From: Trichoplax adhaerens | Lineage: Eukaryota > Animalia > Placozoa | Direction: 5' to 3' | NCBI RefSeq assembly: GCF_000150275.1 | Contig: NW_002060957.1 | Location: 918,445 to 982,444 of the forward strand | Length of the DNA: 64,000 bases | Translations under genes and position numbers: made by a program | In this document: positions 1-64,000 of the stretch, in pieces | Numbering within the stretch: the first letter of the stretch is position 1 | Layout of the letters: every line of letters starts with the position of its first letter | The notes under the pieces: generated by a model | What the model saw: only the letters and a program-made list of their open reading frames with translations | The model's database searches: none | What the model was told of the DNA's origin: nothing

Positions 1-1361
1 CTTGTTCACTGCTATCAAGGACACACCTAATTTGCAGAAAATTCGATGTTGTTTTTGCTAATGCAGTGATAGAAAATTACATTTTATGGGGTACAAATTG
101 TTAAATGGAATCTATATATTTCTAGCCTCATTATGTGCAAAGAATTAATTGAGTTAAATTCGCAGTGCACGCGTTGTTTATTAAAACTTATCAATTTCTT
201 TAAATAAAATACTGGTACTAGCAAGTATGTTAATTAACTATACAATCTGTACTGTGTCTACCTGTGATATATATGGCAAGATGAGTTAGCCTATGTACGC
301 GTAATATTGAGTACTATGGCATTGCATTCAGAAATGACGTCAACTAGATGCTATAGGGAATGATTTACATATTATTAGAGTTCATACGGTTAGCGCAACT
401 TTCTTTACATAATATTTAAGCCTAATATCACATACGTTATTTAGCGTAAAACTGAAGTAAAAAGGTAGTAAATGCATTCAGTCAGCAATAAACTACATTA
501 TACCTCTTCATATATTGTTTTCAATTTTACTTCTAATAAGAAGCTGACGATTAGAGTGATCCCATGGTCTTTACATGTCTTGCGATAGAAATCAATTTTC
601 GTAACTGGCATGAATACTTTGTTGTACAAATATATAGAATTGAAGCTATAACGCGGGTTATACAAAGATCGGTTTGTAACTACATGTTACTATAAACCAT
701 TTGATTAGAGCATCATATACTGTACTCTTACAGCTTGGATGCTCGATGACTTATTTCGATCGCTCAAGCTGAAGTGCTTCTAGACATCTTGATATACCGA
801 AGCACTAACATAAATATGTCATCAACTAGCAGTACGCTTACCAGACTGTACGTACTTACGTGTAGATATCCTTATAGCTTTCCCTCTTACCACACTATCA
901 GCACAATGTAAAACATGCTTTTCTATTTTGCACTTTCATCATACTACCGTTTAAAGCAATCCATAAATCAACTGCCACTTTTATGTAACTCATTACTGTA
1001 CCGCAGTCTACAGTAAACTAATTTATATAAAATTACAACAACTACTGCTGCTAGGTTTTAGATATATAATACTTGTAACTTCCCTACCTTCTGTCAACCC
1101 AACTTAAAATACGCTGCTTTATTTTGTAACTGTATCATGCTATCACTTAAATTATTCCTTCAATTCTATCTAAATTAATCTACCGATATCAGTCTAGTTT
1201 TAACGACCTCGCTATTAGCAATCCAAGTACCGCGTTTCTAGCCAGCGTAACACGGGTGTAACCTATCTATTTTCCATGTATAATTACTTCTTACCATCGG
1301 CAGGCAGAGAATGGCGGCTCATGCTTGAATTTTTTCTTAAATCAAAAGCAGGCCTCTTTAC

Positions 1362-1850
1362 ACCCTGATCTACCTACAAACTACATTAATATAAATATGC
1401 CTTTGATAGATAATGTGTCCACTAAATTAAAAATTGGCGTAGTTTCTGACTCAATGTAGCTAACCAATGTTTGTCTATGGCATCTTGATCTCCATACAAA
1501 CTACACTAATATAAACATGCCGCCAACGAACAATTATAATGCACTCGCAAGACAACAGATTTGCCTGATGACTAAGTCAATGTAGGTAACCGATGCTTGA
1601 ACTGCATACAATATTATGCAACCTATGCAGATAATACAAATACTGCATGAGCAATAAATCTACCTACTCCCTGATCTACATAGAAATTACCCCAGTATAA
1701 ACATGCCATCAACGAATAATTAATGCGCCTGCTAGATTGCCAAATCGCCTAATCATAACTCAATGTCGCTAACTGATACTTGAATTGTATACCATACTAT
1801 GGCAACTGGGCAGACTATACAAATGCAGTATGGGTAAGAAGAAAATCCGC
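1362..1850. repeat. Three degenerate direct repeats (~120-185 bp) upstream of DNAH7
   Basis: Shared blocks tgatct(a/c)catacaaactac, tataaacatgcc and tcaatgtagctaac recur starting near 1362, 1484 and 1669. Confidence 0.75.
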
Positions 1851-1878
1851 ATACTCATGTTACTGTTGCTATGACATT

Positions 1879-1893
1879 GTTGCCCCTAGCAAC
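1879..1893 (+). promoter_or_regulatory. RFX X-box
   Basis: GTTGCC-CCT-AGCAAC matches GTNRCC-N(0-3)-RGYAAC about 300 bp upstream of the inferred DNAH7 ATG. Partial sites GTTGCTATGAC (1865) and CTATGGCAAC (1797) lie nearby. Confidence 0.75.
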
Positions 1894-2189
1894 AAGATTA
1901 TCATCTAATCAAACGCATTATTGCAATTTATTAGGATATACAGTAGAAATCTTAAGTAATTTTTATAATACAGTCAAAAACTTGATCAAGGCAGAAGCCA
2001 ATTTGATGCTATAACTGTTGAAGAAATCAACTAATTGACTTGATCAAACTGAAAGAGAAAATTTCCCCCCAGTCTATGGATATTGGTTATTGCAAACTCC
2101 AATTGAAGCTGAATTGAGCTGTGGGAATTTAGTCCATCGCAATTGAATTAATATCAGTGAAAATCTGATATTAATCGACCATTATAATC

Positions 2190-5100
2190 ATGGAGAATCA
2201 GGTAATTAGGATAATTATATAGAGAGTTACATTTCGTTGATGAAGATAGAGATAGTAATAAAGGATAGGTGTAATAATAGGCATACTATCGGCATGGATA
2301 TCGTATTCGATTTTGTTTTTCACCAAGTAGGATAGATGAAATAGTATACTATTAAGATCGTGCTATCACTTGTTATTTCCTATCATAATTATCGAAACAG
2401 CAGCATTCATTGCTTACTATTATGGGGCGTACTAGAAGAAGTTGTTGTCAACGATAAATTAACAGTCCCCATACAATAACTTTGGATAGTTAAATAGCTA
2501 TTTTAACCTCGATGAGATAGCTAAAATTACATTTCTACGCATACTTATAAAATATACAACATAACCATAAACTTTATCAAAATTAATCCAACATGGCAGA
2601 TGGTAAAGTTGCACTTGAACGCTAAATCGAATAACTGAACAGTAAAAGAGTAGATTACAATTCTTGGATTATCTTAATTGTCCTTGACTATACTGATGTT
2701 ATGGCATTTTTTCTTATGTCACTATAGTTATTTCCGCAAGCGAAAACACATGGCAAAAAGACTGGCTCACCTCTTACTTATTTGCCATCACTTTCAGAAG
2801 TAAATAACATACTCGGATAGAATATCTATGCACTTGATCTAGTCCAATAATGATTCTGTCCTCTATAGCATTGATTCATCGTAGAAAGTAGATTACCGTC
2901 GTATTGACATCTAACTATCAATGCGAATTAGTGCTATCGGATATGAAACAATCACAAGTGTATTAGTATGTTACTATAGAGATCGATGACGAATAGTGAA
3001 AAAATAAATCTAGTTTTTTATGTTAGAGAAGAAGGATTTACTGTCCTTTCTATTCTCCTATATGGAGACTTTTTTTCTATGAAGATCAATGGACGGCTAC
3101 GGTATCGGTTAGAATGAAAAGAATTCATATGAGATTAAATCATATTTTATTACATTTTACATCATGTAGAAACGAGTTAAACCATCGTGGAAGAATTTTT
3201 CGCCATCGTTCACATTGGATGTAGATGGCACTCAGAATGGTCCTGAACCTGAATTAAATGGAAGATTAAAAGCGAAATACACAACAGGTAAAAAGAAAAT
3301 TGGGGGCACTTTTTAGAACAGCGGAAAGGCATTTCGTGGCAATGCTATCTATATATTATTTGGATAAACGAAGACGATAATATAACTATTTTGATCATCT
3401 CTTTCCATTTTACTTTAGGCAATCCTGTCATTAAAAAAGATCGCCATAGTAAATCAAAGTCATGGGATCCAACTAAAAGTAAGAATGAGGGTAAACAGGC
3501 AGCAGCAAATGGCCACACTACCGCTCCATCCAGGAAGTTTATTCAACCTAAAAGAGATCGTGAAAATTTTCGTAGCGCCATCGTAAATATTATCATGTAA
3601 GATGATCATTTAAAAATGAAGAGAAAAAGCTCTAGGAATAGCACCGACAACAGATGGATAACGCCATTTTTTTTCTATTTCCTTAGGCGAGAAGAATCCC
3701 CTCCTTCAACACCTTCACTTCTCGATGGCGAATTACCGCCCATTACTCGCTCCGGTTCGCCTAATTCAGCAGAGAAAGATATTCTGGTACGTAGTTCTCC
3801 ATCACTTCATGCAATTGAATTCCATATCAATTAAATTTTTATCGTCTTACCAATTCCTCCACTTTTTTTTCTTCTTTCTTTCCTCCACTTCCATCCTGAA
3901 ATTAATTCATTATCACCATTTTACAGCGCTATTATTACTATATACACAATGGTATTGACACAGAGCATGTAGCACCTATGGAAGATCAATGGCTTAACAA
4001 TGTTCTGTCATTAATTTCTGAACGTCTGAAGGTTAATAGCAACAAATTTGACGATTCATAATATTCATAGAACAACGTAGTTAAACATGCTTGGAAAAGA
4101 GTGATTATTCTTTTGATTTCACCGGTTATCCTTGAAAGAAATATACTCATTTTCTGTTCCTTCTTAGCTTGATCGTGATAAAAGTATCGAATTACTATCG
4201 GACGAAATGAGAGAAGATTACTTATTAAGCGTTAAAAAAGCAATCGGTTAGTAGTTTGAGCAAGTTACTACGAGTAAAAGCAGTCTATAGGGATAGATCT
4301 AAACCTGTCGATGGTATTTCTTTTTCAGTTGATTTTGTTCTCAAAGATCCAAGAGAGAATACGGATGCAGAAAAAGAAGAAGTACTGCCCTATAAAGCAG
4401 AGTAAGTTCCTAATGATCCAGTTTGTATAGTTTTTTTTTCTCTCTCTCTCTTTCTCTTGAATTAGAAGTTATCCATGCTTACTCAGTCAATATTTTGTAC
4501 CAAAAAATAGGTTAGAAAAAGTACCAAAACCATGGGCAAAATCTTATATCGTCGGTAGGACCGTGATCCTACAAGAGCTCCATATTACAAATCCTACCAT
4601 GGCAGCAGTCTTGGACTTGTGGTATAAAAACTACGGGTTAGTGATCGAGAATAATTCGCCCAATCTATTCCACAGTTTCCTATGCTATTGCTTTGATGCT
4701 TACAAAACGAAAATCTCAAAATGGCAACTTTTTATCGCCTAGTATTGATCATTCTTTACCTTATCCATCATATAACAACATCTCTTATGGACTGTGCCTT
4801 GCATAGCGATACTTTTAAAACTTAACTTGAGAAAATCATTTATGATTCCGATCGCATTGATGATAATATTTTAAATATCCATTTATTCCTGATGATTAGA
4901 GATTTACGCCTGATCTCAGTTGAAGAAATACGCCAGCTGCCCGATTCAATGGAATTACCTTTCTTTCAAAATTTAATTATGCAACACATAGAAAGTACCA
5001 AGGATACTCTAACGAAGAGGTAAAGGAAAATTTTACTTATAGATCTTGAAATCGATAGCCTTCAAAGGATGGCGGTTTTATCATTTGTATGCGTACCAGT

Positions 5101-8100
5101 GTAATTTCTTTTTCAATCCAATGTCTAATTAACATCTTTATTCTGACCCTTTCAAGATGGTTTCCAGCTATACAAAATATATTTTATCAAGGCAATAAGC
5201 GAAAGCAGGTGCCATCCAACCAAAGCCCTCGACGATTAGATTCTTTCTTCAATGCCGCCGCTACACTCATGGGCAATCACTTACAAAATTTAGCTTTAAA
5301 TTCGCTATCGGATTATATGGAAATGTTTTCGCCGAATGAAATGTCTGTTCTTGCTTATCCTAATCCTGGTTTTGTAATCCGATTGATTGTGGAAGGAACA
5401 CGTTTAAAATTTGAGCCTGATTTCGAAGACTTCGAGGCTATTTTACTCAATGTTTGTGATATCATCATTAAAGCCGTCTCAGTCATTCCAAGAGTAGAGA
5501 CAAAATTATATCAAGACATATCAGGGATTGGTAAAACTCATCTAAAACCAATCATCTTGGAGGAGATTTTAGTGGCTACCAAAGATAGAATCAAAGAAAT
5601 TATTTGGCATGAATCACTTGGGCCTAAACAATTTGCTAAAAACTTTAATAAATACGAGTTTTTAACCTTGAAACAGGTTCATAACATAATTTTAAAGACA
5701 TAGTTTGAGTTAGAATCGGATCTAAGTAGGCTAAGATTTTCATAAAATAGGTTAGTAAACATTTTGAACGCTTTCTTTAGGCTGATGATGATGTGGAGAA
5801 ATTCTTAAACGAAGACCATAGTTTCAAGGAATACATGAAGGTATTTCAATAACTCATGGATTAGCTCTCTGAATTGCTGAGCTTATCCATTAAATTGAGG
5901 GGTATTTTGGGATATTTTAGGAAGTAGAGAAATATAGAAATGTCATGGAAGATATTATTTATAAGATGCGGAGAGTAATTCGCCTAGGAATGTTTGAATT
6001 ACATTGTGATGAAGCAATTCGTTCCCTCTCGAAGAGAGCAGAAAGTCTTAGCACAAGACTACTACGAACAATGTCCGACAAGCATCAGGAATTGAATAAG
6101 AAGTAAGTCAGGAAATGCATGGACTGAAATTAGTTTATAACGAGTTGAGCCCAAAAGAATAACGATAATGTTTTTGAAATTATAGACTCTGTGCTGAGTA
6201 CGAAAAAATAGCTGAAAAAGCGCTCATGTCGCCAACAAACACTCAACACTTGATGGAATTAAAGGTTAGAATATGCAATCCAGTAACCCTTATGGAATCA
6301 ATTATTTGAAAAGTATCCATTTCCTTCTTGGTGTAACTAAGTTGTCAATATCTTTTCGTCTTCGTAAACGATTGTTTCTCGTAGGAATATATTGAAAAAG
6401 TGGAACTGGATACTGTATTTGATCTAGAAGACGATTTAGTCGATGCTAAAGACAGGCTGTCCTATTTGGTAAGTCATAAAAAGTATTACTGGATTTATTT
6501 CTCTATAGATTAATGGCTAAATTTGATGGTTAATGAATCCATCTTCTCATTATCGTAGGCCGACTATGTCTCCTTCTCACCAGCAGAGATGAGACAAAAT
6601 AGCAACACCTTCCAATGGCATGATCGAATGTCGCAAATCTTCAGCGAGCATAAATCTATCATTAAATCTAGCAGAGTCCAATTTGAAAATAGCTTAAAAG
6701 TAAGTTTAGGTGCTTGCTATTACTGTATCTACTTTAAAGCTAATGTATCCTTTCTTCACTCTTTCTTTAAATAGCTGAGACGAGAAAGATTTATCGAAGA
6801 ATTGGAAGGATATAATAAACAATTGGAAGAATTTAAGGTAATGATGACAAAAATTGTTGATTCTCGTTTGGGATTATTCCTTTTAATTGGATATTATTTT
6901 CAATTAATCTGTTGAAATACGCTTTCATTAAATAACGTTGTCTCCATACTTTTACCTAAATTCATCGCTCTCTTTAGTCATTTGGCGATATCCAAGATAT
7001 CCATCGATACCTGAAGAAAGCACAAGCACTAAATACTCGACTAGAAGCAGCTGCTGATAAAATTGATGCCTTCAATAAAGAAGAGGAAGCATTCGAGTGG
7101 CAATGTACTCAATATCCACTACGAAATCAAATTCTCAATACGCTCAATCCCTACTTACGATTATATGAGCAAACAGTTAACTTCCAAAATAAATATAAAT
7201 CATGGTGGGATGGTCCTATTCATGAAGTGGATCCTGATAATGTCGAACAAGAGGTTGGTGCTTTCTATCGTGGACTGTATAAATTGGAGAAAACATTTGC
7301 AGATTTACCAGCTCCCAAGAAAATCGCTACCAAAATTAGAAGCAAAGTGGAAGACTTTAAACAACATTTACCACTTATTTCTGTCTTGTGCAATCCTGGA
7401 CTTCGTGATCGCCATTGGGATGATATGGCTGCTCATACTGGATATCCCATTAAACCGGATAACGAAGCCACTCTTTCAAAGATGGTTAGCTTAAATTTAG
7501 ATTCCTATCTGCCGCAATTTGAAGGAATCAGCGAAGCAGCCAGTAAAGAATATGCTCTAGAAAAAGCTCTAGCCAAGATGAACGTTGAATGGGAAGATGT
7601 TTTATTTAAAATTATCCCCTATCGTGAAACTGGTACTTATATCCTCACATCGATCGATGATATCCAAACTTTATTAGACGACCACATCGTTAAAACCCAA
7701 ACTATGCGTGGATCACCGTTTATCAAGCCTTTCGAGGAATCCATTCATAAGTGGGAAAGTACATTGATCCTTCTACAAGATGTTCTCGATGAATGGTTGA
7801 AAGTCCAAGCTACTTGGCTCTATCTTGAGCCCATCTTTAGCTCGCCAGATATTATGGCGCAAATGCCGGAAGAAGGAAGACGATTTAGTACCGTGGATAA
7901 ACATTGGCGAGATATTATGAAAGCGGTCTTTGCTGATCCACATGTCTTAGCCGTAGCTGAAATTGATAAACTAGCAGAAAGATTGAAAAAATCCAACGAA
8001 TTACTAGAATTAATCCAGAAAGGACTGAATGAATATCTTGAAAAGAAACGATTATATTTTCCCCGTTTTTTCTTCTTATCCAATGATGAATTATTGGAAA

Positions 8101-11100
8101 TTTTATCGGAAACGAAAGATCCTACACGTGTTCAACCTCATCTTAAGAAATGTTTTGAAGGAATTGCTCGTTTAACTTTTACTGAAACTCTGGAAATTAC
8201 CCATATGCAAAGCAGTGAAAAAGAAATTGTACCGCTAACAGATGCTATCTCCACTTCTAAAGCGCGAGGACAAGTGGAGAAATGGCTGTTAGAATTAGAA
8301 GGCATCATGATTAAAAGTATTCGCAAAGTTATCGCCGATGCCCGCGATGCCTACGTTAATTCAGCTAGGAATCAATGGGTAACCGATTGGGTTGGACAAT
8401 CTGTCTTGTGTGTTTCACAATTATATTGGACCAGCCAAGTCCATGAAGCCATTCGAGAAGGCCATGATAAAATGAAAGACTATCTACAAAAATGTAATAA
8501 TCAACTGAGTGATATTGTCGAATTAGTGCGTGGTAAATTATCCGCTCAAAATCGCGTTACATTAGGCGCTTTGGTAGTGCTAGAAGTCCATTCTCGCGAT
8601 GTCTTGAGTAAATTAATTGATGATAAAGTAAGCAGTGAAACTGATTTTCAATGGCTTAGCCAATTGCGCTATTATTGGGAAAGCGAAAGTTTAATTACCA
8701 GGATGATTAATTCCACTTTAGCCTATGGCTATGAATATTTGGGCAATACAGGCCGCTTAGTAATAACGCCCTTGACGGATCGATGCTATCGAACCTTATT
8801 TGGAGCTCTTCATTTGCATTTAGGTGGTGCACCAGAAGGTCCTGCAGGCACAGGTAAAACTGAAACAGTCAAGGATCTTGCCAAAGCGGTTGCTAAGCAA
8901 TGTGTGGTATTTAACTGTTCAGATGGCTTAGATTACATTGCTTTAGGTAAATTCTTCAAAGGTTTAGCATCTTGTGGTGCTTGGTCTTGCTTTGATGAAT
9001 TTAACCGTATCGATTTAGAAGTATTATCCGTTGTCGCTCAGCAAATTTTAACTATCCAACGAGGCATAAATCAAGGCCTGGATACTTTATTATTTGAAGG
9101 CACTGAAATTAAATTAGATCCTACTTGTTCTGTATTCATTACTATGAATCCTGGCTATGCTGGTCGATCTGAATTACCGGATAACTTAAAAGCGTTATTC
9201 CGTACAGTAGCCATGATGGTACCCGATTATGCTATGATTGCTGAAATAGTTTTATATTCCTTTGGTTTCGTCACAGCTCGACCTCTTTCGGTCAAGATTG
9301 TAGCAACCTATCGCTTATGTTCCGAACAATTATCATCCCAACATCATTATGATTACGGTATGCGAGCTGTTAAATCGGTTTTAACTGCTGCTGGCAACTT
9401 AAAACTTAAATATCCCGACGAAAATGAAGATATTCTCATGCTACGTTCCATCCAAGATGTCAACTTGCCCAAATTTCTATCGCATGATCTGCCATTATTC
9501 GAGGGCATTGTATCTGATTTATTTCCTGGTGTTAAACTACCTAAGCCAGACTATGCTCTTTTATCCGCTGCAATCGAAGATAATTGTAAACGAATGAATT
9601 TACAATTAACCGATACCTATTTAACCAAGATTTTGCAATTATACGAAATGATTACCGTTCGCCATGGGTTGATGATTGTTGGTGAACCTTTTGGAGGCAA
9701 GACCTCAGCTTATCGGGTATTAGCAGCTGCACTCTCCGATATTGCTGATCGTGGATCACTCAACGAAAATAAAGTACAAATCACCGTCATTAATCCTAAA
9801 TCCATTACCATGGGCCAACTATATGGATGCTTCGATCCCGTATCCCATGAATGGTCAGATGGTGTTTTAGCAGTTAGCTATCGCGCATTTGCTACTTCAA
9901 CCACTCAAGATCGTAAATGGTTAGTCTTCGATGGTCCTGTCGATGCTATTTGGATTGAAAATATGAATACTGTATTAGATGATAATAAAAAATTATGCTT
10001 AATGTCTGGTGAAATTATTCAGCTAGCACCAACAACCAACTTGATATTTGAGCCAATGGATTTGGAAGTAGCCTCTCCAGCTACTGTAAGTCGCTGTGGC
10101 ATGATTTATATGGAGCCACAAATGCTCGGTTGGCGACCTCTAATGTTATCATGGCTGAATAATTTACCTAAGACCATGAATAGTGATCATAAATTGTTAA
10201 TGACAAGTTTATTTGATCGCTTAGTACCACCTGCATTGCAATTTATCCGTAAAGGCGGATTTAAAGAAATTTCAGCAACTTCCGATACTAATTTAGTCAA
10301 CTCATTAATGAACTTGATGGATAGTTTAATGGATGAATTCCGCGATGAAGTTAAATTTACAACGCTGTCTGAATACGAAATCAACTCATGGATCGAGTGT
10401 ATCTTTTTATTTTCTTTTGTATGGTCCATTGGAGCAACTATTACCGAAGATGGCCGAGTTGTATTTGATACTTTACTACGTGATCTTATGCAAGAAGGTT
10501 TATACGATGACAAAGGCAAAAAATATGGTATTAGCATCACCGTTGAGCCACCTATTCGACCATTTATATGCCCTTTCCCAGATGAAGGACTTGTTTATGA
10601 TTATCGATTTATTAAAGAAGGGCCTGGACGATGGGAAGCTTGGACCGATACAATCAATCAATCAGCTGCTATTCCAAAAGATATTACATTTAATCAAATT
10701 ATCGTGCCCACCATTGATACTGTCCGCTATAGTTATTTAATGGAAACATTATTAACCCATGATAAGCCGACGTTGGTTGTTGGCCCGACAGGTACTGGAA
10801 AATCGACCTATATCCAAGATTTCTTATTAAATCGCCTACCAAAGGATACTTATCGACCTGTATTTATCAACTTTTCCGGACAAACTACAGCTAATCAAAC
10901 TCAAGATATTATCATGTCTAAGTTGGATAAAAGACGTAAAGGTATCTATGGTCCACCATTAGGGAGGAGGACCATCGTCTTTGTCGACGATGTTAATATG
11001 CCGGCTCGCGAAATCTATGGAGCGCAACCACCAGTTGAATTATTACGCCAATTCCTCGATCATAAAATGTGGTATGATCGCAAAGATAATACACAGCAAA

Positions 11101-14100
11101 AATTGATTGATATCCAATTAATTTGTGCTATGGGACCACCCGGAGGTGGCCGTAATCCAGTTACTCCGCGATTTTTACGCCATTTCAATCAAATCACCAT
11201 CAACGAATTCCAAGATGAAACTATGGATCTGATCTTTACCACTATCATCAATTGGCATCTTCAAACGCAAAACTTTAGCGAAGAAGTAACCGGATTTGGT
11301 AGTAAAATCATCTCAGCTACCAAAGCAATCTATCATAGTGCTATGAAAAATCTACTACCTACGCCTGCTAAATCGCATTACTTATTTAATTTGAGAGATT
11401 TCGCAAGAGTGATTCAAGGTGTTGCTTTATCGTCACCTGAAGTTATCACAACAACGGATGAGCTGAAAAGGTTATGGACTCATGAAGTCTATCGTGTCTA
11501 TTATGATCGATTAATTGATGAAAAGGATAAAAATTGGCTATTTGAAACGATTAAGGGTGTCCATAAAGATCAATTAGGCTCTGATTTCTACGACTTATTC
11601 CACCAATACGATTTAAATCAAGATGGTAACATTTATGAAGACGATCTCAATAGTTTAATCTATTGCGATTTTATGGATCCCAAATCTGATTTTAAGCATT
11701 ATATAGAAGTCGATAATTTAGATAAATTACGATCAGTTGTCGAAACTTATCTGGATGAATACAACAATATGAGCAAAAAACCAATGAATCTGGTACTCTT
11801 TAGATTTGCAATTGAGCATGTATCTAGAATTGCAAGAGTTCTCAAGCAACCTCGAGGGCATGCTTTATTAGTTGGAGTAGGAGGTAGTGGACGCCAAAGT
11901 TTAACACGTCTTGCAGCACATATCTGCGATTATGAATTATTCCAGGTCGAAATGACCAAAAGCTATTCAACTCTAGAATGGAAAGAAGATCTTAAAAGGG
12001 TTCTACGAAAAGCTGCTGAAGGGGATGTACCATGTGTATTCCTCTTTGCTGATACACAAATAAAGCAAGAATCGTTCTTAGAAGATGTCAGCAACATCTT
12101 AAATACAGGTGAAGTTCCTAACTTATTCCCAGCCGATGAAAAACAAGAAATTTGCGAAAAAATGAGACAAATTGATAGAATGAGAGAGAAATCGAGACAA
12201 ACTGATGGTTCTCCGTTAGCTCTGTTTAGCCTCTTTGTAGAACGCGTCAGAAATAGCTTACATATCGTGCTAGCTATGAGCCCAATTGGTGAAGCATTCC
12301 GTAATTATCTTAGGAAATTTCCATCTCTTGTTAATTGCTGTACTATCGATTGGTTTCATTCTTGGCCAGAAGATGCTTTACATATTGTTGCTCAACGCTT
12401 CTTGGAAGACACTGATCTCAGCGAAAATATTCTTAAAGGTTGCGTTAACATGTGTAAATTATTCCACAAATCAACTAGTGACTTATCAGCGGCATATCTA
12501 GCAGAATTAGGTCGTTATAACTATGTTACACCAACATCTTACCTTGAGCTGATCAGCACTTTTAAGGCATTGTTGAATAAGAAACGAAGTGAAGTCATGA
12601 AAGCCAAACGCCGCTACGAAATAGGTCTTGAGCAACTTGTTTCCGCAGCAGATCAAGTATCAGCCATGCAATTAGAATTGGAAAATCTACAACCTCAACT
12701 TAAGCAAGCATCCAAAGAGGTTGACGATATCATGGTCGTTATTGAGGCAGAGTCCATTGAGGTTTCTAAAACTGAGAAAATTGTTAAAGGAGATGAAGCA
12801 ATAGCGAACGAGCAAGCTAAAGCAGCTAAGGCTATCAAAGATGAATGTGATGCAGATTTAGCTGAAGCTATGCCAGTACTAGAAGCTGCATTATCTGCAC
12901 TAAACACATTAACACAACAAGATATCACCTTCATTAAAACCATGTTAAATCCTCCACAGGGAATCAAGTTAGTCATGGAGGCAATTTGTATTTTAAAAGG
13001 AGTCAAACCAGCTCTATCTGTCGATAATGCCACCGGCAAACGCACTGAAGATTATTGGGCTCCAGCTAAGCGATACCTACTAGGAGATTCAAATCTACTA
13101 CGTTCATTACAAAATTATGACAAGGATAATATTCCATCCAATGTTATAAGAAGAATTAATGAACGATATATCGCCAATCCAGACTTTGATCCTGAAAAAA
13201 TTAAAGCCGCATCTATTGCTGCAGAAGGTCTATGCAAGTGGGTTATTGCAATTAGCCGCTACGATAAAGTGGCACGATTGGTAGCTCCTAAGAAAGCAGC
13301 ATTAGCTGAAGCTGAAAAAGAGCTAGCGAAAGCTATGGATGCATTAGAAATAAAGAGAGCTAATCTTAGAGAAGTCCAAGATCGATTAGCTAGTCTGAGA
13401 GAAAGATTTGAAGCAAACACTCGCAAAAAGGAAGATTTAGAAAATCAAGTTGAACAATGCTCGAAAAAATTAGATAGAGCGAGGCAATTATTAGGTGGTC
13501 TTGGAGGTGAAAAAGATCGCTGGAGTGAAACAGCGCTGAAACTTGGTGAAACTTACTCTAACTTAACTGGTGATACTTTAATATCATCCGGTGTTGTATC
13601 TTACTTAGGAGGATTTACATCTGCTTATCGCCAAAATCAAATCAATAAATGGGTTGATTTATGTAAACAAGAAAATATTCCTTGTTCACCAGAGTATTCT
13701 TTAACAACAACATTAGGTGATAGTGTTAAAATTCGTCGATGGAATATTGCAGGATTGCCTACCGATTCATTTTCCGTTGAAAATGCTATCATTATCACCA
13801 ATTCTCGCCGATGGCCTTTAATGATCGATCCACAAGGTCAAGCTAATAAATGGGTTAAAAATATGGAAAAAATCAACAATTTACACACCATTAAATTATC
13901 CGATAATGATTATATCAGAACGTTGGAGAATTGTATACAGTTTGGAACACCGGTGCTTCTCGAAAATGTTGGCGAGGAACTTGATCCCATTTTAGAACCA
14001 TTATTGTTAAAGCAAACTTTCAAGCAGGGTGGTAGTATTTGCATTCGATTAGGCGATAGCACTATCGAATATGCCAAGGATTTCAGATTCTACGTCACAA

Positions 14101-16928
14101 CTAAATTGCGAAACCCTCATTTCTTGCCGGAGACAGCAGTAAAAGTTACTTTACTCAATTTTATGATCACTCCAGAAGGATTAGAAGATCAATTGCTTGG
14201 TATCGTAGTAGCTAAAGAAAAACCAGAATTAGAAGAAGAAAGAAATGGATTAATCGTTCAAAGTGCTGAAAATAGAAAACAGCTAAGAGAAATCGAAGAT
14301 AAAATCCTAGAGTTGTTATCAGGCTCAGAAGGTAATATTCTAGAAGATGAAACAGCTATTACTGTTTTATCCTCTTCCAAGGCTCTATCTAATGAGATAT
14401 CTGAAAAGCAAGCCACTGCTGACGAAACTGAACGAGAAATCAACATAGCACGACTTAAATATAAACCGATAGCTGAGCATTCGTCCATTTTATTCTTTAC
14501 TATCGCCGATCTTGCCAATATCGATCCTATGTATCAATATTCTCTAACCTGGTTTGTTAATCTTTATGTTCACGCTATCGAAAATTCTGCAGCTTCCGAA
14601 GACATTACTACCCGATTAAAAAATCTAACAGACCATTTTACTTATTCACTCTATTGCAATGTATGCCGATCACTCTTTGAAAAAGATAAGTTATTATTTT
14701 CTTTCCTACTGGGTGTCAACTTATTGCGAAGTAGGAAAGAAATTGAAGAAATAGAATGGCGATTTTTATTAACTGGCGGTATCGGTCTTGACAATCCTAA
14801 TGAAAATCCAACAACGTGGTTGCCTGCAAAAGCATGGGATGAAATCTGTCGCTTGGATGAATTACCTAATTTCAAAGGGATACGCACTCGATTCTCCATT
14901 TATATTGAAAGATGGAAAGAGATCTATGATAGCTTTGAACCACAAAATGAAGAATTACCTGGTGATTACTCTAGCAAACTACATCGATTCCAGAAATTGT
15001 TAATACTTCGCTGCTTACGACCAGACAAAGTGATACCTGCTGTACTCGACTTTGTAGCGGATAAACTAGGCAAAATGTATGTGGAACCGCCACCATTCGA
15101 CTTGGGGAAAGCATTTGCTGATTCACATTGTTGTACACCATTAATATTTATATTGTCGCCGGGTGCAGATCCAACAGTTGCCTTGCTTAAATTTGCTGAT
15201 GATCAAGGATTCGGTGGAAATCGATTTACTACGCTTTCTCTAGGGCAGGGTCAAGGCCCAATTGCTATGAAAATGATTGATAGAGCGGTAAAAGAAGGAT
15301 CCTGGGTTATGTTACAAAATTGTCATTTAGCAGCTTCCTGGATGCCAACTCTTGAAAGGATTTGCGATGAAATGAATCCAGATACAACCCATCCAGATTA
15401 TCGCTTATGGCTAACGAGTTATCCATCCAAAGATTTCCCTGTAGCTGTATTGCAAAACGGTGTCAAGATGACTAATGAACCACCAAAAGGCTTGAAATTA
15501 AACGTTTTAAGATCATATAATACCGATCCTGTCAATGATCCAAGCTACTTTGAAAGTGTCAAGCAAGGTAAATCGTGGAAAAAATTGCTCTACGGTCTTT
15601 GCTTTTTCCATGGACTTGTACAAGAACGACGTAAATTCGGAGCTTTAGGATGGAATATACCTTATGAATTTAATGAAACAGATCTCCGCATTAGTGTCCA
15701 ACAACTCCATATGTTCTTAAACGATTATGAAACAGTGCCATTCGACGCTATTCGATACTTGACAGGAGAATGCAATTATGGTGGTCGTGTAACGGATGAT
15801 CGAGATCGACGTTTAATAAAATGCATCTTGAATAAATTCTACAATCAAGATATCATTATAAATGATAAATACACATTTTCTCAAAGTGGATCTTATTATG
15901 CACCAGCTGAAGGAAAATATGAGAGTTACTTGGAATATACTAAATCTTTACCAAGTGCTGCCCGTCCAGAGGTATTTGGATTACATGCTAACGCTGACAT
16001 TACCAAAGATCAAAAGGAAACTTATTCATTATTTGACAGTATACTTTTAACTCAAGCAAAAACGACAACTAGTCAAGGTAAATCAAGCGATGAAATTGTA
16101 TCCGAAGTGGCTACTGATATTTTAGCCAAATTGCCATCTGTTTACGATACTGAAGCGGCACTACGCAAATTTCCGACAACTTATACACAAAGTATGAATA
16201 CTGTTTTAGTTCAGGAAATGACTCGATTTAATCATTTAATTCAAACTGTTCATGCAAGCTTAGTTAATGTACAGAAAGCTATCAAGGGTTTAGTAGTAAT
16301 GTCTGCTGATTTAGAGGAAGTAGTAAACAGCATTCTTAAAGGTAAAATTCCAAGTTTATGGATGAAAAAGTCATATCCCTCACTAAAACCATTGGGAAGT
16401 TATGTTAACGATTTACTACAACGATTAAAATTCTTCCAGGAATGGTATGAAATGGGAGAGCCCACTATTTATTGGCTATCTGGATTTTATTTTACTCAAG
16501 CATTCTTGACAGGAGCTCAACAAAATTTTGCTAGAAAATATACTATTCCAATTGATTTATTAGGATTTGATTATGAAGTCTTAGAGGATAAAGACTATGA
16601 AAACCCACCTTCAGATGGCGTCTATGTTCGTGGAGTATTCCTCGAAGGTAGTCGGTGGGATCGGCAGAAAAAGGCTTTAGCAGAATCGCATCCCAAAATA
16701 CTCTATGATGGTATGCCTGTCATATGGCTTAAACCTTGCAAAAAAGAAGATATTCCAGAGCGTAAGGCTTATGCTGCTCCGGTATATAAAACGAGCGAAC
16801 GACGAGGAACATTATCTACAACTGGACATTCAACTAATTATGTTATTAGTATGTCATTGCCAACGGAAGAGCCACCTGAGCATTGGATTATGAGAGGTGT
16901 TGCATTGCTCTGCCAGCTAGATAATTAA
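2190..16928 (+). CDS. DNAH7: Axonemal inner-arm dynein heavy chain 7 (18 coding exons; terminal exon 6978-16928)
   Basis: The long ORF carries the dynein AAA1 P-loop [20 protein letters not shown]2 [11 protein letters not shown]3 [11 protein letters not shown]4 GVGGSGRQS, stalk/MTBD and the C-terminal [15 protein letters not shown]. Upstream GT-AG exons (2190-2201 MENQ, 2728-2799, 3170-3287, 3419-3596 [14 protein letters not shown], 3687-3786 AEKDIL, 3927-4031 [23 protein letters not shown], 5157-5676 etc.) splice in frame and match the DNAH7-specific N-terminal tail as recalled from human DNAH7. The first two exons are least certain. Confidence 0.95.
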
Positions 16929-18823
16929 GTTTCAATACGTGATCCTTAACTAATTCAACAAAATGAATATAACCATTGGACTTTATATTCGTTTCAGCTT
17001 AAAATGTCAATTGACCATTTTTAAATATATGTGACATTATTAGTTAGAATAAATTAGATCATCATAACTTAATTTACACTATGTATGGTTTATACTTTTA
17101 GTTCATTTTTGACTTTAATAGAAGTATTTCTTGTACTTGAGGGTCTGCATCTGCTCGATTCGCAGCCCTATAACAATTACTATATCATGGTGCAATCACT
17201 GTTCTCTACGTATTAGCTTATATAGTGTAACATGAAGAAATCTTTGCTGGATACAGAAATGAAATATGGCTATCTTGTATATATTACATGTAATAATATC
17301 AGTCTCACCAAATTATTTTAAAATGGCAACATTTTTAGTCTACTCGAATTGTGAAAACTTTTATGATGTGCTTTATTTTATATTCAAAATTGAAAATTTC
17401 TCTACCCTCTTCATATCATTCATCGCCGTCATTTGACAGTATAAATCAAATGGCTATTAAAATTATGGTGAATATAATAACAAGAAAAATTTCTAACTTG
17501 ATCTTCAATAGTTTATGCTAATTAGACTGCCCTCGAACAAGGCGATAGTAATTTTATACTAGCACATGTAATAATTAAGTCGTAGACTATTTGTATGACT
17601 ATTTCTACTTCATCAATAAAGCTCTTATTAATTCCTAGCCAAGTTGTTAGTAAATTTCTACTTCTCTAGCAATGCTATAATTGCCAGACAGAAATGGATA
17701 ATCTTTACTATGCCTGTTATAATTATAATATACTGATTACAACTGGGAATCTAGATTGAATAATAATATTAATAAGCCATCTAATATCGTTTCAATCAAG
17801 AATATCGAAAATTTAACATTGGCTTTGCAGTATTAATGCATGCATCTACAAAAGGTATTAACAAACTAGAAAGTACCATCTAATTTTTATACGCGTGTTA
17901 TTTAATATTACAGTAAATGAGTCGATACAAACAGAAACTGCATAGTTTATTCTTAGATAATACCAAGAATTGAAGGTTTTATTAATTATGTTAAATCATT
18001 TACACGAATATCCAGCATCGTCTAAATTGCTTATGAAATTATATCAATTCTGCAATGCAATTATATAACTAAAATTTGGCTTAATACCGTTATTGAATAA
18101 ATGTTACATTGTCTAATAAATCATTCACTAAATACTTGAGAAGTTAAAACCTAAATAAGATGCAGTTACAGGATTCAGTCTGAAAACGTTAATCTGGACA
18201 GGCAGATAAATCCACGATAGTTAATACCCGTACGCGTATGTTTCTGCAGCACTAGATAGTTATAGAACATACATATTGCAAAAGGAATAGTATTATACTT
18301 TAATCTTAATTTTAATTATATAACCATACATGTAGATCTAGAATTATGCTATATCAGAGATATATCTTAGTTCAATCTACATTACTACTTTTAGCCATTC
18401 AAGATTTAATTCAATGCTTATTTAGGTATGTCCAATGTCATCGCAAATGGCTACAGGAAAATCTTCAACAGTGGGTGCAGCACCATTCTAATGGTGATTA
18501 CTATGGTTGGTTCCGTCAGTACAGTACCGTCCGATCCATGAAACCCAGTATATAGTACTGTACATACTACTGTACAGTACAGTACTGTACTGTACTGTAC
18601 TACCATGGCAACAAGACAGACCCTGTGCAAAGAGAGACATGTGTACTGGCGTAGCCCTAGACGTAGGTTCGACTCAGGAGCGAGCCATAACAAGAAAGAT
18701 GCAAAACACTGTTGAATCTTTCTCAAGTCTACTCTAGGCAGCCGAGCGAGAGGGTGGACCATCGAATTATTGTACTGTATGCTGACAGTGGACACAGATA
18801 TAGTAGACTACTGATCAGCCAAG

Positions 18824-21800
18824 ATGCAGAATGTGCAACAACCCAAAAAAAGGAAATTATCCGACGAGATCATTGCGGAAGATGAAGATTATCAACGTGA
18901 TCCTGAGGTAATTTTTAACCATGATAGCACAACCTGTTGAGATGATCATTGCATGAAATTGTGGAAATAGTCCATCAAGCGCATCCAATCGTGGAAAGAC
19001 TACGAAAAGTTAGGCCATCAACACTGCTCGTTTCTGCTATTGACAGTAGAGTACCATATCGGTTTGATGCAACAACATTTAAAATGGATTTATCTGGATA
19101 GTGCTGATGTAGTTGAATTGAATTTTATGCATTGCCTTTTACTCTTCTAGCCTTAAGCACCGTAGTACATGTGTACAGTACAACAGCAGAAGGGTACTGC
19201 TGTAGTCAGCTTCGTTATTCCATGACAGCTCTAGTTATGATGGCATAGATTATTCATGATTTGATTGTGTGCCCTTGTTAATCACGATCATCATTCTTTT
19301 CTCTTGCCTTTTAGCATCCGCGAAACTTAATACCTGAGATTTGCAGGTGCTGTATTGCAAAGTTAATTCATTGTTTGATATTCTGTCAGAAGCGGTGTTC
19401 ATCCTTGGGCTTCTTTGTATAATAACATTGCCCTAACGATTCATGGATAGTCTTTAAAATTGTGTTTTATCAGCAATGGACCATCAGTTATAATTCTTAT
19501 TGCACTTTGACATTCTTGAAGTACATGAGTCCCGTAGGCAATGTAGAATCCTGTAGTTTTCGTGCTATGGGACTTAACGTAGATTGTATTTTTTTACTTT
19601 GTGCATAACAACATTGGATAATATCGCCCTTCAACGCCGTACTGTACATCTACTGCAAATGAATATCCGATTAATAGCTACAATAATAATAATATGAGTG
19701 GACAAACATTCCGATCAGTATTGTCTCGAATATTTTGGTCCAATTAACGCGTCTTCAGTACAGCACTGCAGTATGAAAGAAATCAAAAGATAAAACTACG
19801 TTATTAATAGAAATGCGCTCAAGAGAAACAAATTAGCAATAAGATTATGAATTTCCACTAACTTTTAAGCGTATCGAAGCAGGCATACACACTATGCATT
19901 CTTATGACAGTAACTTGCGTTACTACTAGGTGCCTTATACTCTGTTTGTAAATGCCTGGTTTCAATCATAATGTTGTCGCCATTACAAATAAGCTTGTCT
20001 TTACATAGTGGGTAAAATTAGAAAACCTTTGCTGCAATTGTAAAGAAAATAATACATGCGTAATAGCTGTAGTATAGTCAAAGTTCCTAGATTACATTGG
20101 AGCATGCAGCAGGTAGAGTACTTCATCCAAAGCTTCACCAGATTATACCATTATTGAGTATCACCCTTTATTACTCTGAGAAATAATTGAGACATATCAT
20201 AAAGGAAATAATTATTTGCTAGGTATACTGTATACTGTAATAATCGAACTACACAATAACATCTCGCTTGCTGAATTTGTTCTACAGTAGCAGCTTTACA
20301 GCTCTAACGATTGGCCATTTGCCTTCAATTGTTTCTTACAGGTTATTATACAGTCAGGAAGCAATGACGGGCTCTGGTGGTGCCATAAGCATGAGAAGAA
20401 AGTAAGTAGAAACTTCGTGGTTTATAGCAATTAGTGTCTATATATTACTTGATTCGTAGACGTCAGTGAAGTCTGCTATGAAAGGCATTATTTTGCTTTG
20501 TTGACCCTATCACGACCTGCTTGCATCCATGTACTTTATAGTAAGTTTTGTTTCGTAGCTATATTGGCGTTATGACTTTGACAAACTAGTTAACTGTAAC
20601 TTTGCCCATACCTACATTAATTGACTTGCCAGTTTAAATTATAAAGGTTAGTAAATGCAAATTTATTAATCGAGCATCTAGACAGTGCAATCTTAACGCT
20701 CCTGAAAGCTTTTACACAAAAGTTATGCCACAATCATTGTACTGATAATCTTAACTTTAAACCCCTTAACAATTCGCCATGATTGATCCAACTAACGGTT
20801 GCTGCTCTACTACTGCATAAAGCGATAAAATCTATGTTGCCCCTTCTGGCGTCCAAAAGGAACGTTTGCAGGTACTATTTTAGGCCGTAATGAATACTAT
20901 TGCCAAAGCTATCGTAGCATTGTAACTGTTAAAATTGACTAGTACATCTCTGCGATTATATACTGTATACAAACAAGTTTTAGCATGGAATAGGCCTATG
21001 CCGATTTCATGGTAGGGATCTTGTTTGATGATGCGATGATAGGATTGCTTGTTGCCTAATTTTATTCACCAATTTATCTAGCCCGAGGATATGTTTGTAA
21101 TAAACGACGATGGCGATACACTTAAGCTACCGCTAAATGGGTAAGTACTTCATTATATTTGCCTGAAAGTGGTGTATTAGTAGTTTATTACAATTAGTTT
21201 TTACTTTAATGTCGCTATAAATTATGGCTAGTCATTTTCAGGAGATTTGACAACATGAATGAATCCCATTTCTGAGTAGATTGTGCGGTATTATCCAAAA
21301 CTGTAATTATTTACAACTAAATCAGTTTTTGGGTATTTCAGGAAAATATGCAGAATGAGCCAGTGTACTCCACTCTTTTTGACCATTTATCGACTGCGAG
21401 GTACTGCGGTATTGCTAGAAAAATTAATTGTAAATATGCGGTATATTCCGATGTACTAAGTTTATTATTTTATTATAATACGATATTATAATATTCAATT
21501 GTCAGTGCCTTCTGTATGTATTCATCACTACTCAACTCCTGATTCAATATTTATTAGGATCTGAATGCGTCATACATTCACATTCCAAGAGGGCGGTTTT
21601 GGCAACAATCATTTCGTCAGGAAATGAATTTCGTATTAGTGATCTGCAAATGATTAAGGGTATCTATAAGCGAACCGAAAATAGAAATTATAGGTATGTA
21701 GTATTCATTTATTCTATTGGCTAGTAATTTTTGTGCCTGCTTATTAATTTGATAGGGCAATGCAGTTTATCATTTTAAAGGTATAGGTATTTTTTTTCAG

Positions 21801-22247
21801 ATTTGGTGAAGAAGTTGTAATACCTATCATTGAAAATACTCCTACCGACCCGGAACTACAGGTAGTCATCATGCTAGGATGTAGTTATATAACATATATT
21901 AGAATTTTATTGTAATATAGATCAATTTGTTTCTAATTCTTACGTCAGTATCAATTACTGTATGATATAATTGTCATGAATTGACCCAATTGCTAGGAAA
22001 ATTTAGTCAAAGCAATGGAGAATTATCCAGATACCTGCTGCGTTCTCATACGTAGACATGGACTATACATATGGGGAACTACTTGGCAGCAGGCAAAACT
22101 AATGTAAGAAATGAGCCTTACTTTGTTAATATTGATAATAGTCACCTTATATAACAGATTCTTTGCTAATTAATGTTTCATAGGTATGAATGCTACGAAT
22201 ATTTGTTTGACATAGCAATTCAACTAAAACAGCTTGGGATGAATTAG
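18824..22247 (+). CDS. APIP: Methylthioribulose-1-phosphate dehydratase / APAF1-interacting protein (10 exons)
   Basis: Spliced exons give [12 protein letters not shown]...[11 protein letters not shown]...TGSGGAIS...[20 protein letters not shown]...SQCTPLF...VIHSHS...QMIKGI...IPIIENTP...[12 protein letters not shown]...[11 protein letters not shown]...*. All introns are GT-AG with consistent phase, and the three Zn-ligand His are present. Confidence 0.93.
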
Positions 22248-23307
22248 TGAAAACTGATTACAGAGGTCACTATTGCTATATTTTTGCTTGTCATAGGACT
22301 GTATTATTGTAATTGCTGGAGCTGATGATATACTGCTCCACAGTTATTTAGACGTTGAAGGTTAACAAAGAAAATAACATTTTATTCGGCATATCAGCGA
22401 AAAATACAATATAGTATAAGGAGTTTTTTCACTATGCCTCGGTTTTAAATTCTTCAAAGGAACTGAGAATACTTAACTAAGATATTACAGATAGCCCACT
22501 TTTCTTGTCGACTGATATACTCAAATTGAACATTCTACTCTTACTTCTCATAATCGTTCAACAGTAAATGGATTGGGCATAGCTTATCAAATAAAAGATT
22601 GAAAAAATTGATTATCTTTCTTGTTTGTATGTATATATCAAGATATAATCATGTCTAATCATTATTCAAATATTATTAAAGGCGACTTTTTCTTATGATA
22701 CACATGCATGCATAACACTGATGTACGCAGTATTACAACATGAAAGTTGAAATAACCATGCAGAACATACTAATCAACGTACAAGGGGGTAACGTTGAAA
22801 GATTTCGTAACGACAAAAACATAGTCAATACTGTACGAGGCATGGTAAAACTTTCAACTTACAGTTTTTGATTACACTACACACACACTAATTTGATGCT
22901 AATTCTTTAGTATGATTTACAGATATTCAGTTGAGATAGGTACAAATAGTGTAGTTAGGTAGGCGAGATTTACAGCATAGGGTAAAATTTCGCTTAACAG
23001 CATTCATCGTAATCGGGTGAACTAGTATGAGTTCTTCTAATAATTATAGTGTTGTATGGATGAAAAGTTACAAGAGTTGGGATATCCAAGATTTTACATA
23101 CTGCAGATTCTAAATTTCGTAGATACACTGCATTCAAATACTAAAGTACCTTATAACTATATAGAATTTATTCTCGATATACGTCGTCCACTTGAAATGT
23201 TGAATACAGACAGACGTTCATATTGCTATCTAATAGCATCAGTATTATCATTTAACGTTCAAATGAAACTGTTCATGATGATTGCAATAGAGGCTGGCAA
23301 ATGGCAA

Positions 23308-23910
23308 TCAGTGTAATGATTCCATGACTTTTCGAGCTTCCTTTAATTCCCTAATAAGTTCACGAAGTCCTTCTCGATCGGTCGTGAAAGCAGCAGACTT
23401 GACCTCATCATTGCTATCAGTAGCGGTATAATTTAATTTTAAATGAAATTCTGGTTGATCAACTTGTTGCTGTACACTCGAACTCATAACGTAATCGACG
23501 CGCCAATCGCATGACTTAAACTTGGATAATCGTAAGGAAGTGTCTTGCAATACTTGACGTAATTTTTCCACGTTATCGTGGTATGCCCGACATAATCCTG
23601 TAGCATGTTCTTTCGGCAAACCTAACTGTTGCAATTCATTGCATAATGCATCACTTTCCATATTATATTTAGCAGCATTGCATAAGATAAAATGAGACGT
23701 TGCAATACTCCCTTTAATATCAGATAAATCAAATTTAGCATCGGCTGTCAACTTGTATACTTTATCATAATTTAATTCTCCTTCTAACATGCATTTGATG
23801 ACCTGAGTGATGAGAAGTTTCATCTTAACCGAAGACATCTTGGATAGATTGGTAATTTCGGCTAATACCCAATCAGGACAGTCTAAATCTCCACAAAATT
23901 TAAATTTCAT
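23308..23910 (-). CDS. COMMD4: COMM domain-containing protein 4, single coding exon
   Basis: The N-terminus MKFKFCGDLDCPDWVLAEI is diagnostic of COMMD4. ELQQLGLPKEHA and the COMM-domain WRVDY motif are present in the 200-aa uninterrupted ORF. Confidence 0.96.
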   Translation of the reverse strand: MKFKFCGDLDCPDWVLAEITNLSKMSSVKMKLLITQVIKCMLEGELNYDKVYKLTADAKFDLSDIKGSIATSHFILCNAAKYNMESDALCNELQQLGLPKEHATGLCRAYHDNVEKLRQVLQDTSLRLSKFKSCDWRVDYVMSSSVQQQVDQPEFHLKLNYTATDSNDEVKSAAFTTDREGLRELIRELKEARKVMESLH

Positions 23911-24350
23911 CTTGCCTTAGTCTGGTAAAAGTTGATCAGTACGATAAAATGGACTTTATTCTAACGATTCGATAGGTAAGAATGCAATCAATAAGTCAAA
24001 GGGGCTAAAAAATTGCAATTTTCCTCTCCGCAATGGTGGTCAGCAATCGCCAATATTCTAGTGGAAGTAATTTGGTAGTAATTTGGTCAAGGACTGCTAC
24101 ATTCTATAGAATACGCTGGAATCGACAGTACTGACACCATCCAGTATGGCCAGCGCACTATGGAATCGAGCAATCCACTAGGGTAGATGGATTGCAGCTC
24201 GACGCCCGATGAAAAGAAGTGGCGGTGGGTGTGGCCGCAAGCCTTCTCGACTCTCAATGCACCATCTACCTGTATTTGTATAGGATTATCAGCGCTGTAT
24301 GGGACGTCATATAGTCATCGACCATGATGGAGATCGATCGCCAATTTCTT

Positions 24351-24364
24351 GTTGTCATGGAAAC
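24351..24364 (+). promoter_or_regulatory. X-box-like element in the COMMD4/PMS1 divergent promoter
   Basis: GTTGTC-AT-GGAAAC, a near-palindromic RFX consensus, sits roughly midway between the two divergent start codons. Confidence 0.45.
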
Positions 24365-24831
24365 AACTAGATTGAAAATGAATGCAGGTATCAAAGTATA
24401 GTCCCTAGCATGCTATTTTGTATCACTTATTTCTTCCTTTGGAAACATTGTATCAAAGCATTCCGACCTCTCCGTAGCAGAGCTTGGCGGCCTAATTGCA
24501 AAGTGTTGTGCAATATGTTGTCGTTAGTTTGATAGCTATCGTAGGGATGAAATAGCTGTTAGTGCTATAGCAATTTGAGTAGATTGTAGCCATTTGTAGG
24601 ACGTAGCACTAGTGAGCTTTTTAGTGACCACTTTCAAGTCTGCAGCAACAACAGGTAGCTGGTTGCACCTTTACTCCACGCTTGCAGTATACAAAATTCG
24701 TCCAACCGCTGCTGCTGCTGATCAATTCAGGAAGAATTGGACTTTGGAGATTGTCAACAGTTAATTTCTGATATTGGATCTTCCAATAGCATATCAAATT
24801 GTCGTCTATTGGCTGTTTTCTCATCTCGATC

Positions 24832-27800
24832 ATGAATAAATTAGTTCCTTCTGTTGTTCGTCTTATTTCCAGTGGCCAAGTGATTCATTCCATCCAGTCT
24901 GTTATCAAAGAATTAATTGAGAATTCTTTAGATGCAGGTGCAACCAGCATCGATATCAAACTTGTAAGTTGATTTACTGTCTTAAAAATCTGGAAGTGAT
25001 GAATTTTCTGTATTGGGGATAGTGAGTCGATCATGTCTTACGTGCAGTACGTTACATTAGTCTAACCAAGCTTGCATTGGAGTCTATTTACTGTAAATGG
25101 GATAATCAATGTGGTCAATAATGTCCTTAATGTCAATAATACACTCGATAGTGGACTTTAGTTGTGTTGGTTTTATTGAATGCTATGAAATAATATAATA
25201 TTATACGTCTGTATTTGGAATCCTAGTCGTTGTAGCAGTTAAAACAGATCCCTATCCACCATTAATAGTAAACATCGCATCATATTTTTATGATGCTGTA
25301 GACCTAATAAGTTTGCCAGACTACAAGTCGATTGTTGTTGTCATCTCGTAATCTAGCTTTTTTTTATATACTGCAATAAGTTGGATATCAAATTGGATTT
25401 GCAATACGGATAGACGTATACTATTGCAGTTGCGAGTTCTTAATACGAGTAGTATTAAAATTTTTGTTCTCTTCTTACAACCTGAATTCGCTCTTGCAAT
25501 AAAACAGGAAAATTTCGGATTAGACAAAATCGAGATACGCGATAATGGCTGCGGAATACCAGCAACAGAGACTGCTTACATGGGCCAAAAGCATTATACA
25601 TCCAAGCTGAGAGATATGCAGGATTTAAGCTCGATAATGACCTACGGATTTCGCGGTGAAGCATTGAGCTCTTTATGTGCTGTAAGTGATGTTTCAATTG
25701 TGACTAAGACTCAAACTGACAACGTTAGCACATTTTACGAGCTCCATTATGATGGCACGATAAAGAAAAGCAAGCCATCTCATTACGGTCAAGGTACATT
25801 GAATATATATATATCAGCTAGGAAATAAGACTATTGTAATTTCATTTTCACCGTATGACTGGCTGAATGATAATTGTAATATTTCTGATGTTTGTAACCG
25901 TTTTATGTATCAAATATTGTCCTTTATAACAGGTACATCGATCATTGCGTGCAACTTATTTAAGAGTTTGCCAGTTAGGAGACAGGTATATAAAACCAAC
26001 AAAAAGTGCAAAGAAGAATTAAAACGAATAGAGGATTTAATCATTTCTTATGCCATTATCAAACCGACCGTTCGATTCTGTCTTAAACACAATAAAAGTG
26101 TAATATGGCAAAAATGCCAGGTAGCTGATATTGGCTCTGCCATATCGGTCGCATTTGGACGTGCCGTCTTTTCTGAAATGATCACGATCAATTACAAGGG
26201 CGAAGATCCAGCGTTTTCTCTTCGTGGATATATTCCCAAAAATTACTCCAATGATGAGCTAACTGGTAGATCGAATAGTGATCGTTGTTTTATTTATATC
26301 AATCAGCGACCTGTAATGTTTAAAGGTGTCTTGCAGGTGTGTCCTTAGTTTGTACATGGAATAGTTACGGTATAAAATCTATCTCTAGTAGTTAAATTAA
26401 TAAATACAATTAACATAGGTGATATGAACTTAACTGTTATTGTTACATTCTTTAAAATGCTTTACATTCAGGCCATCAAACACCATTACCTTGCATGCCA
26501 AAAAGGACAAATTAATAAATGGCCAATCGCTATTCTTGACTTTACTATTGATTCGAAATTGGTCGATGTTAATGTAGAATCGAGTAAAACTCAGGTTTAT
26601 CTTAGCTTTAAGGTATATCAATTCCAATTCCCCTTATTTATCGAATTATATAATACTATTGATTACTTAATGTTGACATTGAAGTTAAAATCATCGAGGA
26701 TTTCAATCCTATTTTTTGTATGACACTCTCTAGGACGAATTAATAGCATCATTTAATGATCACTTAGATTCCTTAGCTCCATCAGAGCATCAATGCAGCG
26801 ATCCGTAAGAAACTTTATATGTTTTCATTATTTTCCATTATAAGTCTGAGAAAATTCAAATTGTTCTATTTTAATAGACCTCAAAAATTAGAACTGGCAA
26901 CGAAAGCTCCTGATGTTTCGGTATCAAATGAATCTTCAGTTATTAAAGAATCAGTGAGCAACCATTGCTACGATCAGATTTCGTATGATGGTAAATCAGT
27001 TGAAACTCCTCATGAAGTATCAAAAGCTCATAATACAGTACAAGCATTTGATATCAATAGTACATCATATGAAAATACTACGCATGCAATGGAATGTACG
27101 GATGATCATGATGGCCAAAATAATGATAATGCCACCACCGCAAAGATTGGAGATGAAAATATCATCATATCGGTGCAAGAGTCTGCTACAACTGATAGCA
27201 AACATGAATTACCTGAATCTTCAAAGGTAGATACTGAAGATTTAATCATGGAAATTGCTGAAGATGATGGCTTTGCTGGTACCGTAGATCATGATAATTC
27301 CTTAAATAAAAATGAATCGATCCCTATTTGTGATAATCATGCAAAAACAACAATTCAGGATAACAATAAAAATGAAGGTATGGTAAATTGACAGTGCATT
27401 GTTGATATACGCTTACTGTATTACATAGTCCTATTGCTCTCAAGAAACTGACAACAAGCTGACGTGGTTATAATAGTAGATGATGTGGAACGAGTAATTT
27501 TACCGGAAAATATCGATCTAGCTAGTTGGAGTAAAGGTAAAGGTTTAGAAGAAAGGACTCTGGAGGTACGTAATACCAATAATGTTTGTATAGATGTGAC
27601 TGTCTCATAATTTTAGTTAACTCATATCGGTTCACTACTTTTACTTATGATTCTAGTTTCATAATTAATACGTCATTTTGTTTAAGCCGGTTAGTATCTT
27701 AGTTCCAATGCGCGGCCCAGAAAATGCTCCAGATACACCACTGGGTGTTGACATGCTTTCAACTCCTGATAAAATAAATGTAAATGCATATCTCTGAAAT

Positions 27801-30270
27801 TCTATTTTTCATCGTTGCAGTTGTCCGTATAAACGTGTTGTTTGCAATTTTTACTAGGACAATGAACCCAATAATAAAGTTTTAGCATCGGACTTACGAA
27901 ATAAACATGATGACTTGATTATAAAAGGTCTGGCACATGTCAAAAGTGTACATAATTGCAGTAAATACGATTTTAGAATACTATTAGCGTAGAAACACGA
28001 CATTATAATGACTTAATTTAAATTTAAATTTCGCCATTATTGTAATTTTTCTAACGTGGGTTCCATGATTAATTGAATGCAACTCTTAGAAACTTCGGCC
28101 AAATCAAACTCAGAACTACAACAATTGAGTGGCATGATCCAGGATAGATGGAAAGCATTGACATCAGGAGAATTATGTAAATCGAAGAAATCATCAAAAG
28201 GGAGAAATTTAAGGTAGTTTTAATTGTGGTATACATAGAAATATGCCAGTTATGTACAGTCAATGCCAATAATGCTAGAAAATGTAAAAGCTTATCACAG
28301 CTAAGTGCTTTTATTAAATTTTGCAATTAGTCCTTTTCCAAAGAGACCGGCAAGCCGAGAAAATAACAAACTTTCTGAGGTATATTACTTAGCCTATTTT
28401 TAAGGTTACCTTTAAGATTATTTTTGTAGATTAATTGACTGTCATCTGCCATGGTCTAATGCGACATCTAATACCCATATACCGGATTCTAACATGTACT
28501 AGATTCTATAAAGTAGTAAGATGTTATTTTATGTATTCTATTTTTTAATTTTATAGGTTTCAAGCCCATCTGTACTCAACTTTTTCACTCCTAATACAAC
28601 TCGAAGCACAAATAGCTTATCTGAGGAATCAGATGGAGAGCAAGATGAAACTATTGTTTACAACTTTGAACTAATGAAAGCTAATTATGAAAAATTGCGG
28701 TATTACAATTTCTAGCTCATTAGTGTTGTGCATTTTTTCACATTATTGCTTCAGCTGAACGTTTGCTTATATGCGCTTTAGGAAGAGTCCATTAGATGAG
28801 AATACTGAGATGATTGGCCCAATTGATTCTACTAAGCTTTGGCTATTGCGTCAAAAGAATGAAGTGCTAGTTGCGGATCCTTACAAGTATGTTGTTTGGA
28901 ATTTTTATGAATCGAAATTGAAATGTTTAAACCTTGTTAGTGTAGTAATTTGAGCTTATTTCTTGTTAGAATTGAAGAAAGATTTGTTTATGAAAAGTTT
29001 ATGGCTGAACATCGCTTACCTATCGTTGTGCTAAGTAGATCAATCACATTAACGGAAGGGTAAGTAATAGAGGTAGGTATTGTGTGAATCTGCGAGATTC
29101 TTTTTGCATACAGGATATGGTCTTTCACCCTCATCTATAAAAGGATTGTTTTGATGCAGTATTCATTCGCATCTTTCTTCCTCATGTTAGCTACACTTGA
29201 TTAGTAATCAATTTCTTGCGATCCTTACAGAATGATTGGTGACCCACTGTTATGTTCGATCTTATGGAATATGTCCAATCAGCATAATCCCCCAGATAAG
29301 CATAGGTAAGCCATAACGGAAATATAAATCTTACGCTTTTTGTGCCGAATTTATGGTGCATTTGTGAAAGTCAATGCATTTCTTATGCTGTCTATTTGTA
29401 TCAAAGTTATTATCAGGATGAGCGACTAGTTGCCAACGGATTTCTAATCAGACGTGATATAGGTAAATTTAGATCAATGTATGACATGCATATATAAGTT
29501 GGGGTTGGCTGCTTATGAAATATTGTGCATTTCTCTTAGAAATTGATTATCCATATTTTGAAATTGTTTCCATGACACGTAACATCTATAACTATGGAAT
29601 AGCAGATCTGAAAGAAATTCTAGGTTGCTACTTTGACAGTTATTTTTGTTTACTGTTTTCTGTTTTAAGAGGTAAACTAACATCGTTTGTTTGTATAGAG
29701 TGTATTGCAAATGTTGAAGGCGACCTGTCAAATGTTTGCAAATTATCACAATGCAGGCCGGCTAAAGTCGTTTCTTATTTTCGAGTGAGTACCATACTAA
29801 GTATAATAGTTTAGACTTTTTATAATAAAGTATTCGCAAAATTTGGAAGCTTGTTGGTGCATTAATTAAGCAATAGTAGATAACTCTTGTGTAGGGTACC
29901 TTAGATTGAAAATTAACGTCTATTGCTTACGCTATGAACTACTAGATATAGCTAGTAGTTCGAAGGTTACGTTTATCTTTGTTTTGCGCAGGTAGGACGC
30001 ACATACATAAATAAGCCTGTGCTAAGTATCAAGTTGATGTTTAAATAGTAGAACTACGTTAAGATGGCGTTGTGCTGTAATTTAATACAGGGTGAAGCAA
30101 GGCGAATAAGTTCTATGTTAAAGAAGAATTTGAAGCCTAGCGAAGCCAATGATATCATAGCGAAAATTAAACGGCTACCAACAGACTGTACAAAGAGTCT
30201 TCGTGGGAAGGAGCTTTTTCATCGAGTGGCATTGCTAAAGGCAGAATTGACTACTGATTCAACTTCGTAG
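24832..30270 (+). CDS. PMS1: MutL-family mismatch-repair protein PMS1 (human PMS1 orthologue), ~18 exons
   Basis: Exon 1 24832-24963 encodes [48 protein letters not shown] motifs [12 protein letters not shown] and YGFRGEAL follow, then [14 protein letters not shown]1-specific C-terminal blocks [28 protein letters not shown] and [18 protein letters not shown] are present. Confidence 0.93.
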
Positions 30271-30551
30271 TAGATATGATTAAGTTAAGGATTTGTAAAA
30301 ATTTTTTGGGATTTAGGGTTATGTTGCAAATTTTATCATTATACAGCAAGAAGGCTAAAGTAAATTAAACGTGACTCTACTGGTAGAAAAAATAGTTCGT
30401 TGTTGTTTATAAGATTGATTTAAAGGTTTATTCCTTTCAAGTTTCACATATGAAAAGTCTACTGATTCAACGAAATTACAAGCTATAGCATTAGCAAATG
30501 CATAGATGATAAATCGTCATATCGTTTGAATCTAAGACATCGGTAACAGTA

Positions 30552-33174
30552 TTATATTTTATTGAAAGCTGCAATATCCATTGATTGGACTAAATCTTCG
30601 ATGGCTGTAATTTGTTCTTCCAAGAAGTCCGTACTAATCTATTAATTATAAAGTATTAAAAAAATTCCAATCATGTATATGGTTACAATTGTGCTCATCT
30701 GTTTTATCATATGTAATTAATCTCGATAAGAGCTTAAAAATTAATGTTTTGCCCCATCAATGAAGACAGTCGTAGCGTTGTAACTACTTGGTAAATACAA
30801 GCGATTTTAATCTACTATTTCAGCTTAGAAATTGCAATTACTGTACGTATGTTGTGAATAAACTCAGATTTTACCTTGTCGTCTTCAATAACAGCAGCAA
30901 TTTGTAATTTGTTAATACCGTACCCAACAGGCTTAAGTTTAGCTATGGAGAACATATAATGTGATAAATGAATGCATTGTTTGTGACACGTAACACAGTA
31001 CCCATTATTTGCATATACTGAATACATGTATACTTTAGGAAAAAGTTCGACTTGGTATGAAGTATTATTGACAAGATACAAATAGCAATATCATTATAAG
31101 TACAGTTTCTACTAATATTTATCAAAAGCACACTATACTATCTGGATTAAAATATCTTGTTGTCAACTACCGATCGTTATTGATTACGGTAACTGATAAA
31201 GTCTAAAAGGCAATAGAAAGTAGGCTATTACTAGATTTTGCCTAAAAGTCTTTAAAAACTATCACATAATTGAGTCTATTAATCAATTTCCACTAATTAT
31301 ATACTTACACGCTCCCCAGACTAGACCATCTGCTTCAATAGCGCGAACTTGTTTTTCCATCTCCTGCATGTCTAAAATGATAGAATATGAAATTGTGAAG
31401 TCTCAATCTGTCAAGAAGCTAAGCGTTAATATGCCTCCGATTATAGAAATCCTACCAGTTTCGTCATCCCATGGTTTCACATCTAGTAACAAGCTAGATT
31501 TGGCAATTACAGCTGCCTCTGAAATGGACGATGTAGAAAGCGGTGTTAAACCATTAAGAATAATACTATTTAGAGTCTATATATTACCATCTATTTGTTA
31601 AGAGATAAGAAATATCTGTAATCTAAGCTGAAAATGGGATGTTGGTAGAATTATGGGCTTTATATGAGTTCATGACATACTTTTTGCTTTCTTGGCTTGA
31701 TAACTCTCCACGCGTTGCTGCTTCAATTTTTCTTCTTCATCCTTGATAAACAATTATTACAATTTAATTGGCATACTGTGAATATTAAGTAGTCTTTCAA
31801 GAGTATCCTTCTCTTTGGTTGATAATCCAATGTTAAGGAATAAGTATGAAGATCACAGCTAGTAATTGGGTATAAATAGTAATCCGTAGACTTACTTCAG
31901 AATCAGATGCGAATAAATCGAATTCTTCATCGTCGTCTTTATTGTCCTCTGTTTCATTACCCGCAGGTCCATAGGAACTTAAGCTTTTCTTATCACCGGG
32001 AAATCTAATCAAGAACGATAATAATTGGTAGGTTAGGTATAGCAAAAGAGGCACGATGATACGTCCATTGATTCCTTTCAAAGAATCGAAATCAAGGCTG
32101 ATGCAGTGTAATCGATTCTTTGCACAATTTAGCTACTGTACTAATATTGTGTTATGTAATGACGACAATAATGGTACCGTCTATCCCGTTGAGCGATGGC
32201 TACTTTACTATTTATTAAAAGCAACAGTAAGCAATACTTACGCTTTCCTTTCATTTGCATCGTATGATGAAATGTGACTGAACCAACGCAATGCATGATT
32301 CAATTTGTCAGAAGGTGCACCAGAAAGAGCAGCAAAGACTACACTATCAGCTTGAGATGGTACATAACTATGTAGACAAGGGGGAAAAAATCAAGACAAT
32401 CCTCTTGATTAGTAAGATAGTAGCAATACAGTTGATCAGCACAATATCAATCATGATGAGTTGGTAGCAACGTTATTGCTATGGCAAGGCGACCTACGTC
32501 TACGCTATCGCATATCGACTAGACTACAGCATGTTCAAGTACCACCATGACGGCAATATTATTGTCAAAGCTATCGTCCACTTTCTATGTGTATGTACAG
32601 TACATCAATACAAGTAAACACATCGCATGCTAGAGTGCATGATAAGGGAAAAATCAATCATAAGTTAATCACGGTCCATCCAAGGAAAGCCATCAAGCCA
32701 CAGCGACCATGTTGGTGCCACATCTAATGTCAATTGTGTCCATCACTCCATATCAGCGTGTAATGCAAATCAAGCATGTACGGGCGGTATCCAAGTAAAG
32801 CTATCTCGTAAGGAGTCTTAAGTAATCGCTAGTAGGATTGGTGGATTAGAAGACTTGTCCAAGCTTCTCGAACTGATTTCAACCGGTGATGATACGCGTA
32901 TAAAGTTAATTGATTGAAGTTGTTGGTTGTCAAGGTTAAGCGTTGGCCGGTTGCTTGTTTCTATACTGTCTGTATAGGCAGGAGGGACTGGATGCCAATT
33001 TTAAAGTGATGATGGCTAGTACAGCTTGGGTTCTTATCATTCAACATTGTCAATCCTAAATATGAAAGGTTACTGTAGTAAATCGTTCCCTTACCCTTCA
33101 ATATAGCTACGATCAGCCAAGTAATTATTTAATGAAGTTAAACCAGCTTCACTTTTTAAATCGGGGAAACCCAT
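30552..33174 (-). CDS. EEF1B2: Translation elongation factor 1-beta (8 exons)
   Basis: The spliced product reads MGFPDLKSEAGLTSLNNYLADRSYIEG/YVPSQAD...ALRWFSHI...DDDEEFDLFASDSE...IAKSSLLLDVKPWDDETDMQEME...GLVWGA..KLKPVGYGINKLQI...VEDDK-like IEDDK/ISTDFLEEQI...VQSMDIAAFNKI*. Confidence 0.96.
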
Positions 33175-33226
33175 CACGTTGTTGGCGAATATTTGACGAG
33201 GGGTGGTCGCAATAAAGCCACGGTAC

Positions 33227-33263
33227 AAAAGGAAGCCTAACGCGTAGTCTTGGTACAAATATA
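33227..33263 (-). promoter_or_regulatory. 5'-TOP/TCT-type initiator (CTTCCTTTT) with a TATA-like element ~27 bp upstream
   Basis: Minus-strand CTTCCTTTT at 33235-33227 lies ~60 nt before the EEF1B2 ATG, with TATATTTG near 33262. Translation-factor mRNAs are classic TOP mRNAs. Confidence 0.6.
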
Positions 33264-34195
33264 CCGTAGAAGGGGTGGTGACGTCCAGTACAGACAGATG
33301 GACTTTTTCTTGCTCAATGAGGCCATCCAATATCCAAAGATGGCTACTTAGTATGCATCTTCTGCGTCTGTTTTCTAAATCACTGGTACTCGTTCTAATA
33401 ACATCGACGATCTCATATCACTGTCTCCAAGTGGAACTTAGTAACAGATAATAAAATTTAGCGTAATATTACTTAATTTAGAAAAAATCAGTCACTTCAA
33501 AATGGACCATCTGCACATTCCACTACGGTCATCGTAATGAAGTAGTTGACACAATATTATTTTGGGACGAGAGGAGGTTGAAAATGTCTGTCCGTCCAAG
33601 AGTGATGGGACAGGGCAGGTCCCCAGGTCGTCTACTAGTGGTCCAAGGTACAGTACAGAGGCGAGTAGTAAGTACTGTACTACTAGAGTACTATGTACTG
33701 TATAGTACTGTACAGTAGCAAGGATTTCTGCACAGTACAAGTCCATGGTTCAAACACACACACACACAGTCTGTCTTGCGGTCTGTCTGTATGCTGCAAT
33801 CTGTTCTTGTAGTTACTGTATGGACGAAGCCAGAACTGATCACTTACTTTAAAGTAACAAAATGAGCTGTTTCAGCGAAAGAAGCCGTAAAATAGAACAG
33901 CCTGTGCTGTATGCACAGTACACTGTACACCAATATGGAAGATTGGAAGAGAAAGCTCAACACTAGGGTTGTTCCGATACATACGATTTCAGTGGTCCAT
34001 TCAGTACTGAATTCGCTTGCCACTGGCCTTACACTACTACTCGTAGTCCATCCTGTAGTACTCCAATTCGGCAAGGCTGGACGCCCGGACTACTGTACAG
34101 TGTACAGTACTACATACTGTATACTGTACTGTACACTGTACTGGCCGACATTGTCACACTTCGGGCCCACGTCCCACAAATCTCCTACTGTATAG

Positions 34196-34265
34196 TACAG
34201 TACAGTACAGTACAGTACAATACAGTACAGTGTACAGTGTAAAGTACTCTACACTGTACACTGTA
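34196..34265. repeat. (TACAG)n / (TGTACAG) microsatellite in the EEF1B2-UBE4A divergent promoter
   Basis: tacagtacagtacagtacagtacaatacagtacagtgtacagtgt is directly visible. Confidence 0.85.
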
Positions 34266-34444
34266 CAGTCGACAGTACTAGTACCCAGTGGTTGGGGATG
34301 CGGGACTAAACGTTCCCACTACTGGACATCGATTTGGAGAGAGAGAGAGAGAGAGAGTCATGGCGTTTTGCTTTATTGTGCATGCCATATTGGAGTCTTC
34401 TTAAATAGATTAAGGTAATTGTGTCTTTTTGTATTCATTGGACT

Positions 34445-37400
34445 ATGGAAGAGATCAAGAATGATAGCAATCCATCGCAGCAACATCAGCATGGATGTCA
34501 TGATCCAGTAAGAGAAGAGACCGTCGACAACAACGTTATGGAGGTCGCCGAGGTAGATACCGATGAAGAGTTTGCATCCAATCCTTTTAGCCAATTGTTT
34601 GAGTCATTACAACATGCTAAAACTGCTGCCAAAAGATTTAAGAACGCCACGGATTTGAAGGAAACCACTTTAATAGGTAAAGGCGAGATAAACTAGCTTT
34701 CACTTTGCCTTTCATCCTACTGTAGTAAGCATAATAGGACATTACATCAAGGTTCTTCATCCTGTTGGACTGTCCTGTACTGTACTCGTACTCTACGGTA
34801 CAGGTGATCCATGGAAAACTACTACAGCAAGTGGATTTCTGAAACTAGAGTAGCTGCATGTTGTACATCTTTTATAGCGTGTGATTGTGTGTCTATGTCT
34901 CTCTCATCACTTGCTTCCTTACTAGTTGTAATGTCAAGCTGCTCAACCTTGACATTACAATCTTTCTTGCACAACTATACTGTACAATGTGGATCTATTG
35001 ACAACAATTCACAATGATGTAATATTTGTAACATGGAAAGAATGGACTCATCTAACACTCATCTTCTTCATCGTAGGCCAAATGAAAATGAACCTTAAGG
35101 ACTCAGCTGAACTTCTTCAACTTGATATCACCGCAGACGAATTAATTGTCAATGATATTCTACAACGAATTCTACTAGTGACTGCAGATAAACGTATGAT
35201 AACAGTTGTTTACTACTTACAATTATTGTAGGCCTATGCTGTCCAATGTACAGCATACTGTACTGGAGTTGGTACTGTGATAGGTGTATTAGCTTAAGAT
35301 GAAAACGAGCTACCTCAGTCCGACTAAGAATGAATAATTAATAGTAATCAATAAGTACAGTAATCATTCCATTTCAATACTGAACATGATAAAAATAATC
35401 TAGTAGCTCAATCTTTCGTATTAATAGACAAGTGTGATGAATTGCAAGGGTAATCTCAAGCATGATAGAAAAATTAGACTAACCCTCTTAATTCTTATTT
35501 TGCTAGATTTTTCAAAACGTGCTGATAAGATATCTGTAAAAATACCACAGACAATTGTGCTATTGCCATTAAGTAATGAGTTAACTGAAGACCGTTGCTG
35601 TTTGAACTTCGATATTGTCGATGAGGTAATGCTAAAATTGGGTACAATGCTAATGCAATAACTGTTGTACATTCATTCATTCGTGTAAGAAAATTGCTCG
35701 AATAGCAAAGATATAGAACGCCAGTGGTATAGAATACAAGGACATGTAGCTCTCCAATTAAAAATAGACTAGAATAAGAATGGACATAGTTTTATCAGTG
35801 ACTATAAATATCATCAATCACCATTCATCATAAAATTATACAATGTCTATAGTATTAATTGCCATGGATAATGTATCAACATTCTAAATAGAATCATAGC
35901 CTTACAAGTGCATTGTGATGATACGTGCTAGTATTATTACTACGATACATATCCTGTATAACCATACACATTCCAAGATCGAAAACAATCTTAGTATGCT
36001 ATTGAACGTAGTCATTACCATAGCACCTTGCTAGACACTGTCTTGCGTGTGTGCTCGTATTCAAAAGTACTTGACAGTTATACTGAATGGCAAAATCAAC
36101 TAAATTCCAATCCAATTTCAATACTATTAGGCACTCATAGAACGTCTCAGTATGGCTGATATTCACCCAAATGTCATAACGTTTCGTCCCTCAAATAAAG
36201 CAAAAGATGACCAAAGCTATCGCGTCTCTTTAGCCCTAGTAGCTGAACCTAATCCTATTGTTTATTTATTCGAATGTCATCGTAGAGCTCGTTTAGTCTT
36301 ACAAGAACAATCGGTAAATATGTGGCTGCATTACCTTGTTAATACAGCTTCCAACTCTTATGGAGTAAATAATAGTCTTGACTGACTATGACATAGCTAA
36401 TCTTTTTCGATACTCTACTCAACGCAGGCAGATAATCAGTGTAGTAGACAAGCTGCAGAAAAATGCAAAGTTATCGTAGCGACATTTGTTGGGTAATATG
36501 AATTGTATTACTATCAATAATGAATTAATCAAATAATATTGATGAATATTATGTCATTGAGATATCATTTGCTTTTAATGTTTTACAGCTCTTGCTTACT
36601 AACACCTGATATTCTATCAGGTCAAGATACAAACAAGCAGTTCGACTCATTACTTACTGATAGGCAATACTCTGGTAAAATTCATTCATTACACTCGTAT
36701 TCAAGTTAACATTTTCATTCTTATACAATTACCAACGCTATCGCTTGTTTCCATTATTTGCAATGTAGGAACGCCCGAATTGTACGAATTTTTGAAAGAC
36801 ATTCTAATTTCTTATCCAGACACAAATGACATTGTAAGGTCTTTAATGTTACAATTTTAAAATTAAAAATTACTCCAGGCATGCAAATATTATCCATACA
36901 CCTTAATACGACATCGGAAGTTGGAAATGTTATCTTATGCATATATTTTGTTAAAAACTTCTAGGAACAGATCTTTCAATACAGCATTGCACCAATTTTT
37001 AATATTCAGAGCATTAAATATGAAGACATCCATCCTAAACTTATACGTCTGTGTAATTTTAGTCAACATGAGCACTTATTAAAGGTATTTAGAGCATTTC
37101 GTATGTTGGTTATAATTCTTGATAATAACTATAATGTCTTTATAGTTCTTAATAGAGTCAAGTCCTTGGCTTCCTAAGGGTTTAAACGTGACAGGAAAAT
37201 CTTTCGAGCGGACTTTATTAGGCTCTCTGCTATGCTACAGCTCAATTGTTCCAGCCTTACCTTTATTACAAGGCTTCGGCTTTACAACCTTACATACCCT
37301 ATCAGTAAGTTGAATTAAATGGCTATAGTAGCTAGTACATAGTAAAATTGAATAATATTGTAGTATTGAATTAACTAGGACGCTTTCTTTATATAGCCAG

Positions 37401-40400
37401 ATTTCTCAAACCCAACCATGATGCGACCTGCTCAAGTAGAACATATCACTAGTTCTCTCCGAACTCAGAGGGAATACGTTCTAGAATTAATATTTACGGT
37501 AAATTACCCATCTTTTAAATACTGTATTGATCGACTGCATAATTGTAATGCATACTGTAAATTCTATATCTGTTAATATAAGCGTTTATCATTGTATTCA
37601 TTTCATTTGTCCCTATTGCGCTAATCGTAGAATTCGTAATTACGAGGCATGCAGCATATCGTTAGTTTCTGCTATACGCCTATGATTATTCTATACAAAC
37701 TTACGGTATATTAATGATTGTGCTCATAAACTATTGCATTATACGCTAACTTTATCTCCACCAAAAATCATTATTTACCAAGATATTTAAAACCTCTTTG
37801 AAAGTATCTGTGGAATGTCGTGGTCATATTTTAGATTGGATCTCCTTATGCCTCTTTCATAACAAGCTTAGATCGAGTGTAAGTACGCCTGGAATTTGAG
37901 CAGTTTCATTGATGAGTATTGAATCTATACTGGAAAGTGTTTATTGATTTACTAATATTTGCTATCATCTTTCTTTGTAGAGCGCATCACAAATGCATTT
38001 TCATGAATTAGCTGGTGACGCATTCTTTCTAAATTTATCTTCCATTCTTATGGAATTATGTGACCCTTTTATGATTATATCTTCCCCGAAACTTTTAAAA
38101 ATTGACCCAGAAGCTTGCATAGCTAAAAGCAGCGTAACGCAAGCTCATGGCATTTTCAGGCTAAATCTTTATAATGAGACTAAATTAGCTGATCAGACTT
38201 CATCAGGTAAGGATTAAAGAATAGCGCTACTTTTATAACCAGCGTACACCTTTCCTCATGCAGCTATTGTTATAGATATGATTTTGCATTGTTTAGTAAT
38301 TACATATCTTCTGATTATTTTTGAATAAAAGAGAACAATACCATTGAAAAGGATGGAGATTTTAGCTTTATTACTGAAATATTCTTTTTGACCCACAAAA
38401 CTTTACATTTGGGTAATTATTAAGACCTTTCGATGTTTACATATCGAATTTATATGCTATTTAACTCTAACAAATGTCTATTTAGCGTTGCCTACCACAA
38501 TTACTGTGTACAAAAATTTGATGGAACGCCTTGCAAAGGTTTTATATAAATTTTAGTATAATTATAATTAACGCCGCTTTAACTGTGTTCATATTCATAT
38601 TTTCACATTAGTTGCAGAATATGGTAAGTACTCCAGAAGGGCTTGCCAATACGAATCTACGACAAGAATTTGAAGCTGGTGTTTCACAGCAACTTGCTAT
38701 GAAGGTTCGAATTTTGACTCTTATATTAAAAAGCTTTATTACCCACTAGCTTTATCGAATTAATATTATCTTCTTACTTTTGCAATATTGATAGGCGCAT
38801 GTTTTAGACCCCAAACTTTTGGAGCGCATACTGAATTTCTACAATGTAACGGCCGCCTGGGCTTTACAAATTTCTAATACCGACGGAAAACATTATAATC
38901 AAATCGATTTAAATCAAGAAATGTTATCTACTTCTATCGAGGTAACGTTAAAGTAACCTAATCTCTCTTTACATATCACTAAGAGATTATTGGTAGCTTT
39001 ACAAATGATCTAATATTATTAGGTACCAAAGAAATTTGCCATGCTGCCGGAGTTCATTGTCGATAGTTTAACCCAATTTATCATCTTTCTTGGGTATATT
39101 TAATTTAATTTATATAGCTTACAATATGACTTTTAGTTTATGAATAATTCATCTTATCGTATTGCTAAAAAAGAATATATCGCACTATCAGATTGATTGA
39201 CCCACTGATAAATACCTTTTGTTAGGCACTTTGCTCCGGAGATTCTAGAAATGCAATGCGCTAAGTTAGAACCCCTTGTTATCTTCATTACTGGTTTAAT
39301 GGGGTAATGTACATTATACGTGCAATTATTAAAATGACACGTATAGAATAGATTCATTTTGCTATTAGCTTTTTTATGGTCTCTTCGCATTGCATAAAGA
39401 GACATAACTTGATATTGCTGATTGTCTTGATTCTAGAAGTTCAAAATTCGCCAAAAATCCTCATGTACGTGCTCAGTTAGCTGATGCTTTGGCTCGCTTA
39501 GTTCCTAATGATGCACATAAACGCATGTTAGAGGTTATTATTAATACAAATTGCGAAATTTATATAACTTGTCTCTTAACTCAGATACAGTCTCATATAC
39601 TACTCAATGATTATTTAACAAAGTGAAAGATTAGTAAGGTGCACCACAAATTTTAACCTTAAATATAGCAAATTTTCTTGGAAAGTAAGCAAATTCAAGA
39701 TAGTTTGGCACTAGCAGTCCTTAATGTTTACGTTGACATCGAAAAGACAGATAATTCCGTTGAATTTGAGCAAAAATTCAGTAGGTTTCTGGTATTAGCC
39801 TATTAAATTACGGCTACAACCTTCGAAGTCATAATGGTGCATTCCCTATTCATCGAGTAAACTATCTATCTATTTTTCTTACAGGTTATCGACATAATAT
39901 CTACAATATTTTAGAATATTTGTGGACTGTTCCTGCTTACAAAGAAAAAATGATAAAACTTAGCGAAGAGGTTAGTGTAATGATCTTCAAGATAAGTTTT
40001 ACAAATCATGGTACTGAATATTGTACAGTATTATAATTTGCACTTTAAGCTTATACAGGATACTTCCTTGTATTTTTTAAGGTAACTGTTGGAGAGCAAG
40101 GACTAAAAGACGTTATTTTTTTGCGATTTATTCATTTGCTTACCAACGATGCTGTCTTTCTACTCGATGAAGCACTAAGTGTATGCAAACTTTGATATTT
40201 TGTAAAGATGATTAATATTGTAATAGCAGTTTTAAAAATCATTTTATGACGCTATCTATCATTTATTTACATTCCCAGACTTTATCAGATATTAAGAAAT
40301 TACAGGAGGAATTAGCAGATGAGGAACTTAGTAGCCAAGCCAGACGAGAGGTGAGATCTATAAGTTGATTATGTATAATATCGCTCTTTATGATTTTTCT

Positions 40401-41792
40401 TGTATTTCATTAATATTTGATGAGATTGATGTTAACAGTAAAAATGTTTCAATTTTGTTAGAAATTGCAACAACTAAGCTTTTCTAGCAGAATGGCTCGC
40501 TCGCTAAACATTCTTGGAAATCAAACTGTTAATGCCCTTACATTGTTAACACAAAGTATTGTTAGGTAATTATAGATAGATTCATTATACATTCGTAGTT
40601 GTGTTTTATTGAAAGCGTGCAAGAAAAGAAATTCATCACTCAATCTACTGCGACTTATAGTCGAATAGCTGTAGCTAATTGTTACTATTATTTTCATCAG
40701 ACCTTTCACCGAAATTGGAATGGTGGATAGAATTGCTTCAATGTTAAACTACTTTTCTGTACGACTAGCTGGACCGAAACGCGGTACTTTCAAGGTTCTT
40801 CTTATCATATAATGTATTTCATCATTAGAGAATAAATATTAAATTGTATTGTAATTAATTGGAATTTTATCAGTTGAAATATGGCGAAATAGCAATATAT
40901 AAATAGAGATGATTGAATGTGAGGTTTCTGTACCTTTATAACTGTCTATCTTACTATTATCAAAAGGTGAAAGATTTTTCCGAATTTCATTTTAAGCCCG
41001 ATCAACTTATTTGCAATATTGCACTGATTTACACGCAATTGGGCCAATCGGAGAGCTTTTGTAAAGCGATAACGGAAGATGAAAGAAGCTATACGCCACA
41101 ACTGTTTTACCAGATAGAGCGAGTTTTAAAGTATATTTGACTAATAGGCTAATTATATATTTTATAACGTGTAAGAATATTTTCAGGTGGTTTTTTGGCT
41201 ACAATATGAATATAATTTGTTTCTTTTAGTAAATTGGCTCGACTAGATATTGTATCAGAATTTAAAGAATTACACGACAAAGTTACCAAATTTGCAGCTG
41301 AGAAGAAGGAAATTGAGGAGGCTATGCCCGAAGTAAGCAGTTTCTGTTTTCTTATTGGTTTACTCTTTTATGAAAGCTGAACCAAAAATTAATATCGATA
41401 ATACCATATTTATTACTTAGCCTCCTGAAGAGTTTTTGGATCCGATAATGAATACATTAATGGTTAATCCGGTAATATTACCTACGTCTGGAAAAATTAT
41501 GGATAAGGCAACAATCACGCGGCACTTATTTAGGTAATTTCTTTTTGATGATACTATGTATAGCTCATTCTACAATGCTCTTAACGCCTAACAAAAATGA
41601 TCAAGATACTGAATTAAAAATTGCCAGTATGTTGTAATGTGGCCTATGTAATCTCTTCGTAGTAGTCAGAATGATCCATTTAACAGACTGCCGTTGCAGC
41701 TGGATGATCTAGTTCCGCATCAGGAGCTCAAAGAACGAATAGAGCAGTGGCTAAGAGATAACAAGATAATATTACCGGATCAAAATGATTAG
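34445..41792 (+). CDS. UBE4A: U-box E4 ubiquitin conjugation factor UBE4A (~27 exons)
   Basis: N-terminal [15 protein letters not shown] and [12 protein letters not shown] are UBE4A-type. The Ufd2 core includes [60 protein letters not shown] and [15 protein letters not shown]. The U-box reads [24 protein letters not shown]...DPFNRLPL...ELKERIEQW. Confidence 0.93.
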
Positions 41793-43682
41793 TACTCTTT
41801 TTAATACAACGAAAATACTCGTATGTTAAAATCATCAGTGACGAACAACGGAATAATGTAAATTTATCGTTATATGATTTTTGTTTTCTGAAAGCATAAT
41901 AGATTAATATGTTATGATTAATATTATTACCATCTATATGATTTTATCTTAAATTTAAATTGAGAATTACATTATACACTTACGCATTGTCGTTTGACCC
42001 TTCGATCGTTATATGTGATTTCATAAAATAATAATTTTGAATTATACGAAATGAGATTAATTTCTATGATACACTGTAGGGCAGAATTGATTTCATTGAT
42101 ACCTATGTACGGAACATTATAATAGTAATATAATATGCATACACGTATAAATAATTGGTGAAGCTATAATTTCCCGCTGTTATTTCCATAATCTTAATCG
42201 GCACTTGACATTAAATGATTTTACACATTCTACAGGATATTGAAATTTTGGGGTCGATTAATTTGAAAATTTTAAACAGTTCTTTATGTGCCACTAAATA
42301 TTAACATGAAGGAAATTGCAGCAGCACCCATCTACTTGTTTCTTATGAGTCATATGTCATTGCATGGAGTATAAGTGCAATTTCATTTTGCTCTGTAACA
42401 TGCTAATGGAATATACGTACTTTAAGGTGTATGAGAGTACTAGTTTCGTCATCTTTTACTTATTTATGTCAATGTAGAGGATAAAAATGTAGTTGAATGG
42501 CGTAGATTAATAAAAGGGTTGAAAGATAGGGCAGCAATTACCACATACAATTTCGATTCTAACGTTCAATTTGGCCAGTATGCAAGAGATGTACAGTAAT
42601 TGGATAGATTAGGTTAGTTAATTCCAGTTTGATGGTAGTGTAGGGTTGGCTCAGTTAACGTATCCATGAGTGTACCTTTTATGGTGTTAACCTATCGATT
42701 TCGAGGCATATTGATTTTATCTATTTATTGTTAAACTGTTCGCATTAAATGTCGGATGCATCATGAGATACATGTAAGTTTGAAATCATGCTCTTTCACA
42801 TCTATAGATCACATCAGTGACTATTCGAAACAAGAAAGGTCCCTGATTACATCTACTCTGTCACACCTATAATACACAAGGCATAGAATAAAAACTGAAT
42901 CCGGTAAAATTTTATTTTCAAGATTCCTAAATTCAATTCAGTAATTGGAACAGTATCTAAACGAACCGACGGCACATTAACTGCAAAGAGACGGTGTGCA
43001 ATATACATCCATGTATGGCCATATGAACGCTAATTTGCTAGCTACAGTAATTCACACATGTAACATTAAAATTATCCAAAGTTGCAAAGTAATCGAAAGG
43101 AAATTAAAGCAACGAAGTCAAGGTAACCAAACATTAATGGATCGCAGATATAAACTGCTATTTCTCCAATATTTACAGTAGATGCCTTGATTCAAAGATG
43201 AGATGGTAATGTTATGAAGTGCAGTACACGTACTTGTATACAGTACTGATAGGACTCGATCATTCAAAGGATACGTGTACTGCAGTAAGGTTATCACAAA
43301 CTCATTTGAGTAGTAACAGTGCTGATACTAAAATTTGATATATTTAGTGAATTCTAGATTGATGCATCTGAACATTGCAACTGGCATTAACACACTACTC
43401 AAAAAAATCGATGCAATATTGCGTTGATGACGTAGATTGGCTCATGATATAGTTTCACATATAATCACATTAATTGCAAATTCGTACTAAATTATAATAG
43501 AATAATTTTATCATATGAGGTAACAAAAAATATTTTTACGCGCACAATAAAAATTTCAATTAACCCTTTGCATATTTTAAATATACATTATGAAAAGGTC
43601 ATATCATGAATCTTGCTTTACTACTTGTTGAAGTAACGGGAGCCTTTAGTGGATTGCCTATACTTTAGAGGTTACTACGTTA

Positions 43683-46223
43683 CTACGAGAGAAATTTGAC
43701 GCCACCACTGTTATCATTGTCGTTGGGCTGGATATCAAACATAACGGCTTTTCCTTTCTTCTCTAGCACTCGTAACGCACGCTTTAATACCCAAGTTTCT
43801 ATCTCATAAAATTCTAGCCAGGTTTAGAAAATAACAAGGAATAGTTTAGTAACAATCATTTCACTTTGCAGATTTGGTATACAGTATACGCATACAGTGT
43901 ATGTCATACAACTGAGCGCATTAAAATATGTATTGATACAATACTGTAGTATAATTTTATTACAGCAATGCACAATTTTAGTTACAGTTACGAATGGATC
44001 ATCATTTTATCCATAGGATAAACAGGAATAGTACAGTAGCTCTTGAAATAATTAAGATAGATGATATCGTACCTTCCTTCTTTACATCGTTGCCTAACTG
44101 TAATTCGTATAAGGTGCAAACTGTATTTGTCATACCGCTGCGTTCAGCCTAATAGAATTGTTAATTAATACCACGAAGATAGTAATCAGTAATAATGCAT
44201 AGCAATAGCGAAACTTTATCAGGAAGATAATTTCATTGCAAATACTTCTAATTTAATATCCTTGCGGTTAATATACATTCGTCTAGTATAAACCGATATT
44301 GGCTGTAACATTACAACTACCAGATGTAATTTAAAATAATGACGATATGTATGCTCAGTATGGACTATATTAATAAGTAACGATAACAGATAAAGGCAAT
44401 GTGCTAAATGATCTGTTAAAAGTATACTTTTTTTCATCTACTTACTGTTTAATATGATAGTATATCTATGGATTGATGATACTCACCCAATTGAAGATCA
44501 GTTTAGCCCACTCTTCCGCCGATCTCCACATTAATAAAGCTCTAGACATTTTCTTATCTTGCCATTCCAGTAAGCCTGCAAAGCATGAGCCATACGAATC
44601 ACTACAATTTGTCTACTCTGATTACCAACTGTAGTATATGGTAGTTATTATGCTGTAAATGCTAGATAAATGAATGCATGGCTGCATACCATTCACTTAA
44701 TTACAAGTATATCGTATGATAATTGATGATTGTCCTTCATCACTGGCTAGTATTTTAACCATAATTACTGTAATGGACATTCTAGACGCATGATCTTCGT
44801 GTCTCAAGACAGTGTATTTGAAGTGAAGGCCAAGTCATCCGACCGTAAGCGAAAAAGTTTCGCTGATGTTTAATTAAATATACTAACCTTTATCTTTCAG
44901 AGCGTTTAGCACTAGATAGACACCATCGATTGGTAGTTTTCCTTAATTACTGTTAAAGAAATAGATTGCATCGATATAGCGTTGAAAGTGATCGATCTTT
45001 CTATTAGTCAACTAATTAACTTCAAATGCTGTTCTAGTTCTGTATTGCTTACATTAATTAATGGCTATAAATTTAGAAAGGATACGTTTGATTTTAGCAT
45101 TATGAAATAAAGGACTAGACAGTGACTCTTGGACATCGATCGCGTATGATTTAATATGCTTTTGATAGTCTAACACCAGTTCACACCAGGCTTGAATTTG
45201 TTTGGTTTGAGTTTCAACATTTGGCTGAATCCTACATGATATAAAATGTCATCAGTTTACTTTTCAAATCCAGTACTTGTACGTAACAGTTACCTCTAAA
45301 ATCACTTTCAATGGATATACTGGTATAATAAATTACTAGTAGTACCAAATTTGATGATGAAATGATATATCCAAACTACAGTATATCATTTTTATTCACG
45401 CATATGTCCTATTGTACAATAAAAAGTGGCATAACACGAAAGAAATTGGACTCAAAGCGTTGGATCTTGTGGATCGTGATAAGTGGTATTAGTAAGTATT
45501 GGACAGGCAATCAACTTCTTTGAGTACAGACTATCCACTACAATTACTTCTATCCGAGATAGGTTGCAATTTCAAGGTTAATCATGGTACTGTAGTGTTG
45601 GTAGAACGTACAAGATCGATGCCAGTGATGGCTAGTACTATTTTGATCAGTGAATCCAATAAGGCAGACAAGTAATCGACTTCTCTAGTGATACTAAATG
45701 ATGGATCGTTTTTGCGTATATGCGTGTAAGCGAGTAGTTTATAGGTTAGAAATCCCAGTTTGAATGGTGTATCAGAATAATATAGGCAATTTTGCTGAGC
45801 ATTAGATAAAGTGGTATGCTATAGTATACTTTGTAGGGCATTTTATCACCTCATAAATGTACAGTATGAGTTGATTTTACTGTACTGAAGAGTAGAATGA
45901 TCGCCAGACCTGATCCTTGAAATGACAAAAACTACAGGAAGGAAGTAATATTACACGCACGTATCTACAAAGCAAACTAAAGCTGAGTCGATTGTGATGC
46001 TGATGAACTAGAAGAGCAGTGATAATAAGCAATTCTTGAAGTTTCATAGCACTCCATAACAGTTTATTTTTGACTCGTTCATTAGTCTAGAAGACAACAT
46101 TCAAATTGGGTCATGGGCATACTGCTGTCCATCGATCTCACAACAAGACACTTACGTAAAGAATGGCGGAAAGTCGTATTGCCATGGCCATTGAAAATTG
46201 GCTAATTGCTTAGCAGTCGTCAT
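43683..46223 (-). CDS. VPS25: ESCRT-II subunit VPS25 (exons 46223-46156, 45231-45086, 44941-44888, 44575-44487, 44148-44073, 43813-43683)
   Basis: The spliced product reads MTTAKQLANFQWPWQYDFPPFFTIQPNVETQTKQIQAWCELVL...SPLFHNAKIKRKLP...WRSAEEWAKLIFNW...NTVCTLYEL...ALRVLEKKGKA...GGVKFLS*, matching the PPFFT and GVKF hallmarks. Confidence 0.96.
44942..45085 (-). other. U12-type (minor spliceosome) GT-AG intron 2 of VPS25
   Basis: The 5' splice site is GTATCCTTT. A branch sequence TTTCTTTAAC ends ~10 nt before an AAG acceptor, there is no polypyrimidine tract, and splicing restores KR/KLP in frame. Confidence 0.9.
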
Positions 46224-46599
46224 GATCACCAATAGTTCAATGGTATTCTAACTTGACTTGGAGACTTGGCAGTGGTTTCAAGTCGCAGAATAGGAAGAAA
46301 ATGGAGTCGAATGATGGATTTTACGCTACTGTTGGAGCCAGTCCGACTTCAAAGTGGCATCTCGCTTGTCCGATGCAAGCCGTAAATCTGCTGTATCATA
46401 CAGTACTGTTCATTGCATACTACAGTATCATCGAGCCGGTATGCAGTTGATGGACATATTGGACACCACCTCAACAAGGGACTGCAGTATGGCAGGACCA
46501 TGGACGACGACCAATAATTTAGAGCAGAACAGACTTTGCAAATTTCTCTACATTATATACAACATGCCGTTAAAAATAGAGAAGACACAGTCTATTCCA

Positions 46600-48455
46600 T
46601 CTTGGATAACTTATAGAACCAATAGCTTGTTTGATATTGGTTAAAAGTCCCTGGTATAACCCATAGAGTTAGTTCGTTTTTGAATCTCGATCTAGGTTGG
46701 GAAATTTTTTTTTCCTAATATTTCTTGACTTGCGGATTATTTTACCTCCATAACCTACGTTTGGTTAGTCACTAAAATAAATAACTCATCCATGAATATA
46801 CAGTGTAGTGGCACAGTCTTGTATATTATTAGTCACTGGATAACCTACAGAACCAATGACTTGTTGGATATTTGTTAAAAGTCCCTGGTATAACCCATAG
46901 AGTTCGTTTTTGAACCTAGATTGGAAAATTTTTTTTGCTTACGGGCTATTTTACCTCCATAACCTACAGTTGCTTAGTCGCTAAAATAAATAATTCATCT
47001 ATGAATATTCGTACAGTGTAGTGACACAGTCTTCTATTTTTAAATAGAGATCGTTTTTTAATCTTGATCTAGATAGGGAAATTTTATTTTTATAATATTT
47101 CTTGACTTACGAGTTATTTTACCTCCATAGCCCACGTTTGGTTAGTCACTAAAATAAATAACTCATTCATGAATATACAGTGTAGTGGCACAGTCTTGTG
47201 TATTTTTAGTCATTGGATAACCCATAGAACCAATGGCTTCTTAGATATTTGTTAAAAGTCTTTGGTATAACCCATGGAGTTCGTTTTTGAATCTCGATCT
47301 AGGTTGGAAAGTTTTTTTTATAATTTTTTTGCTTACGGGTTATTTTACCTCCATAACCTACAGTTGGTTAGTCGCTAAAATAAATAGTTCATTCAAGAAT
47401 ATTTGTACAGTATAGTAATACTATCTTCTATTTTTAGATAGAGTTCGTTTTTTAATTTCGATCTAGATTGGGAAATTTTTTTTTCATAATATTTCTTGAC
47501 TTGCGGGTTATTTTACCTCCATAACCTACGTTTGGTTAGTTACTAAAATAAATCGTTCATAAACATACAGTGCAGGGACACAGTCTTGTATATTTTTAGT
47601 CATTGGATAACCTATAGAACCGATGACTTGTTGGATATTTGTTAAAAGTCTTTGGTATAACCCATAGAGTTCATTTTTGAATCTCGATCTCGATTTTGGA
47701 AAATTTTTTTATTACTTACGGGTTATTTTACCTCCATAACCTACATATAGTTCATTTTCACTAAAATAAATAATTCTTTCATGAATAGAGTCAACTGTCT
47801 TAAATATTTTTAGTCATTGAATAACCTATAGAACCAATGATTTATAGGATATTTGTTAAAAGTCCATGGTATAACCATAGAGTTTGTCTTTTAATCTCGA
47901 TCTCGATTGGGAAATTTTTTTTTCATAATATTTCTTTACTTGCGGGTTATTGCACCTCTATAACCTATATAGTAGGTCGGTCACTAAAATAAATAATTCA
48001 TTGATGAATGTAGTGATACAGTCTTATATATTTTTAGTCATTGGATAACCCATACAACCAATGACTTGTTGGATATTTGTTCAAAGTCTCTGGTATAACC
48101 CATAGAGTTCGTTTTTGAATCTCGATCTAAATTGGAAATTTTTTTTTATTATTTTTTTGAATTACGGGTTATTTCACCTCCATAACCTACAGTTAGCTAG
48201 TCACTAACATAAATCATTCATTCATGACTATACAGTGTAGTGATACAGTCTTCTATTTTAGTCATTGGATAACCTATACAACCAATGACTTGTTGGGTAT
48301 CTGTTAAAAGTTCCTAGTATAACCCGTAGAGTTCGTCTTTTAATCTGGATCTAGATTAGGGAATTCTTTTTTATCCTTATTTTTTACTTACGGGTTATTT
48401 TACCTCCATAACCTACAGTTAGTTAATCACTAAAATAAATAATTCATTCATTCAT
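46600..48455. repeat. Satellite array A, ~215-235 bp unit with interspersed ~150 bp truncated units
   Basis: The anchor ggataacc..tagaaccaatgacttgttggatatttgttaaaagtc recurs near 46603, 46837, 47214, 47605, 47819, 48043 and 48267. The block ttattttacctccataacctac recurs about 9 times. Confidence 0.93.
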
Positions 48456-49067
48456 AGTAATGGCTCATTGATCGTAGAGTTAGTTCATGGAGTGAAATTA
48501 AATAGTGAGTACTATAGACCATCACGGCAGAAATGTCATCTTGTAGAAGTGTTACAGTATATCACACTAGGTAAGCTGCAATGCTGCATTTTGGTGATCA
48601 CTAAGTAGTCGGCCGCTCGCATGCTATCCCAGTAGCTACTTCTACTTTCCTACCAATTGAATGAAGAGTATAAAAGAATGAATAACTTAATGGGCCCAAA
48701 GCGATTTACTAATGTAAAATAGATTCTGTAGTCTGTACTGTATAAATATTAATGTTCATCGTGCAATAGTTCTAACGTAATTGACAAGTATCACAGTTCT
48801 ATAGGACAGTGCCATATCTAGTAGTAGGGACAAACTACTGTCATCAAGTAGCCATCACAGTAAAATAATATGCAAGCTTATCATTTCTTGCTCATTCTTC
48901 TATATGGTAGTAATGAAAGTAAAAGAGAGAAATGATTTTAACAAGGACTAATGGAGTACTGCAAGTCCACTCAGTTATACATAAACTGTCATAGTATTGA
49001 CTAATAAGTAAATTAAGAACGTAGTTTAGCAACCGATTCCGATATGTTGTTGGCGCAAGCTGCTCAG

Positions 49068-49097
49068 TATAAGTTATAACTAATGTTATAACTTATA
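49068..49097. repeat. Perfect inverted repeat (13-bp arms, 4-nt spacer)
   Basis: tataagttataac-taat-gttataacttata. Confidence 0.9.
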
Positions 49098-49399
49098 TTA
49101 TAACCCGTACATAGTACAGTACTACGTACAGGCGTACGGTAAAACAAGGACTAGTATCTTAGCAATTCCCGCATTATTAATGTTGGTACATGTACATTTC
49201 TTGTTGAGCAATCACAGAATATGACATCCATTTTGCCCTACTGTCATGAACCATGAAAGCATCACTTGTCATAGTTTATGATAGTATTTTGGCAGGCAGC
49301 ATAGTATATAAAATGTAAATTTTAGACTTCCACCTGACATTCCTCGTCGATTAATAAATGTCTACATCAGTGCACTAAGCCATAGCCCATTTCATGCCT

Positions 49400-51295
49400 A
49401 CAGTCCATTTTGAGAGTCAAGTGCCAGAGCCCTATTCGAGGCGATTTAAGAGCGAATTCCACAGTACAAGAGGATAGCATGCACCGTTTTACTTGATAGA
49501 AATGGAATATTGATGGCATGCACGATTGCACTAGATTGAAATGGAATAATTGTGAACTGCAGGTTGAAATTTTTCAGCATGTGTCAACATGTCCATTGCA
49601 TGTGTACTATCCGTTTTGAGAGTCAAGTGCTAGAGCCCCATTAATAAATGCGTTTTGAGAGCAAATTCAATAGCACAAGAATTTCACTTGATCGAAATGG
49701 AGTTTTTGTAAACTGGAAGTTGAAACTGTTCAACATGTTTCAACATTTGCATTGGATGTGTATTATCTGTTTTGAGAGACAGGGGCTAGAGCCCTATTGG
49801 ATACCAAATGATAGCTAAATGATACCAAATATATCTCTAAATGATCTATTATAATCGTAAATTATATAATCTATAAATGTATCATTTGGTATCATGTAGA
49901 GAGCAGATTCAATAGCTCGAGAATTTCACTTGATCGAAATGGAGTATTTGTGAACTGCAAGTTGAAACTTTTTCAACATGTTTCAGCATGTGTTCTATCT
50001 GTTTTGAGAGTCAAGTGCTAGAGCCCCCACCCCCATTGGAGGCATTTCGAAAGCACAGGAGGATGGCATGCACCACTTCACTTGATCAAAATGGAGTATC
50101 TGTAAACTGCAAGTTGAAATTTTTTTAATATGTCTCAACATTTGCATTGCATGTGTACTATCTGTTTTGGAAGTCAAGTGCTAGAGTCCCATTAGAGGCA
50201 ATTTGAGAACAAATGTGTACTATCTGTTTTGAGAGCCAAGTACTAGAGCCCCATTGGAGGCAATTGGAGAGCAAATTCGACAGCACAAGAGGATGGCATG
50301 CACCACTTCACCTGACCGAAATGGAGTATTTGTGAGCTGCAAGTTGAAACTTTTCAACATGTTTCAACATTTGCATTGCATGCGTACTATCTGTTTTGAG
50401 AGTCAAGTACTAGAGCCCCATTGGAGAGCAAATTGGACAACACAAGAGGATGGCAAGCGCCATTTCACTTGATTGAAATGGAGTATTTGTAAACTGCAAG
50501 TTGAAACTTTTCAACATGTTTCAACATTTGCATTGCATGCGTACTATCAGTTTGAGAGTCAAGTACTAGAGCCCCATTAGAGGCAATTGGAGAGCAAATT
50601 GGACAGCACAAGAGGATGGCAAGCGCCATTTCACTTGATCGAAATGGAGTATTTGTAAACTGCAAGTTGAAACTTTTCAACATTTGCATTGCATGCGTAC
50701 TATCAGTTTGAGAGTCAAGTACTAGAGCCCCATTAGAGGCAATTGGAGAGCAAACTGGACAGCACAAGAGGATGGCAAGCGCCATTTCACTTGATTGAAA
50801 TGGAGTATTTGTAAACTGCAAGTTGAAACTTTTCAACATTTGCATTGCATGCGTACTATCAGTTTGAGAGTCAAGTACTAGAGCCCCATTAGAGGCAATT
50901 GGAGAGCAAATTGGACAGCACAAGAGGATGGCAAGCGCCATTTCACTTGATCGAAATGGAGTATTTGTAAACTGCAAGTTGAAACTTTTCAACATTTGCA
51001 TTGCATGCGTACTATCAGTTTGAGAGTCAAGTACTAGAGCCCCATCAGAGGCAATTGGAGAGCAAATTGGACAGCACAAGAGGATGGCAAGCGCCATTTC
51101 ACTTGATTGAAATGGAGTATTTGTAAACTGCAAGTTGAAACTTTTCAACATGTTTCAACATTTGCATTGCATGCGTACTATCAGTTTTGAGAGCCAAGTA
51201 CTAGAGCCCCATTAGAGGCAATTGGAGAGCAAATTCGACAGCACAAGAGGATGGCAAGCGCCATTTCACTTGATCGAAATGGAGTATTTGTGAAA
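49400..51295. repeat. Satellite array B, 156-167 bp unit, ~11-12 copies
   Basis: The unit gagagtcaagtactagagccccattagaggcaattggagagcaaattggacagcacaagaggatggcaagcgccatttcacttgatcgaaatggagtatttgtaaactgcaagttgaaacttttcaacatttgcattgcatgcgtactatcagttt has near-identical copies spaced 156 bp apart at 50.57-51.04 kb. Copies to the left are degenerate. Confidence 0.95.
49800..49893. other. 94-bp AT-rich insertion bounded by 14-bp inverted repeats inside satellite B
   Basis: gataccaaatgata ... tatcatttggtatc interrupts one unit between gagccctattg and gagagcagattc. Confidence 0.7.
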
Positions 51296-51347
51296 GTGGA
51301 AGTTGCAATTTTTGAAAGCGAGTGAAAGTGGAGAGAACAGCGTCAAA

Positions 51348-51451
51348 TGACGTCAGCGTGAGACATGCGCTGTTGTGGCTTTCATCACTTGCATGACGTA
51401 TCTGTAGAGTGTAGAGTGTAGAGTGTACAGTGTAGAGTGTACAGTGTAGAG
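51348..51451 (+). promoter_or_regulatory. Probable promoter of the hAT-derived gene: CRE palindrome TGACGTCA plus (TGTAGAG/TGTACAG)x7
   Basis: TGACGTCA is at 51348-51355, a half site TGACGT at 51394, and the heptamer array at 51403-51451. Candidate 5'-UTR donors gcag|gttgga (~51498) and aaag|gtaaga (~51992) and acceptor ttttttag (~52118) follow. Confidence 0.5.
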
Positions 51452-52384
51452 CACTCTGGCCACCTTCAGTCAGTATTGTTTTTGGCTCCTTTCTGCAGGT
51501 TGGATAGTACTGTAGATTTCATTGGTTTTGACTGAGGGCAGAATCGCGCGCACGACACTAACTCAACTTGCAATGGCAACGAGTCGAATTGGAGTAGACC
51601 CACTCAAACCACCCGCTACACCATAGAATTGGAGAGAGTGGAGTAGCGATGCGTAGATTTGCCCAAGGCCATGATGGTGCGCATGCGTGGCAGTGGAAGG
51701 CAAAGAGTCTTTTTGCAGCGCGGTTTTTGTTCAACGAAAAGGGGACAAAATCTGCTGTGGAAAGTCTGTGCAAAAGAGAAACAAGTCTCTATCGGTGAAT
51801 AACTGCTGTCAAAATCAGCATTTAAACATTTTTATTCAACTGAAATAGAAGCATTTTGACAGTGTATTTTCATGTTGTAGGAAATATCGTGAGATTGTCC
51901 ACTTTTTGAAGTCGTTTTTGTTCAGCAAGACTTTGTTGTAACGTGGAGTTTCAACGATATCCAAGTACAGCGGTTGGGCTAGCACATTCAAAGGTAAGAA
52001 ATGGCCTTTGAAAAAAGGCCATTTGTCCAAGTTAATCATGTTGATAGTAGTTTTAAAGGATCAGCTATCATGGAAAAGGAGTGACAAAGAGTCAATTGAT
52101 GGATGTTTCTTTTTTTAGCTTGAGTGGTATCGAGTTGTGTAAGCCATCAAAGGAGTGGATTTTCAAGTCCAATCATTGCCATCCACGTCTCCTTCCTTGC
52201 CTACCATCAATAATACTACGGTATATAGTAAATGTCACTTTTCCATATTGCGCGTGATCTTGAGACTCAAAAGTGTGCAACAGCAGCCAACCACTTCTTA
52301 TCATCTCAACGTAGTAGGTGAGGATTATTGCATCAAGTCATCATTGGCTAAGTTACATCTTGAAGGGAAAGAAGGAAGGGAACA

Positions 52385-54871
52385 ATGTCCAGCCACTTTG
52401 ACTTGTGGGCACACTTTCGCCTGGTTGGTATGTCTGCAAGTGGTAAAACGCATCAATACACTTGCGCCTACTGTGGTCGAAAGTATTCAAGGAATACCAC
52501 TCGTATGGCTGATCATTTGAAAGATTGTAGCTTAACACCGGAAGATGTTAAAACTACCCTATTGAATAGTGTCAACGAAGAAAATGGTGACTCGCCTGAC
52601 AATACGCCGGTAGCTACACCAAATGCCAACAAGCGTAAACGACCTTCAGGTAGCAGGTATCGATTAGTTCGCCATACATCCAAAAGAGAATTTAGAGAAA
52701 CTGAAAGAATTATTGCACGAGCATTTTATGCCACTGCTACGCCATTTAACTGCATTGAAAATAAGCACTGGCAAGTGATGTTAAGTCGATTTTGTCAAGG
52801 ATATGAAACGTTAACCAAAGGTCATTTATCCGGTGTCTTGTTAGACACGGAATACACGCAAGTTCGAGCTAAAATCAATGAAATATTAGATGAAACTCAT
52901 CGGATTACATTGCTAACCGACATTGTTATAGCTGATCACAGCGAAGTCTATATTAACTTTATAGCATCGACTCCAAAGCCGATCTTTTTAAAGTCTGTAT
53001 CGATCCATGCAGGTAGGACGAATTTTGCTCATTCCATATTTATTTGACTTTGACGTTTATGAATGATTATGTAATCAGTCACGCTCACCTTCAACCCAAA
53101 TTGAAACTATCGAAATGCCTACCATCGATAGCGGGCGGATATCATCATCAATCATTGAAATGATTGATCCCCCTTAGCTAGAGATTAGGATCATTTTCTT
53201 ATCGAATTGTGTGTATGATTCATTGCTGATGAGTTAACGCTCATTGGATAAACCAATTGTTACGATTATAGCCTGTTTACAAATAGGCTAGTGGCATGAT
53301 GTATTAGTTCACCATCAAAACGTTTACAGTATGTATACCTCTTACCTTCGACTAACTTTACTTGACCTTTGCAGTGATGGCTATAACCGTAGATAGAGTA
53401 TCATCTCTATATACTGTACATATCAACATGTGTGTTTGCAATGTAGGAGTGTTGTCCTCTTCAGTTTACCAATTGTAACTGGAGGGTAGCTTGAAATGTA
53501 AGAGTGTTGTCATCTTCAGTTTACCAATTGTAACTCGAAGGTAGCTTGAAAATTCCAGCAAACTTGCAGTATCATTCAATTGATCCAACTCTCTCGTGAT
53601 GTGATGCCTCGCTTGTAGGCTGTTGTCTAGAGTGAAATATTGGATTGTGTCACGGTATGCATGGACTTTAATCGAATTTTTTGCATGTATTACTCGCAGG
53701 CAATGAAGCGCAAATGGCTGAAGGAATCGCCTTTCAAATCAGAGAGATTTTCAAGGAAATTGACTATCAAAAAGTGATTTCTATCGTTACCAACGACTCG
53801 AAAACAGCAAGACCGGTTCAAAATTTGCTGACTGGCGAGTACCCTCATTTAAATTTTTATTGTTGTTGTAGCCACATTATCAATCTGTTACTATCGGATA
53901 CCCTGGAAGTAGACTGGAGTAAAGATTTATTATGTAAATGTATCGACATAGTCAACTACTTTAACCGGAATGCCTTAGCGTTAGCGACATTGCAAAATTG
54001 TCAGCAAGAAAAATATCAACGAGTTATTCCTTTGGTAATGCCGGTACTGGATGATTACGAAACTATAAAGCTATGTTACACCTGTCTGCTAAATAGCAAG
54101 TCAGCGTTGCATAGTGCTGTCACTGAAGCTGGCTTTGTTGATACGCATATCTGTAATTTGATAATGTCGGAAGATTTTTGGATGAATTTGAAAATATACT
54201 CTGATTTTATGGATCCAATGATCGAAACAGCTGTCAGTTTTGAAACAACTCAGCCAGCATTATCTGCAGTATTTGATAAATTTCATAGCATCTCTCAACA
54301 TATTAACAACTGCAACTTGCCTATCAAGACTTCCATTGCCACATTTTTCAACCAAAAATGGCAATTGATTATCAATCCAATGATGCTGTTAGCTTACCAG
54401 TTAGATCCGAAATATCGTGGTGAGCATTTATTATGTGAACATAATGCTAAAGTGATTTTTATGGTGTCCACTATGGCTGGTCCCAACTCTTCGGCTGCTT
54501 TGAGTGAATTAGCCTGTTTTAGAAGTCAACAAGACAAATCGGTATTTAGTCAATCCAGCGTATGGGATTGCGCATCTGGTGTTGATGCATCCTCTTGGTG
54601 GGAATTGATCAAGCCAAGTTGCCCTAATCTTGCTACTATTGCCAATGTTGCTTTATCGCAGCCGGCCAGTGTAAGTGCTTGTAAACCGAAATGGTTATCA
54701 TCTTTACTAATACAAGAGCAACGCACTAAATACGACGTGGAGACTGTTGATAAAATGATCTTTCTCCACTGGAATTTAAATATGTTGGAAGATAAAGATT
54801 TGAATGATGTCACAGCAGAAGTCAAATCTATTGATGATAGTAGAACAATCGAAGACGACGAAGAAAATTAA
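52385..54871 (+). CDS. BED zinc-finger / hAT-transposase-derived protein (ZBED-like, 599 aa; exons 52385-53012 and 53700-54871), likely domesticated
   Basis: The BED finger reads LWAHF...YTCAYCGRKYSRNTTRMADHLKDC. Also present are an NLS-like KRKRP, a hAT/DUF659-like IIARAFYATATPFNCIENKHW, a CxxH motif CCSHIINLLL, LAYQLDPKYRG, and a hATC dimerisation region SWWE...PNLATIANVALSQPAS...VDKMIFLHWNL. The intron g|gtagga...cgcag|gc is phase 1 on both sides and the CDS is 1800 nt. Confidence 0.88.
53440..53551. repeat. 55-bp tandem duplication in the intron of the hAT-derived gene
   Basis: aatgta(g/a)gagtgttgtc(c/a)tcttcagtttaccaattgtaact..gtagcttgaaa occurs twice. Confidence 0.9.
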
Positions 54872-56604
54872 GCACCACTGTTATGTTGAAAAGGAAAAAA
54901 TATCATTTTTTAGTTTCTGTTCTTACTGTATTTAATTTAATGGAATTGCTACTTTCTATGCTAATTCAACCACCCAAGACGAGCTATACTAAGTACTCAA
55001 GCAGATGAACGATTGTAGAAACACCTAATTGATCGCGCTATTCCTGTAACTTACAGTTGTTGTAGATATAAATCTGTAGGTAGTACAAATTATTGGGCTG
55101 CAATTATGATACATGTGTTGAGTTTTGCGACTGAGGGTATCTGCAGTTTGTCCTGATTGTGGAGTTGGTTTTCATAGGTTTAGGAGAATGTTTTTACTGG
55201 TTTCATCGGAATAAACGGCCTCGTCACTCCAGGTTACGTTACTTTAGGTGTCATTTTGTTATCGAGTTAACATTGATGTACAGAACGGAACAACCATTGC
55301 AAAAAATTTCTTTTTGATTTTTTCAACTTGTTAATTGATCACTCTTGGATAGCCGTTTGGTAACGGTTGTCTAAACACGCTTAGGCACTCATCTGTATTA
55401 TCCAATATTAGTTCCTTGTGACCAGTTTGATCGATTAAAAGGTTGACTTCACCTTTCATCTAATTTTTAGCAATCAATTTATAAGTAGCAATTCTCAAGG
55501 CGAATTAATGCACAACTACAAACAACGATTCATTGTTGTACTACTCTATTTGATAGACGAAAGGCCGTTCTAACTTAGGTTTGAGGCATTTCGTAACGCA
55601 ATATCGATGTACCAAGTTTAATACAATGAGTACTGCCAAGGTAGTACTATACTTATTACCTGAATAAATAAATCTATAATGTAGTAATTGTCATAGGATG
55701 GTGTAGAATATCATTTTATTCATGTATAACCACTATGATGTTATGTATGTCATTCTATCAATAAACGTTTAAAAGGAGATATTAACTGAGGTTGCTTCTC
55801 CATGGTCATTTTTAGTGAGTAGCTCTTGGCAAGTGATGAATTCGTAGAGTACGATGAAATAGAGTATGGTTATGATGAGGAGAGATGGAGTACCGTCAAC
55901 GTCCATCAACCGTTTTATCAATGTTGAGCAAGTATAGAAATGGAATAGACGTTGTATATGCACTATTGATGAACATCCTTTGAATGATACCTGAAGAAAT
56001 GAGGGGACCCTACCTTATGCATGTCAAACATAATTTTAGCAATTGATTATTAATGGACATTTTTATTTGTTGCGTTCGTCTACTTTAGTGTACATCAATG
56101 AGTGGGTATTTCAATTTCTTGGCAGAAAAGTCGACCGCTTTATTTTGCCTTTCAATGACGACGTTGTCCATTTCCGTCTTCGCTACAACAACTTGAATAA
56201 GAATTCAGAATGATGTGCTAATTGCTGCATCTGCACGCACTCTTATCCCCCCGATCATGCTGTGCTCGCTAGTCCGCTGCGAGCGATGATGTTGTTGGTC
56301 AATATTGTCCCATAAACAAGGATGATCTCCATGATGAATAAACAACAAGGCAATTCAATTGGATTTCATCCTTTGTGATAAATGCATTAAACGTGCTTTT
56401 ACTGCACGTCTACCCTATCATTACAGAACTGAAAAAATCACTAGGTATTACTGATCCTATCACTATGCCAATGGCCCATTCTCATCATGATTGCGCGTGC
56501 ATGTCTAGTCGAAATCGAGCTCAAATTGGCCATGCTAACTCGTCCATTCAATGTGATTTTGGGTTGGAGTACAGTAGTCATTTTGGATCATGGACTGTAC
56601 AGTA

Positions 56605-56770
56605 CAGTCTAAATTCGGCCTAAGGGCACAGTTGGTTATTCAAGGTTTTCATACAAGTTTTCACAGTACTCCTATGACAGTCTAAATTCGGCCTCAAGGC
56701 AGTTGGTTATTCAAGGTCTAGACTTGGTCATTCAAGGTTTTCATCCAGGCTTTGACAGTTCTCGTATGCA
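56605..56770. repeat. Degenerate ~73-bp tandem repeat
   Basis: cagtctaaattcggcct...cagttggttattcaaggt occurs twice, plus a partial third copy. Confidence 0.8.
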
Positions 56771-57254
56771 TTGGTGTGTCGAACAATGAATTTTCCTTTC
56801 CAATTTTTGCATGGCATCGTATATAATCAAGTTCTTATGACTATATGCTTCCACTGTTCTTCCATGGACAGTTTGTACATCATGCTATGAAGTAGAGTAG
56901 TCATTTTATCTTCATTTGAGTACTCTTTTTGCCCATTTTGGCAGTTTGGAAAGAAAATTCAACACATCAGACCCTCTACCTACTGCAATACTGTAGGAGG
57001 ACGCGAGGTGCTGACTGCTGAGTCATTCAATCCTATCGTCGTTGTACTGTACAAAAGGCGAGCACGGTCCATTGGTCACGTGTTGCGAGCCAGTTGTCCA
57101 CATGTCCAAACGTCCATGTACTGTACAGTACAATGAAAAGCAAAAGTAAAAATCAAGTACGGTGATCGTGACAGTCATGGATGGTCGGTCTCTAGTGCTT
57201 CTTGTTCAATTTTCAAATCGCCATCACAATTTGGACTGCTCTAGTACAGTAAGT

Positions 57255-57830
57255 AGATCAACCCCAACGATAAAGTATGTACCTATGTTGAGTAATTCCT
57301 AGCAAAATGATGCAAAGTACTGGCAACAAGAACAACTACTATACGCGTACAGTACACCATTGACTATACAGTACTGTAAACCTGCCGATAGAATAGGTTC
57401 CACTGGCGGCTCTATTTAAATAACTACGGTATAAAAGAAACGCCAATGAAGGAATAGATCAACGCAATGATAAAGTATGTTCTTACGTTGAGTAATTCCT
57501 AGTAAAATGATGCGGCAACAAGAACAACTACTATACGCGTACAGTACACCATTCACTATAAACCTGCCTGTAGAATAGGTTGCACTGACGGCTCCATTAA
57601 ATTAAATAAATAAATAACTACAGTACTGTACAAAAAAGAAACGCAAATGAAGGAATAGATCAACGCAATGATAAAGTATGTTCCTAGGTTGAGTAATTCC
57701 TAGCAAAATGATCCAAAGTACTGGCAACAACTACTATACGCGTACAGTACACCATTCACTATAAACCTGCCTATAGAATAGGTCACACTGGCAGCTCCAT
57801 TTAAATAACTACAGTACAAAAAGAAACGGC
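57255..57830. repeat. Three ~200-bp tandem repeats
   Basis: gataaagtatgt..gttgagtaattcctag..aaatgat...actatacgcgtacagtacaccatt...aaacctgcc..tagaataggt starts near 57269, 57469 and 57671. Confidence 0.92.
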
Positions 57831-58669
57831 ATGAAAGCAAGATCCATAGTCAGTGGTCAGGAATGAGAAGGATTGGTCATGAATGCACCTGTTGGTGGTC
57901 TGGACTACTGAACTAGGGATGCGCGGATAGCAGCAGTGGATCCGGTATTTGTAATTTGGTATTCCAGCCGATGTTAATGACGAAAGAGATTCTACTTGTG
58001 CATGAATTGAAAACTGCGCTATCTTACAACTAGAAAATGACGACTTGTCATGTTATCGTTATCAATGGATAGTTTATCCGCAATGGCAATCTGTCTGAAC
58101 TGTATTATTAATCGGAATGGCTATCTATGCCATAGTAAATCCTTTTAGTGCTTGGGTTCCAAATGAATTCATTGCCTATCTTTTATTTCAATCAAAGAAA
58201 GAGATCAAGCAAGAATTAATACCAAAAATGTTGTAGAGAAATGGACGCAAAGGAATAGCGTCAAGATACGCCTGAAAAGTAGGAAGGGAATTACTTCAAT
58301 TCAGCTCATTGATATAATATGAAAACAATTCAAATCTACTGGACGCCATTGTACAAAAAATGATGTTTGGAATCAAGTTGTATGCAGTACCACTACAACG
58401 AGTAATATCAGAGCGACACCAGCACAAGAATTTCAAAGTATCCTTTGCTGTACAGTGTACAGCAATGTTATTTTGCTATCAGATATTTGAGTAAAGGTAT
58501 CAATTCAATTCATGCCTCTCGATATCGGTATAAATCACTGTATTTGCACGTTCGTTTTAGTGCCAACTTTTCCCAGCTAAGGTATCGAAAGCGAAATGAC
58601 AGACACTGAATAGGATATCTGTTCGACGGGTATATCCATCTGCATACTCTACCAATATACATATCGCTA

Positions 58670-59590
58670 TCAAATTGAAATGAACAAAATTTTCATAGTT
58701 GCTGCACTCTACGCTGATGATTGGAAATGTTTCGACTATATAGTGTGTAGTACTGTACTTCAAATGGAAAAAAAATTTCATATTTGCTGCACTCTCTTCA
58801 CTGATGATAGGAAACATTTTGACCGTTGTTACGAAATAATATAGTTGTTATAGACATAGTATCGCTAAGATCGATCGTATTAAATAAGGCTGTTTATTAC
58901 AGTCTATTTCTGCAGTTGTTCTGTAAACGATGAAGTCCTAGATAGCATATCTAAGAAAATAAGTTGTTATCTTATTAAGAATAAGATAAGATTGTCGTTA
59001 ACGTTCATGGTATGTCCGTGTCTGTAATGTCTCTAAATATGAATAATGATGACGATTAAGTCCTAGATAGCATATCTAGGAAAATAAGTTGTTATCTTAT
59101 TATGAATAAGATAAGATTGTCGTTAACATTCATGGTATGTCCGTTATGCACATNNNNNNNNNNNNNNNNNNNNNNNNNNNNNNNNNNNNNNNNNNNNNNN
59201 NNNNNNNNNNNNNNNNNNNNNNNNNNNNNNNNNNNNNNNNNNNNNNNNNNNNNNNNNNNNNNNNNNNNNNNNNTCTATACTGTATAATGGCTCCTAATGT
59301 ATATTCAAGTTAGTTCGGTACTTAAGCTCTATTGGACTAGTGATTATTCAGTACTCAAGCCCTACTGGACTTTAGAATTATTGTTACGATAAACAAGAAA
59401 GTGGAACAACCGTATCGTGGACAGTAGACAGGACTGCAAATTGAAATGAAAAAATTTCATATTTGCTGCACTCTCTACGCTGATGATAGGAAACATTTTG
59501 ACCGTATCGTTCAGTACTGTACTGCGAATTGAAATGAAAAAATTTGCTGCACTTTCTACGCTGATGATAGGAAATATTTTGACCGTATAG
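58670..59590. repeat. Short repeat families flanking an assembly gap (N at 59154-59273)
   Basis: An ~88-bp unit aattgaaatgaaaaaatttcatatttgctgcactct..ctgatgataggaaacattttgaccgt occurs near 58672, 58762, 59438 and 59527. A ~124-bp duplication aagtcctagatagcatatct...catggtatgtccgt occurs at 58933 and 59058. Confidence 0.88.
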
Positions 59591-60232
59591 CGTTTTCAGC
59601 GATACTACATATGAGCAAAGACGTGACTAGTGAACTTTCAACAGATGAAGATAGGAACGTAAGTTAGAACTGCTTTACGACGGGTAACCAAGTAACGTGT
59701 AAAGAGTGTATGGCCAGGGACTACAGTACAACAAATCCTCCTTCTCTCCACCTCAAAATGATATTCATTCGTCAATACTGCTACCCTTTTCAATAATATA
59801 GGGGGCTTGCTCATCGTTGGCACGCCTGTGACTGTGAGAACTACCAAAGACTGCTGCAATAGTCACAGAGATTGAGAAAATCGTAACAGGGACTACTGCA
59901 ATCCAAGGAAAGAAAGCCGTAACAACTTGCAATCTGCAAATCATTGTAAAAGGAGATGACTATCCAGTTGTATAGCTGCTTAAGTGGTGGTATAAAATGG
60001 AGATTACTATTCTATTGTAGCACCAAGTGGAGATCATTTACTACACCAGTAGTAGTACTGTATCTTGACATTGTTACTGATAGAGAATATAATTCAGGAC
60101 GAATGATGATTCCTTGGCAAGGAAATACTGCGGCGATCGTAACTGCGAGACTAGCAGCACCCACCCACTGAGCTTGTTCAATCAACAAGCTCAATGTGGC
60201 CATCTCTGTTAAGGTCAAGTCGTCGTCGTCGT

Positions 60233-61145
60233 CATCCTAGTCGATCATGGATTGATTGATTTCTATATCGCTTGTCGACTTGAGTGCGATTGAGAATCGG
60301 CATTGATCCATTGGCAATGGATTGGATCATTTTTTGTCTCGCATCCTAGTCGATCATGGATTAATGGATTTCTATATCGCTTGTCGACTTGAGTGCGATT
60401 GAGAATCGGCATTGATCCATTGGCAATGGATTGGAAATTTTTTTGTCTCGCATCCTAGTCGATCATGGATTGATGGATTTCTATATCGCTTGTCGACTTG
60501 AGTGCGATTGAGTATCGGCATTGATCCATTGCCATTTTTTGTCTCGCATCCTAGTCGATCATGGATGGATTTCTATTTCGCTTGTCGACTTGAGTGTGAT
60601 TGAGAATCGGCATTGATCCATTGGCAATGGATTGGATCATTTGTTGTCTCGCATCCTAGTCGATCATGGATTGATGGATTTCTATATCGCTTGTCGACTT
60701 GAGTGCGATTGAGAATCGGCATTGATCCATTGGCAATGGATTGGAAATTTTTTTGTCTCGCATCCTAGTCGATCATGGATTGATGGATTTCTATATCGCT
60801 TGTCGACTTGAGTGCGATTGAGTATCGGCATTGATCCATTGCCATTTTTTGTCTCGCATCCTAGTCGATCATGGATGGATTTCTATTTCGCTTGTCGACT
60901 TGAGCGTGATTGAGAATCGGCATTGATCCATTGGCAATGGATTGGGTCATTTTTTGTCTCACATCCTAGTCGATCATGGATGGATTTCTATTTCGCTTGT
61001 CGACTTGAGTGTGATTGAGTATCCCAATGGATCAATGCCATTTTTTGTCTCGCATCCTAGTCGATCATGGATGGATGGATTTCTACAGTATATCGCTTGT
61101 TGACTTGAGTGCAATTGTATATCGGATTGGATCATTTTTTGTCTG
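60233..61145. repeat. Satellite array C, 91-109 bp units with a 310-bp higher-order trimer
   Basis: catcctagtcgatcatgga starts near 60233, 60342, 60451, 60547, 60652, 60761, 60857, 60962 and 61053, giving spacings of 109, 109, 96, 105, 109, 96, 105 and 91. Confidence 0.95.
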
Positions 61146-63193
61146 GCTTTTGCCATCGCATTCAATCGCAATAGTCCCAACATTGCAGTACTTGGAGTGA
61201 TGATGAAAGCACGCCATTAAACCTCCTGCTTGACCTATTGTCATGGATCGCGATTGATTGATTTGTATGGGATAGCAAAATCCATTGTCAAGTCGATTGT
61301 GTCTACAGTACACTACCGGGGGGGGGGGGGCTAGGGGCCCGGCGTACGGTACGAAGTGACGACGCAGTAGAGGACAAGTCAGGCTATACACTTGGCCATA
61401 CATGACTTGGTAAATGATATTAATCCATTGTCGTCGTCATGGAATACTTGGACGCAATACCCAACAAGGCAAAATGCCCCCAAGATACCTGGAGACAAAG
61501 GCGAGAAATAATTTTAATCGAGGCAGAAAGCGACTAGCAATATTGCTGTCATGGCGAGAAAGAGACGATAGTCCAGTATACTCTCCATCGATAGACCATT
61601 TTAAGGGTATATGTATTAAGTAGGTTGGAGTAGTGTAGTACTAAAAGAGTGGAGTATCTTTGCAATCGTATCGGTAGCACTAGGATTGATTGCGACGCGA
61701 CTTGCTGATCACTAGACTAGCGACAGGAAGAAAACCTCCAACGATTCCAACGTAATAGCACAACTAGCGGACAGGGAAGAAAACCTTCAACGATTTAAAC
61801 TTATTAATCTTTGTTCTACGATCATACTGGATTGGAGATCAAGATTGGCATTGGAAATTCATAAGTGAGCGTCCAAAAAAACCCCATCGAGCATCACGCC
61901 AATTCCAAAGTGTCAATACGTCATCGAGGAGGAAAGCGTTGTTGCTTTCTTCCTTGGAGCTCGACGCCATTGGTACTCGCAATTAACACCGTTTGTTGTT
62001 GTACTCAACATCGTCAAATCAATCGCGTGGTTGAACTACCTGATCATCCTCATTCTATCCTAGTCTTATCCACTAGCTAGCTATTGGCAGTACCACCCAA
62101 AGGAGTCAAGCAAGAAGCGATACAAGGTTGGAGGCATACAACTTGATCATCATCATGATGAAACAAAAGAAAAAAAAAAATTTTTGAATTCAATTGCTTC
62201 ATTTACAGTTAATAGACAATTCTAGCCTACAATTCTACTCCATCATCATCATTGCAATTCTTCAATTTGTTGTTGTTGTTTTTATTAGCCAGCAATCATA
62301 TCAAATGATGCATTGATTGTAAAGTACTTGTATGTAGGTGAGGATCGATGAATTCAATACAATGATGAGTTTCAAATTAAAAATGCTGCATTCAAAAGTC
62401 GACGAGTACCATCGGATGCTTTCGATCGACTGTAGTTCAACAGAATACCGTAAACTGCAGTAATTGATTTTTCCTCAATGCCAATCAATGGCCGGCCTAG
62501 TGGATACCATCGTTAGGCAGATGGCAATATCGCTGGTAAATGTTAGTCCTAATACGCTCCAATCTAGTTTGATGACCATGTAGTTCACGCTTGATCATTT
62601 TCTCTTATTCATGCTCTCTAAACCAATAACCGAATAACAATACAGTCCATGGAGGATAAAAGAGAGATGGCCATAACATAGCCAAGCAGTTGTTGAACTT
62701 TGACGCTATCATGACAGTTGAACAGCTTTAAATCAATCCAAATTGACTTTCTTACGGTAATATCAACCAGATGATAAAATCCACTCATCTTGTTCAATTG
62801 CAAAAGCAATCAACATGGATCGCTACAGCCAAGGAAAGGCCACCGTACGGTAAAAATAGCGTAGAAGGATCAATTATCCGTGTTGACAGGACGCTCTGTC
62901 GGATTAGTTTACCTTACCCATCCATGACAGTATTTCTAATCGTTGTAAACCCGATCAAAGAGTAAAGGAAACACTGCAATCACTCATTTCATTTCAATCA
63001 TCATCCAAAATGGATAACAAGCAAATGATTGTCTAGCTAGTTTCGTTCTTGTCATGACAAAGATAACAAAACAATTTTTAAATTTGTTATCTAAATTATT
63101 AACCATTTAATGTGAAAAATAAATGTTTTCTTTTTTTTTTTTCCCCCTTTTTTGTCATCGTGGCGGTGGATAAGCAGATTCAATTACGCCACC

Positions 63194-63547
63194 ATGTATG
63201 TCTACTTAAAAGATGGCCAACATTTACGTTATATTAGTCGAGTTAGCTTAGCAGATGGTTGTTATCCTTGTGTTCATAATGTCTTGCATGAGCATAAGGA
63301 ATTAGTTGAACCAGCAATTTGGTTTAAGGTCTTGGTGCTGGATTCCATTTGTATTGATTGTTCCAAGCGTATGTTCTACTGGACTACCGGCCATATCGGC
63401 AAGCATGATCTACGTTTATGGACAACGGAATATGGCGATATGGAATTTTATGATTATGATGATGACTTTGATGAGCTCTTTCTTCTAGCTCGCAAGTTAT
63501 TAACAGAAAAGAATGCTATCGCTGATAAAGACTTGGCAGAAACACAG
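63194..63547 (+). CDS. Orphan ORF / probable first coding exon of an unknown gene
   Basis: A perfect Kozak GCCACCATG at 63188-63196 opens 118 codons ending at a strong donor cag|gttagt (or a stop at 63562 if unspliced). No family was recognised. Confidence 0.4.
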
Positions 63548-64000
63548 GTTAGTACTGTCTAGTTGTTTCTTTCTTTTACAGTCAGTCATGGCGATCAAAG
63601 CCTTATCCTCGTAGTCCTATTGAAAGGAAAGGCTTTACTTTAGCCTATTTTCCCCATGAATCGCTTGTCCTTTCCATACATCATTCTTCTCATTGCAAAA
63701 CTTTCCACCATTTCACCATACTGCCATCGTATTATCCTGACCATTAGCCAGTTGTTTCTGTTCTATCTTCGTTATTACATTATACACGCTGCTGTCTGCA
63801 ATATCCGGTATTGACAACATCATCAACTTCTCAACTTTACTGCAGTCTATCATTCACTTTTTGCTGCTTTTAATTATTTAAAAATAAGCCCAAAACAACA
63901 TTCAATAACACTTCACTCCATCATAAGAGGATGATTAGCACCTTACAAGGAAGCATGGAAAAATTCAACTACCCTCTTCACATAAATCGTATTCATCATA

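What the first reader, a model, noticed from the sequence alone, without database searches (positions are those of the whole stretch)
6978..16928. DNAH7 has 17 introns in its first ~2.1 kb of CDS, then one 9,951-nt intron-free exon
Seen: intron density drops abruptly from about one per 120 coding nt to zero for over 80% of the CDS, while neighbouring genes are intron-dense throughout. Known: vertebrate DNAH7 has dozens of introns across the motor domain, and recombination with a reverse-transcribed, 3'-primed cDNA removes adjacent introns with 3' bias. Inference: one or a few cDNA gene-conversion tracts spanning ~10 kb erased the introns, which would be an exceptionally long tract with a sharp 5' boundary near 6978.
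Basis: partly seen in the sequence, partly recalled or inferred. Interest (0 to 1): 0.72.

Follow-up and report, generated by a model that had tools for sequence, protein, structure and literature searches.

The report
Placozoan dynein lost dozens of introns
In the simple animal Trichoplax, a ciliary motor-protein gene keeps 17 introns at its front but encodes the last 82% of its protein in one 9,951-base exon where a sponge's gene has 42 introns, so an unbroken run of ancient introns was likely erased by recombination with reverse-transcribed copies of the gene's own mRNA, a known process here on an unusually large scale.

Summary
Observation confirmed. The gene is Trichoplax adhaerens DNAH7: 17 GT-AG introns in the first 2,112 coding nt, then one 9,951-nt coding exon. 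RNA contigs show the splicing; DNA contigs from three studies cross the exon without insertions, so it is no artefact. A relative about 16% diverged has the same layout. A demosponge ortholog has 42 introns across this region. 19 of them coincide with vertebrate exon-sized deletion ends (chance 4.8), and none has an indel beside it in Trichoplax. The introns were therefore ancestral and lost precisely, as one 3' block: the signature of mRNA-templated loss. Not established: one ~10-kb tract (a toy model fits many shorter 3'-biased tracts as well or better) and a boundary at 6978 (it may lie up to ~1 kb downstream). The case is not unique: a paralogous dynein contig is also intron-free over 5.5 kb, multi-kb DNAH7 open frames recur in other lineages, and neighbouring COMMD4 has a single coding exon. 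Verdict: a large new example of a known process.

The parts
1965..2201 (+). first exon seen: 5' UTR (from 1965 or earlier) and start codon ATG at 2190, coding MENQ
   Evidence: RNA contig X13 piece 1965-2199; translation
2190..6977 (+). intron-dense 5' part: 17 coding exons (2,112 nt; N-terminal tail, residues 1-704) and 17 GT-AG introns
5157..5676 (+). 520-nt internal exon. It spans a site (446.1) where a DNAH3-like gene has an intron and vertebrate deletion ends fall (about 385, about 445): possible small separate loss
   Evidence: the same exon as an ORF in a 91%-identical relative, P0199
6838..6977 (+). intron 17, the last intron (140 nt, GTAATG..CTTTAG, phase 0)
6978..16928 (+). 9,951-nt coding part of the last exon: linker, AAA1-AAA6, stalk and C-terminal domain (3,316 aa)
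7935..16722 (+). minimal span of loss: from the site of the first (residue 1019) to the last (residue 3948) of 42 demosponge intron positions, about 8.8 kb
   Evidence: positions converted from P0001 residues
16929..17516 (+). 3' UTR, continuous with the coding exon; ATTAAA at 17456; no genomic A-run of 7 or more until 18845
   Evidence: RNA contig to 17516; motif scan

Best explanation
This is the intact, spliced Trichoplax DNAH7 gene (a single-headed inner-arm ciliary dynein) whose last 82% of coding sequence is one exon, likely because an unbroken 3' run of ancestral introns was removed in the placozoan stem lineage by homologous recombination with reverse-transcribed copies of its own spliced mRNA. 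Shown: the gene structure; its sharing with a relative about 16% diverged; 42 intron positions in a demosponge ortholog; their precise absence here. Inferred: that these positions were present in the animal ancestor (19 tested against vertebrate deletion ends; 2308, 2356, 2433 and 2973 supported by cnidarian, protostome or mollusc fragment ends); that the template was cDNA; and that at least one cDNA reached about 9.6 kb from the poly(A) site unless priming was internal. I put about 45% on one long tract or one 5'-truncated genomic retrocopy used as donor, and about 55% on several nested events concentrated on this gene. A 5' block of 17 old introns survived because the copies likely did not reach that far.
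For: Ancestral introns: L001 has 42 GT/GC-AG introns over residues 958-4016 with no stop or frameshift. It groups with Halisarca dujardinii DNAH7 (SH-aLRT 99.9; name). 8 of 9 L059 introns and 2 of 2 L017 introns sit at the same position and phase as in L001. 19 of 52 deletion-end clusters from gene models lie within 3 aa of an L001 intron (null 4.8 +/- 2.0, 0 of 20,000 shuffles). 13 of 16 hand-picked ORF or fragment ends from other lineages also fall on L001 positions (picked after viewing, not a blind test). Precision: 0 of 42 sites have an indel within 3 aa; 6 gap residues in about 3,060. Adjacency and 3' bias: all 17 kept introns lie 5' of all 42 lost ones (1/C(59,17)=3.6e-15). The 5' introns are old: 4 of 9 introns of a DNAH3-like gene in residues 144-700 match exactly, and 7 of 16 match vertebrate deletion ends. 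Gene-specific: neighbour UBE4 keeps 26 evenly spread introns to within 43 codons of its end. The published signatures of the reverse-transcriptase model are the same (PMC3652778, PMC2275149, PMC2395259; passages).
Against: No cDNA intermediate, donor copy, exon remnant or poly(A) scar was found in the window, and read depth is flat across the gene. [quoted passage not shown] In Cryptococcus most losses lie within 1 kb of the poly(A) tail, extremes just over 4 kb, and are usually internal (PMC2395259 passage), so 9.6 kb is far outside that range. Germline expression was not tested. Vertebrate exon boundaries were inferred from deletions in predicted proteins, not read from DNA. No cnidarian or ctenophore DNAH7 genomic locus was obtained.
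Confidence: 0.8

Rival explanations
1. The introns were lost one at a time by DNA-level precise deletion (double-strand-break repair), and selection kept the 5' ones.
For: Precise loss alone does not require RNA. Long highly transcribed genes may break more often (discussed in PMC3652778, passage). Present retroelement activity is low.
Against: Complete sorting of 17 kept versus 42 lost has probability 3.6e-15 under independent loss. Selection would have to protect 17 consecutive short introns and none of 42 others. UBE4 nearby keeps its 3' introns.
Confidence: 0.08
2. A 5'-truncated retrocopy inserted at or near the locus and took over as the last exon, with the old intron-rich 3' half later deleted (insertion rather than conversion).
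For: It gives a sharp boundary and a complete loss in one step and needs no repeated events.
Against: No exon remnants by tblastn or blastn in the rest of the window, and no A-run after the transcript end. Protein collinearity across the junction is perfect, which needs homology-guided joining. The next gene starts about 1.9 kb after the stop.
Confidence: 0.07
3. The intron-free motor region is the ancestral state, and sponges, cnidarians and bilaterians gained their introns independently.
For: Many protist DHC7 loci are intron-poor. DNAH3-like and DNAH7 motor introns are mostly unshared (2 of 30).
Against: 19 positions are shared between a demosponge and vertebrates, far above chance, and more with cnidarians, a mollusc, other sponge classes and a choanoflagellate-like lineage. 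These lineages bracket Placozoa.
Confidence: 0.03
4. The exon is an assembly or annotation artefact, for example a cDNA read merged into the assembly.
For: None found. Long reads were not available.
Against: Single DNA contigs from three studies hold both 5' introns and the uninterrupted exon. A diverged relative shows the same.
Confidence: 0.01

Closest known systems
Reverse-transcriptase (mRNA-mediated) intron loss: concerted loss of adjacent, 3'-biased introns (PMC3652778, PMC2275149, PMC2614967; passages read). 'Extraordinarily large exons' of Niu, Hou and Li 2005 (seen only in reference lists).
   Same: Precise removal, adjacent introns lost together, 3' bias, a very large fused exon that is terminal and flanked by a short intron.
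   Different: Scale: at least 23 and up to 42 or more positions over at least 8.8 kb, in a lineage described as having nearly the same intron-exon structures as vertebrates (PMC3140891 passage). No active donor or retroelement is seen.
Cryptococcus multi-intron losses, e.g. CNK02730 (PMC2395259 passages)
   Same: Runs of consecutive introns lost, in that gene including the 3'-terminal one; explained by poly(A)-primed cDNA.
   Different: [quoted passage not shown] Here the farthest known lost site is about 9.6 kb away. The figure of ten adjacent introns for CNK02730 is recalled, not seen in a call.
Animal DNAH7 (class DHC7 single-headed inner-arm dynein; PMC5100056 passages)
   Same: Full domain set, collinear with human DNAH7 708-4023; about 67-70% identical to other animal DNAH7.
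   Different: Only the gene structure differs; the protein is ordinary.
Retrogenes and processed pseudogenes
   Same: Intron-free coding sequence probably derived from mRNA.
   Different: Only the 3' part is intron-free; 17 old introns remain; it appears to be the single functional copy.

Membership tests
DNAH7 (DHC7 inner-arm dynein) | Best match and phylogenetic placement with DNAH7 rather than DNAH3, DNAH12 or DNAH1 | tested here: met
   PDB best hit human DNAH7 5511 bits vs DNAH12 4467 and DNAH3 4394; inside the animal DNAH7 clade
DNAH7 (DHC7 inner-arm dynein) | Complete linker, AAA1-6, stalk and C-terminal domains in an open frame | tested here: met
   Pfam DHC_N2, AAA_6, AAA_7, AAA_8, MT, AAA_9, Dynein_heavy, AAA_lid_11, Dynein_C; no stop
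DNAH7 (DHC7 inner-arm dynein) | Axonemal inner-arm location and motor activity | not testable with these tools
   inferred from orthology only
mRNA-mediated (RT) intron loss | Lost introns were ancestral | tested here: met
   42 positions in demosponge L001; 19 match vertebrate deletion ends, null 4.8 +/- 2.0
mRNA-mediated (RT) intron loss | Precise removal | tested here: met
   0 of 42 sites with an indel within 3 aa; tested at protein level across a deep divergence
mRNA-mediated (RT) intron loss | Adjacent introns lost together, with 3' bias | tested here: met
   all 42 lost sites lie 3' of all 17 kept
mRNA-mediated (RT) intron loss | Germline expression of the gene | not testable with these tools
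   only whole-animal RNA contigs
mRNA-mediated (RT) intron loss | A reverse-transcriptase source, or processed copies of the gene | tested here: inconclusive
   none in the window; whole genome not held; non-LTR elements 0.04% today
single ~10-kb conversion tract | Pattern better explained by one tract than by many | tested here: inconclusive
   toy model: single 3'-anchored event at best P about 0.04; many shorter tracts 0.02-0.21 with tuned parameters
retrogene / processed pseudogene | Whole coding sequence intron-free | tested here: not met
   17 introns remain
retrogene / processed pseudogene | Genomic poly(A) remnant, or an intron-bearing parent copy elsewhere | tested here: not met
   no A-run of 7 or more near the transcript end; no second near-identical contig and flat depth in DNA runs; the whole genome could not be searched

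The most novel reading that the evidence does not exclude
Single cDNA-templated events of 9-10 kb can erase more than 40 introns at once in an animal. Axonemal dynein genes are repeat targets (several placozoan paralogs, independent tunicate, protostome and choanoflagellate-like cases, and an older 3' reset at the DNAH3/DNAH7 duplication, where 4 of 9 tail introns but 2 of 30 motor introns are shared). Their exon boundaries would then record reverse-transcript length in lineages whose retroelements are now extinct.
Probability: 0.25. Interest if true: 0.65.

Novelty: new member of a known kind. Interest (0 to 1): 0.42.

Why it matters
Trichoplax is used as a reference for slow intron evolution, yet this gene lost a continuous block of ancient introns over at least 8.8 kb while a neighbour kept all 26 of its own. 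It shows that intron loss in an intron-retaining animal can be gene-specific and massive. It sets a lower bound of about 9.6 kb on the cDNA involved if priming was at the poly(A) tail. With several placozoan genomes and about a dozen dynein paralogs (number recalled), it offers a direct test of the open question whether large fused exons arise in one step or by accumulation. The protein itself is ordinary.

Tried and rejected
The whole genome was not held, so other dynein genes of this assembly could not be read directly. Only coordinates of paralog contig pieces bear on them. That contig (X19 record 2) is assigned to the host only by its depth (29 vs 32), and which paralog it is was not determined.

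All 87 loci were screened by tblastn; 27 were put through the spliced aligner. Most were protist genes or probable transcripts and were not used. L017's lineage is unresolved (different placements). The records behind L001, L059 and L017 are not held, so residues 701-957 could not be extended. A homolog search to name L001 directly missed full-length proteins because of the length window; naming came. COMMD4 was not found in G001 with this query, which shows nothing.

X23 and X24 gave only short pieces. 1 of 42 sponge sites (3178, about window 14411) is not bridged in X22; a second (3913) lies in an 80-nt same-length stretch inside one contig. GC3 is slightly lower in the big exon (0.25-0.31 vs 0.34); I draw nothing from it.

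Not found in print: paper searches (open-licence library only) listed nothing on a DNAH7 or Trichoplax dynein giant exon. Passages of PMC5100056 and its supplement file 2 (file 1 not searched, figures not held) do not mention it. A recollection that Trichoplax sodium-channel genes are intron-poor was not confirmed in the passages of PMC6259924 and is dropped. Passages of PMC6067683 and PMC3488318 had nothing relevant. No structure or complex prediction was run; none bears on the question.
Full report
Identity and structure. The longest open frame of the window is 6978-16925 (3,316 codons, stop at 16926-16928). It carries the dynein linker, six AAA modules, stalk and C-terminal domain, and matches human DNAH7 residues 708-4023 better than DNAH12 or DNAH3. 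The spliced gene equals T. adhaerens TRIADDRAFT_60424 at 4020 of 4020 residues; the H2 protein P0001 differs at 5 of 3,316 residues in the exon. Residue numbers below are those of P0001. There are 17 GT-AG introns in the first 2,112 coding nt and none in the remaining 9,951. My spliced aligner, given coral or gorilla DNAH7, recovered 16 introns (the first, after 4 codons, is outside the alignment; one donor was shifted with the coral query) and placed none in the large exon.

Not an artefact. Of 24 runs listed I laid 8. RNA run X13 shows 15 listed GT-AG joints (2 more not displayed) and two unskipped contigs over the exon, reaching 17516. DNA contigs of X1, X4 and X15, from three studies, each carry 5' introns and cross most or all of the exon without insertion. 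Run X22, probably DNA, is about 16% diverged in the exon and is likely another placozoan. One of its contigs keeps intron-sized spacers between 5' exons, and five pieces cover 9,703 of the 9,951 nt at exactly equal length, starting at 6973. The loss therefore predates that split.

The missing introns are ancestral. A scan of metagenome contigs gave L001, a DNAH7 ortholog 71% identical over residues 958-4016 with 42 canonical introns, longest exon about 590 nt. It groups with L059 and Halisarca dujardinii DNAH7 (SH-aLRT 99.9), so it is a demosponge gene by inference. L059 shares 8 of its 9 introns with L001 in position and phase, and L017 2 of 2. For bilaterians I had no DNA. I aligned 266 stored proteins of 1,000 aa or more, kept 262, and took the ends of exon-sized deletions in 56 of them as likely exon boundaries. 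19 of 52 end clusters fall within 3 residues of an L001 intron, against 4.8 +/- 2.0 by chance (0 of 20,000); all 19 come from vertebrate models. ORF and fragment ends from hydrozoan-cluster, octocoral, argonaut, protostome, Sycon-cluster, homoscleromorph-cluster and choanoflagellate-like proteins fall on further L001 positions (13 of 16 ends examined, chosen after viewing). So at least 23 positions are shared by sponge and cnidarian or bilaterian genes, which bracket Placozoa. The kept 5' introns are old too: a DNAH3-like gene on a eukaryotic contig in G001 shares 156.0, 323.2, 517.0 and 577.2.

How it most likely happened. None of the 42 sites has an indel within 3 residues, and every lost site lies 3' of every kept one (3.6e-15 under independent loss). 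Precise, adjacent, 3'-biased loss is what the reverse-transcriptase model predicts (passages of PMC3652778, PMC2275149 and PMC2395259). A large terminal exon after a short intron is also the case least harmed by exon-size limits (PMC2614967 passage). The step from pattern to cDNA is inference: no donor copy, remnant or poly(A) scar is in the window, and non-LTR retrotransposons are now nearly absent from Trichoplax (PMC6057997 passage). If priming was at the poly(A) tail, at least one cDNA reached about 9.6 kb, against a median of 672 bp and extremes just over 4 kb in Cryptococcus.

One tract or many. A toy simulation gave the observed pattern with probability up to about 0.04 for one 3'-anchored event and 0.02-0.21 for tens to hundreds of shorter 3'-biased tracts with tuned parameters. 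The sharp boundary therefore does not prove a single event. Many events would have to be gene-specific, because UBE4, 17 kb away, keeps 26 introns up to its 3' end. The boundary itself lies somewhere between 6978 and about 7935. The 5' part may hold a small separate loss inside the 520-nt exon.

How unusual. A 15,466-nt contig in run X19, at host-like depth, aligns at 9091, 9787 and 14437 with offsets 4863, 4860 and 4848. This paralogous dynein is thus intron-free over 5.47 kb where L001 has 24 introns and the DNAH3-like gene 15. L004, a tunicate-like contig that looks genomic because it carries a second gene and about 900 nt upstream of it, has DNAH7 residues 1012-4015 unbroken; it may instead be fused transcripts. 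Single ORFs of 5.6-6.7 kb occur in protostome, tunicate-like and choanoflagellate-like DNAH7 relatives, two of them on 22-51 kb contigs. COMMD4 next door is a single coding exon. Two unchecked notes from this scan describe another placozoan dynein with an 8.5-kb exon and a Trichoplax mucin-like gene with a 5.4-kb 3' exon; I treat them as leads only. Ten searches of the open library found no description of this exon; subscription papers and figure content were not searchable.

Verdict. The feature is real, and the direction (loss) is well supported. mRNA-templated loss is the likely mechanism (0.8); the number of events is open. It is a large new example of a known process, in a lineage known for keeping introns. 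Interest 0.42.

Noticed in passing
window 23311-23910 (-): COMMD4 is one coding exon (199 aa, matches human COMMD4 1-198). Human COMMD4 is multi-exon (recalled), so this may be a second, whole-gene intron loss 6 kb from DNAH7.
   Followed up: partly
run X19 record 2 laid on window 9091-14561: A paralogous dynein heavy chain contig is collinear over 5.47 kb with only 15 nt net difference, so it is also intron-free there. A second paralog piece in X15 is collinear over 9141-9869.
   Followed up: partly
L084 / L100 (G001:C21) against window 2190-6977 and L001: A DNAH3-like gene shares 4 of 9 tail introns with Trichoplax DNAH7 but only 2 of 30 motor-region introns with sponge DNAH7 (Fisher p=0.018, post hoc, different references). 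This hints at an older 3' intron purge and regain around the paralog duplication.
   Followed up: partly
L004:3-9029 and L004:9338-10225 (-): Tunicate-like DNAH7 unbroken for 9 kb, tail-to-tail with an intronless BTB/C2H2 zinc-finger gene; probably genomic, so a possible convergent giant exon.
   Followed up: partly
window 34445-41789 (+): UBE4-type U-box gene, 1,029 aa, 26 introns, 8.4 per kb, evenly spread.
   Followed up: yes
window 52364-54868 (+): BED zinc finger, DUF659 and hAT dimerisation domains in two long ORFs: a hAT-type transposase or a domesticated derivative.
   Followed up: no
window 18822-22250 (+), 25350-28000 (+), 31800-33420 (-): Multi-exon genes that look like APIP/MtnB, PMS1 (weak HATPase_c and DNA_mis_repair hits) and EF1-beta; the names are by eye and recall except for the Pfam hits.
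   Followed up: no
window 50468-51154 (-): A 229-codon open frame made of tandem repeats of about 54 residues, with no convincing Pfam family.
   Followed up: no
G001 (L084, L100-L102): A bacterial genome record of 20.3 Mb contains large eukaryotic contigs with intron-rich DNAH3-like and DNAH1-like genes: host contamination of the record.
   Followed up: partly
window 59154-59273: The only assembly gap in the window (120 N), far from the finding.
   Followed up: no
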